A stretch of 64,000 nucleotides of DNA, taken from NCBI GenBank assembly GCA_964252035.1, contig OZ176202.1; one strand, 5' to 3'. The translations under genes and the position numbers were made by a program. This DNA comes from Podarcis erhardii (taxonomy: Eukaryota). The notes beneath the pieces are model-generated. The model was not told the origin of the DNA. It did no database searches and worked only from the letters and a program-made list of their open reading frames with translations. Below, piece after piece: positions 1 to 64,000 of the stretch; position 1 is the stretch's first letter; each line of letters begins with the position of its first letter.

Positions 1-444
1 TTTTGTAATCTTGGGCTGCCCTGAAGAGAGGGAGAAAAAAGAAGTGCGAGTTCGAAGGTAGGGGGAAAGTTCAAAGCACAGGATGGAGGAGAAAGGGCTT
101 CCGCTAGTCTCAATAAGCAAAATAAACTTGAAAAAGTTAGGGGAGGATACAGCCTACCGATTTGCAAAAGAGTTTTCCTGTCTAGCCTATTAGGGTGTGA
201 TGTAACCCCTCTGGGATTGGCTCCTGTGTCCATCAGGGAAAAACACACACTTGGTCACCTCTCAATGAAACACTAGGATGGCACTGAGAACAAAGTTTAT
301 GTTCCTGTTTCACTGTTATCATTTCAAACATTTTGTCATATCACGGTTACAACTAAGAGTGTTCCAATATGCAGCAAGGGAATCCAGCACTCAGGTTAAG
401 AATGCCTACCATTCTATCTGAACGCAAATGAGAACTCCAGATAC

Positions 445-640
445 CTGAGCAGAATGGGACCTAGCAGTCAGTTTTTTTCTTAATATGTTGTTCAGGCTCT
501 GAATTTTAGTTTCTTGGTTGCCCAATGTCTCTGCTTCCTGCAAAGAAGCAAGTTGCTCTTCTTTTGCTGTTTCCACCAAGGCAGAACGGCAGGGTTCATT
601 GAGAGCAGCTTCAAATTTCTTCATAAACTTGAAGAGCGTC
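445..640 (-). CDS. MDN1: MDN1 exon 73
   Basis: TLFKFMKKFEAALNEPC...RSHSAQ; AG/GT. Confidence 0.92.
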
Positions 641-3600
641 CTAAAACCCAGGAAAAGACAGGGATGAAAACAAGGACCATCAATTTGGGTGAGCGCTCAA
701 GCTCCACGGCAACATGGTTAAAGGGGACTTAAAAAGTTAAAAATCCACTTTGAGTGTATGCATATTAAGGTATCCAATGCAGTTATGGCAAAGCAGTATA
801 TCCTCAGTCACCACTATGCTATGGGAGTGCCAAAAGAAGAGGATCCGGATACCAATATTGCATGTTAGACACATGCAGGACAGTAAGACAGATACTTTAA
901 CCCAAGCAAAATTTAACACTATACTGGTAGCTAAGATTTATACTGTCAATGACTGGCGGCTCTGCAATCTCATAGTGAACAGAATCTTGGGACAATGACT
1001 CAGGTGTATAATTTCGTTCTCCCACTATTGACTTATTTGCATTTACCCTCCCCTTAACCATTCTCAGAGGGGTTTAAGGAAAAAAGTAAGAGGAGAGGAA
1101 AGAGGAGAGCAGTCCCCAGAGGACATGTTTCAAGCCCCCTGCCTCTGGGCCGATAACTGATATAATCATCCTGATGCCCAAAATCTCATCAAAATTTCGT
1201 ACTTACCTATGTGTCTTCTCCACAGACTGTTTTATAGCCCAAAAGCTGACATCATTCCACTTAGAGATTTTTACAAATTCCTGAAAAATATTCAATTCAA
1301 TGAACTATGATGTTTATTTTAAACAGAATGAAGAATTGCTGAGAGGACATGTGCTTCTAGTTTGAAGAGATGTACTTAAAAAGCAAGGCAGGACCTAGCT
1401 ATTTATTTGAACTAGCTTTACGTCCAACAACCAGAGAATACTATTACACCAAGAAATCTTATTCTCACCTTCAATTCTTTTTCTATCGGATGCCGAAGTT
1501 CAGTCAGCCTGGCTTGGACACATTCTGAAAACTGCTTATAATAATTGTAGAGATTCCATAATACATTGCACAGCATGTCTGAAAAAGAGAGAACGGGTTT
1601 CATACAAAAATGCATCTTCATCCACACCTCAGGATTTAGGGATCTTAAAGGACATAGTAGTTCTGACTGAAACAGCATCTCTCTTTTATTAAATTTGTAA
1701 AAGTTTAAAGAGGTTGTTTATTTTTTTAATTCTACTGTATTGCTGCCTTGTTGTTTACTTCCCTGGGTTCCTTTAGGAGGAAGGTCAGGGTAGAAAATTA
1801 ATAATGAAAATCTGTTCAACGCCCCTTCCAATCAAGAGATTCCTTCAGGCAATTTTGCAAGGGGAAGACAAGCAAAGAGGTGTGGGAAAAGTTTTAATCT
1901 TCCCTTCAGTGCTTTGCATAGAATAATCTACTTTGTCTACTTTGCAAACTACAGGGGAGAACTGGGTTGAATACACCATACTGCAATTTTGCCAGTATCT
2001 TTTGGAGAAAACTTTCAATGTAAAGTAATAATAACTGGAAAGCTGAGTTCTATTAAATGTTAGGAATGATAAATCAACTGTGTGCAATAAAGAAAAGAAA
2101 CATAAGCTCAAAGGTAGGCAGAAGGCAGATCTGATCCACAGTAGACTGGCTGGAGACAGAAACCCTTGGCAAACTGCAACAGCAACAAAAGCAAGCTCTC
2201 CTGCTCCCAAAGTAGGCAGCTGAGATCAAGGAAAGCTGAGCACATGCTCAGAGCCACTCTGCTATCGTTAATTCTGTCTGTGCATGCGTTCACCACCCAG
2301 CGCTACCTGGTGGAGCTAAAGTACACCCCACAAGTCTGGTGTCTGGCTTGGGCCCATTTCACAGCAACCACCTACCATTTCCTTCCACCTGTGGCATCAG
2401 CAAGACATGGCAGTGGAATTCCAGCAGCATCTGAAGCCGTGTGTCAAACTCCCCCAATGTTGACCCTTCTATGAAAGCCTGCAGTGTGCCGAGCAGTGCT
2501 TTTAAATTCACATCTATCCGTTTCATGAAGTTGGGATTGTAAGGAAGAAAGGGGTGGGAGGGTAAGGGAAAGATGGCATGTAAATTCATTTTTGACATTA
2601 AATGCAATGAAGATGTGGCAGCAAACAACATCCATTATGGCCCTTTCAGAAGGAACTAACACTGACACAGACAGAGGGCAGGCTCTGCCTCCCTAAAAAT
2701 AAGCCTTAGTGCACAATGCAATGCAGGCTGCCTTTTACCTACAGTTAAAGAACTGTAATCCAGATGCAGGAAGAATTGCTCCCTTCTCCAAGCCCTCCCG
2801 TCTCTGCAGGAAACTTCCCTCTCCTGCCTTAACAGTGGTTAACGGGAACCAGTTCAATAAGAGGAGAAAAGACAACACCATAAACACATCAAATTACTCA
2901 TCTAATTCTATAATATCTTTACTAACAGTTCACTTCATATAGAGGGAAAAGGTTGTATAGAGTCCACCAGACAGACAATAAAGGCGTACGTGATGTGATC
3001 TTGCATACTTCATAAAAGATGGGTTTTTGGCACTGATAACAGGTGCTTAGTCTATACTGGGTTGTTTTCAACTAGAGTTGCCCACTTGGGATGTCAATCT
3101 GGTTTAAAACAAGCCAAGATTTGTGTGCCCTGTTTACAGAGCCATGGTTTCTGAAGTCAGCAGTGTTGTGGGCTAATGTGGTTTTTCACAGTTCTTGTGA
3201 ACAGCAATACACAGTTGGATTGCTCAACCATTTAATAATATAGGCAGTTACAAGTTTTGCCTGTTAAGTGGCTTGAGAATCAAGATGGAAGAATACTTGA
3301 TTTCTCCAGTATGCTACATATTGAAAGAAGCTTTAAACTTGGCTATTGGGCATGTAAAAGAGAATTGTGAATGCTGATATAGATCATATACCATTTGTAT
3401 TTTTCTCAGTTTATGAAAATGTGTATCCTTGAGTGTATGCACTTCTATTAACAGCATGCATTTCTTTTACCACTCTTTTATCAATAGTTACCTTCAGTTT
3501 TCTTCTGTGTCTGTTCTTGCCTATATTTCTCAATCATCTGATAGATTGAAAACCAGTGTTTCATTGACTTTTCTGTGTGATGTTTCCTTGTGTTGTCCAG

Positions 3601-6600
3601 ACTAACAGACCAACAGCTAACAATGTAGAAAAAGAAAGACCTATTAATGAACATTGAATCTCAGAGCCCTATCACCACCCACCCATGCTTGCTTTTAGAT
3701 CAATGGTTTCTTAGAAAGCAGCCCAATTTTTACGACAACTATTTTTACAGTACAGGTAAGGCTGTCATTTTTGCACTAACATCAGTTCTGAAATATGAAT
3801 ACTTAAAAACATCTTCATTAGCAAATAATCATATTTTTAAAGAAGTGTATGTAGGACATTTATTTTGCATAAGCTGCTAGGTTATCTATATTTGAAAGAA
3901 CAGGGATTCTTCTTTGGCTAAGGATTGAAGAAAAATACAAAAACACAAAAAAAACCACAAACGCCACAGGGATCTAGAAGGTAGGAAATAGAAGACATGC
4001 TGGAACGGAGTAGGAAGCTGTGTAGAGGAATGAAACTCCACATCTCTCTCTCTCTGTTGGGAACCCCTGACAAAAATCCCTTCAACTTTCTGAGCTTGCT
4101 CCAGATGCTGTGAGCAAACCCCTGATCTGCCCCCCCCCCGGTCATTTACACTTGAAAATACTCAGCACAAAGGGAACTGACAGTACGTACTTCAGTTCAA
4201 GTTTACGCCACTGGATGATCAGCTGAGTGACCAAATCCAGATGTTTCCTAAGAGAGACAGCTCGACTAGCATTCTCCTCCCAATCCTAGAAAAGGAAAAG
4301 ATGCCTTTCAGACAAAAACTGAAATTATACATTTCAACATTGATAAAAAAGTTGATTTGCTTGCCCATTATCTACACCTTTAAATTTAAAAATGCAATCA
4401 CCGTCATTCAACAAATAAGTTTCCTTTATTAGTAAATTTGGTGTTTCCTATACTACTAAAAATCAGGTGTATTACAGAAGTTTGTTAATTTCTTCTCACC
4501 TTTTTTGGCTACATACAAACAACCACTTGCCCCCTATTTTCTTACCTGGGACTTGGCCAGCAGAATTTCCAAGCCATTCAGGAACTTCGAAAGGGGACTG
4601 GAGAGTGGAAAACTACGGATTCTGTCCAGTACAACCAAAAGCTGCAAAATGAAAGACAATCAGTGCTTCTGGCAGCTGCTTTCTAAAGCTTAATACTAAT
4701 CAACAACACAAAGGAACAGAACTTTTAACTTCATATTGCATTGCAAGATCTCATCTCTTCTGCTAATAGCAGATAAAACGTTCATCTGTCACATATAGCT
4801 GAACATACTAACAAATTTAGGGGATTAGCAGTATGCTTGTCTCTGTGGAAGGTGTTATCCATACAAAGCCTTTACATGTAAGGAATCCTAGGTCAAAGCA
4901 AATATAAATTGAACTCTGGTTATTTAAGCTATTGCTTCAGTTCCTGAAAGTCTAGACTCTTACCTGGACAAGCGCAGGGTGGTCTGGCCATTCCTGCAAT
5001 AGTGCTTTCACCTCTTTTGTGAAGTTTTCAAGAACATGTTGACACTGTTGCACTTGCTGAATATTAGGATGGTGATAAAAGTCATATGGCCCTTCGTTTT
5101 GCAGGACTAGTTCTGAATCCCCCTGTTCAAAAAGTGTATTGTGCAGTATCGTGCTCGCTAGAAGTTGGCTGCCATGGAGATTATCGTTCATTTCAGAACC
5201 TATGATTTGGCCGTACAGGCGGCAAGAAGAGAGACGAAGTCATTAAGGCAATAAAGCTTTCTGTATCTTTTTAAACAGCACATTGATTAAAACAGTAAAG
5301 GATAAGCTCAGAGACAAATGTCTTGTGTCTTAGAGCAATTGTTTTGCACAGCCCATCACTATATATAGTGAAAGCTCACTCCAAAAGCCTCTGTGAGTAT
5401 CTACTTCTGAGGCACTTAAGACCAGAATGTTTAATTCTAGGAAGAATAACCTAGAATTCCTTTCTACCAATACCCTCTGCATAGCAAATCAACAAGATCA
5501 CAGGGACAGTTTCAATAAATGACCACCCACACCCTAGAGGCTGTCCAAGTTCAATTATACAAGGCTTTGTTTTGCTTTATTACTATGTTTTTAATGTCAT
5601 TTAGATTCTTGAATAACAAGCAGAACCAAACACGCTACTTTCCCTCGGTGGAAACACATTTGAAAGTTGGAGATTCCATTTACCCATCGCAATAAAATCT
5701 ACCCTGCCCAATTGCTTTCAGTAGTATTCAACACATACAACTAATGCTAACCCAAACTGAATTATGCTCATTATTTAAGCAGGGAAATGAGAGACCACTC
5801 ATTTAAGCCATGTTGGCTTTTTAAGGCTCAAGCTAAGTATATCAATCGTGAGAGGGAAAACGGTTTTCTGAATACAAACAACAAAGAAGTCGTGAAGTGG
5901 TAGGTGCAACTGCAATGGGACTGTTTTAGAGAACATAGCTCCTCAGATGTAACCAAGGCTAAACATTTCAGTTTATTCTGTCTACTTATTTTTTAGAGAT
6001 ACAGTCGTACCTCGGAAGTCAAATGGAATCTGTTCCAGAAGTCCGTTCGACTTCCAAAACATTTGAAAACTAAGGCACGGCTTTTTCCAATCGGAAGCCC
6101 CAGAAGCCCTGTTGGAAGTTCAGCTTCCGAAAGAACGTTTGAAAACCGGAACACTCACTTCTGGGTTTCGATTGTTCAGGAGCCAAAACGTTCAAGAACT
6201 AGGCTTTTCGAAAACCAAGGTACAACTGTACATACTTCAACAACCATTAGCAGTAGACACACAGGATTTTTAAATCACAGCTGCGGTCTTTGAATGATGG
6301 TTCCATGGAAGCTTATCTGGGGTTCCTTAACAAGAAAACAGCTTGCCCATTATTAATGGCCTCGCGCTGCCATGTTCAGATGGGTATGCTGCAGGGAGCA
6401 CTTTAGCTTATGTAAGAGATAGGAAGGTGCCACACACACTTGTGCAACATATTGGAGGGGGGATTCTATGGCTCCCTCAAAAGGATGGGATTTCTCTGGC
6501 CACTGAAGCACAGCATACTTGAAAGCACAAACGAAAAATCCTTACCGATCAAAGGATAGAAGTGAGCTACCAGCGAAGCACCAGTCTGGTAACAGGAAAG

Positions 6601-9600
6601 GAATGTATTCAAATGATGCTTCGCCTGATGGGAGGACAGGCTTTGCTGATACCACAAGGACCGAGCAAAGTAAAGGCACAGCTGCTGATGAATCGTCATG
6701 ACTGTTTTCATTGAGTGATGAGAAAGAAGGGCTTTTTCACAAACTGCTTCCTTTTCTAAACCGTCATTCATTTCCATTTTCCCCTCAAGGCTCGCCTCTG
6801 CTGTAATATCTTCAAAATCCTGCAAATCGTATTGAAAGGTGTCTTTAGTGACAACTTGCAGCACTGTATTTTAAGATCAGAAGCAAAGCTCACCAATTTC
6901 AAAAGACATGCTTGCATGGAACAAGGCAGGCTGGTAAGAACCACATGACTGCTTACTATGCAGCTCTTCAGAACATGGGGAACCAGTTTTATGCACCCAC
7001 AGGTCGTCTAGCGAGCCAGGCTTTACTAAAGATCCTGCTTCAGTGGGCATTTGAGAAGTTGCAGGAGCACAACTGGGCTCCACACACATCCAGGTAGGAA
7101 GCAAAAAAGTGGCCACCTCTCTGTGGCAATAGAGGAGCTATACTGTACGTTTTGCCATAGCACTGCAGCTCTATTATCTGCTCTGTATTCTATTGGGAAC
7201 CTTCTTTATGGTGTTAGTAAAAAAAATGCTTGTACAATAATTGTTTATTTTATAATTATTTGCAACATAATATATTTTATTCCTTTTTCCAAGCCTCTTT
7301 GTTCTATTATCCTGACTCCTACACTAATATTTTTACTGTTTTCAAAAAAAGAAAACACAAGCAACAGCACTACAACCAAAACTGAAAGTGTTTCGTAACA
7401 CAGCCCCCCCCCATTTACCATTCAAAGCTCTATAAACACTTTCCCCAGATGTGCAGAGAGCTTTTTCAGTCTTCACACTGTGTATTCTCCCAACAAGAAC
7501 AAATAATGTCACAATGGCTCACTGAACACAAAGCGGAAATGTGAACTTAGGATTCTGGCAGTTAGGCTATTGGACATACTGACTTCCAGTGAAATTAAAA
7601 ACATTTTTAGGTTCTGCCCCTATCCCATTTCATCCAGCTCCCAGCTGCCACACTATTGATACTTCAGTATTTCTTTCTGAATATGTAAACTGCTGCACAA
7701 ACACAAACAGAATAAAGTTCTGTACGTAATTTCTGATTAAAGCAGAAGTTGTTTACCTTCTCATGCAGAGGGAATTTCCTCCTGAACTCTCTCTCTTCCT
7801 CCTCCTCTTCACTGAGGCCACTCCCGTGGCTCTTGGTTCTGTATCTGTAAAGACTGTTCTTCTGTTCCTCCTCTTCCTGGGCCTGGCGCTCTTGTTCATC
7901 CCATTCATTTATAATTACCTAAGAAATAGAATGCAAAAAAACAAAAGCCCGCTCATCTTGAGAAATCCATAAGAGACTTGTGCATATAAATCCCACATGT
8001 GTCACGCAGTAAACATATGGTGGCGTGAGGCCGCTTATATGTTGAAGCCTAGTCAAGCAGGCGTTGTTTTCTGCTCCATTTTTGTGGCAAGAAAAAAAGC
8101 CCAGAGCTGCAGCCTGTAGGCTTGCTTTTATACTGGCCGCTCTAAAGCTGTGACCCCTCTTTCCAGTGAGCATTAGGCCAGTCACCTTTCTCTCTCCCAA
8201 GGGTGTCAAGATTTATTTTTCACAGATGGTTTTTGGCAGAAGTTTCTGCAGCCATTTTGTCTTATTACCGGGTTTTCTTGATTTTTTTGTTTTATCAGTT
8301 TTGAAACACTTTGTGCAACCAGAAAAGCATTCTATAAACAACTGAGATCCAACCTGCTGTATTTTATCAGAGATAAACAAAGCAAAACTCCACCCACACA
8401 ATGGGGTTTTTTCTTGGCTCTTTCCCTCCCTATGGCTCTCAGAATAGCTGCTTGTGAGGATCAAAGGAACTTCTGGAATGGCACTGTGAGGAACCAGGGT
8501 TGCAGGAGGACAGGGAAACCAGGAGAACTTTGGAGCTGCCTTGCACAAGCAGAAGCATATTTCTACTTGTGGGAGGTATTTCTGGGCCAAAGCAAATAAA
8601 AAATAAATAAACAGAGCAACAGTTCCTAAAGTGGCCTGCTTTCATTTGCCAAATGCGTCTACGTAACATTTTAAGTTAAGTTTCCAAAGATGTCCCCCCC
8701 TGGCCGGAGCAATAAGGAGAGAATGAAGGTAGAGGCTCAAAAAACGTAGCTGCTTAAATAGCACCACCATACCTGGCACAAATGCCTAAATAGCTGCAGA
8801 GATTTGTGGTCCAGTTCTCCCTTGGACAGCACGTGGCAATGGAGAAACAACAAAGCATTCACCAGCAGCTGCTCCTGGGTGAGGCATACCCTCTGCTCCC
8901 CATCAGCATCCTCAGAGGAGTATTTCAGAGACAGCCTCTTAAGGCCATGAAGGACGTCCAGAGCGTTCACAGAGCACAAGGCATCTGCGTGGGAAAGGTA
9001 ACAGGGGAAAGTGGCGCTGACGGAAGGAAACGACAGCAGAGAGGCAACCAGAGTGCCAAGCTTGGCTGGGCAGACAAAACTGCTGAACATCGTCCTATGG
9101 ACTTCAGAAGCCACAAGCCTTAGGCCATGCTGCATCTGCAAAATGGCAGCTTGCAGTGGGACGACTGCATCAGGGAAGGCGGCATAGTCCTCTGCCAGCC
9201 GTTTCCTGAACTGATGGTGCGACTGCTGCCAGGCTGCCTCTTCACTGAGGACGTTTTGCACCATCTGGAGAGACTGAGACTTATCCAAATGGAGTAACTG
9301 CAGCAGGCGGGTCACGAGATCCTGGACTTTTGAAGTCTGGGCAATGCTGCTGACGTACTGATGAACTTCCTTGTACAATGACTCATACGAAGGAGCCTGT
9401 GGTCTATAGGCTTGCTTTTGGCTGAGGCTGGCAATCTGGTCCTTCAGCTTCTGGATTCTTTGGCGTAACATCCTGAGAGAGGATAAGTTGCAAAAGGTCA
9501 AAGATCAGGGTCATCCAACAACTGTTAGATGAAAGCCACCTTCAAGAGCAGAACAAATTATTTTGCTGCCATGATGAAATTAAGTGCCACCCTGACTATT

Positions 9601-12600
9601 TATATAGCTTCACTTTTCTTTGCCACGAGGAACTCAGGCAACTCTGTATAGGTCTAGGTACACTGGACAAAAGCAAGCTTTTTAAATTGTGTCCAGATGG
9701 ATGGGGACCAAATGGCAAGAGCCACACACCTGTTCTTGCAATCCACCCACCCCTGCCTCAAATCATTCATCATGCAAACAGCAAACTGAGAGTCACGAAA
9801 ACAAGAATCCTGTAGTTAAGTGCAACTACCCAAGGCTCTGAGAACCCACAGCCCACTGGACTACTGTGACCATTTACAATTACCTTTTCAAATTTGGGAA
9901 CAGGAGGCAAACATTACAACATTCCAAAGCCACAGGGAATCTTGTAGTTACCTAATGTGAGGGTGACTGTGATGGCTGATGGCTTCATCTTCCAGATCTT
10001 TCCCTGTGCGTAACTGAGTTGACAGATTGTGCGTCTTCCATTCACATTCTAGATGGTGCAGCTGAAGGCGTCAGACAAAAAACAAAAAATCACGCAAGTT
10101 TTATTCAAGATAAAACTCTGCCACCACTCCAACTGAGTGGAGGAGGAGCTATTCTTGTGTACTGAGAATTTACAGATCCTTCTGTATGTTGCAAGTCTAC
10201 AGCAAGGGTCTTAAGCCATGAAAGGTAAATGGAACCTCAAAGTCTAGAAACAGTGGGCTGTCTCCAATGAAGTTGTCGTGTTTGGGCAAGGATAAATGAA
10301 TTTGGCCCCCTCCCCACACACCCAAACCTGTTTTTGGTATTCCCCAAACTCTCTGGAGCAGATTGGGAAGGGGTATAGGGAGAGGGAAGGGAAGTCCTTG
10401 CACAAATGGGATGATTTTGTTAGATACACCACCACCCCAGTTACCTCTGAATACCCATGACTAGTGACCATCATTGTCTAGGGAGCTGATCTCTAGCAAT
10501 ACACAGAAGGGCACAGATTCCTCACCTGTGCTCAATTTGCATATCTGTGTATATCTTTATTCATCTTGTAGGGTTTTACATGACTATGCAGAGACTCATT
10601 TTCTGTTTTGAAAAATGAGTAAGATCTTGCACCCGCCCTAGTACTTGTAGTTATGCACCATGTTATTGGGTTGTTTTGTCTCATACGACAGCAAATTTCC
10701 AATGCAATCTTACTACATTTGTTCATGTGGCTTGGTATAGTTTAGCAGTCATCTGAAGATTTGAAATGTCGATGTAAGCCTAAAAATCCCATTAGCCACA
10801 AGGCAAGGGAACCCAAGCCCTCACCTCTTCCTCTGCGTACTTGAGCTTGTATTCTCTTTTTACCGCTGGATCATACTGGGTCTGTGGAAGCCACAGCTGG
10901 ATCTGCAGGAGACCTAGGTTGACCCAGAGACTGCCTCGCCGAGCCGTTTCGGGCAAGTTCTGCAGTCCTCCTTCATGCCCAAAGAACTGCTGCAAGCAAG
11001 TCAGCCAGATGCAGACGATCTGCTCAGGCAATATTTCCCGGGCAGCAGCATCCCTGAGCACTTTGCAAATGTACTGAAATGCCGCTGGGCTTTTGGAGGA
11101 AACCTTATTGCAGTTCCGGAGATATTCCTCCTGCTGTTCTGCCGGAACCAGGCCTTTAAGAACTAGGAGTTGCCTATGCAACATGACACCTTGGAACTTG
11201 GAATCTGTAAACCTGAAAGAAGAAAGAGATGTTCCAAATAAGGATGAAGAAGAGATCTGCAACTGGAAAGTCCCTAGAGCCTAATCAGGCTACTGGATAG
11301 GTATCCCCTAGGCCTCTGCTGCCAACATAGAGACAAGAGAGCTATCTCTACAGTAGGGCGGGGAGTCCAGCCAACCATCCACCCCATCCTCAGGTGTGCT
11401 TCTCTTTTAAGACCAGCTGTTAACTAAGGGTACAAAGCATCTATCTCTCCTGACCCCCCCTCCGGCTTTGTTTCTTAATATAGTACCTAAATTCAGCCAT
11501 GGAAGAAAAGGGCAAGTTGGTCCACAGAGCTGTGCTGACTTCCTGAAGCTGCTGTGCTCTCTCCAGCCGCTCTCCCAGTGTGACGTTGGAGGCGGACAGG
11601 ACAGGGAGACCGGTCACATCCCACTGGCTCCACTTGCTGCTGCTAGTTAGAATTTCAGAGAGGCACTTGGAGAAAACTGCTCGACTCAAAATACCCACAC
11701 CCTAAATTAATAAAGATCAAAACATATGTTTATAGCATTGATAAAGGTTTCCACATTTTATTTTATTTTTTAAATGGGCAGGTCACAGACTTGGAAGTGT
11801 CAGAACATTTTGGGGAACATGTTACCAAAAAACAACATCATCATCATTGAAACATTGGAACCCACTGAAAGTCGCTGAAATTTAAGTAGTGCACCAGGTT
11901 AGGTGGATGCAAAACAGGATTTCCAAACCAACATCCCACCTGTATTTAAAATATCGTGCATAAGCACTAAACTAATCTCTACCTTCAGCAATAAAAGATA
12001 ATTCCAAAATCTGTAATTTTGCTAAATATATTTCCTAATTAAGTTTATTTAAAAGACGCTTCCCCATCTTCTAATGCAGGGTTTGTGCTATTTGTCTACC
12101 TCTCCTCTACAGTGGGAGAAAAACCTGTCACCCCACCCCCGGCATTCTGATAATCAAAATATTTGATAGGGAGGGGTGAATCTAGACTCATCTCAACTGT
12201 GTTCCTTTATCTCCTGCACTGCCTCCAATCAATGACTTTCATTGACCACTACAGAAAAATGCAAACAAAAGTGAACATACTGACAGGAACTTTGCTAATT
12301 TTGCACAAGTCGTTCAAATATGAAATGTCCAGCTGGATTTTTGGACAGGGCATCAAAAATGGGTTTAGTTTTTTGTTCAAGTTCTCAGGCTCCTTTTCAA
12401 GCTTTGTTTAAAAAGCAAATCCAAGCTCCTCTGAATTTAGCATCAGTTGTATGGAAGAATTATTCAGATTGCAGCTTGTCATAAACATCTCCTGCTTAAC
12501 AGGCAGCTCAAAAGCACTTTAGGAGCATTAACACTTTATTTTATATTAATGCTGTATTTTAAACCTGCATAAGCTATAAATAGCAGAGCCTTCCTTGGGA

Positions 12601-15600
12601 TCAGTTCTAGTACCTAATTCACACTCCAAGCAATGGGAGTGAATACTTTCAATCCTCTGAATGAATAGTGAACCCATTCTCTATATAACATCAAAATGGC
12701 ACCATTCATTCACAAGAAGGAACTATTAGAAACTTTGCAGGAAACTCGATACCTGCAGAAGTACACTCCACCCCACCCCACCCCAAAAAAAATCTCCAGA
12801 AAAAATTGTAACAGGGAAAACTGAGTGAAGACTGAGCATGCTCAGTGGGCAGAGAGGACTCACAATTAGGAGAGGAAAAATTTAAATGAGGTGATGGAAT
12901 GGAGCAACCTAAAAGAAAGCATGGCTGGCTGGAATTGTGAACAAGAGCACTTGGCAGTGCATTGTTTTGTTGAAGGTCCTACACTATTCCATAAAATAGT
13001 TTATCATATAGTAAGTTCCTGCCCTGACAATAGTGTCTCACCATAACCCTTTGAAAAATGCAAGTTTCCTCACACAAACCTGAGCAGAACAGTCCATGAG
13101 AGATTTGGGCATCTTCTTCTCTTCCACAGACAGTGGCTGCCAGGTCAACCAGCGCTCTGGATTTGTAGTAACGACACTGCTCCAAAACGCTACTAAAGCA
13201 GCATTCACCAGTTCTGACCACATGAGAGAAATTTCTTCTGCAGAGACCTAAAAGCGCAGGACGAAAGTACAGAAGAATTAAAGAGGCTCTCAATGTTTGC
13301 CTCCTCTTTTTTAGCATTCTAATGATGTGTGCACAAGTTTTACGTTTCAGGGACCAACAGTTAAATTTATGTTGATTTGATTTTTTAATTCTTTACATAA
13401 ATTACTCAAAATATGAATGACAAAAAAGAAAATAATGGTGATAATAATAAAGGTAAAAGGACCCCTAACCATTAGGTCCAGTCATGGCCGACTCTGGGGT
13501 TGTGGTGCTCATCTCGCTTTATTGGCCAAGGGAGCCAGCGTACAGCTTCTGGGTCATGTGGCCAGCATGACTAAGCCGCTTCTGGCGAACCAGAGCAGTG
13601 CACGGAAACACCGTTTACCTTCCCGCTGCAGCAGTACCTATTTATCTACTTGCACTTTGACGTGCTTTTGAACTGCTAGGTTGCCAGGAGCAGGGACCGA
13701 GCAACGGGAGCTCATACCATGGCCGGGATTCGAACTGCCGACCTTCTGATCGGCAAGTCCTAGGCTCTGTGGTTTAACCCACAGCGCCACCCACGTCCCT
13801 GATGATAATAATAATAGAGATAAAAAGTACCCAGGTGTTTGACACTGATAATGAGAATGTGGAGAGCACTATAATACAGCCCCCTTTGATATCATATTAC
13901 ATTTTCCCTTGTTTTGTATGTTGCGGGTCTCTGTCCTGGATTGGAGAATACAGTGCCATGTGAATAAAGAAAAGAAAAATGAAAAGGGAAGGGGAGTTTT
14001 CTGAACTTAACACTTGTTCTTACCTTTTGAGAGTCTAACAAGTAATAAAGGCCTCGAAGCTGTTGTGAGGTAGATGGTGTAAACTTAAGGCAGAAAGCAA
14101 TAAATTGTCTTATTTCTGAACATAGGCTTGATTGTTGACTGCTACCATTCCTGAGAAATGAAAAGGCGTGGCTACTGATTGATAGTTTGTATACACACCA
14201 AGGTACAAAAATAATGAAAGGGGGAAGACGCGACATGTCAATTAGAAATTAAAGGAAATTCCCACATTCAAAATCATCCTGGTCCTATCAGAAATGTTCA
14301 GAATGTCTCATAATCCTTTTGAGACATAAATTCTGAAATTCTCCCCCATTTAAAGTTACTTCCATTTCTGTCAGCAGAACTGAGGTTTAAAAACATCTTG
14401 AGACATTCTAGCTCAGAGTGTGCGTTCATGAATTTGCTACCTGACAGAGCCATGGCAAACCACAAGATAAAAAGACTACAAAAGCTTAAGGAAGGCAAAG
14501 GCTGGAAAATCGACCTTACATGAATCCCAGTAACCTTTTGCTCCATCACAGAAAACTTGTCCTCACCTTTGCAAGGAAGCCTCGGCTATACAATCGGTGG
14601 TTAGCTTGTACTGCCAAAGCACAGCTAGATACTCCATTGCAGGCCACAGTTGCACCTTATTGCAGAGCTGAGTTATCAAACTAGAATCCACCTGTTTGCC
14701 TTCAGCAGGCTTTTCTTTGAGAGGCTCAAGCAGGACACCTCCTTCCCTCAGCTTTGACTGCTGGAGATTCACCAGAGCCCATAACTCATCTGAAAGAAAT
14801 AAATAATAGAAATAGCCTGCAACTAAAATCTTGTACCAAAATAAGATTTAAGGCAAAAACAAACTCACTTATCAGCACAAAATATAACAGGGGGGAAAAT
14901 ACAAACCTGGAAAAATGAATTTTATCTGAATTTTTATGTTCATTTGCAGGAAACACGGAAGCTTACTATATGAACATGAAAATATATACTTGAAGCAACC
15001 TGTAGTACAAAAATTATGAGGTGTTCTTCGCTTCACCTGACCACAAATAAATCATTTACCTGAAATGACATCCTTCAAATTATTGGCTCTGAGAACTAGG
15101 CCTTGAGCCTGGAGCAATGCAGTCTTGATTTTCCACTCTGTGGCGGCCATTTTCAGAATACAGACCTCCTTCTGCCATTCGCCATCTCCAATAGTGGGCC
15201 TCAGCTCCTGGACATTAAGTGCTTTGGAAATTTTCCACAACTGAACAGACACATCCACTACTCCTACATCCTGAATAAGTTGAATAAAAATAAAAATGGC
15301 AACTCCCAAATCAATAGATTGAACACTATTTTGTTTTGTTTTACTAAAACACATGATAAGACCACTTATGCTGACCTCTTCTGTAAAGACTGAAGGGGTG
15401 CATATAATTTATATGCATGCAAGCAGCAGTCAACCGTTTAGCCAATTGTGCCAAAGTCCAAAGCATGAGAATGCCCCACACTAAGGGTGCACACTTTGGT
15501 ATGTATGCAGTACTCTGTCTAAGAGAGTGGGTACTTTTGCCTCCAGTTAGTAGAAGCAGTGCTGCAGGACAGGACAGGCAGGCTCAACAGTTTGCTTCAT

Positions 15601-18600
15601 TTCCTAAGCCAGGCCCCATTGGTCTCACAGCTTCTACACAAGCATGCTACTAAAAAATCTGCTGCCTGAGCATTTGTATAGCTGTGCAAGTATATTCAAA
15701 AGCGATATCCTGTACTAGGAACTGCTATCTAGGAACACAGAAAACAAGTCAGCTGATTGGTCCATCTACTGTGTGCACTGAATGGCAGTAAGCTCTCTGG
15801 GTTTTCTGGCAGGAATCTGAAGATTGATCTTGAGAACGTCTGTGCACAAGGCATGCATTCTGGGGAAACCCAACCAGATGGGCAGGCTACAAATAATAAA
15901 TTATGATGAGGATGATGATGGCACTTAACTATGGCTCTCGCTGTAGGGTGTTTAGTAAGTCTGGTCTAACTTTTATTGAAAGGAGAGTATTTATATTTCT
16001 AAATCCATACACTCACTTGATCATCTTCTTAAATATCCATAAGTAGTTCTGTAACTCTGAGACACGAGTTCCTTAAATAACTCTAGATGGGTAGGGTAGC
16101 AGTGTAATACAACAGTTTTTCTAAAATGTAGTACCAAAGAGAAACCTCCATAGAAGTCAACAGTACTCAGTTACATATAAATACATTGCACCTTGAATGG
16201 AAGAGGTCTTCCCCAAAACTTCTGCAGCTTCTTAACACTAGCAGAAACACCAGCAGGATTGGCTAGGCAAGCCTGGATTTGTTGTGAGGCAGACTGAATA
16301 TCCTTGGGCAGCCTTAAAATAAGAGAAGGAATAATTGTTTATACAGAAAACTGAGAAAAGGTAAGATTGGTCATCAAACCATGCATGCAGCCTGGATATA
16401 CAGCAACCTATGGAACCTCATTCCCCCAGTCCGGAGCTTTGCAAACAGTGTGTCACGACACATTAGTGTGTCGGCTGCAGTGTGTCACGCAAACACACCC
16501 CACACTCCTCCTAGGGCTGGAAAGGGGTTAGTTTAACCTCAGGTTTGCTAATAAAACTGAATTATAGATGGTACATAGCCATCTTGATATGATTACCTAC
16601 AGGGAACACTAAGAATACCTCTGTGCAGGGACTTTATACCTGCTAATCCCAGGATATAGAGGCAACATAATAAAACCTTAAACCTTAAAAAGCTTCCCTA
16701 TAGAAGGCTGCCTTCAGATTTAATGCATTGGTGTACAAGCTAAAGACAACATACTTCTGCTGCTCGTATGTGCTCAGCAACTTAGTTGTCCTGCTGATTA
16801 AATGTTTCACAACCCAGTGCCAGTGAAGAGACAGGAGTGCCAAGCCAGAGGAATCCACAGCAACCATGTCCGATATCGTCCAAAACCTGTCACGCCACAA
16901 TAAGCAGTGCAGTATCTAGAGGCAAGCCAGAAAAAAAATGAGTCTTCCATCCCATGATGCACACAGTAATACTTTTTCAGGTGGAGAACACTGTTCTTTT
17001 ATCATTAGGAATTGACACACGTCTTAAATCCAAAAGGGCCTTGTTTGAGCAGAAAGACACCTTCATTCCTGAGACTTTACGTCTGAGACGGAAAAGGTGC
17101 AAGTCTAGGATAACACAAGCTGCTAGGCAAAAATTGCACCTTCCAACCTTTGGTGTCTCAGGAGGGTAACCTCTTGCACTTCACCCACTGAGCTATGAGC
17201 CTGAAGTAGACTCCCTGTGGTCATTGCTCAGAGTATCTCTTAAGGCAGCTTCCATGACCCATCCAGGCTGTGCTCCAGAAAACAACAGCTTTCTGGAAAC
17301 AGATTTCTCTGATCTAACATCCTAAATTACAGTAGATCAGAAAAACAGAAAGCTGGAGCATGGGAAGTAGCACTCAAGTTCTTGCAGTTTAGCTTATCCT
17401 TTGGCATGAAGATGATTAGCTTTCCATTTCTGCAATCATTCATGGATCCTTGGCTTCGTTCTGGCATGTACGTATCTTTACAGGGGCACACTATTTCCCT
17501 ACAGTTCAAACTAGGCAAAACCTTTATCAGTTTTAGACGAGCTCTTATTCCTAAGTCAGAGGAATCTCTTGAATGTGACTGACCACTTTGCCCGATCCTC
17601 CAAGCAACTGGAAAAGACAGGTGGATTTCATGTCCTCTTTCCAGGTTTCCACTTTCAAACAAAATGGTATGACAAAAAAATCAGAGACCGTAACACAGGG
17701 AAAGTAAGTGGACAGCTCCTAAAGTCCAAGTAATGGGTGACCCTAGATGTTTGTATGGTCTACTTACTTCATACATTTTTTCATCAGACACAGACCCTTG
17801 AGTAGACTTCACCCAGTTCAGCACGAAGGCATCCCAAAGTTCAAAAAAGCCTGCGAGGTTCACCACAATAGCATGTGGCAGTGAGCTGTGGCTGCCGGGA
17901 TCTTCATTTCAAGAATAAAATTAAACCAAAAGATAATGCAGAAAATTAAACCAAAAGAAAATGCAGAACTGTATCCAAGCACTGTGCTACAAAAACAACA
18001 TCAATGATTCATTTAAGTAATTTTTAAATGGAAACACAATAGATACCTTTATGGAACTCCAGTGACATCCTCAAAGCACTAGTTCTTGGCTTTTTGGTAT
18101 TAATCAAGCTCCTTTCAACGTAGCTCTTTTTTTCACGGTCCAGAAACAGTATTGCCCTGTAATCACAACACAACAAACCCACACGGTTATCATTTAAGAT
18201 ATCTGAGAAGCAGAGCTCAGATGGTATCTGAAATAAGTGACTCTGAGGAATAATAGCTAAGAACCATTTATAAGATTGTTTTGTTAATACACAATAAAAA
18301 GTTATAAAAGAACAAGAAGCGTTTGTGTGGTGATCTGAAGAGGACAACGACCAGGCCTGACATACAATTTGCCTTTCAAAAGAAAACAGAGCCAGGGATT
18401 GATTGATTGGTTGGTTGGTTGGTTGGTTGGTTGGTTGTTGTTTTTAGCAGTTTAAGCAGGGGTAATCTGTGACAATTATAGACTATCAACCAACTTAAAA
18501 AGGGAAAGACATTATTATAGAACGTGGAAATGACAAACTACCGTATTTTTCGCCCTATAAGACGCACTTTTCCCCCTCCAAAAATGAAGGGGAAATGTGT

Positions 18601-21600
18601 GTGCGTCTTATGGGGCGAGTGCAGGCTCCTTGGCTTCAGCGATAGCAACGCGAAGCCTCTGAAGCCTGCGCTCCGGAGGCTTCGCGTTGCTTCTGCTGAA
18701 GCCAGGAGAGTCTGCTCTTTGAGGCTGGTGGTGGGGGAAAGCAGCGCTTCCCCCATCGCCAGCCCCAGAGGATGGGGGGCAGTGGGAAGGCGCGCGAAGC
18801 CTTCCTGCTACTCTCCAACCCGGCTTGGAGGCTGGCGGTGGGGAAAGCAGCGCTTCCCCCATGGCCAGCCCCAGAGGATGGGGGGCAGTGGGAAGGCGCG
18901 CGAAGCCTTCCTGCTACTCTCCAACCCGGCTTGGAGGCTGGCGGTGGGGAAAGCAGGCTTTTCCCCAAGGAGGGAGAAGGGACGGACTGGCAGAGTCCGT
19001 CCCTTCTCCCTCCTGTGGGCTTTTGCGGGAGTTGGGGGAATTCCCCCACCTCCCGCAAAAGCAGGCAAAAGCCGGGCGCTCTTTAAAGCGGCTGTGTAGC
19101 TTCTGCTGGCTTTTCTAGGAGGTGGGGGAATTCCCCCACCTCGTAGAAAAGCCCGTAGGAGCCGCGCAGCCTTTAAAGAGTGTGCCGCTCTTGGGGGCTT
19201 TTCCCCAAGGAGGGAGAAGGAACTGACTGGCCGTTTCAGTCCCTTCTCCCTCCTGGTCGAAAAGCCCGCAGGAGTCGCGTGCGGCTCCTGTGGGTTTTTG
19301 CAGGAGGTGGGGGAATTACGCCACCTCCCGCAAAAGCAGGAAGAAGGTCTTGGAGTAGTGCACATGCTGTGTGCAGCCTGTCCGCTGCTCCCAGAGCTGC
19401 GGGGGGAGGGGGGAATCATATTTTTTTCCTTGATTTCCCCCCCTGAAAACTAGGTGCGTCCTATGGGCCGGTGCGTCCTATAGGGTGAAAAATACGGTTA
19501 CTTTTCTAATCAAAATAACAGAACGAAGGTGGATACCAATTGGTCCTCCACATGTTGCTGGAACTACGACACCCATCATGCCTGGCCATTGGCCATGATG
19601 GCTGAAGCATATGGGGAGAGTTGGGAGACCAAAAACATCTGAAGGGTCACAGGGTTTCCCCATCCCGGATATAGCACACGTGTGATGAACTCACCGATTT
19701 GAGAGTGATTTCAGCAGGATAAGCAGCTGATCTGAGTGTTCTTCTGCTTCAAAATCCACTGAATTGCTAATGATATCCAAACACTGCATGTTCCATCTGG
19801 GATCCATAGGAATCACATGCTCGTCTGTTTGGATAGATGAACAACAAGGAAAACTCACATTTGTTTTCATTACAGTGGTACCTCAGGTTACATATGCTTC
19901 AGGTTACAGACTCTGCTAGTGCTTCAGGTTAAGAACTTTGCTTCAGGATGAGAACAGAAATTCTGCTCTGGTGGCGCGGCAGCAACAGGAGGCCCCATTA
20001 GCTAAAGTGGTGCTTCAGGTTAAGAACAGTTTCAGGTTAAGAACAGACCTCTGGAATGAATTAAGTACTTAACCTGAGGTACCACTGTATAAACATTTTC
20101 CAACTCCCTCAATCCAAGAAACAAAGCGAGCAATATGCATCAGCATGAACAGGATGCAAGACACCTAACACATGTTCACTGCGTAAAGGAGATGAGATTG
20201 TTTAAATGGGAACAAACCTGCGGTAGGTTCCAATATGCAATTTATTGCACCTTATTTTATGCGGAGTAGCATTTTCTAAGCCCAATGAAAGGTGTGTTTT
20301 TTTAAAAAACAAAACACAGCCCACTCAGTTCTGTTGCAAGCTACGTTTCACTCCCCATAACCTCATCAATATCACAAATCAATCTTCACTGCATCAAAAA
20401 CGCAGGAAGAGAATACACACTCGCAGCCAAGAGAGAAATAAGACATCTTACCGGTCATATTTGGTTGCAGCAACTTTATTACATTACTGATCGCACCTGA
20501 GAGGGGACTGAAGTAAAAATTATTCAGGGATGCTGCACCGGCTTCCAGCTGAGTATAAACTGAATCTGTAGAAACAAGACGACCTGTGAATTCATGCCTT
20601 TCTAAGCTTATTATTTTTATTTCTAGGCTGGTAAGAATTCTTACTCATTCTTACTCGCCCTTCATCGTCAGGGCAGGTTGCAGCAGTATACTGCACAATG
20701 ATGAAAACAGACAGAGCCATTACAATTATAAAACGAGTGAAGCGAAACAGAACAGTGTAATTTCAATTAAACATGCTGGGTCCCACGAATCAAAACACAT
20801 GGACTGCCAAAGGATTCCGCTGCGATCCAATCCCAAAGCCCCTTCCACCCCATGCATAAGGACCAAGAACTCCTGTGCATATATGGGAGGGGGGGGCTAC
20901 TTCCTATTAGCTGCAGCTCCTTACACATCAGGTGACGCGCTGAAAGTCCAGCAACCTGAATGAGTGGGGTATTCATGGGGCAGCTGTGAGAAGAAAGCCA
21001 ACCCCTGCGGAGAATGCAGTCAATTAATCAAGATAAAGCTGAATTGGTATCAACATATGAAATCAGTTGTGAGCTAGGGAAACCCAGCCAGATGGGTATG
21101 GTTATTATTATCAGAGGCCAAGAAGAAGCTGCCAAGAAATTCCAGTTTTGGGGTTGAGAGTCTAATCAATTTTTAATTTTTTTTGGCCATGAGACACTAT
21201 TTCCTTTCACTCACTCACTGCACACACTATTCTGGTGACGCTGTGCTTTTGACTTCCTCCATCTCTCTACATTTACTTACAAAACTCAAGCTTAGGATCG
21301 TGCTGCATGATTCTCTTCCACCACCACAAAAATTCAGATTAGTCTTGCTTAAGCAGCAAGAGTCAGCACTTACCAGGCACTTGTGGCAAATTCTTTTTTA
21401 ACTGATTAAGCCACCCAACTCTCAACGTCCAGTCTTGATTCGTTGCTTTCTCTATGAATAACTTAACGGCTGCAGAAAGGACCTCCATGCCGTCTGCCCA
21501 AGAGGCACTAGCTTCCACTGCACCAAATTTGAGGCAATCTGGATTAGGAGAGTGCAGGATTTTCTCAAAGTCATGTATAGTGAGAGGCAGCATCCTGAAA

Positions 21601-24600
21601 CGAGAGGTCATTGTAAGAAGATCATACCTATGCAAAGAACAAACCATCTATACAATTTCCAAAGGCCTAGAGGAGATTTAACCTCTAAACATGTTAGATG
21701 TAACCATGGTGTGCTGCCTTAACCCTGAGTAAAATCCCAGCTGGACACTGAAACCATGCTTTCAAACTATTGCCACGTCCAGAATTGACGCTTTACAGTA
21801 TTCCATTTTCCCAACATGCACTATTAAAAAATGTGGTGACACCCACATTTTATGTGATCTTTCACATGATGTAAGACATATCTGGAAATCTGTGGGACCT
21901 AATGGAAGTTCAATGCTCATTTCCATGTTAACTGCTTCCAGAAAAACAACAGCAACTGTGCACCACCCCATTAACCTGGAATATCTCAGTAGTTTTGAGC
22001 TGTAATTTCCCTGCCGTTTTCATGTGATGAAATCTAGGAGAGTAGGTAGTCCATCATACAGTTCCCCTCCCCCCAACATTTTCATGGGTGAACAATGGGG
22101 GAACTGAAGCATGTATGCATATAGAGGGGGGTGAAATGCCCAATGACACCCGTCACGTCACGCCCACTGGTGAGAATGACTTTTAGCATGACATGGTGGT
22201 ATATCCATCAAAAAGCCACGGTTCCATAACGCAACAGGTAATGCAGTGTGAAAGGAATGTTAGAAACCGGTAGAGCAGGGCTAGCATTATAACCAAAATA
22301 GCAACACAATAAACCCCACATTTGAAAGCAGCTTAAGCTTCGCAGGTATAGGGAATGAGAGCTGCTTGCTACCTTGTAAACAAAGAGAGTGGAGGCAGGA
22401 AAACGGCCTTAACTATGGTAGCCCAGTGCAGATGTAACTGCTAACGTTGCTCACTTATTTACATAGAGGGGCAGGCAAAAGGCTGCTCACCAATTAACCT
22501 GGAACAGTTCACTCTTATATTTCCAGAGGGATAGCAACACCTTGTGCTCACCTGCTGTTTCTCAGATTCAGCCTGTTCAGGCAGTAAGCCAGGATCTGGC
22601 CATCGTGATGAACCATTGAAAGCAGAGAGTCTTCAGCTGCAAACAAAGCACTGGATGCAGAATCTGGCCACAATCCTAAGGCAAGGAGGGAAGCACCCCT
22701 CGTTTCCTCTGAATCCAAGACTGAAACGTGCTTCATTATCAAGTCCAGCATATGCTAGTATATCAGGAGAGACAAAGGGTTGCGATTAAGTTCTTCAACT
22801 GGGAAAAACAACAACAGTAGTCTTCTTTCTGTAACATTTTTCTCAAGGCATGGAAAACAATTATAATGTAGCAGTTAGTTTGAAAAGATAGATATATACA
22901 TGGTCTCTAATTCTTGATTGCTCAGACTTTGAACTGTCTCTCACTGATTTTGCAAAAGTTGACTCTCTAGCACAAACACTTGATGAGCACATTTCCAACG
23001 GAGGAAGACTTACCTTTTGATTGTCTCCTGACTGTTGTGAACTGACGTAGATGTCCCAACACGCTTTATAGAAGCTCTTTGCTAAACCGAATCCTCGGCG
23101 CAACTGCTGCACGATCAGCGTTGCAGCATTAATCAAAGCAGATAGAGTGTAAGAGGAACCTGAGAAGGAAAAATTAACATTACAACCCACCAAGCACCTT
23201 TGTAGAATGCCTAGGAATTTAGCCCCCCCCCTTTTTTTTGCTTTCCCCCTTTTTCAAACCACCTACCTGAGCTAACTTCCGTATTATAAATCTGAAATCA
23301 TAATCAAAATTTCCCAATTCATTCTCTCTCTCAGATGGTCTCTAACACAATCACTAAATAGAAGTTATTCTCTTTAGCGCTTGCCAAGTTTATTATGCAT
23401 GCTGATCTCACCTGCTATGCTTTCCTTAGCTTCTGTATGCACAGCCATGAGCTCATCACATATGCTGCTTCCAAACAAGCCTATTCCATGAAGCAGCAGC
23501 TTCACATCGTGAAGATCCAATGAATCACTCTCTCCAGGAACGTAGATCTCAATTCCACGATTCCGCATGGCTCGGGATATTTCACCATGTGATGGATCCA
23601 TCGAAAGGAAAAGCCTTTTTAAGTTTCAATACACATAAGAGAGTATGGTTATTTAAGTTACCCATCCAGTATGTAATCTTACACTGCTGCTCCTGGGATG
23701 GAGTGAGCGAGGAAGAGGTCACACTACAGCATTGCAATTAGGCACTTGCCTGCAATGTTTAGCGATCAAGGTTATCACCTTGATAAGAGCAATACCAACA
23801 GTACATTTCTAAGCTGAGTTTCTATTAGAGGGGTACTTGGTTTGTCTGGCTCTTCCCTATGCACAAAGTTTTTTTAAAAAAATGCTTATTGCACCCCTGA
23901 ACTGCCTCCTCTCCACCACCAGGGAACTCTGCCTTGGCAGAAAAGGGAACTAACCACACTGTTCTACTGTCTTGGCTAGGTGAACACAGAGGCATGTTGT
24001 GGCTGCTACTTTCATGGCTTCCTCCTCTCCTTATCCTACTTAGAATCAAAGAATTTGTAGAGTTGGAAAGGACCCTGAGGATCATTGATTCCAGCCCCCT
24101 GCAGTGAAGGAATATGCAACTGTCCCTATACTGTCCCTATAAAGCCTGCAACCTTGGCATTATCAACACCGCACTCTAACCAACCAACCTCCCCAACCTG
24201 CTTTATTAAACTTGCTGGACACCCAAATAGCAAATGCTCTCTAGGCTTTATACAGAAAAGGAGGAAATGATTTTTTAAAAAACACAAGAATCCAGTAACA
24301 ATCTAAAGGCAATAATTAAGCAGAGAATGAAAACGTATGTGTGCGTGCGTGCCTGCATATACACATGCAGTTCAGAGAAGGTGGAGAGACTAGCATTCGT
24401 GCATCACACAGCTTTGCTGCCCAGCAAAGGAAGAAAAATGACCATGTTGAAAAAAAAGGGGGGGGTGCTAAGAGAAAACTATCAAGCAATACATTACTTT
24501 GTTGACCCAGCTGAGCGATGATCAAACCTACACTTATTTTCAAGGCTGCAGTAGTGATACCTTAAAGAGACGGTGTTCCCACCCCAATGCCTACTGCAAC

Positions 24601-27600
24601 TCTCAAAGCATAATCCAACAACACACTCCAATAAGCACAAAGAATGTCAGCGCACCTGAAATTTGGATGCGGTGTGATAGTGGGGGTTACACCATCGATC
24701 ACTCCTCTTTCACTCATGGTGAGGACTCCTCCAGGTTCAAGCAGAGCATTCAAGCGGTCCAGCACAGAAGGACTACACACAAGTAAAGGAACAATTAAGC
24801 ACTAAAGGTGGCTCACTGATTTAATAACAACTGCAAGCATTCATTTGGCTTCATAATGGAAGGAGTATTCCTCCCCCCTCCCCCCGCCCTGCTCAATCTG
24901 ATCAGTTTTATAGCATCAGATATACGGAAGTAATGCAGAAATGTCATGGGATGGTGTCTAGTTCTGTCCCCTCTGCTCAACAAAGACTCTTTGCCCCAGT
25001 GGATGCTTCTGTGACTGGAAGGGAGGGGAAAGCAATTTGTGCAATTTTTTGCAAACTTCCCCCTTTCTTCTGCATTGCCTCCTCCTTTTCCAAAGTGTTC
25101 CCTAACCCTCTGGAGCAGGAATTCTTTTTTTTGGGGGGGGGGGTCACAGCAGGCTACAGAGAGAAGGGAGAAATAAGCAAAAATTGCCTTATGACTTCCC
25201 CCTTCTGTTCACGGAAGTGTCTGCTGGAGCAAAGGACCTCCTTGAGTAGATGGGAGATAACTGTATAATCCAGTTTCCTTTGAAACAGTAAATGATGATC
25301 TACTCCTTGAATTTCTCTCTTTGATCTGGTACATGATTTGTAACAGAGATTCAATGACGTTTATCCAATGTGGTTTTCTATATTTATGATAATTTCTTTC
25401 TAACAACACGGTTGCGCTTACCTGCAGAAGTTAACATTGTCCATCAAGAGCCATTCTCCAGACTGTAAAGCCTGAACCAACATCCCATCAACCCATTCAA
25501 ATGTGCCGTGGTTGCTGCTGCTCATATACTGAATAACCTGCAGCTTGAAGTGCCGAAATTCTTCTACAAGTCTTGAAAACTCTAAAATCGGGGGGAGAGA
25601 TACTTAGAATACGATTCAATGAACCAATAAGCCAGTACTCAAGATTCACACAGAGTGCTTTTCACAACTACATTTAGTCTAGTATCCTTCGCCAACTTAG
25701 ACAAACGCTCCCTCTTTCTTTGTTCAGTTGTAATCATAAGATCTTTGCATTAGCTTCGACAAGATGTGATGTCTAAACTAATGCATGTAGATCAACCAGG
25801 TTTTCATTAAAAAGGGAGAATGTCTTTAATATTCACAGAATGATAAACATAATAAACTACTGCTAACTGGTGTGGGGGAGCGGAGCAACCATAACTGTGA
25901 TGGAGGCTGGAAAAATCTTTAAGGAAGCAAATAATTATGCTTTGTGCTTCTGCAGATTATGTAGCTTTAATAAATATGGACCTGGGTGGCTTGCTCACAA
26001 GTGCTCTATGTGCATTCATCACTGTACATGTAAAGTTCCTGCACACTTCGGCTGAATGCCAGTGGGTGCAGGAGAATAGAGAGGTGGTTGCACACATGTC
26101 TAGACCATGTGGCATCACAAATACTCATACTTTTACTCTGGCCACATTTGTACACATTTATCTCAGTTGACAACTACTCCATAAAGACACACCATCTCTC
26201 ACCATGAAAATGTCTTCCTTGTAACATCAGAGCAGTCTTTAAAATGCTTTGTGGTTTTTGCCTTCCCTGGTGGCATGCAGCAACTGGAATTTGCACATGC
26301 TGAGTTGATGACATTTTAAAAGGGAAAAACGCTATCACTTCCTACTGCTTCTGTGCATACCTGGCTTTGAGTAGGAGCTGATCTTGTTGTTCAGCCGCTG
26401 GACCAGTGCAAGGACGCCCTCCAATTTGTTCACCAGTTCAATGGTTATGTTTTGATTCCCTTCCCCAAGGGACTTTGGCTTGAAATTTAGAACGAAACTG
26501 CTCCAGGCACGCAGCACAATTTCAGCATCTTCTGGACAGATAGCAGTGAGGAGAAGGCTGTCCCTTAGAAGTGTGCTTACAACGTTCTCCACCTTCTCCA
26601 GCAAGCTCTTCCAAGGCCTAATGATGTCAACCTATAGGACATTTATTACATTGGTCACTGCTTGAACCACCACTTCCCACTGGGTTCCTTCAGCACGGTT
26701 TTGGAAACCACTTAGAGGTGTTTCTTTCTTGCTTTCATTTTTTTTTTTTAATAAATATTTATTAGAGTTTTTAAATACAAATGCACCAATAATAAACAAT
26801 CTTACTTCTATCACAACGTAGTTTCATCACTTCTTTGGACTCCCTCGCGTCTCCCGCTCCCATTTACATCGTTAAACGGTTTTTCCAAGCAAATTATCAA
26901 CTTGTTTATGATCTTATATCCACTCATTTAAGTATAATCTAGCAATTCTCCATAAAATTTATGTTTTCTTTAATCTCACTTATCATCAAATTCAAAATCT
27001 AATTTAGTGGTGGCCAATTTTTTATAATCTAGCATCCTTCTTAACATTCAACCAAATTACAATGTTTTTGTAAATACATCTTAAATTTCTTCCAGTCTTC
27101 CTCAATCCTCTCTTCTCCCAGGTCTCGGATTCTGCCAGTCATCTCGGCCAGTTGCATATAGTCCATCAGCTGCATCTGCCACTCTTCCAGTGTGGGTAGA
27201 TCTTGAGTTTTCCAGTTTTTTGCGATGAGTATCCTTGCTGCCGTTGTTGCATACATAAAAAATGTTCGGTCCTTCTTTAGCACCTTCTGGCCGACAATAC
27301 CCAAAAGGAAGGCCTCTGGTTTCTTAGTGAAGGTATACTTAAATACCTTTTTCAGCTCATTATATATCATTTCCCAGAAGGCCTTCACCTTAGGGCATGT
27401 CCACCAGAGGTGAAAGAATGTTCCTTCATTTTCTTTACATTTCCAACATTTATTATCAGACGAATGGTATATTTTGGCAAGTTTAACTGGGGTCATGTAC
27501 CATCTATATATCATTTTCATTACATTTTCCTTCAAAGCATTACATGCAGTGAAGTTCAGCCCAGTGGTCCATAACCTTTCCCAGTCCTCGAACATAATGT

Positions 27601-30600
27601 TATGCCCAATGTCCTGTGCCCACTTTATCATTGCCGATTTAACCATTTCGTCTTGTGTGTTTCATTTTAACAGCAAGTTATACATTCTAGATAGTATCTT
27701 AGTCTTTGGTTCTAACAATTCTGTTTCTAACTTCGATTTCTCCACCTGGAACCCTAACTTTTTGTCATTTTTAAAAACTTCTTTAATCTGAGCATAATGT
27801 AACCAGTCTCACACTTTGTCCTTCATTTTCTCCAAACTCTGCAATTTCCAATTGTCTCCATCTTTTTCTAATATTTCCCAATATTTTGGCCATTTGGCCT
27901 CCATATTGGGTCTTTTTCGGGCCTTAGCTTCCAGAGGTGAAAGCCACCTTGGAGTTTTATTTTCCAATAAGTCTTTGTATTTTGTCCAGACATTAAACAC
28001 TGCTTTCCTGACAATATGGTTCTTAAAGGCCTTATTGATCTTAACCTTGTCATACCATAAGTATGCATGCTGTTTCTTTCTTGCTTTCAGTTAAGACATT
28101 AAAACTTTGCCCATTCATATACTCCTCAAATTTAAGTTAAGTGGTATCTTGTATGCACTTGACTTGTCCTTATTCCCAAATTTAAAAAAATGCACACTTA
28201 CTTGCTCAAATCCACCTAACAGCTCGGTTGTATCCATAGAACTGTTCATCGCCATGATCTTCAACTGATGACCTGTCAGATATGCTAGAAGCTGAATGAG
28301 GCTGGTCTTGCCAGCAGCCGCAGGGCCTACCAATATCACCATCCAACTCATATGCACACATTTCATGATGGACTCCAAGGGCTGGAGTGAATGGTGAAGC
28401 AGGGATAAGTTTCTTACAGGAGGAGGAGCATAGTTTGCGCGGGAGAGGATTGAGAAACCAACCTTCAGTAGAATTAAAAACAAAAGAAGCAAGTGCATTA
28501 GTGTGCATGTATAGTGTGGAGCAGAAATTCAAGAAGATGCCCAAGTAGCAGCAACTTTTGTTCTCTCTCACCTGGACGTCATAAGGAGTGATGTGGAACT
28601 GTCTGGAACCCATATAGGGTTCAGCATCCTGACCAAAAATGTCCCTGAATAGACACACTACCTAAAACAAACAAACAAACAAACAAAAAACAGATGAAAG
28701 ATCACATTTATAACAAATGCTGAAATCCTTATATTCTAATTCTGCAGCAACTCTCAAATGAACGATTTCAAAAGAAACCGGGGAAACTCCAAATGGGTTG
28801 TTTGTTGAAGTCTGAAGTCACCTGCTTCAGGATACAGATCTGCCCACCTTGTAATGCTCAGCTGCAACCTGAACTAAGCCTCACCTTGAGAGAAGCTGGA
28901 ATGCAAAACTAGACTGCTTACATGCGGGGCCAGTGAGTTTTCAATTGCCCCTCAAAACCACATTTATTTTTCACGCCATTTTTCTGAGCACTAATCATAA
29001 GCAAAACGAGAACAGCATTCTGCAAATCCACTAAAGGCTGATTGTGGTATCTGAGAGTTGCTGGCACAGGACACAGCAAGAAAGCTGTGGGATCATTTTG
29101 TCTGATCAAGCTCCCTAATCGCAATGAAATTACACTTAGGTAGGTTCCCTTTCCACACACTTGCTGTAAGCCCTCTTACCCAATGTACCAGGAGTTTAAT
29201 CTATCTCTAACACATCCTTAGCACATGAATGGTGATAAAACTACATGAGGTCCCTTCAAATCCTGCACCTGCTTAACTGAAATGCTAATTCAAGGCCTTG
29301 GAGGAAAGTAGATAATCTTAAATAGAAGTCATTCAATGTTTCAAATAATGTGGGAAAAGGTACCCAAAAAAATTCAGTAAAATTTGTGTTTAAGATCCAA
29401 GAATGGTTTAACATATCCATACTTGTAAAACAGAAAAGACTAATAGGATTAAGCATATTTTTCATGTTCCTTACCTTCTCCTTGTCTGTATTTGTTCTCA
29501 TTCTTTCCCCGTATATCAAGAACATGTGTTGGCCTGGATCGTAACTGCCAGGCGACTGGTCAACAAGCATCAGCTGACACCATCGGAAAAGGTCACGCAG
29601 ATTAAACTCCCAAGGTCCACCTTTATGCCCCCACTTCTTCTCAATCATAACTTCTTGATCAATCTGAATAACGTACCAGTTCAAAAGATTAAAAACTCAG
29701 ACATGTTTCAGCTCATGGTAGATTATTAAAACGCCATTGCACAAGAAAGCATTCATCGTGCCAAGCATTCAACTTAATTTACTGCTCTTCTAAGCTACCA
29801 CCACTCTTTACTGTCCATTCAAAATCTTTATGGAATGCTCTTGTTCCAGAATAACTGGGGAAACCTAAACACATACAACATGCAGTTGTCTTACCTTGGA
29901 CACACATGTATGATTCTATGCCTACTTGCTAGGGGGAAAGCCTCAAAGAAACTTTTATGTGAACTCAGACTTAGTAAGCCTCAGCCACACAAACGGAACA
30001 TGCCATAGGAAGAAAAAAAGGGAAGTTCTGTCTGACATATTAGGCAACAAAAAATGAAATACAAACCCAGTCTGCAGTGGCTGTTATCTGTGGAGCCCAG
30101 CTAGTTTACATGCCACTGCAACTCCAGAGTTGAAAATGACTACAAATGAAGTTTGTCTCAATACATGTTCGGATGAAAACTGTGACCAGCTTTTTACATA
30201 GTTGCAGCAGTCATTGGTTTGGACTTGTGGGGACAGTCACCAGAACCCTGAAGTTCCTCTCCTTAAGAACACCATTCACATCATCAAGAGGAGTTTCAGG
30301 AATTATACTTACCATGTTGTTAAATTCAACCATTTTTGCAATAATCTTTTTGTCAATAGCAGGAAACAGGGTATTTCCAATGTACTCCATGTCTGCGGAT
30401 GAGAGAGGGTCCACGAAAACCTACATCATCAATATAATTAAATGGGGTGGGAGGTGAGACTCAAGTATTATTTTTATGTAGACACAGAAAAATGCACAGT
30501 GCGCTTGCAAATGAAATAAAAATGATTCCATTTAGAAAGGAACTGCAAGGAGGACAAGACAAATAGTTTTAAATGACATTATGGACTTGCCTGTGTGAAT

Positions 30601-33600
30601 CTGTTCAGAAAAGATTTGGGCAACCCCTTTCTGCCACCTCCTTGCCTGTAGGGATTCTGGCATCCAAAGATCTTTGTTTTCTTGTGTTGCACATGGAAGC
30701 TCATTCCCAACTCAGGAATGTAAATCTCTGCCCGATGGTCAAAACAAGCATTCAGGCCTTCTAGTACTGACTGAGAAGCCAAGTTCAGCTATTTGAGAGA
30801 AACCAACAGGAAAATTTACACTGCCCCTCTTCTTCACAACACACACTTTTGCCCACAAAACACCTTTAAATCTATAGCAAATAAGCAAAAGTACTGTAGT
30901 TAGCTCAGGAAAAGTTAACTTCAGATTAACACAAATGCCCTGGTTATTTAGCTACTCTTTTGGCTTCAAGCTCCTTTTGCACAACTCAAAAGAGCAACAG
31001 CATAGCCCAGGTACGTCCAACTCCCAAAGACTGTGATCTACTCACACTATAAAAAAACTGGCAATGATCTACCCATTGTTGTTGGATGGACCAGAGTTGT
31101 TGAGCTTTTTAGGAGGCCAAGGCTGTTGAGCTTCTTTGGGGGGAGGGGGAGGAGGAGATCACTGAGGGGCCTGAGATCTACCAGGATCTACCAGTAGATC
31201 ATGATCTACCTGTTGGACACGCCTGGCATAGCCTAAAGGTAAATACAACTGTGAAGTCAATGAGGCTGTCGGAATCCACCCAGATAAATGCCATTGCTCA
31301 GGGGTAGAGTAGATGCCTTGTGTGCAAAAAAAGGTCCCAAGAATCAATGGCTAGCATCTTCAAGTGGCACTGTTTGAAACCCTGAGCTGGATGGACCAAT
31401 ATTATAAAGCCACTTCCTATGGATTCTATGAAGAAAGTGTTGATTTCAAGCTAATTCAGCCCTAAGACGGCACTTAAAAGGTAAGTAGTGGTTTTAATCT
31501 TCTGTAAACTGCAGCACATCCATGACACAGAACTCAAGCTGTTTGTCCACAAAATCGCCTTCTGTAACTGCCACCCCAGAAAAAGCAAGTGTGTGTTCTC
31601 CCACTGGAAAACTGAAGATAAAATCTGAGCAGCCTCTTGAATAAATGGGAGCAGCAGACTGTTCCAGGATACTTTCTCCACGTAAGGACAATGCACTGTT
31701 AACTTTACCATGTTTGGATAAGATCCTTTTAAAGTCCCCAAACATCAAACTGAGACAGCTAGAGACCTCATTTTCCAAAAAAGGAACGAGAATCCTTTTT
31801 CTGTGCTACATTAAGCTGAACTCACCTCATCTAACACAATCCAGTGTCCAGCTTTCAATGCTGCAAGCAAAGGTCCATCACGCCAGGCAAATTCCCCTCC
31901 TTTGCCCCCTTCAACAGGTAAGTCTGTGCCAAACAAATCTGTGACGTCCTGGATCAGAAGGAAGAAAAGTCAAGGTTTCCAAATGCATGTGAAACAATTG
32001 CAATTTAGAAAAAGCTCTCCTAGGCTTGTAGTAATAATCCAGTAGTATTTATACCAAGAGTTATAAATATTTTGTTCTATGCATCTGTTGCATCAGCCAG
32101 TAAGTGCATTCTATGAACAAAAATGAAACCCAAGAGTAATTTTAAAAATAAAGAAAGATAATTCTAAACCATTAAGATTTTAACCAATATTCAAGCAGCA
32201 AACTTTGATCAAGGTTCTTTGCATCTGTATTTTAGGCAGTTTGTTTTGATCATTCACACCAATAGATGGATCACAATTCTAGCAGAATGTGTCCCTTTAC
32301 TAGACAGGAAAAGGAATATAATGCTTCCTCTTAGAATTAATCAACAATACACCCCTTATTAAACTTACCCATTTCTAAGCATCTTCCCCCTCCCCAATCA
32401 ATTAGGAGTATTCTCAAGATTTGTGAAAACTTAACACCTGTTAACTTGCAAGTATAGACTCTCACATTCACAAGTACAGGTATTTCAGTGGAGACCACAG
32501 TAATCCCTACCTACCGTTTGTTCAGAAAGATTGATTCTAACAAGGCAATTTCCAGAAGCCTTTGCCAAGGCTGCTACTAGGCTGGTTTTCCCAACACCTG
32601 GAGAGCCTTCCAGGAGAATGGGCTTGTTAAGTTGCAAGGCCCTTAACAACCGCTGTGCATTCATTGCTGTGGTTCCTGCATTTAGAGCGTAGTCTGAGAC
32701 ATTGTTCTTCTGGTAAACAGGGCCTGCAGCACAGAGAAAGCAAATAAAAAATTAATTAGATTACAGGGTAAGATGATCAACATTTTTTGCTCCAGTGAAA
32801 GTTTTAGCTCATCAGAGAGAATAATGGTACCAGATCAACATTCATCTTGATGCAGAGGGATTTTCCTCCAAAGTTTTGTTTTTTGTATTTTTGCAATCTC
32901 CCCTAATCTCCCCTCTTTTTAATGGGTGGTGCAGGCTTAGCTATATTAAGCAACGGCACTGCTGTCTTAACATCTGAAATACACAGAATTATGATACTTA
33001 ACAGATTGTGGAGTAAAATATTTGAATGCTCCACCATTAAAGCTCTTAAAAACTCCATGCATATGGAAAGCTAGCATGCCAGAGCGAAGTCTAAGCTAAG
33101 TGCCTTCATCTGAGAAAAGAGCATTCAAGCACTCAATTAGAAATGGAAGGGTCTTGCGTTTCAAAGCAAGGAACGGAGAATTAAGGCGGAATGAATACTG
33201 TTTTGAGGATTTAAAAGTTTCTCACAAATTTGATAGAACAAGATTTTTGTGCTGGAGAGAAAGGGAATTTGGAACTTTGTGTGTATCCCCCCCAAAAAAC
33301 CCGGGAGTGTCCTATTTGGGTCCCGGAGGAAGAAGTGAAAGGAGTTTGACAGCTGTCAAAGAAGCTGTCAAACGGGCGGACAAAGTAAAGAATTTTGCTA
33401 TTTAATAACTCTTGGAATTAAAGTTGATACATTTGGACTGAGGCGATTGGAAACAAAGTATTGATAATAACAAAGTAACAGATTATTGGAAAAGGACTAC
33501 TAAATAACTGAAAGCCCCCTAGGGGGAATTAGTGACATTACAATGGCTGCAGAGGGAAAATTACTGGCGGAGATAGAAAAAATGTTTTTTCTCGTGGGAA

Positions 33601-36600
33601 TCCTGCAGGAGCAGAGTATGGCTCTGAGTAAAGTTTTTATGACCTTGAATCCTGAAACAAACAACTCTGCTGAATGCACAAAGGAGATGTACGATAAAAA
33701 TTCTGCAGCTGAGCAGGAAGAGATGCCTTTGGAATTGACAGAGAAAAAAGAAGGAGTTCAGACACTACAAGTGGAAAATATCAACCAGAAATCTGCAGCG
33801 TCAGAGTATGAGCAAGAAGACCTTTGGATTACAGACCTGCGAAAGATGAGAAAGAAGAAGAGAGAAGCCCCTGGAGTACTCGGAATATTAAAACTAGAAA
33901 GAACAAAGCAATATGATTGGGACTTTTCTCTTGAGTATGGAAAACTAGATGGTCTTTCGCAGCAAACACTCTTCAACATTCTGAATGAAAGAAAATATGA
34001 TCTGACTCTGACTGAACTCCTTCGGGGTCTTAGGACCATCAAAGAGGACTACCAATATAGCTGGCAGAGAGGGACTGACAGAGAATCAGACGCCTCGGAC
34101 GTGAGGAATCCGGGCTAGAAATATTTTTTGTTTGTTTTCTGGACATTTGTCTAGGAAGGGACAGAAACCGGGGCAGGGGGGGGAGAGAATAGAATTATAA
34201 AATGTTATGTTTTGTTTTACTTGGACAATGTGACCTATAATTAATATAATAAAGGGAAAATTTGTGAAGGGGAAGTTAGATCGACCTTAAAAAAAAAAGA
34301 AATTAATGATTATAAGAGAATTGGATAGTTGAATACAGATAAACAAAAGATTTTAATTTTCAAAAGCAATGTGAATATCTTTAAGAGGTTAGGTAAGAAC
34401 TTGCTGAATTAACTTTGGAATTGGGATGTAAGAGGAGGGGGTGGGGGGAAGTCAATGAAAGTGGGTAAAGAAACTTAGGGTATGTAATTGTATTTGTGTG
34501 TTTGTTTGTCTTTGTCTTTGTGTGTGTGTCTGTTGTTATAAAATGTAAAAACCCAATAAAAATTATTTAAAAAAAAAAAAAAAATAGAAATGGAAGGGTC
34601 TTGGAAGGACTGTAACATGCATGTTTGTCATCTCTCACGCATTCTGCTCTTAAGTCATCGTAAGCGGCACATCACCATTCAAATTGTACAGCAGCGGCAG
34701 CAATACCACCAAAAGAGTTCCTTGCCTGTTGGTATGAAAAATGGGTGGATTCCTATGTGGTTCTCCATCCAAACCATTTCCCTTTCCCTCTTCAGGTCAT
34801 ATATTTTCAGCTCATTCTTCTGAACCTCAGTGAGTTGCACTACTTGGGAAATTTTCCCACACAAATATTCCAGGCATTTTTCACGAGCCAAAGCAGCTGA
34901 GCCAGCCGAACAGGACATGGTGCCTACATAGGGGGTAGAGGGAAGAAGAGATCATAGTTATATGTCAATGGTGGAAATGAACATATAGTTAACAGTAAGA
35001 TATGGCCAAAATCTGTAGACAGGTTGTAATGCACACTCTGTAGCACAAACACTATACGTCGCTTGCATGCGTCTTGAGACTGTTTACTATTTTTGTTCCA
35101 AAATGACAAACTTGCTTTAAACCCTTGCGTAGTTCTCATCCAGGGGTTGAGGGACCCCCTCCCCAATAAACGATCTGAACTATTCAGAGATAAAGCAAAG
35201 AAACTGAAGACATACCTGAACCTATTCCATCTATGTACACCAGACATGCAGCATGGACAAATGTTGTCACTGGACAGACGCTAAAAAGCTGGTGCTCCTC
35301 TGAAGAACTGGATAGTTTGTCTTGCACCATAGCATTCATGAAGCTGACCCACGACAAAACATCCCGGATGCTGAGGATACAGTGGTGTCCAAATTCTTGA
35401 TTGGTCAGCCACTCTATGAAATCCATCATGAGCCCTGCAATATCTGCCCCTGGGAAAGGTGATTAGATGGAGAGAAGAGAAAAAATACATAAGACACAGA
35501 CCTGAAACAGATTATGTTTTGCAGTAATTCACAATGACCCACAAGGGATGCAGAGGCCTCTGTACATAATTTTTGCAAGATAACTGAATAGAAGTGCTTA
35601 AATGTTTTTACATAAATATTTGCAAAAGTAGAAAGGGTTGAATGCTTAAAAAAAAAAAAAAAAAAACCCGTCCACAAGTAAATCAGCAGATGCAAAATTC
35701 AAAACATGCTTTGATCCTGCAACTTCATTGGTCTCTTTGTCCACAGTGACTGAACTTTGGCCCAGACCATTACTTTAAGCCTAAGAGGACAAACATTCAT
35801 CTTAATGCAGAGAATATAGCCAAGGATAGAAAAAATAAGAGAGTATGTTTCATCAGCACTACTTATTTTTTCATCCTTCATTTAAAACCTTGGATAATAA
35901 AGAACCTAGGTCAGACCTGTATAACATGCACATATATTTGGACTAGAACAATCCTTAGATGTTCAATTTGCAAGAGCTTTTTCCGACAGCAACTTACAGC
36001 TGTGTTCAAATGAGGTCTCTGGTGACAATATGCATAGCAACCTCTGCCTATACCACAGAATCTAGTCACTGAATTCCAAACTTTTTTTTATCCCTTTCAA
36101 CGTACTAAGAGCTCGAACTGTTCTTCCTTAAATCACTGTCCAGGCAATGATAAAATTTAAGCAAAAGGAAACTGATTTCGCACTTAAAATGACCCCAGTA
36201 TTATGCAAATATATTTCAATTCCACAATCTAGGTTTATCAAGTATAGAATTTGGAACATACAGCATCTGAAACATACTCAAAGGTAAGCTATATTCAATT
36301 TGTCATACTGCCAGATAAACATGCATTGGACTAAATCTCAAGTGAAAAATTGCAGTGTCACAAGATCACACATGTTTGCAATTTCTGTTATCTGCTAGTC
36401 GCGTCTGAACAACAGGTAAGTGGTACCTTCAGTCTGTGCCATTTGTAGGAGGAGTCCCATGGGACTTCTCCACAGGAATATTATTCAGCTTAGAGGAAAA
36501 CCTATGGGCAGCGTTTAAGAGAGTGAGACTATTTCAGAACCGCCTGAACTAACTTCTTAGCTTTTAGAATCTGAGAGAAGCTGACTTGCAAGAACAGAAG

Positions 36601-39600
36601 GTCTTTTAGAAGGAAACCCCACTGGGACACAGAAACGGAGGAGTGCAGGCTGGTTACTAGGGAGAAAGGTACTCAGAAGTGATTGCAGACGTTTTTCAGC
36701 AACAAAACCACTTCACTGGTTTTGAAACTGCTTTAGCAGTTTCATAAAAGTCTCTTTTGACTGTTAACATCTTTTCTGTTCTTTCTTTTTTCTATTCTCT
36801 TCCTGGCCTACAAAGGATGGAAAATCCTGCCTGAATGTGATTAAACCAGCAGAGCATGGCAGCCCTAAAACTCACTAGAGTAAGAAGAGAAAGCTTTAAA
36901 GAAGAGGGGAGAGGTGCTTCTTAATCTGGCCAACACTGGAATGTGACCCTCGTGCTGAAAAGGTCTCCCATTACTGATATAAGCAGAGGGACACCCAGAG
37001 AGAATAAGTAGGTGATGGAGTTGGTGAACAAATACCTCTGATATTTACCTTTGTCATTCTGTTTGGCAAAGCAGAGTCCTGGATGAAGATTATGGTTTAC
37101 AATTTGCATTAAATCCATACGGTTGTTACTTTGCGGACACCATATTTCTGTAAATCTATTACGCAAGGCAGGCGACAGCTATGGGCAAGAAAATATTAAG
37201 TGCAGTTATTATGAAGGGAACTGCTCAGAGGAAAATTTAAGAATCCTCAAAGAGGGTTACTGGGATAAAAAGAGAAAACAGAAGAATTATAAAACGAGGG
37301 AAAACATATTGCTATAAATAATGTGTAAGAGAGTATCAAAAAGCACAATAAGTTAGAATAGTGTGTGTCAAAGAACAAAACCGCATAAAAATGAGTTTTC
37401 ATTTTTTTTAATGAATGTTTTATTTGACCTAATTTATCCTTAGAAAAACGATTTACTCATACAAACATACTTGCAGCTTAACAGTCTTGATATTTTATGA
37501 CATTCTCAGAGGAAAATGACATTAATTCCTGCCCCTGAAATTCCTAATAGTCTTATAATATGATCTACTACAGGATCCCAAACCAACCCACACTTCTTTA
37601 TGCTGCATTTTCTTCATCATCACTAATTTTATTAATTTCAACCATTTCCACATTTTTCCGATTAATTCTATCTATCTAGGAAATAACACATTTACTCAGT
37701 TCTAACAATCAAACAATCATCAAACAATCAAATTAGCTGTCAGAGCTCCATGTGGAGCTAGGTCGGGGCAGGGAATCTTTTTTCAGTCTGCAAAAAGATT
37801 GCAGAGGATCACTATGTGGTGAAACAAATGAGATATGAATTTGCACCCCTGCAAAGGATCACTATGTGGTGAAACAAATGAGATATGAATTTATACTGAA
37901 ACAGCTTTTCCTAACCGTTTAATATTATTTTAGTACTCTTTACTCCTACTTGACTTGAAAGGCCTGGTAGTAAGAGCTATCCTGTCTCTTCCTCCCTGTG
38001 GTAATTAGGTCATAAATAAAAGAACTGGGAGTGTGAATGTGTGTGGTCTTTCTTACAGATAAGGGCATGGGGCTCCCAAGGGAAATGTAACTATCAAAGA
38101 GCCTGGGGTCTGGGAAAAAGGTAGGGTGTGGGACTGGTTGCAATGCCTTACAAGCTTCTAGAAAAACCCTAAGGCCAAGTCGGCATAGGCATTTTTTTCA
38201 TTCCTAAAACTACAGGTAATTGAAAGTGGCAGCCAGCACAGAACGGCATTTTCTTACATTACCTCTTTCTTCCCAAAGTCGCCGCCAGGATTCATTGTGG
38301 CTAAAATGCGAAACTTCTTTCCTGCAGTCAGCAGTTCTACTTCATTGTCCTCACTGGCTTTTTCAGCCAACACTAGCGTCTTTTCAGTTTCAAGGACGCT
38401 GAAATAAAACCACGTTCTCAATATTTGTTCTCGTTAAATTTCAAACACCCATACAAAACACTAGAGACTTGCCTAATCTACAGAAGCTTTGCAACTCTTG
38501 TTGTTTAGAAGAGCAGCAAGAATCAGAAGAAGCCAGGGAAAAGTTAAGATTTATCCAATTTGCATTTGTGAATGACACGCCAAGGCAGCAGACTAAAAAA
38601 TGTCCAGTTTTCAAGTGCATACCTATTTAGTCTTTCTAGAACAGAATCATCCGCCAATGAAATCTCATCCATGAGAAAAAAGCCATCCTCTCTCATTGCT
38701 AAGACAAGGGCTCCATCATGCCATTCAAACAGCCTAGAACCATCAAACTCCTGTTTGAAAGAAAAAGGGAAAGTCTGATCAAGTGTGTGTGTACATACAT
38801 ACATACATACATACATTTACAGACACGCACTTGGTGGATTTTTCAAGCTCTCAATTATATCAGGCACCATAATGCCAACTTACCTCATCCTTTGATCTCT
38901 GCCTGATGGGCCGCAGTCCACCCAGGAAGTCAGAGGTCTCCATGTGCAAGTGACAGTTCACAGAATGTAATTTCCGACCAGCCAATGCTGCAAATATCTG
39001 ACAAATAGTAGTTTTGCCACACCTGCATAACAAAAAGCTTGCAGTCAGTTAAGCGCCAGCTACTTGTCTGTTGCTCTACGCAAAAAATAAATAAAACTAA
39101 TAATGAATATATTGAAGACTGGTTTACCCTGTGTCTCCAACCAGAAGTATAGGTTCACCAAACTCTAATGCTCGGCCTGCCAAAATGGCAAGCCTTGTCA
39201 TCCCTTGAGTCCACACAATGTGACTGAATTCATCGCCCATTATAGATGTCCACCTAGATGCTTTAGCTGGTTCAAAGTGGTAATAGGGTTGGGGAAGGAA
39301 ATAAACAAAAACAAATTAATTAGCTTCAGCCAAACATTAAATCTTCTTTTATTATTGTTATCGTTTTTCAAATTTACCCATTTGCTTCTTTACGCTTTCT
39401 TCTGAGAAGAGGCGCTGGGGATGCAGCTTTCTCTTAAAGTGTTTTTCCATGACTGTTTGGATAACGTCAACTTCTTCTTGTTTCCTGACCCTTCCTGCCA
39501 GAAGCATAAATCCTAGTAACAGAAAGACAACAATTTATCAGGATGTTCACCGCTTTTGAAAAACGGTTGAAATGCGGCTACCGAACTGGACACACTGGCT

Positions 39601-42600
39601 GTGTAAGTTGAAAAGAAATGAGTGGAGACTCACCGTCATTTGCTAAATGCTGAAGCCAGTCATACTCCTTCTCCATCTGTTCTGCTAATCGGTACCTTTC
39701 AGCCCAACGAAAGAGATCCCGAAGGGTAATGAAGCCATGCTTGCCAGCAAACACTGAGGAACCTCTGCGATAAGACTAGATTTAAAATGACATAAAAGCA
39801 TTCATGATCCAACACAATTTTCTGTACCCACAACTGCATTTTCCACTACTCTTGCAATGCCTCCCCTCCTTACCACCAACTCTCCAAGTTGTCTTCGTAG
39901 CATTTATTTGTCCAAATTTCACCAATATTTCAGTAATGACCATCAGTCCCCTGAGCCAAATTCTGGTAGGTTGCTATGTAGCTCAACAATAACCCCCCCC
40001 CAAAAAAAAACCCCAGAGCCAATAAATGTGTGCGCCTTGAGTATAAGACACGAAACTACAACTAGGGCTCAAGTGACTTCTCTATTCTTTTCTCATTAAG
40101 AGAAAAAAGATTACTGTCCATACCTGCAACTCCAGCATGACTTTGACAAGTTTACTGCAGTACGAAGGTGGAAGGTGGCATCTTTTGTGCAGGATGGTTT
40201 CTAGCTCTGTACTTGGTAGCTCATCAAAATGCAGCTCCACAAATCTGTTCCTGAAAGCTCTGGACAATACCTTAAGACACACACACAAAAACCACCTGTC
40301 AAGTGTTAATCTACTGAGAAATTCACACACACTGAAAACTTAACACGTTTCCCACCCTCAAACAGTCAGCTAGTATTTCATGGCCACTGAACATGTTCAT
40401 ACTCAAAGGGTTTGTCCTCTTAATCCCCCCCTTGAAGATTTCTGTGCACATCTGCAAACAGTGGGGTTCTTCCAACTCTGTTGACACCTCTCTCTTGTGT
40501 TTGGCTGGTACCATTTTGGATTGGCAACTTGGAGACTGATTTCACTATTGGTTCTGGATATGCTTCAAAGACTAGAGCGTTTGACTAGGAGTGGTGAAGA
40601 CTCAGGTTCAACTCACCACTTAGTTATAAAGCTCACTTGGTGATTCTAGGCCAGTCTTTCACTCAAACTACTACTCAACCTAACCTACTGCACAGGACTA
40701 AGGTGAAAGAGAGAAATCACATATGCCACCATAAGGTCCTTGAAGAAATGGTGGAGTGTACGTGTGAATAGCATATCAAAAGAAAGCCAGCTTCATCTGA
40801 GGAAACTATGTATGTACCTTCCTGCCTCCATAGAGCCCTGGAGGATTCTGTGTAGCAAAGAGCATGAATCTTGGGTGAGCTTTGACTGTTTCTTGGGTTT
40901 CTGTTATGAACAGCTCTCTGTTGTCATCCAATAATCTGTTCAGGGCCTCCAAAACATCAGTGGGTGCCAGGTTGAGTTCATCCAGGATTATCCAGTAGCC
41001 CTTTCGCATAGCATCAATGAGGACACCTATGAAGCATTTACGGGAAAAAAGAAATAAATGAGTTGCCCAGCCAGGCAAGCATCTGTTTGAGCAAGTGGGA
41101 GAACCAGCTGGCAAAGAAACACTGAGTGATTGAGGTAATAATCAAAGTCCTACCTTCCTTAAATATCAGCTTCCCAGATGGATCTGAAGTATAACAACCA
41201 ATGTACTCTTGGATGTCAGTATGTTCATGATTGTTAATCCTAACACAATGGTTCCCAGTTGCAGCAGCCACCCAGCGTATTAAACTGGTTTTACCAATGG
41301 ATGTGTCTCCTTGAATCAACACTGGGTAGGTCCTTAAAGAATTAGAAAACAGCCAAGTTAGATGTTTTGTTCTATGGTGGTGAATTATTACTATTACTAT
41401 TATTATCATTGTAAGAAGCTACAGTGGTACCTCCGTTTAAGAACAGCCCTGCTTACGAACTATTTGGTTTACGAACTCCACAAAACTGGAAGTAGTGTCC
41501 CGGTTTGTGAACTTTACCTCAGTCTAAGAATGGAAGCTGGATGGTGGAAGGGCACTGGCGGCGGGAGGCCTCAGTAGAGAAAGCATGCCTTGGTTTAAGA
41601 ACGGTTTCAGTTTAAGAATGGAGTTTGGGAACAGATTAAGTTTGTAAACTGAGGTACCACTGTACCTGATTGGCTTCAAGGTCTTCTTACAACATATATT
41701 GATTAAGAGCACTTCCAGAAATGAGACTTGGGCTTCCTGTTATGTTGTGTGATAAAAAAAGAAAAGTTCGCTGAAGTTCAGAATAAACAAGTCAAAGCTA
41801 GGGACAACTGACAACAGTATTTGTGCTTCTTAATTGTCATGTTATACACCTCCTCCAGCAAATGTCTGAAACTTGAACTACATATTTATTGTAGTCGTTC
41901 GCTCCCATGGAGCAAAGAGACACTTTTGTGTATTGTACATACATGTTAAGAGTCTTAAACACTTCAAAATTCTGTTTTCTTAAAAACAAAACAAACAACT
42001 GCTTACATTCCTCACATTGCTAATATATACATAGAAATGTAGGCTGTCATCTTGTTTGCTGCCTGTTAGCAAGAATTCAAAAACAAGGTGGAAAGTAAGC
42101 AGCCCCAACTCAGTGAATTTCAAGTCATGATTTTTAGGCCCATATACGTCAAAATTTGGCCACGTAAAGAATTCACATCATGGGATCTCCAAAAGCGGAA
42201 TTCCATAATTTCAAAAAGACTGAAGAACACGTATGGCATAATTTATTCCAGAATCATAACAATGCTCCAGAAATTATTCCAATTACAAACAATCAAGAAC
42301 AGAAAGTTTTAAGTCGTCACCCCCACTGTTATTACTGATGTAGAAAATATTTTTGTGCTTTTCTACAACAGTTAGAGACATTTGTCAATTGCTTATATAT
42401 TTGCAATGCTGTTTTCAGTTAATATTTGGCTTTTTGCAGTACCTATAAAATAAGAACATTCTTAAATTAAAAAATGCACTGTACCATAATTCAAGGAAGT
42501 ATGCTCTCATGAACAAATAGCAAGTGATTATTTTATTCTCACCAATCGAAATTAAACTATTTCCAAAGGAAAGAAAAAGGTACAGCCGAGGTCCAACATA

Positions 42601-43669
42601 CCCAGCTGATACAACTCTGACGATGTCTCTGAGGTTAAGTTTAACTGAAGCTGTGAGCACATAAGTCTCGTCCACGGTGGGTTCCATGTCACCAATTGAA
42701 ATCCAGTATCCCTCTACCTTAATCATTCTCCCTCCTTTAGGTTCTGGTAATGACTAGAACAACATTACAGAAACAAAACCAGCTTATGTTATGAACTGCT
42801 ATCTCCGCATATCTTTGTTTAGCTAAGCAACACATTCTTAGAACCCCAGAATACACGTGGTATTTCCTTCATATGTGAGATGCAGAAGATTATCATGCTG
42901 TGGTTATGATATAATACACCAAGCAAGCACAGAGTCTACACCTGGGAGGAGGGATATATTAAAACAATGCATTAGACTCCCTCTGAGAACAGAAGGACTC
43001 CTTCCATTCATGGAAGGTTTCTGATCCAGCAGGCAGCATCTCACTGGCAGAAGTGGATGAAAGGTTTTTATTATTATTATTTTCCCTCCATCTTGCACCC
43101 CCCAAATCACCTTTCACACTATTATAGAAATGGCCCCAACAAACTGAACAATATTTCCAAATGCAGAAGGAAGGGGAACTGGAAAAAGTCACCTTCTCAC
43201 CTTTCCATCAGCAGGAATGAACTCTAGATCTAAGCCAATGTATTTCCAAACCTTACATGGATTCAGCATTCCTGTACAGTAAGTGGAATTTCATTATAGG
43301 ATGCTCCTATGGGGATTGGGGGGGTGGGGGTAGGGAGGGAGCATTTTGTCAATTTCCACTTTCTCCTGCAGACCCGTCCAGATGGTTCGGGGGCTTTCGA
43401 AAACAGTGTGAAAGGTACTGCTAGGGTGTGCGCAGATGAGATCAGTAACAATTGTCTTTCACCTTCCTCCAAGTGGGAGGCTTTGATCGATGTCAGTCCA
43501 TTCAGCAAACATTCCAGGTGAAAATGGGAAACCCTTGATTTAATCCAGGGTGGGTAAAATTAAACTCAGAATTCAAATTGAGTTTTGTTCCGTTTTATGT
43601 ATTTTATGTCATACTCCAAACAAATTCTGAGGAGGAGGGGAGAACTCAATCTGAGAACAATTCCATTCA

Positions 43670-43715
<46 letters not shown>

Positions 43716-46700
43716 TAGTAAGAAATTACTTGCCTGCTTGAGGATGCTTTTCACGTTTCCAGACAGAATATGCTGACATATTAGCCTTTGAACAACAGGG
43801 TAAGAACTTCTGTCAAGCTGGGTGAGAAAACCCAAGCAAAAGCCCTATTGAGAAGAAAACAGATTTGGGGTTTTTAAAAGTAGCTAGTTTCAAAGAGATT
43901 TTAATTGCTAACGCCAGAGAATTTCTCTCTCTTTTTGTCTAAAGACAAAAGGGAAGAGAGAAGCAAGTTTAAGAACAGAGAACAAAGATAGTCACCTCAT
44001 AAAGAGAGCGCTGTATGCTGCAGTATGGGTTGGATGATGCAAATCTCAAAGCTCTGCAGAGAGTACGAAGGCTGTAATGAGGTCTGTGGCCTGTCCCATC
44101 TACCAGTTTTGTTTCACACTCCTTTCTCACAGACAAATAAAAGCTGCAGAAGCGAAGGGTTATATATATGAAGCATATTTTTCATGTATTACACTCATTT
44201 TTCTACCATATTAACAGGAGTTAATTTATCTAGGGGCTTGATACCTCAATGTGCTGCGGAGTTCCTTTTCCTGAATAAATATTGTCTCCTTCAGGATTGA
44301 ATAAGGGTGCAAAAGAGATTTCACTCCATATTGTTGCTAACCAACCCAGGTAAGGCTCAGTCTATATATCACGTTATCAGTCTTCCAGAACATCTGGTGA
44401 AAGACTACAACTCCCATGAATCCCAATCAGCTTGGGCAACAGACATGATGGGAGATGCAGTGTAAAAACAACCTGGAATGCACTAGGTTAGAGGAAACTG
44501 CCATAAAAAATAAGCTCAATTCTAAATGTCTGTGCTAAGCCAAAATGCTCTCTTGCCTAGAAGTGGAGCACAGCTATGAAAGAGCAAGGGACCATCTGTA
44601 TGGGTGTAATGCTTGGATTCTCCTCCTTTTAGGCTTCATGTTGTATATATGCGTAAATAAACCATATATCATAAAAACAACACAGGCTCCACTGTGCCCC
44701 ATTTTTCCAAAAGGAAACACAGATCCTGCATTTATCATGTATGGGACCCCTGGAATCTCACACCACTCAAATAAATTGGACTCGTGTGTTGCAGTATATA
44801 TAGAGTGAGGCCCTCTATGAGATAGTCCCTAAATATTCAGATGTATCTATTTAACAAAACTCGTAAAGAAAACTAAGCATTTTATAAAATATAACATTAA
44901 AATTACTGATAATTTTATTTAGGTATTTAAGATATCCAAAATATTGAAAACAGTGGTTAAAGATAAATGCTTTCCCCTTCATATTAATCTCACCCCAGCT
45001 ATAGAAAAATAAAGTGGTGCAATACATTATCCAATAATAAATAGTTTTCTAAAGAAATTAAAGTCTTCAAACATGAAAATTCCTCAGAAATTTCAGGAGT
45101 TAAGAGTTACAATGAACTTTTGAACCACTGTCAGAGAGAAGAGGGCATCCATGTTACGCTAATGTAGAATAAAATTGAAATACTCAAGGCTTCTGATTAA
45201 AATTTATTCAAATATTGGGGCTTAGAAAAGCAGGGGGAAACCCATATATCTTGACTGACAGTGATATTGGCTAAGACAATGACACTGAGGGCGTACAGCT
45301 CACACTCATTTAGTAAAAACATGGAAAGCAACTGGGATGCACATCTGGAATCTGGTGCATAATTTAAATAAATTATTTGACGTTCTGAACTGCAATGAGC
45401 CCAAAGAAATGGCAACTCATAGAGGAAGTTCAAAAGGCAGAAAAACGCAATCTCAACTCTTAATTCCCATCACCGTCAGCCTGAGTATCCAAAGCTCAGG
45501 GATGATAGGAGATGCAGTGCAGCAACTTCTAAGGACCACAGGTTAACTACCCCTGTTTTAGAAATACCACACTACAAGTCAGTGCTTTTTTCCTTAAAGA
45601 TTGTTTAGGGGTACTCTCATTTTCCTACTCATATTGAAATACTGTGCCTTAATGAGGCCAAACTTAGATTCACAAAATGTTTAGGGGTATGCGTACCAGT
45701 GCATCTCCCATCCCCCTCAGAAAAAGCACTGCTACAAGTTAAATGCAACAAAACTTTCCCAAAGACTCTCTTATCAGATCTTACAATTTATACAATACTT
45801 TCTGTTCATCAAAAACTTACTTTACGATCCCTTGCACTACGCTCTTGCTCACATTCAGCCCTTTGAGATAATCCATGATAAGAATCTGCAAGTCTCCTTC
45901 ATTTTGTAACTCTTCTACGTAAAGTTCAGTGAACCTACAAGACGACATTACATTGTAAAAACCTGTCTGCTTATAGATACCAAAGTCTGATATTTGATCA
46001 CGGACCCCAGCCTGTCGACATCACAACCAATTACAAATGTACTGAATTGAAGACTAGTAATAGAGTACCAATAGAGTACGACTGGATCTAATGGTCAGGG
46101 GTCCCTTTATGTTTAATAGAGTGCCATTTGGTGAAAGCTTGCAGATTACTTAGAAATCACATAATTCAGCATGCAGAAAGTCCCAGGTTCAACCCCCAAG
46201 AGCTGTAATTAAAAAGGAGTCAGGTAGCAAGCCTAGGAAATCTGCCTTTGGTCTTGGAGCACTGCCCCCGCCATCCCCAAACCTTTCTAGAAGGTTGGGG
46301 AAACCCCAGAACAGATTAGGGGGCACACAGAGGAAGGGGGGAGAGATATCCTGCCATGCAAGCAGAAGTCATTCTTCTCACACAAAGGACCACTTAACGC
46401 TACACTGAATACAACCCCAAAAGTTAAAACATACCATTAAAAATAAATTAAAACATGCAAAAATATTTAAATTGCACTTCTATTGGCTTATCTGAGCATT
46501 AGTTGTTTCTGGAAAAACATAGACTTTTTATCATAGGTAAATTTTGGAATCCTTTCATCTGCTATACACTCAAACCTAGGATACTGGGTTTACTATGATA
46601 TTGCTGCTGAATTATTTTGAGCTCTGCAGGGGCAGTGATAACACCATGCATTTGTCACTGATGTCACACTGTCCGTAAGTCAAAACCTGTTGAGCAATTC

Positions 46701-49107
46701 AGTGGGGAAATGAAAGTGCAATTGTGGAATTTAGTGCTTAATGAACACTTGACAAGCTACCATCAGCTCTTGCTTGCCTAGCTAATTTGGACTGCATGGG
46801 CTATGAAAGATCAAAGTGAGCATAAAATCCACTCATATACCCAACCAGCCTTTTATCCAGCTGTTTTTGTAGCTAACATGTAATGCTGACAATCAGAAGA
46901 TGGCCAACAGAGCAATGTAGATCATTCTCCTTTTATCTTTCCCATGAGACCACTATATAATTCTAGTATCCAACTCTGAACCTGATGACATAAAGGACAC
47001 TTGAAGACAACTGCAGCTCTCAAAGAGAGTGTGCAACGTCTATTATTCCTGAGATTGGCAGCAAAAGGTATTTTGCAACATAGCAGCTCACCAGCATGCT
47101 TCAGCTATAGCAGGGATGAGGATGGGGAGTTAAGAGTCTTAATACAAACTGGCTGGCCACAGGTCCCTCATATCCCTAAGCTACTGCATGCCAATCAGAG
47201 ATGTATGCAACACAGACCAAAAGAAGTACAGCATTCTAGGCTACTGCAAACACCTCAAGAGCTACAAGTTGTTCTCAGCTTTAAAATGGTTTTGTAAAAA
47301 TGTACGTTCTGTATCTACCTGTTCCGTATTCCTGGAGGGAGGTTTCTTTTGCCAACATCAGTAGCTGGGTTCATGCAGGCAAACAAACGAAAATTTGAAT
47401 GACGTACCAGGGGCTCTACAAGGAAGAAAATGCACAACCAACAAATTACAGCGCTGTTTGGCCCCATAAAAACAAATGAAGCATACAAACAAGAAAGCAT
47501 GAAACAGCCATTTAAGGAAAATTAAACACAGAAGTTCAAGAAGCAAACAGAAAAACTCATACACAGCCAATTGGTTGTCCTAGCTGGTGAAAACCTACTC
47601 TCAAACTTCAGAGAAAGCTATCCTTAAAAGCAAAGATGAAAACTGCATCTTCTATCTTAGCAAACAAAAGGGTCTTTTTTCATAGTCCTCTGGAACTTGC
47701 TGTTCTTCAAGCTAAGGGACAGCATGGGCAAGGAATTGCAATTTTCTTCTTCAGGAGAAAACTCCCACATGCTAATCTCTTAAGTTATCGGGAATCAAAA
47801 GAGTGAAAAGATAGTATTACAGTGGTACCTCAGGTTAAGTACTTAATTCATTCCAGAGGTCCGTACTTAACCTGAAGCTGCTCTTAACCTGAAGCACCAC
47901 TTAAGCTAATGGGGCCTCCTGCCGCTGCCGTGCCGCCGGAGCACGATTTCTGTTCTCATCCTGAAGCAAAGTTCTTAACCTGAGGTACTATTTCTGGGTT
48001 AGTGGAGTCTGTAACCTGAAGCGTATGTAACCCGAGGTACCACTGTATTCAGATGTGAGTTTTTCAGCTATCAGTTTACAGGGCTTCCTAAAGTGGTCAA
48101 CGTTGACCCACGGGGTTTATGTGACTGTGCAGAGGGTGACATAGGTGTGAAAAAGTTTACAAGATATAGTGCAGAGAAATTATTTAGGCTCTATGAGCAT
48201 CAGAAATAAAGGGCTTGGATATTTAGACTTCAGCACCTCCTTTATGAATAATATAAGCTTTTTTTGTCAATTCCTCATAATGGTGATTATATTGTGGATT
48301 ATATACTCAAATTTCTTGAGTTTATTTCATTTACATTACTAATAATTTGATTCTGGGTCTGTCACATCTTTATATGCTCAGCTATGGGTCAATGAACTTA
48401 GATGACTTGAAACCATTAATTTCAAACTCTCATTTTTTTTTAAAAAAAGGAACTGAAAAAATACACCACTGCAGAACAGGAAAACTTGCTGCAACAAAAA
48501 ACAAAAACAATACCTGTGTCTCCTCTATCCAGCAGTATCAGTGAACCAGATAATCCTTCAAGTAAACCACTCAGACACTCTAAAGTTTCTGCTGCTGCCA
48601 AATTGATCTCATCTAGCAGAATCCATTCTCCTTTTTTCACTGCTTGTGCCAAGGTGCCCTTAAAAAAAGACAAAAAGACTCAAAATTAGCATTTGATAGG
48701 CATCTGGAGCTGCCCTCTAGTTGGACTATGTTTTGAAAACTGCATTTATAGTTAGAGGGACCAGATAATTCCAGAGTGGTATAAGCAGAATTCCATCTTT
48801 TACATTGTTTTTAAGCAAGTTGGTGGAGTGGAAACTCCTCATTTAATTAACCGCTTCTGCCCTATAACAGTTAAATATCTGCAAACCCCTCCAAGGTGTT
48901 TCTAGTTGTACCTACTTTTTTGACCTAGCACCAAACCCTTTGCAGCATTAACCTTTTTCCTCAATGAGGACTCATTCTTCCTATCTTGCAGATGAAATCT
49001 ATTTCACCTTCATTTTCAGCCAAGACTAAGGGGAGTAAACACAAGGACATTAAGTGAAACCTGGCTAGCCTGAAATCAAATGACCGCCTCCACAGGCAAA
49101 AAACCAG

Positions 49108-49146
<39 letters not shown>

Positions 49147-52100
49147 TCCACATCACACATTTGAATGCACACTGCTTCTTCCAAAGAATCCTGGGAACTG
49201 CAATTTACCCCTCACAGATCTATAATTCCCAGCACCTTTAACAAACTGCAGCTGGAACTTTATTTTAATAAAGTAACTTTAATATGCATCTTATGGACAA
49301 ATATGCTCTTATGCACAAAAGGACTACCTCTACAAATGCAAAAACTAGCGCATTTTCTGTCATCTTCATCTGTTGTTTTGCATGATCTAAGCGGATACCA
49401 AGTTCTTCCCACTTTTCCTTCAATGGTGAGCCTAACAACAACAAAAAAGGCAAGCTATAGTAAACGTAGGATAAGATGAAAACATTCAAGTTCATGAAAC
49501 CACGTAATAGAATTTGTCATAGTGCAAAATAACTCTGAATATAACATAAGCCGCTCTGAAGAGAATAGTCCAGTTATTCCAACAATTACCTTTAGACCAG
49601 TGATTTTATGCAATTTAAATCCTACTAGTAGAACAGGGACATTAAAATGAATGAACTGAATGAGTTGGAATTCATTGGACTGAGTAATATTTGAGGTCAA
49701 GTAATGCTCCGGTCATTTGTAATGCATATGCAATCACCTCCTCTGTTTAAACAAAGGAATGCTTACAAATCTGTTATTTTTATTGAACACATCTGGATTC
49801 AGCCTTAGAAGGCTAGTTACTTAAACTGTATCTCTTTCCACTTCAGAGCAGTATTTTATTTTTATCTTTATTTATTTATTAAATTTCTGTACTGCCTGTC
49901 AACTGAGGACCACAGGATAGTTTACAATATGAAAACACAAAAATACGAAACATAGTAACAAACAAAACAATAACCTTCCCCCCTTTCACCTTCCCCTTTA
50001 AAATGCAGTCAAGCTTATATTATTATTATTATTAGGCTGGGATAAAGTTTGTACAACTTTAACAAGACCTTCACCTCTTCAGTCAAAGATGATGTGTGAG
50101 AATGTTAAATTATTTCTGTCCTTTTATCTGACTGTTCATTAAATAGTTCAGGAAAGCTTAACTGTGACTCCCAAGCATCTCCCACCCAAGTCACTGATCA
50201 GATCCACACCCACTAAGCTTCAGGAATGATATTGGATCATGTATCAGAAAATGCTATTTTATACTGCAGAAAAATTGCTTTTTCCCCTCCACTGTTGATC
50301 TCTCCATATTTGAATTCTAGGGAAAAATCACACCTAGTACAGTGGTACCTCTGGTTATGAACTTAATTCGTTCCAGAGATCCGTTCTTAACCTGAAACCG
50401 TTCTTAACCTGAGGTACCACTTTAGCTAATGGGGCTCCCGCCGCCACGCGATTTCTGTTCTCATCCTGAGGTAAAGTTCTCAACCCGAAGTACTACTTGC
50501 GGGTTAGCGGAGTCTGTAACCCAAAGTGTTTGTAACCCGAGGTACACTGTATCTCCCTTGCCAAATGCACACTGAAGCACAGTCCACCCAACTTTAAGAA
50601 TGCAAGTTCCTCTTGTTTTATTTATTTGATTTCTACCCTGCCCGTCCTCAAACAGAGACCCATTTTAAGAACTTGGAAGTCTTACCATTTTCTTTAGCTT
50701 CCTTATTAATGGCAGATTTGTGTACATGCTGCATCAGCTTGAGAAGATCATGCCAGCGCTTCTGTCTGTAACATGTCTGGATGTGCCCCAAGAAAGTCTG
50801 GTTTTGTTTCCTGGAAAACGTCTGTGCAAAAAGCTCCTCAAAAGACTCTCGCAAGGGCAACCAAATCAGTTTGTTATCCACCGGCTTATAGCTGTAAATT
50901 GGACAAACAGTAATGTGTTAACTAAAAACTCCGGCAGCGACATGTGGCAAGATCAGGCTCAGTACAATCGGACAAGGTGAAAATCAAACTAGCCTCAGCG
51001 GATCTGATAACAGATAAAAGGTGAATCTGGTGGCCCCTGCACACCATTACTAAACAGATGACTTGAACATGTTGAAAATTAGAGACCGGCTGAAACATAT
51101 AAGAGAACTTACCCTTTTTTTCCAGGTATACAAAATGTCAAAAATTTCATCCCACAGCTACATGGCACTGCTCATTCCAACATCTCTCCCTGCCCCAAGA
51201 CCGAACATTCCCTTTTCCTTGTTCTACTTCCTTGTACTTGTCATTACCCCATCCATGGAATCCCACACCCCATTTCATGTTGCTCTATGTACTTTTCTTT
51301 TTGCCATATGGTTCTCTATTTTTGAATGCAGTAACTCTTATGAATGGGGTCCATGCACACTTCTACTAAATACAAGATCTGAAGTCACGAGTGGAAAAAA
51401 ATGATTTGTTGATGCAGTTGCCAACAGCAATTTGCAGAATTATTAGACACTCACCCCCCTAGGAGATCTGCAGTATCACTCTGCTGATTCATGTTGATAA
51501 CCCTCAAACGGTGCCCTTGAAGAAATAAAACACAGAAAAGACACTGAAGCATTTCTCAAACCTTTTCTAGAATCCTGGTCAAAGTCCCCGCATTATACTA
51601 CATTTTACCTGTAATGTGGGCCAGGTATTGAACAGTAGATGTTTTGCCTGTCCCCGTTTCACCCACCAACAACACAGGCTCTCCTTTGTCGACACACACA
51701 GCCAGCTGCTCAATTAATACGGATGATGGACGTGTGGGAGCAAAGGTCTGCTTTTTTCTGCCAATACATGAAAGGGTAAAATCTTCTGTTAGCAATACTC
51801 TAATGCTATGTGCTAAGCATCTCCAAGTGCATTTGATTCACTAATTCTACAAATATAATCTCTCTCTATTACCAGGTTTCAAAAAAACACCTCAATGAGA
51901 CATTAAAAATGCTGGCACGGAATTTTAAAGTTACAAGCACATTTTAAAAGTGCACTATTGTACATCAACCTGTAAGCCATCTGGTTGAAGGGTGGCTTAG
52001 TAATTTTAAAATATAAACAAACAAACAAACAAACGCATCAATACCTTTGCACAAGAAGCGCATGAATTTGCTTCCGTAAGAGCTGGACTCTTCCCACAGA

Positions 52101-55100
52101 GACCTCTTGCTCCCTTATTGCAATTTCTGGTTTGTAAAGTTGACAGTAGTATTCAGTCTAGAGTAAATAAATAAAGAGCATACATACTGAACTCAGCTTA
52201 CTAAAAAGAAACACATGATGTAGTCCTTTGCCATATGCAGTTGTGCAATACAGTGGTACCTCGGGTTAAGTACTTAATTCGTTCCGGAGGTGTGTTCTTA
52301 ACCTGAAACTGTTCTTATCCTGAAGCACCACTTTAGCTAATGGGGCCTCCTGCTGCTGCCGCGCCGCCTGAGTACGATTTCTGTTCTCATCCTGAAGCAA
52401 AGTTCTTAACCCGAGGTACTATTTCTGGGTTAGCGGAGTCTGTAACCTGAAGTGTATGTAACCCGAAGTACCACTGTACAACTGAAAGTTAAGACACAAG
52501 TCCAGTTTGCACATCACAGTAAGGCATAGTAAATAGTTTATTGTGAATGTGCCTTTCTGGGTTGTATGTCCCCCCCCCCCCATGATAGCAGGGAGCAGAC
52601 AGACCACAGTCCCTGCTTAGCATTATGTCCAAACCAGAGGCCATGATTTGCTTTGCTTCAAACCATGATCAGCAAATCAAGAACAACCTTAGCTACAGTA
52701 ATTTGCCGGGAACAAAACAAACTATGATCCCTCATTTGAATGTAACACTTGCTTCCTCCAAGTGTGAGTGGACAGGATTCGAATGACCAAGATCACCATG
52801 GTTACAGTGAACTATTAACTATGGTGATGTGAGAACAAGGCCTTTGGGCTGTATTCAGTTGTTACATGAACAGAAGTCAGCTCATGCAACCAAACTTTCT
52901 CTTTCACTCCTCCTACTCCTGCTGCTGCTCCCCCCTGCAGCCACTTTTCCCCTCCAAAGGGTTGGGTGCCTCAAATCAGGCAATGGAATCTTGCACCAGT
53001 GGCGATGTGCATGTGTGCATGATCCCTAAACCCAATTTCAGCCATGTTACATGTGGCTCTCTTCTTTCAGAAGAAAAACAAGAGTGGACACTATCCAGTT
53101 AGATCATTTAATTATTTCTTGGCAGTGAAGGAGACATGAAACTATTTTTTGCCTCCTTGACAAAAGGGGTATTTATTACACAATGCAGTATGTGTGCGAA
53201 CTCTTCCTTATGTCTACCTTATGCTTGGAAATGTTCAGTTGGCTTCCAATGATTTCTGCCATCTTCAGTCTACTTCCTTGCTTGGACAGCATAGCTGTGA
53301 AACAATCCAACGCCTGTCAAAGTAGAGTGGCAGGAGGGAGAGAGGGAGAGAGGGAGAGACAGAGACAGAGAGAGACAGAGAGAGAGAGAATTCAAGCTAA
53401 TTTAATATTTAATCAGAGGTTCTACTTTTCTTCCATACTTGAGTTCACTGTAGTCAAAATATACAACTGAGCTTCATGCAATGTATCGCTAGTTATGTCT
53501 CCATGAGGAAAACAAGAGGACGAGCCAATTCAGACATTTCAGCTCTCTTCATAATGGAATTCCTGGTGTAACAGCTGTGGGACCTGGCATGTCCCCAACG
53601 ACAGCTGCCTCTTCCTAGTGTGATTTATGCAACCATTCCTGTGAATCCCCCATTGTGAAGCAGCAGGTCTAGTTAGATCGACCCTCAAGGAAAATTTCCA
53701 ACACCAGAACCAGACCCTTGTTCATATTCCAAATGCAACCTGGTTTTTACATTTTAAGGAATAGGTCAACATCACTCTAAAAAACAAGGAACAGTTTGAC
53801 ACGTACCTCATGAAAAATATTCAGTGCAGTAGAGGAAGAAGAACTATCAAAGTTGTAAGCGATCCTGTTGCACCAATTCAGCAAGTCCCTAACACAAGAA
53901 AATAAGTGATGTGAAGCAGCTCAACAGTAGTCCTTCATTTAATTTTCCTCAGCTGCACACTGCTAAAAGTGCTAGTCTCGCTTCATTAATTGCATGGCTA
54001 TTTTTTTTAAGCGCCAACTCACCACATTTTCATTCAATTAATGCCTTCTCACTAGGAATTTCAATTAAGACCAGAGCAAATGGCCTCCAACACACTAGAG
54101 AGCAGTAGTCCAAAGATAATTTGCCTCCCCCAAACTCAAATATCCATCAGCTTAATTGCATATTAAAATACCTCAGAGATAACTCTCTGCCTTCTAAGCT
54201 CAGGCTTTTTTTGTTTTCGGTTAAGTGTGATGCGTCTTCCATTATGTTCTCATCGTCTGCGATATGGCTTTGTAATAGATGTTTATCACCAGTAAGCTCA
54301 ACATAAATCTCTAACAAGCGATCAATTACGACAGCAAGTTTAGGATACCTCCTCTGAAGAACCTGAAAAACAAAATAACATTAGCTAAAGTAAATATTTC
54401 ACAGTATTCCAAGGATTATATAACTCACTGAGTTTTGTCTAGACAGACAATGGTCTTAAAATCCAGAGATTTGATACATTTACAGTCTGCACAATTGCCT
54501 GGACTGGTCCCATGGGGTAGTGCCTACCATCAAATTTTACTTTGAAATTCTCTTAAAGGAAAATTTCTTTGCATGACAATTACACTGTAAAATACAGTAA
54601 TGCTCTTAAATTATCTTAGGCTTTATTTGCTAGATAGAAATGTCAGTCAGTAAGATGAACCCGGTGGACTGGGCAAATGGCCCATCTAGTCCAGGTTTTT
54701 CGTTCTCACTGTGGCCAACAAGATGCATATGGGAAACCTGCAGGCTATACTACGCTGAGGAAATGGCAATAACAATTTAAGATGATTTCATATGAAGTTA
54801 TAGCTGGACAGTCGGGTTAAGTCAATCCAGCAACGTCAATCTGTTTCTCTTGCAGAAGCACAAAGCAACAAGCATTCCATTATGGAATGGATACAAACTT
54901 CTTTCATGTCAAGGATTGTGTTTGGACATCATGCTAAACTATGGTTTGGTGAGATGTAAATGAGACTAACTCCCTCACAGTTTTTTGGCTCGGACAACAC
55001 AAGAAACTATGGTTAACCAAACACAGATGCTTCTAAACATCTCCTCACAGCCATGTGGGGAAAAGGCAATGGACACAGTTTCAACCTCTTCTACAAAAAT

Positions 55101-58100
55101 TAGGACTACTTTCACTTGTTTTTAAATGAAAACTCTTTGACATCAGTTCACAAAGTAAGAGTTCTCTTTCTGATACCATTTACCTCTCTGAGTTCAACTT
55201 TAGGCATATTATTCAGCTTAATTTTTGTCCAGTATTTATCTAGAAGAGCAGCATGGCTGTTTTGCTGTTTGTACCAACCACCACCATAACTGAAGAGTCT
55301 AGATTAAAAATCAAAGAACAAGTTAATTGAAGCATTAGAAGTATTATACTGCAGAACAGAGTAAGTTCAAGAGTTCTGTAAGGCTCCTTCACTGCAGATC
55401 TACAACCAGATAAGGGAATCAAAGTCCCAACATCATCAATACAAGAAACATGAATTCACCATCTACAATTGTCTAATTGTCATTCTTCCACTTTACAGTC
55501 TTTAAATAATGAAATGCTAAGTAATTGCTTATAGGGCAGCTGTATCCCGCAGGCTAAGCAAAACAACAACAAGCACGTTCTACGTGCAAAGCACTTCATA
55601 CATGTATAATGTCAATAAGCGTAAAGACAGGACAATATTATCTGCATATTACAGATTAAGGCCAAGTGATGATGGCTTCCCTATGGCTGCTTGGTAATTC
55701 CTCTTATCAAGCTTAGTTTTCACTTATATTCCAGGGGAAAGAGTTGTATTATGTTTCAAAATAATCTCACACTCCTAGCTATCATTTTCCAGGAGATAAG
55801 TTTCTATTTCTTAGTATGGAAAATTGCAAAAGAAATAGCAAAGGAGTGCCCACATACTTATAATTCAAAAATCATGTCACCTTTATATATGCACACAATT
55901 TAAAAACTGGATTCCCCCCCCCCATTCCTATATTTATGACTATTGTCTAGTCACTGCCAAAAGGATTCGTGTGCTAAGAGTTTTCCTTGTGTTAACAAAG
56001 CTACACAGTCTACCTTCTCGTTGCAAAAAGATGGAACCCAGGAGCTACTTTTATACAGTCACTTCGCCCAGGAATCAACAGTTCTCCGTTTTCCAGAAGA
56101 GGAATCAATACAGAAATCTAAGGAATAGAAAAAAACCACAGAATACAATTTCAATGACCAGAATGTAGAGCACCACAAGAAGAATCCCACTCATAGAACA
56201 GGACTTTCTCACCTTAACTCATTGAAGCCTTCCCAAAATTGCTTTGGGGCAGGGCATACATAGAATGTGGTGCTATAGCAGTAGAAAAAAAAATAAAAAA
56301 TCTAAGGAAGCTTCATTGCACAGTGGTGCCCTGCAAGACAAATGCCTCGCAAGACGAAAAACTCGCTAGACGAAAGAGTTTTCCGTCTTTTGAGGTGCTT
56401 CGCAAGACGAATTTCCCTATGGGCTTGCTTCGCAAGACGAAATGTCTTGCGAGTTCTTTCCCTTCCCCCCCTTTTTCTAAGCCGCTAATAGCCGCTAATA
56501 GCGCTAATCCACTAAGCCGCCAATAGCCGTGCTTCGCAAGACGAAAAAATCGCAAGACGAAGAGACTCGCGGAACAGATTAATTTCGTCTTGCGAGGCAC
56601 CACTGTAATGCCATGTTCTCATGCATGAGGCTATCTTGATGCCCCACCTTATATCAATGACAACAACCAAAAAGACTTAACAGCAGACAGTGCATGAAAC
56701 AATGTGTTTCACCTCTGCTGGTGACCAAATATGTTACAAGAAATGTTAGAAATCTCATTCCCAATAAGCAGCCTTTTACATATACATTCCAGTTCTAGAT
56801 TGTGGGAGGTGGGTGTATAAGAGAACCAGTGAATAGCAGATACAGGCAGGGTCCATTCAGTAGTTTGTAACAAGTGTCCCCAAAATCACTGCCCACGAAG
56901 AAGAAAATATACTGGGAATTGAGAACCATGATAACTTTTGGGGGAGAACTTTTGCTTTCTTTTATCCAGTGCCCTTAAGTTTCCTTTGCTTTGGTTACAA
57001 AATACATGACTTCCAAAAAAGATACCTGTGCCTCACCCAAGGTATTTATGGACTTCCTCTAGAAAGCAGAGCTACATACCACATCCAGAGGAGCATAATC
57101 AATATCCTCCAAGAGTATCCAGTGCCCTTTGCTGACTGCTTGGGTCAGGGTCCCAGGTTGCCACACAAACTCCCCTGGTACATCTGTACAACGATACATG
57201 CCCAGTAAGGTCTACAAAGAAGAAAAAGCAAGCAAGATTTTTAAATAATGTACATATAACTTTACAAAGTGTCTTCAAATATTTACCGAACAATAAGGTT
57301 TCTGAGGTTTGTATCTATTTCTATTTGCTTTCTTCCATACTAGGTATGCTACCAAATATAAATATTGCCAGATATAGCTTAAGCAGCTACGATAAGCTCA
57401 GTGGGAACAAGCACTGCCAAATCATTCTTGCTGTGCCCTCTCATAGTATGAGCAGGAGCAAAAATCATGAGTTTGGATTACTGTGGTGTTCGAGCCACTG
57501 AGATATCCCTCACCAAACAACCCATGACCTAAAGCAAAGCCCCAATAGTGGCTGCTTTAGGCATCCCAGTAATCTATAGTCTTGCTCATGTTTTACTAGG
57601 GGAGGAATGCAGCAGGAGGGATTTCTGAAGTGTGCACACTGCTAATTCCATAGTAAGACATGGTTTTTGGCTTATCGTTACATCTGAACGCAGCCAGTTT
57701 CTGCAAGGCAATTAACTTTGTAATAACAACTGCAAGTGAAAACTAAAATGCATTTTCCATTACCTTACTATCAGTCTGATCTCCTAGCTGGACTTTCAGA
57801 ATGTGAGGTGGTTTTATCCTTCCCGTAACGGCTGCCAAATATTCAACAAGATACGTTTTGCCACAACCTACTGGTCCTTCAAGTAACACTGCATTTTGTG
57901 AAGCTACAGCCATAGCAAGATTTTGAAGATTTGTGCAGGAAGATTTCACCAACACAAATTGGTTCAGGATGGTCTCCTGCTGAGAGAAGAGAAGACAATG
58001 CTTTCAACTTGATAATATTGGGTGCAAGTATTATGGAGAAACATGAAATACAAGTTACAAATTTGGAGTGACAGAAAGTAAGGTATTTTGCTCCAAGTAT

Positions 58101-61100
58101 TAAACACTATTGTCAGATCACAGTGATATCTCTGCCTAAGGATCTAGCAGATATTCTCACTGGTCAGAAAGGTACAAGGTGATTTTTACCAACACTCAGA
58201 ATCCTTCTGAAGCAGACTGTTTGGTAACAAAGAGAGCCGTATAGAAAAAACTGTCTTATCCCCTTCCCCTGGCATACTTCATACAGATAAATGAGGCCAT
58301 GATTTCTATGTTACTTAACATCCAAGCCTGTGGATATCAAAAAGGGAGAGAAAAACACACACACAGTGGCATGGATCAGGAATGGGACTGGAGATTTCAA
58401 AGGCGCTTGCTCTTAAAGTGTATTCCATCTATAAAGGGAAGGATACTATTTTGCAGAAACTTTTACACAAAACATGTTTGTTTTTGCCTTAAAACCGAAG
58501 GACAGGATTTTAATCAATGCTTAAATGCATCAAAGTAGCACTACGAAGAAATTTTGAGGGAAACAAAGGCCCAGGATTCCTCTCTTTTCAGAGGGAAATC
58601 TCCTAGAGCTGGGGTAGGCAAAAGGTAGATCAGGATCAGCACCAAAGAATTTAACTTACGTATCATCCTTTACTTACATTTTCTCCTGGTCCAAACTGTT
58701 GTCTAGGGAGCAGAACACCACATACTGCTACAACCTTTGCAGAGAGGTCAGCAGATACAAGTTCTCCCTGAGTGTACCGCAACTCCTCTTCTTTGTTCCA
58801 AAAGGTTGCGTCTGGATTGGCCAGGACAAGGGCACACTCAACATTCTGCATCCGTGATTCCTCCAGTAGCCTATCAGTCAAAAATGTGCATCTTTCAATG
58901 TTTTGAACAAATGGGAGACAAATCTACCATGTAAAATATTAACTGAAAACACACACACACAAAGACATCTTGGGGGGAAACTTACTTAAGTCTGAAATGT
59001 ATTAACTCTTCTGGATTAAATATCTTCTTCAGGAAGGATAACCGATGCTCATCATTCATGCACGTAACTAGTGCGAGACAACTGGCAGTATACCTAAGAA
59101 GCAAAGGTAGTTCAAGTACTGTTACATCTTAAGTCTATAGAACTAGGTTCCTTTCAGAGAAAAACAACAAAAGGCTATCCTGTCCCTTCAAATGGTCTCT
59201 GTTTGATCAATGGTCTTCAATAAATGATTTGGCCACTGATGCACAGGTCTATGTGCCAACTTAAAGTGGGCCACACCAATGGCACTACCACCATTTTCAT
59301 TCTGCTTTATGGTTATTGCATTTGTAAGAGAAGAGTGATGGAACAGGACAAAAAACAAAGAACTTGGATGTAGGTCTCACAATTTAGTGTGGGGTTAATG
59401 TCAGCCCCTGGGCCTGAAAATTAAGGAGTAGTAGTAGGTTCTAAGAAAATACACCCAATATGACCAAATCAATCTTTCTTCATATTTGACTCTGGCAATT
59501 TTAGCCTCAACCTCTTGCCAGAAACTGCTCTTCTTGTCAATAAGAGGTCTAATGTAGTCCAATAACCATACTGTAGGTTTCAAATCCAACTCAAATGTGG
59601 CCAAGTCATTCTCTGTCCTTATTGCTGTACCTTACTTTCCCCATGAGGTATTAGTAAGACAGAAATAAAATAGTCCCCACTACAACACACTGAAAGTGAC
59701 ATATAAAATTAAACGAAAATTAAACTTACCATCGAACTAAAGTATCATGACTCCTCAGTAAAGGGACACACACACTCCAGTCCCATAACTCTCTGAATAC
59801 AGCCTGCTCTTTTTGGAGGAATTTGTAGGCTGCCTCCATGAGATCCCTTAACTTCATTCGTCGTCGCCCATATCGAACCATATTTGTATCTGAGCTCTCC
59901 AGAAACAGTCTTTGGAACACTGGTGAAGTATCCTTAAAGTATCTCAAAGCAAATCTACATGAAATGAAGATGTTGAAAGCAAATGTAAATGTAGCTAGAA
60001 CAGCGAGGATTCGGCTCATCTGATGAAGCAGATGCTTACCTATTAAAGTCCTGACACAAATTAGACTGCTATCCTTTTCTGAACTTGGAAAGAAATCCCC
60101 CCCCCCAAAAGGTCCTAAGAAAAGTTATGGTCTTCTTTTCAGCAAATTGTGTTTGAATAAAAATAAAAATAATGGGGAAATTGAAATTCATCACCACTTT
60201 TTTCACTTCCTTAGTTTATCAGAGATTAAGGTCAGGCTGCCAGCTCTGTGTAGGGACAGCTGGTTGGAAGTAGTATTCTGGACTTGACACTCAAACAATA
60301 GCCTGAAGACACTTGATGTAGACCGAGCTCTGATCTCACTAGTAGCAAGATAGGAACAGTATGCATGTTACTCAAAACTCCTTGGATAAAAGTTTTACTT
60401 CTAATCTAATATGGGCATCTGTCAAGAGCAACTTTCACTTAAAACTCTCTCACCGAAGCAAATACACCCACACCCACACCCTTTATGTTAAAGAAGATGC
60501 AGGTCTAACTGCCATTCGATCTTTGTTTTCCTAAACTGAAGCTTGGGTTTCATCACCCTTATTGTCCAATCCTATGCATTTTTAGTCAAAGGTATGGCTC
60601 GCTTCCACGTAAATGTGCACCTAACAGCAGCTTTAGTTGCAATTCAGTAATTGCTGAATTGAGCATGTAATAGAATACAAGGCCTTGGTTTAAAACAATT
60701 AGCCAAGCAGATACCCTTGACATGTGATACAAAAGGTATGCACAATTGCAAATTCCTGCAGCACACCTCAAAAAGGGATATGGATTGTGGAAATTGGGCT
60801 CACTACTCATGACTGTATGAATGTAAATCCAACCTGAACTGGCTACCATGCTTGGCTAACATGTGCACCAACCCTCAGCTTGTCCACCAATCAATTTCCC
60901 ATGAAAGCAAAACTTAATCCCAGACATCTACTGACTTACGGCATCACATCTGGATGATCACCAATAAGTTTGCTCATTGCCACACAGAGTCTCTCATGAA
61001 GATCATGGTTGATCTGGCCACTGGATTTAATTATTTCTGCATTTCTTTCCATCAAATCAAGCAAGATTGGACGAAACTGACGGCCAATGAGGAGTGTGCA

Positions 61101-61166
61101 TTCTTTATCCAACAGTAACTGTGCTAAGGCACTGAGGATGCACTGACGGTCCTGCTGACTCCAGAT
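445..61166 (-). CDS. MDN1: MDN1 midasin AAA ATPase, partial gene (72 coding exons; gene continues beyond both window ends)
   Basis: Spliced translation matches recalled vertebrate midasin throughout. Six Walker A motifs: GPVGCGKT, GETGTGKT, GDTSIGKT, GDTGCGKT, GSPGVGKT, GPAAAGKT. Walker B motifs: ILLED, ILLDE, IILDE, FLMDE, IVLDE, LLMDN. These are followed by the long helical linker. All 71 intron phases are compatible. Confidence 0.98.
1207..1280 (-). CDS. MDN1: MDN1 exon 72
   Basis: EFVKISKWNDVSFWAIKQSVEKTH(R). Confidence 0.95.
1469..1578 (-). CDS. MDN1: MDN1 exon 71
   Basis: MLCNVLWNLYNYYKQFSECVQARLTELRHPIEKELK. Confidence 0.94.
2376..2513 (-). CDS. MDN1: MDN1 exon 70
   Basis: VNLKALLGTLQAFIEGSTLGEF...LLMPQVEGN(D); acceptor is the first in-phase AG after a distal pyrimidine tract. 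Confidence 0.85.
3492..3616 (-). CDS. MDN1: MDN1 exon 69
   Basis: CWSVSLDNTRKHHTEKSMKHWFSIYQMIEK...KKTE(D). Confidence 0.92.
4191..4285 (-). CDS. MDN1: MDN1 exon 68
   Basis: DWEENASRAVSLRKHLDLVTQLIIQWRKLEL(N). Confidence 0.95.
4546..4641 (-). CDS. MDN1: MDN1 exon 67
   Basis: LLVVLDRIRSFPLSSPLSKFLNGLEILLAKSQ. Confidence 0.95.
4964..5199 (-). CDS. MDN1: MDN1 exon 66
   Basis: SEMNDNLHGSQLLAS...PYDFYHHPN...WPDHPALVQ. Confidence 0.94.
6002..6228. mobile_element. Tc1/mariner (Tigger-like) MITE
   Basis: TIRs CAGTCGTACCTCGG / CCAAGGTACAACTG; TA TSD on both sides. Confidence 0.85.
6546..6819 (-). CDS. MDN1: MDN1 exon 65
   Basis: DFEDITAEASLEGK...FARSLWYQQ...HFYPLI(G). Confidence 0.93.
7757..7918 (-). 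CDS. MDN1: MDN1 exon 64
   Basis: VIINEWDEQERQAQE...FRRKFPLHEK. Confidence 0.94.
8773..9472 (-). CDS. MDN1: MDN1 exon 63 (700-nt linker exon)
   Basis: MLRQRIQKLKDQ...WQQSHHQFRKRL...LFRHLCQ. Confidence 0.95.
9952..10061 (-). CDS. MDN1: MDN1 exon 62
   Basis: LHHLECEWKTHNLSTQLRTGKDLEDEAISHHSHPHI(R). Confidence 0.93.
10825..11212 (-). CDS. MDN1: MDN1 exon 61
   Basis: FTDSKFQGVMLHRQL...DPAVKREYKLKYAEEE. Confidence 0.94.
11487..11701 (-). CDS. MDN1: MDN1 exon 60
   Basis: GVGILSRAVFSKCLSEIL...WDVTGLP...SSMAEF(R). Confidence 0.93.
13080..13247 (-). CDS. MDN1: MDN1 exon 59
   Basis: VSAEEISLMWSELVN...FWSSVVTTNPERWL...PKSLMDCSAQ. Confidence 0.92.
13451..13799 (-). mobile_element. Sauria SINE (tRNA-derived), full length
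   Basis: Minus-strand head GGGACGTGGGTGGCGCTGTGGGTTAAACCACAGAGCCTAGG, B-box GTTCGAATCCC, tail ...CCTTTTACCT. Flanked by a 15-bp near-TSD (13436-13450 / 13800-13814, one mismatch). Confidence 0.88.
14024..14150 (-). CDS. MDN1: MDN1 exon 58
   Basis: NGSSQQSSLCSEIRQFIAFCLKFTP...LLDSQK. Confidence 0.9.
14567..14789 (-). CDS. MDN1: MDN1 exon 57
   Basis: ELWALVNLQQSKL...VQLWPAMEYLAVLW...ASLQ(R). Confidence 0.92.
15060..15270 (-). CDS. MDN1: MDN1 exon 56
   Basis: DVGVVDVSVQLWKISKAL...LVLRANNLKDVIS(D). Confidence 0.9.
16192..16312 (-). CDS. MDN1: MDN1 exon 55
   Basis: LPKDIQSASQQIQACLANPAGVSASVKKLQKFWGRPLPFK. Confidence 0.91.
16755..16915 (-). CDS. MDN1: MDN1 exon 54
   Basis: ILHCLLWRDRFWTISDMVAVDSSGLALLSLHWHW...TYEQQ(K). 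Confidence 0.93.
17768..17901 (-). CDS. MDN1: MDN1 exon 53
   Basis: PGSHSSLPHAIVVNLAGFFELWDAFVLNWVKSTQGSVSDEKMYE. Confidence 0.91.
17917..17966. repeat. 25-bp tandem duplication in the exon 53 acceptor region
   Basis: AAAATTAAACCAAAAGA(T/A)AATGCAG twice. Confidence 0.92.
18047..18156 (-). CDS. MDN1: MDN1 exon 52
   Basis: AILFLDREKKSYVERSLINTKKPRTSALRMSLEFHK(D). Confidence 0.92.
18397..18437. repeat. (GATT)n(GGTT)n tetranucleotide repeat
   Basis: Directly visible. Confidence 0.9.
18541..19497. mobile_element. Tc1/mariner (Tc2-like) non-autonomous DNA transposon, 957 bp, CpG-rich
   Basis: TIRs CCGTATTTTTCGCCCTATAAGACGCAC and GTGCGTCCTATAGGGTGAAAAATACGG. TA on the left flank, TTA on the right. 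No transposase. Confidence 0.85.
18721..18956. repeat. ~106-107 bp tandem repeat (2 full copies plus a partial) inside the MITE
   Basis: Unit GAGGCTGG(T/C)GGTGGGGAAAGCAG... starts at 18721, 18828 and 18934. Confidence 0.9.
19541..19666. mobile_element. Degenerate palindromic hAT-like MITE
   Basis: GAACTACGACACCCATCATGCCTGGCCATTGGCCATG...AAACATCTGAAGGG resembles the same family. Confidence 0.45.
19695..19824 (-). CDS. MDN1: MDN1 exon 51
   Basis: EHVIPMDPRWNMQCLDIISNSVDFE...LLKSLSN(R). Confidence 0.92.
19873..20087 (-). mobile_element. Tigger-like MITE family A, inverted relative to the 47820/50340/52251 copies
   Basis: TIRs CAGTGGTACCTCAGGTT / AACCTGAGGTACCACTG; TA TSD; internal sequence is the reverse complement of the 47820 copy with a small deletion. 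Confidence 0.9.
20452..20565 (-). CDS. MDN1: MDN1 exon 50
   Basis: SVYTQLEAGAASLNNFYFSPLSGAISNVIKLLQPNMT(D). Confidence 0.91.
21374..21594 (-). CDS. MDN1: MDN1 exon 49
   Basis: MLPLTIHDFEKILHS...ATNQDWTLRV...KKNLPQVP(D). Confidence 0.88.
22552..22754 (-). CDS. MDN1: MDN1 exon 48
   Basis: HMLDLIMKHVSVLDSEETRG...LGLWPDS...LNLRNS(R). Confidence 0.9.
23014..23159 (-). CDS. MDN1: MDN1 exon 47
   Basis: SSYTLSALINAATLIVQQLRRG...GDNQK; AG/GT. Confidence 0.92.
23412..23614 (-). CDS. MDN1: MDN1 exon 46
   Basis: LFLSMDPSHGEISRAMRNRG...KESIA(G); AG/GT. Confidence 0.94.
24041..24191 (-). mobile_element. tRNA-derived SINE with CR1-like 3' tail
   Basis: Minus strand begins TTGGTTAGAGTGCGGTG (A-box-like) and ends CCTTTCCAACTCTACAAATTCTTTGATTCTA, resembling the CR1 3' end. 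Confidence 0.6.
24656..24772 (-). CDS. MDN1: MDN1 exon 45
   Basis: PSVLDRLNALLEPGGVLTMSERGVIDGVTPTITPHPNF(R). Confidence 0.95.
25422..25581 (-). CDS. MDN1: MDN1 exon 44 (AAA6 degenerate Walker B)
   Basis: FSRLVEEFRHF...HGTFEWVDGMLVQALQSGEWLLMDNVNFC(S). Confidence 0.94.
26361..26631 (-). CDS. MDN1: MDN1 exon 43
   Basis: VDIIRPWKSLLEKVEN...ISSYSKP(E); AG/GT. Confidence 0.94.
26738..28070 (-). mobile_element. 5'-truncated L1-clade LINE (ORF2 C-terminus, 3' UTR, poly A)
   Basis: Perfect 19-bp TSD TGTTTCTTTCTTGCTTTCA at 26719-26737 and 28071-28089. AATAAA and A12 on the minus strand. ORF2 C-terminal CCHC-type motif CWKC...HLWWTC. Confidence 0.92.
27041..28070 (-). pseudogene. L1 ORF2 C-terminal fragment with two nonsense codons
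   Basis: One reading frame from the 5' junction (HAYLWYDK...) to the TAA at 27041, interrupted only by TGA at 27809-27811 and 27662-27664. Confidence 0.85.
28202..28462 (-). CDS. MDN1: MDN1 exon 42 (AAA6 Walker A)
   Basis: VGFSILSRANY...VGPAAAGKT...ELLGGFEQ; AG/GT. Confidence 0.95.
28572..28661 (-). CDS. MDN1: MDN1 exon 41
   Basis: VVCLFRDIFGQDAEPYMGSRQFHITPYDVQ; AG/GT. Confidence 0.93.
29475..29663 (-). CDS. MDN1: MDN1 exon 40
   Basis: IDQEVMIEKKWGHKGGPWEFNLRDLFRW...NTDKEK; AG/GT. Confidence 0.95.
30313..30420 (-). CDS. MDN1: MDN1 exon 39
   Basis: VFVDPLSSADMEYIGNTLFPAIDKKIIAKMVEFNNM; AG/GT. Confidence 0.94.
30591..30788 (-). CDS. MDN1: MDN1 exon 38 (GC donor)
   Basis: LNLASQSVLEGLNACFDHR...KSFLNRFTQ; donor CAG|GCAAGT. 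Confidence 0.92.
31826..31948 (-). CDS. MDN1: MDN1 exon 37 (AAA5 Walker B)
   Basis: DVTDLFGTDLPVEGGKGGEFAWRDGPLLAALKAGHWIVLDE. Confidence 0.95.
32515..32723 (-). CDS. MDN1: MDN1 exon 36 (AAA5 Walker A)
   Basis: PVYQKNNVSDYALNAGTT...LLEGSPGVGKT...RINLSEQT. Confidence 0.95.
33157..34584 (+). mobile_element. Non-autonomous poly(A) retrotransposon, L1-mobilised (HAL1-like), 1428 bp
   Basis: Perfect 19-bp TSD TAGAAATGGAAGGGTCTTG at 33138-33156 and 34585-34603. AATAAA followed by A16 at the 3' end. 3' tail resembles the L1 at 26738-28070. No RT or endonuclease ORF. Confidence 0.85.
33543..34118 (+). CDS. Intact 191-aa ORF of unknown family inside the retroelement
   Basis: ATG in strong Kozak context (ACAATGG); uninterrupted; E/K-rich with basic stretch RKMRKKKR; lies wholly inside the TSDs. 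Expression is unknown. Confidence 0.55.
   Translation: MAAEGKLLAEIEKMFFLVGILQEQSMALSKVFMTLNPETNNSAECTKEMYDKNSAAEQEEMPLELTEKKEGVQTLQVENINQKSAASEYEQEDLWITDLRKMRKKKREAPGVLGILKLERTKQYDWDFSLEYGKLDGLSQQTLFNILNERKYDLTLTELLRGLRTIKEDYQYSWQRGTDRESDASDVRNPG
34726..34923 (-). CDS. MDN1: MDN1 exon 35 (GC donor)
   Basis: TMSCSAGSAALAREKCLEYL...HPFFIPT(G); donor CAG|GCAAGG required by the phase of the next exon. Confidence 0.88.
35216..35449 (-). CDS. MDN1: MDN1 exon 34
   Basis: ADIAGLMMDFIEWLTNQEFG...YIDGIGS(G); AG/GT. Confidence 0.94.
37049..37178 (-). CDS. MDN1: MDN1 exon 33
   Basis: LSPALRNRFTEIWCPQSNNRMDL...AKQNDK(G); AG/GT. Confidence 0.94.
37404..37730 (-). mobile_element. Possible old LINE 3' UTR remnant
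   Basis: Minus strand ends AAATAAAACATTCATT followed by an A-run; AT-rich; no TSD found. Confidence 0.3.
37805..37892. repeat. Direct duplication, 38-bp perfect core, period 50
   Basis: AGGATCACTATGTGGTGAAACAAATGAGATATGAATTT at 37805 and 37855. Confidence 0.95.
38263..38398 (-). CDS. MDN1: MDN1 exon 32
   Basis: VLETEKTLVLAEKASEDNEVELLTAGKKFRILATMNPGGDFGKKE. Confidence 0.94.
38623..38750 (-). CDS. MDN1: MDN1 exon 31 (AAA4 Walker B)
   Basis: EFDGSRLFEWHDGALVLAMREDGFFLMDEISLADDSVLERLN(S). Confidence 0.94.
38792..38816. repeat. (ACAT)n tetranucleotide repeat
   Basis: Directly visible. Confidence 0.85.
38884..39022 (-). CDS. MDN1: MDN1 exon 30 (AAA4 Walker A, second half)
   Basis: CGKTTICQIFAALAGRKLHSVNCHLHMETSDFLGGLRP...; AG/GT. 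Confidence 0.95.
39128..39266 (-). CDS. MDN1: MDN1 exon 29
   Basis: KASRWTSIMGDEFSHIVWTQGMTRLAILAGRALEFGEPILLVGDT(G); acceptor chosen by phase. Confidence 0.86.
39378..39512 (-). CDS. MDN1: MDN1 exon 28
   Basis: FMLLAGRVRKQEEVDVIQTVMEKHFKRK...SVKKQM(A); AG/GT. Confidence 0.93.
39634..39775 (-). CDS. MDN1: MDN1 exon 27
   Basis: SYRRGSSVFAGKHGFITLRDLFRWAERY...LQHLAND(G); AG/GT. Confidence 0.95.
40124..40270 (-). CDS. MDN1: MDN1 exon 26
   Basis: VLSRAFRNRFVELHFDELP...KVMLELQ; AG/GT. Confidence 0.95.
40572..40765 (+). mobile_element. Degenerate squamate tRNA-SINE (Squam3-like)
   Basis: TAGAGCG...CAGGTTCAACTCACCAC...AAGCTCACTTGGTGATTCTAGGCCAGTC...CTAACCTAC matches a recalled consensus layout. 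Confidence 0.5.
40818..41026 (-). CDS. MDN1: MDN1 exon 25 (AAA3 Walker B)
   Basis: VLIDAMRKGYWIILDELNL...PGLYGGRK; AG/GT. Confidence 0.95.
41154..41332 (-). CDS. MDN1: MDN1 exon 24 (AAA3 Walker A)
   Basis: TYPVLIQGDTSIGKT...KLIFKE(G); AG/GT. Confidence 0.95.
41422..41662. mobile_element. Tigger-like MITE family B
   Basis: TIRs CAGTGGTACCTC / GAGGTACCACTG; TA TSD; internal sequence differs from family A. Confidence 0.88.
42602..42753 (-). CDS. MDN1: MDN1 exon 23
   Basis: SLPEPKGGRMIKVEGYWISIG...LRDIVRVVSA(G); AG/GT. Confidence 0.94.
43671..43713. repeat. (AC)~21 microsatellite; (UG)n in the MDN1 pre-mRNA
   Basis: Pure AC run starting 20 nt into intron 22. Confidence 0.97.
43734..43844 (-). 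CDS. MDN1: MDN1 exon 22 (GC donor)
   Basis: GFCLGFLTQLDRSSYPVVQRLICQHILSGNVKSILKQ; donor CAG|GCAAGT. Confidence 0.9.
43996..44143 (-). CDS. MDN1: MDN1 exon 21
   Basis: FYLSVRKECETKLVDGTGHRPHYSLRTLCRALRF...QRSLYE; AG/GT. Confidence 0.94.
44381..44500. mobile_element. Degenerate copy of the palindromic hAT-like MITE
   Basis: GACTACAACTCCCATGA...TGATGGGAGATGCAGT core, as in 61263-61398. Confidence 0.55.
45580..45731. mobile_element. hAT MITE, 152 bp
   Basis: TIRs CAGTGCTTTTTTC / GAAAAAAGCACTG; perfect 8-bp TSD CTACAAGT (45572-45579, 45732-45739). Confidence 0.9.
45821..45934 (-). CDS. MDN1: MDN1 exon 20
   Basis: FTELYVEELQNEGDLQILIMDYLKGLNVSKSVVQGIV(N); AG/GT. Confidence 0.93.
46169..46262 (+). 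mobile_element. tRNA-SINE fragment
   Basis: GCATGCAGAAAGTCCCAGGTTCAACCCC (B-box-like region). Confidence 0.35.
47319..47415 (-). CDS. MDN1: MDN1 exon 19
   Basis: PLVRHSNFRLFACMNPATDVGKRNLPPGIRN(R); AG/GT. Confidence 0.95.
47820..48045 (+). mobile_element. Tigger-like MITE family A
   Basis: TIRs CAGTGGTACCTC / GAGGTACCACTG; TA TSD; 226 bp. Confidence 0.9.
48514..48658 (-). CDS. MDN1: MDN1 exon 18 (AAA2 Walker B)
   Basis: GTLAQAVKKGEWILLDEINL...LLDRGDT(E); AG/GT. Confidence 0.95.
49112..49145. repeat. (TG)17 microsatellite
   Basis: Pure TG run. Confidence 0.97.
49328..49431 (-). CDS. MDN1: MDN1 exon 17
   Basis: SPLKEKWEELGIRLDHAKQQMKMTENALVFAFVE; AG/GT. Confidence 0.93.
50340..50549 (+). 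mobile_element. Tigger-like MITE family A variant
   Basis: TIRs CAGTGGTACCTC / GAGGTACACTG; TA TSD; shares GCTAATGGGG...GATTTCTGTTCTCATCCTGA core. Confidence 0.88.
50686..50891 (-). CDS. MDN1: MDN1 exon 16
   Basis: YKPVDNKLIWLPLRESFEELF...NKEAKEN(G); AG/GT. Confidence 0.95.
51455..51515 (-). CDS. MDN1: MDN1 exon 15
   Basis: HRLRVINMNQQSDTADLLG(G); AG/GT. Confidence 0.93.
51609..51757 (-). CDS. MDN1: MDN1 exon 14 (AAA2 Walker A)
   Basis: KKQTFAPTRPSSVLIEQLAVCVDKGEPVLLVGETGTGKTSTVQYLAHIT(G). Confidence 0.95.
52045..52157 (-). CDS. MDN1: MDN1 exon 13
   Basis: TEYYCQLYKPEIAIREQEVSVGRVQLLRKQIHALLVQ(R); AG/GT. Confidence 0.92.
52251..52476 (+). mobile_element. Tigger-like MITE family A
   Basis: TIRs CAGTGGTACCTCGGGTT / AACCCGAAGTACCACTG; TA TSD; colinear and highly similar to 47820-48045. 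Confidence 0.9.
53218..53313 (-). CDS. MDN1: MDN1 exon 12
   Basis: ALDCFTAMLSKQGSRLKMAEIIGSQLNISKHK; AG/GT. Confidence 0.93.
53335..53389. repeat. Compound (AG)n/(GGAGAG) purine microsatellite
   Basis: GGGAGAGAGGGAGAG...AGAGAGAG; forms the pyrimidine tract upstream of the exon 12 acceptor on the minus strand. Confidence 0.9.
53807..53888 (-). CDS. MDN1: MDN1 exon 11
   Basis: DLLNWCNRIAYNFDSSSSSTALNIFHE; AG/GT. Confidence 0.93.
54172..54362 (-). CDS. MDN1: MDN1 exon 10
   Basis: VLQRRYPKLAVVIDRLLEIYVELTG...EGRELSL(R); AG/GT. Confidence 0.92.
54655..54750 (+). mobile_element. LINE 3'-end fragment (CR1-like)
   Basis: GGCCCATCTAGTCCAGG...TTCTCACTGTGGCCAAC motif. Confidence 0.4.
55184..55298 (-). 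CDS. MDN1: MDN1 exon 9
   Basis: LFSYGGGWYKQQNSHAALLDKYWTKIKLNNMPKVELRE; AG/GT. Confidence 0.92.
56014..56117 (-). CDS. MDN1: MDN1 exon 8
   Basis: ISVLIPLLENGELLIPGRSDCIKVAPGFHLFATR(R); AG/GT. Confidence 0.93.
56321..56605. mobile_element. Tigger-like MITE with CGCAAGACGAA internal repeats
   Basis: TIRs CAGTGGTGCC / GGCACCACTG; right flank TA, left flank CA. Confidence 0.85.
57080..57211 (-). CDS. MDN1: MDN1 exon 7
   Basis: TLLGMYRCTDVPGEFVWQPGTLTQAVSKGHWILLEDIDYAPLDV; AG/GT. Confidence 0.95.
57764..57979 (-). CDS. MDN1: MDN1 exon 6 (AAA1 Walker A)
   Basis: QETILNQFVLVKS...EGPVGCGKT...GDQTDSK; NAGNAG acceptor allows an alternative start at 57976. Confidence 0.88.
58678..58870 (-). CDS. MDN1: MDN1 exon 5
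   Basis: LLEESRMQNVECALVLANP...QQFGPGEN; AG/GT. Confidence 0.9.
58986..59093 (-). CDS. MDN1: MDN1 exon 4
   Basis: YTASCLALVTCMNDEHRLSFLKKIFNPEELIHFRL(K); AG/GT. Confidence 0.93.
59730..59954 (-). CDS. MDN1: MDN1 exon 3
   Basis: FALRYFKDTSPVFQRLFLESS...HDTLVR(W); AG/GT. Confidence 0.95.
60940..61166 (-). CDS. MDN1: MDN1 exon 2
   Basis: AG/GT bounded; IWSQQDRQCILSALAQLLLDKEC...HPDVM(P). Confidence 0.93.
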
Positions 61167-61262
61167 CTGAAAACAAAGAGATGCTCAGTAAAGAGTGATC
61201 TCCCCCCCCCCCAGCATTCTACTGCAGTACAAGTCAAGGTGTGTATAGAAGAGACTTTAGAG

Positions 61263-61398
61263 CAACATTCTTCAACCTTGGATTCCCAGATATTGTTGGA
61301 CTACAACTCCCATCATTCCTGATTATTGCCTAAGCTGGCTGTGGATGATGGGTGTTGAAGTCCAACAGTATCTGGGAATCCAAGGTTGAAGAAAACTG
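61263..61398. mobile_element. Palindromic hAT (Charlie/MER5-like) MITE
   Basis: 49-bp inverted arms with 3 mismatches; degenerate 8-bp TSD CTTTAGAG / CCTTAGAA. Confidence 0.8.
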
Positions 61399-62159
61399 CC
61401 TTAGAAGTACAACAAAAAGGGATGAAAAAGATTTTTCAAACCTCCATAGAAATAGGATAAAGCTAGGAGGAAGAGCTGAAGAAGAATGTGGAAAGCAAGA
61501 ATGGGAGGGAAAGGTACTTTACACTTAGTGTAACATAAACATTTCTCCTGTTCCCCCTTTATTCATTCTACTATCAGAGACTTGGAACTGCCATACAAGC
61601 CTTACTAAAACGAGAGACTGGCAGCCATATTTGATGAGTTGCTTCTTATAAGCTCTTAAAAACTTAAGGTTACTTTTCTTGCAGACCTTTAAATTGATGG
61701 TTACTGCCAGGCATGCTATCACACAAAAAAACAACAACAAAAATGTACACAAAGTTAATTTACAGCTCATTTAAGGAAAGCAAACTGCCAATTCCACCCT
61801 TCCTTGTTCCTTGTTTAAAGTATTTTTCTAACCCACCTTGAATTACCATGACAAGACAGGCTACATTTCTAAATGAATTAAAAAAGAAAGAAAACACAAT
61901 GTGACTTTACTATAGGGTGGTATCAGACTGTGTCATACACATGAACAATTACAAACACCATTTGCCTTGTAATTGGGGAGGGGGCAGTGAACTAGAGTAT
62001 CGCATGTCTCTAACAACCTTCTGACTCCAATAAACCAAGTATAAGGAATACAACCCTCTCCTCATTTTTTTAACTCAAGATTACAAATATAGGAATTTGG
62101 CTTATAAATATAGTGGGCCTCTCTGGGCTCTTAAAAATTCAACACAGAGACCCTTAGAA

Positions 62160-62269
62160 CATGGATGGGGATCCAGGTGGACTCCAATTCCCATCATCCC
62201 TGAGCACTGGCCATGCTGGCGGAAGCTAATGGGACTCAACATCTGGAGGGTTATGGGTTTCCCACCCCA
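62160..62269. mobile_element. Degenerate palindromic hAT-like MITE
   Basis: AATTCCCATCATCCCTGAGCACTGGCCATGCTGGC...CATCTGGAGGG resembles the same family. Confidence 0.45.
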
Positions 62270-63213
62270 GTCAAAGTATTGTACAAAATGAGTGCCTAAA
62301 GATCGATGACAGCTTAATGTAAAGAGTCCTAAGGACAGTAGTTAGGGAAGAAATTTATAGCCCTACCAAGAGTAACATAACAGAATTAGGAAAGATGGAG
62401 ATAACTTTTGCTTTCATTCCTTGAAAATCTTTGAATCTTTTGACAAAAAAACCCCCAAAACAAATTCCAACCTTGTAAAATCATTTCTAATGAACTACTT
62501 TTCAATGGGCACATGAATCAGTTCTCTTTAAACACTATGGTACAAATCTGATGGAAGGTTTTGTACCCAATGAGATATATTTTCCTGAAACAACACTGCA
62601 AACTACATTTGGATCACAGTGATGGGAATGTAGCTACTCAGAAAAAGTGCTACATAAAACAAGGGGGCCCTTGTAAACAAGAACAGCACTCTGTGGTCCA
62701 AAGAGAGCAGATAACCTTTGCCCAAATGTTTGCTCAAGCTCTATAGTAAAACAATGAGAGATGGATTAAGCAAGCTGTAAAAATAATTCGTTGTTGCTGT
62801 AACCAATTTGCTACAAAGCTTGAAATCTTGCCCCATCTGAATGTATGATTAGGGGGGAAGAACAGTATTTTAGCGGTTGGGAATATTTCTAATTAAACTA
62901 ATTTTTGCTGCAAGCACAACCTCTGTTTTGTTACTGCTGTTAGCATATTACTATTTTGTCAATTAAAAATTACCTAAACTTAGATTTCCACCTAAATTCT
63001 AGCACAGTGGTTCTCTCAAGGGTGTGGTGACTCACGCTGGTGTGGCAGGAAGATTGAAGGATTATCAAAGAAACTTTTAAAGATTTCAGTATTGTACAGC
63101 AAAGCATTGAAAAAAAATTATTTGCAGAATGTGGATAGATATAGTTTCAAATTGAGAATAGAAGTGACTATTCTTCTTGCAAACAAGATATTAGTTAAAT
63201 TAGCTCCCCCTTA

Positions 63214-63278
63214 TATTAATAGTGCGTTTAACTTTTATTAATAATGCATTTAATTTTTATATTAATAGTGCATTTAAT
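63214..63278. repeat. Three degenerate copies of TATTAATA(G/A)TGC(A/G)TTTAA
   Basis: Directly visible AT-rich tandem repeat. Confidence 0.75.
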
Positions 63279-64000
63279 TTAATTTTAAAGCAAGCCAAAT
63301 TAAGCTCCAAATTAAGCAACAGCAAATTTACTAAAGAGTTAATGCTAGTACGAAGAGAAACAAAAATGCTGTACTAAAATTGAATTATGACCCCTCATCT
63401 TTACAGAGCTTTGTAATCCACAGGCCTTCTAACATTAGTCTCTCTTTTAATACACAAAAAGCACTTTGTTGAGGATGGAGTAAATAGTGAAAATCACCAG
63501 CAGTCTCAGGCTCCATAACCATACAATACATGCATTCATTTTGATATGCAAATATTGTATACCATATATGTGATCTGAGCACATGGGGACCTACACAAGA
63601 CTTTCATGTTTCGCCACATACTAATGTGCTTTCCGCTTACAACGTTTGCAACAGACTGAATCAGTCCTAAATCTTTTTGTTTGTGCAGACTACCAAAATA
63701 ATTTATTTCTCCATGATTAGCAGTTTACTGAAAGGGACTAGAAGTACATACATAAACAAACACACACCAGGGCTGTAGTCAAAGGGGTGTGTGGGTCAGT
63801 ATCTCTTCCCTTTGATCATACAGTCATAATACTTCTCAGATTTTCTCAAATGATCTATTACTCTTTTGAGGTTGAATGAAAGCCAGATACACACACACAG
63901 AAAATTTTACTATTTGGAGAAACTAACTCTTCTCCAGCCTCTTTCAAACTACTTGTCATGACCTTTATGAACAAATGTATTGAGGGGGTTTGTGCCAAAC

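Follow-up and report, generated by a model that had tools for sequence, protein, structure and literature searches.

An abundant non-autonomous retrotransposon family of a lizard genome, probably dependent on L1, with an open reading frame for a 191-amino-acid protein

The HeT-A element of Drosophila is a non-LTR retrotransposon that has no reverse transcriptase (RT), codes for a Gag-like protein of its own and is supplied with RT in trans. The lizard element described here likewise has no RT and keeps its own protein, with RT presumably provided in trans. It differs in that HeT-A is targeted to telomeres and its Gag-like protein has zinc knuckles, whereas the lizard insertion is dispersed, lying in an intron of the midasin gene, and its protein is an orphan. 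In mammals, HAL1 elements are non-autonomous, lack ORF2, have a single coding ORF, are spread by L1 with target-site duplications (TSDs) and poly(A) tails, and are present in multiple copies (PMC5753468). The lizard element shares the lack of ORF2, the one coding ORF, the TSD with poly(A) tail and the multi-copy state, but here the host has a lacertid-type lizard genome instead of a mammalian one. Moreover, the HAL1 ORF is a recognisable L1 ORF1p, whereas the lizard protein is acidic, 191 aa long and without detectable similarity to ORF1p. A full-text literature search found no paper describing a half-L1 in reptiles. SVA, LAVA and processed retrocopies are polyadenylated, Pol II-type RNAs that are mobilised by L1 in trans, as described in two papers (PMC3287187, PMC2666806). 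They have the same insertion hallmarks as the lizard element, but no selection-maintained protein of their own.

The window analysed here is a stretch of 64,000 nucleotides, in which the original prediction had placed an insert of 1428 bp at 33157-34584. Our preferred explanation, to which we give a probability of about 0.75, is that this is a recent copy of an abundant non-autonomous poly(A) retrotransposon family that is mobilised by L1 and codes for its own accessory protein. The boundaries hold: the TSD, the polyadenylation signal AATAAA (34555-34560), the A16 tail and the intact ORF could all be located (Table 1). The duplication is perfect, and its sequence has only two matches in the window, even when two mismatches are allowed; two matches were found in 0 of 100 shuffles. 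As had been claimed, the ORF is uninterrupted and starts at an ATG in a strong Kozak context (A at -3, G at +4). When the element was shuffled 1000 times with its dinucleotides preserved, the longest ORF averaged 66 and never exceeded 187, so that the real ORF is longer than any of these. It is followed by a 3' region of 466 nt.

Table 1. Parts of the insert and the duplications that flank it; positions are those of the window.
Feature	Position	Strand	Basis or remark
5' TSD copy	33138..33156	+	TAGAAATGGAAGGGTCTTG; single copy at the empty site in species B and D
5' leader, 386 nt	33157..33542	+	First ~180 nt subfamily-specific
Intact 191-aa ORF, stop included	33543..34118	+	Translation, alignment of relatives, AlphaFold2 (AF2)
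Variable part of 3' UTR	34119..34394	+	Missing from some subfamilies
3' terminal module resembling L1 3' end	34395..34568	+	End-anchored alignment with L1 copy
Pure A16 tail	34569..34584	+	Sequence
3' TSD copy, 19 bp	34585..34603	+	Sequence

Within the leader, a conserved block begins near 33340 and includes a 10-nt direct repeat, AGCTGTCAAA, at 33351-33360 and 33363-33372. Loose contig ends lie 'before' 33339 and 33342, which indicates that other subfamilies differ upstream of there. In the related species B and D the bin 33300-33369 is among the deepest (12,589 and 18,723, against about 40 in the flank), and CpG observed/expected is 0.60 in the leader versus 0.14 in the left flank. The conserved block is a putative internal promoter or regulatory block. 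In the variable part of the 3' UTR there is a further, internal AATAAA at 34248-34253, and a run of A10 at 34289-34298; species B has a joint from 34117 to 34394, and both species B and species C have loose ends 'before' 34394/34395. In the terminal module, a G-rich tract (34423-34448) is followed by AGTCAATGAAAGTG, a T/G-rich stretch and AAAAACCCAATAAA, and folding of this module as RNA gave nothing unusual (z 0.11). Searched against Rfam, the element matches no family, one chance-level lncRNA match aside, and ARAGORN finds no tRNA-like part in it. SINEs are short and non-coding, with a Pol III promoter from a tRNA, 7SL or 5S gene. Identity as a SINE was rejected for this element, given its length of 1.4 kb, its maintained ORF and the lack of a tRNA-like part and of an Rfam family.

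The insertion was predicted to be antisense in an intron, which is correct for both orientation and intron. Midasin is the host gene; it lies on the minus strand and was recognised by the Pfam domains AAA_lid_7 ('Midasin AAA lid', E 7e-13) and AAA_5, and by matches to yeast midasin structures at E 2.5e-9. Species B and D have a precise empty site with one copy of the TSD (joint from 33156 to 34618), and on this basis the insert is taken to be young. In the genome of organism A, contigs of the two flanks end at 33156 and 34585, the edges of the element, and from these ends we infer a site at which one allele still carries the insert and the other does not.

The family was surveyed in whole-genome contigs of organism A, using pieces with at least 85% identity, and in species B, C and D. 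At this threshold, organism A has 3475 contig pieces that fall on the element, 1194 of them with at least 99% identity. Summed word depth on the element is 1.6e5-7.1e5 compared with 106 in the flanks, a ratio of about 1,500-6,700 (mean about 3,800). The depth climbs from about 2.6e5 in the leader to 3.7e5 in the ORF and 5.6e5 in the 3' UTR, a gradient of the kind that 5' truncation in target-primed reverse transcription should produce. There are also internal-deletion variants, for example one that joins 33371 to 34063, and modules of the family are found in species B, C and D as well. The insert is one copy of a family, as the original prediction had it; the family is high-copy, very abundant in the lizard genome and seemingly still active. 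A single-copy processed pseudogene is excluded by the 3475 pieces and a depth thousands of times that of the flank, together with the contig breaks at the ends of the element. The order of parts (leader, Kozak ATG, one ORF, 3' UTR, AATAAA, tail) is that of an mRNA, and would also be seen in a processed retrocopy of a fast-evolving cellular gene that has no family of its own. That origin is so improbable that it can nearly be set aside, because there are copy-equivalents in the thousands, a depth gradient from 5' to 3', many structural variants and an L1-like 3' end, and the searched sources hold no annotated gene product for the ORF except one broken 'hypothetical protein' of Podarcis lilfordi.

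The link to L1 can be followed within the window, where a 5'-truncated L1 is found on the minus strand (26738-28069). It matches residues 1069-1224 of human ORF2p (E 1e-13) and carries its own 19-bp TSD and an A12 tail. The nick sites of the two insertions are similar (CTTTCA/G for the L1 and TTTCTA/A for the element), and that of the element, extended to TTTCTA/AT, fits the mammalian L1 consensus TTTT/AA loosely. The last 174 nt of the element are collinear with the last 174 nt of this L1 (26752-26925, minus strand), with 73% identity over 142 aligned pairs. This alignment scores 20, compared with 5.6 +/- 2.3 for dinucleotide shuffles, none of which reached 20 in 1000 attempts; 1869 real segments of the window scored at most 14, and reversed controls 7. 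The whole 3' UTRs of the element and the L1 do not show significant similarity (z 1.3), the terminal module alone being similar. The window is without any L1 5' end, and the L1 comparison covers the 3' side of the element. In agreement with the earlier analysis, the element has no ORF2 or RT: its 1428 bp contain one ORF, with no Pfam domain above noise. It is probably L1-dependent and HAL1-like in its way of life. The lack of ORF2 and the insertion hallmarks, which for HAL1 are a TSD of about 7-20 bp, a poly(A) tail with its polyadenylation signal and a dispersed location, speak for the HAL1-like reading that had been put forward, whereas homology to ORF1 was looked for by sequence and profile searches and not found, so that membership of HAL1 itself is unsupported.

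The protein has a predicted helix at its N-terminus (residues 2-35) and a middle that is both acidic and variable, together with the basic patch RKMRKKKR and, at the C-terminus, a conserved block that ends in ASDVRNPG-stop; both RKMRKKKR and the second motif reported earlier, YDWDFSLEY, are present. Its pI is 4.9, and 13 of the 15 family members have a pI of 4.5-6.4. AF2, run with 8 and 15 sequences, gave an overall pLDDT of 46 and 45. The structure prediction that had been suggested was therefore informative for the N-terminal helix only, which is modelled with confidence (pLDDT 75-84) and has a 3-4 hydrophobic pattern (L7, I11, M14, V18, L21, S25, L28, F32, L35), and is poor for the remainder (below 50). 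This helix apart, the protein is predicted to be largely disordered, and no RNA-binding fold is predicted by AF2. Pfam searches with the 191-aa ORF and all 15 members returned noise only, sequence and profile searches of the PDB nothing relevant, and the ESM Atlas no usable match. A tblastn search with the ORF found no match elsewhere in the window, and the ORF is thus not a frame-shifted piece of an L1 ORF2 C-terminus present there.

The ORF1p of L1 (type II) is made up of a coiled coil, an RRM and a CTD. As with ORF1p, the lizard ORF is the first, and here the only, ORF of an L1-type RNA, and its protein has a long N-terminal helix with the 3-4 hydrophobic pattern and a basic patch; it differs in having no RRM or CTD match, in being net acidic and in being mostly predicted disordered. 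It is possible to regard the element as a true half-L1, descended from a divergent lizard L1 by deletion of ORF2, in which the ORF would be the ORF1 of that L1, or its N-terminal part, changed beyond recognition. The L1-like 3' module would fit such an origin, the long N-terminal helix recalls the coiled coil of ORF1p, and HAL1 has arisen repeatedly in mammals (PMC5753468). We nevertheless consider this unlikely. The absence of an L1 ORF1 signature that had been noted at the outset is confirmed by three kinds of search: no L1 ORF1 Pfam family, such as Transposase_22, matches any of the 15 members, even at E<=10; the PDB profile search found no L1 ORF1p; and a profile search that covered 1.84 billion proteins of any length gave neither L1 ORF1p nor any protein of ORF1 size, but only proteins of 129-215 aa and a spurious one. 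The latter, P0017, is an FN3 repeat protein of 1336 aa whose match is inflated by its repeats. In addition, the acidic lizard protein is too short to hold a coiled coil, an RRM and a CTD.

The proteins of 129-215 aa from this search are about 16 relatives of the 191-aa protein, with 26-52% identity. All but one come from Logan contigs, the exception being the broken Podarcis lilfordi protein mentioned above. Even at this low identity, the relatives are intact from the start to the C-terminal motif, in a database that consists of called ORFs only and so favours intact copies, and every full-length relative terminates in ASD[VL]..PG-stop, despite several in-frame indels. Mean pairwise identity is 61% in residues 1-24 and 66% in residues 171-191, against about 30% between them. 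Where residues differ within the conserved blocks, the exchanges are conservative (E/D, K/R, I/L/V). It appears from these alignments that selection has kept the reading frame and both ends of the protein in distant relatives, and spreading lineages would therefore appear to need the protein. A 2A 'stop-go' peptide has the form D[VI]ExNPG followed by P, with translation continuing downstream. This reading of the C-terminus was rejected, as ASDVRNPG meets a stop codon and its spacing is unlike DxExNPG; four relatives have D or S in place of the N of the motif.

Within organism A, 18 variant sites are listed inside the ORF, 7 of them synonymous and 11 not, so that individual copies look near-neutral, as expected for copies that are dead on arrival. 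The absence of a clear synonymous excess at these sites would also suit a family that spreads as RNA only, in the style of SVA or a long SINE, and so would the variants from which the ORF has been deleted, such as the joint from 33371 to 34063. The ORF would then be incidental, with frames intact because the copies are young and because of the bias in what databases list. This is very unlikely given that relatives down to 26% identity begin at the same place, differ little in length and finish with the same residues in spite of several indels, since neutral decay would have closed the frame at that distance. The conservative nature of the amino-acid changes in the conserved blocks also argues against it, and P0013, the sole broken member (truncated and frameshifted at its end), stands out.

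According to the preferred reading of an L1-mobilised family with its own accessory protein, the element would be transcribed, probably by Pol II from the conserved leader block, into a capped and polyadenylated mRNA, which would be translated into the 191-aa protein. The RNA would reach new sites by target-primed reverse transcription, with the endonuclease and RT of L1, the presumed partner, acting in trans, and this would leave the A tail and the 19-bp TSD that are seen here. The L1-like last ~175 nt may help the element to pass for L1 RNA. The most likely role of the protein would be that of a cis-acting accessory factor, made on its own mRNA, which would mark or package the RNA via its N-terminal helix and invariant C-terminal tail and capture ORF2p made by L1. 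It would thereby take the place of ORF1p, which L1-driven retrotransposition of Pol II transcripts requires. That the element may need such a protein is suggested by retrotransposition assays (PMC2666806) in which Pol II-driven transcripts required ORF1p as well as ORF2p. Against this proposal, the L1 in the window resembles the element only over the last ~174 nt, no autonomous partner was found in the window, the nick site of the element is only loosely like the mammalian L1 consensus, and an acidic protein without a predicted RNA-binding fold fits an ORF1p-like RNA chaperone poorly.

A further reading, which we put forward as tentative and rather doubtful, is that the protein is a new type of retrotransposition factor without relation to ORF1p, which a parasite of L1 invented or captured and which diverts the L1 enzyme. 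In this case the invariant C-terminal ASD[VL]..PG-stop and the N-terminal helix would act on the mRNA of the element itself, either while it is being translated or immediately afterwards, for example by keeping the terminating ribosome or the newly made protein attached to the RNA, or by docking onto the ORF1p or ORF2p of L1. As a result, the L1 enzyme would be diverted from its encoding RNA, which it normally prefers.

L1 ORF2p strongly prefers its encoding RNA, and ways of evading this preference are known mainly for Alu, which docks on ribosomes via SRP9/14, and are poorly understood for Pol II transcripts. Judged by its sequence, the 191-aa protein looks to be without a name in public databases and unlike the usual helper protein of L1. 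The family also adds thousands of copies of an unannotated coding sequence to a lizard genome. This is of consequence for gene annotation, a case in point being the 'hypothetical protein' of Podarcis lilfordi, and since copies are polymorphic they may serve as insertion markers. The family is very successful and codes for a small protein that is unlike ORF1p and sharply conserved at both ends. This makes it a natural experiment that can show what is required of a messenger-type RNA if it is to hijack L1.

The insert carries the hallmarks of an L1-type insertion. Re-reading of the sequence and shuffling bear out the perfect 19-bp target-site duplication (TSD), the AATAAA/A16 tail and the 1428 bp enclosed by the TSD copies, all put forward in the original prediction, and the leader and 3' region come close to the ca. 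390 and 470 nt proposed there (see the table). In the 64-kb window the TSD 19-mer has two exact occurrences and no additional match at up to 2 mismatches, and two matches were seen in 0 of 100 shuffles. The uninterrupted ORF with its strong Kozak ATG is also as described; when the element was dinucleotide-shuffled 1000 times, the longest ORF averaged 66 aa and reached at most 187 aa, so a length of 191 aa was never attained. The host gene, on the minus strand, encodes midasin (Pfam 'Midasin AAA lid', E 7e-13, plus AAA_5; E 2.5e-9 against yeast midasin structures), and the element therefore lies antisense within a midasin intron, in line with the predicted antisense position in an intron of an essential gene. 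Within the 3' region of the element, an internal AATAAA with an A10 run 36 nt later (34248-34298) possibly marks an alternative 3' end or an earlier one. Outside the element but still in this intron region, an A19 run at 35648-35666 with no obvious TSD is possibly the tail of a further, older retro-insert.

Features of the insert and of other repeats in the window
Feature	Position	Strand	Details
TSD copies TAGAAATGGAAGGGTCTTG	33138-33156 and 34585-34603		19-mer, exact
5' leader			386 nt upstream of ORF
Single ORF	33543-34118		191 aa; ATG context A at -3, G at +4
3' region			466 nt
Polyadenylation signal AATAAA	34555-34560		
A16 run	34569-34584		pure
5'-truncated L1 copy	26738-28069 (region 26738-28088)	minus	~1.33 kb; ORF2 segment, A tail, TSD
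SINE-like repeat (TACAGTGGTACCTCAGGTTA...)	19871-20106, 41453-41665, 47801-48047, 50335-50545, 52246-52478	both orientations	~230 nt

An insert of this kind could be a lone processed retrocopy, and here copy number is decisive. Logan contigs from four public runs (organism A and species B, C and D) were aligned to 32600-34690; organism A, the best match among them, may be the sample from which the assembly was made. In organism A a single contig with a word depth of 106-110 spans each flank, and these contigs terminate at the element borders, while 3475 short contig pieces fall on the element itself (1194 at ≥99% identity, 1354 at 95-99%, 751 at 90-95% and 176 below 90%). Summed depth over the element is 1.6e5 to 7.1e5, or 1,500-6,700 times that of the flanks (mean ratio ~3,800), a figure that does not equal copy number and is usable only as thousands of copy-equivalents. 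Depth climbs from ~2.6e5 in the leader through ~3.7e5 in the ORF to ~5.6e5 in the 3' UTR, the pattern expected of 5' truncation in target-primed reverse transcription, and several internal-deletion forms exist, one of which (joint 33371->34063) lacks nearly the entire ORF. Together, the thousands of copy-equivalents, the depth gradient and the deletion forms rule out a lone retrocopy, and the proposed multi-copy family is confirmed. Parts of the element, mainly 33300-33440, 33510-33650, 34000-34140 and 34420-34560, are also repeated in species B, C and D, at depths below that of organism A; the family therefore predates this copy, and its architecture is one of conserved modules with variable stretches between them.

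The ORF is maintained across divergent relatives. Seven relatives, 188-214 aa long and 40-51% identical, came from a word search. A profile search without length limit against 1.84 billion cluster representatives returned 11 proteins: two already in the first set, eight new members of 129-215 aa and one spurious hit, an FN3 repeat protein that does not belong to the family. All relatives derive from Logan contigs of 0.9-1.9 kb except P0013 (CAI5779343.1, 'Hypothetical predicted protein' of Podarcis lilfordi, Lacertidae), a truncated, frame-shifted member. The 15-member alignment has a conserved start (MAA[ED]GK..AE[IL].R.F.L[VL]G.LQ[ED]) and a conserved end (RGTERDL[KR]ASD[VL]R.PG-stop), with mean pairwise identities of 61% and 66%, around a middle of ~30% identity that contains several indels, every one in frame. 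Where the conserved blocks differ, the exchanges are conservative (E/D, K/R, I/L/V). That the frame keeps both its start and its last residue among proteins at 26-52% identity argues for selection on a translated product, bearing in mind that protein collections hold open frames only. Within organism A, 7 of the 18 best-supported variant sites in the ORF are synonymous and 11 are not, which is close to neutral, as expected of copies decaying after insertion.

The expectation that the protein would match no recognised family stands. For all family members Pfam gave nothing above noise, with L1 ORF1 families unmatched even at E≤10, and the PDB sequence search, the PDB profile search and ESM Atlas gave no match to the protein. 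AlphaFold2, run with 8 or 15 sequences, reached a pLDDT of 45-46, and the sole confident part is a helix at residues 2-35 (75-84); no strand is modelled, and the remainder is disorder or helix at low confidence. The ORF1p of L1, a nucleic-acid chaperone, is basic, whereas these proteins are acidic (pI 4.5-6.4 in 13 of 15 members). The C-terminal NPG-stop was considered as a 2A peptide and rejected: the NPG is not followed by proline, D or S can replace the N, and the spacing differs.

It is likely that L1 is the source of the retrotransposition enzyme, given the TSD, the tail and an L1-type 3' end. The L1 copy in the window retains an intact 201-aa C-terminal segment of ORF2 (27041-27646; matching human ORF2p residues 1069-1224, E 1e-13), an A12 tail at 26738-26749 and its own TSD, TGAAAGCAAGAAAGAAACA, equal in length (19 bp) to that of the element. 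The inferred bottom-strand nick sites are similar (TTTCTA/AT for the element, CTTTCA/GT for the L1). Over the entire 3' UTR the similarity between element and L1 is not significant (z 1.3); the final 174 nt ahead of the tails align collinearly (142 pairs, 73% identity, score 20). Scores were 5.6 ± 2.3 in shuffles (0 of 1000 at 20), at most 14 in 1869 real window segments and 7 in reversed controls. Both ends have, in the same order, a G-rich tract ~120-145 nt before the tail, AGTC.AA.GAA.GTG, a T/G-rich stretch and AAAAAC.C.AATAAA. The module boundary at 34394/5 is also the divergence point of other subfamilies in species B and C, and some species B subfamilies jump from the stop codon (34117) directly to 34394. 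From this alignment we read the terminal 174 nt as a shared L1-type 3' end. The comparison covers 3' ends, as the window contains no 5' end of an L1 to set against the leader.

Among the other repeats of the window, the five ~230-nt copies are 73-94% alike and look like a SINE family. At 18734-19363 there is a 106-nt tandem duplication (99% identical) with nested inverted repeats or palindromes of 60-80 nt (GGGGGAATTCCCCC cores), overlapped by long chance ORFs on both strands.

That the insertion is young, in keeping with the young family originally proposed, follows from an exact empty site in species B and D, where a single contig passes from 33156 into the right flank with one TSD copy and then GAAGGACTGTAACA (window 34604-34617); the flanks differ from the window at ~2-2.7% of positions. 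Directly after the empty site, at 34617/34618, both species have 12-13 added bases (AATTATTTTTT(T)C), an indel unrelated to the insertion. In organism A no contig bridges the site; 11 letters of the left-flank contig beyond 33156 stay unaligned, and the contig of the right flank stops at 34585. In a 31-mer graph, an empty allele sharing the 19-bp TSD with a filled one leaves 31-19-1 = 11 private words, and the right-flank path has to branch at the first TSD base. Because both contig ends fit this arithmetic, we infer from it that the site is filled on one haplotype of organism A and empty on the other; in that case the insertion would still be polymorphic.

The element would be transcribed by Pol II from a conserved leader block bearing a duplicated AGCTGTCAAA, polyadenylated at the AATAAA before its tail and translated into the 191-aa protein, and it would then capture L1 ORF2p in trans. 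In the cell assays of one study (PMC2666806) Pol II-made transcripts required ORF1p besides ORF2p, and on that ground the most likely role of the protein is in cis, on the RNA of its own element. It could be a stand-in or adaptor for the ORF1p requirement, acting via its helix and invariant tail; given how acidic it is, docking onto L1 proteins, host factors or the ribosome is more likely than a direct coating of RNA.

This way of life matches that of mammalian HAL1 and of Drosophila HeT-A. As a member of HAL1 the element falls short in one defining feature, homology to ORF1p, which was looked for and not found, and a full-text search returned no paper describing a reptile half-L1. The annotation of P0013 as a protein of a lacertid genome means that copies of the element leak into public gene sets.
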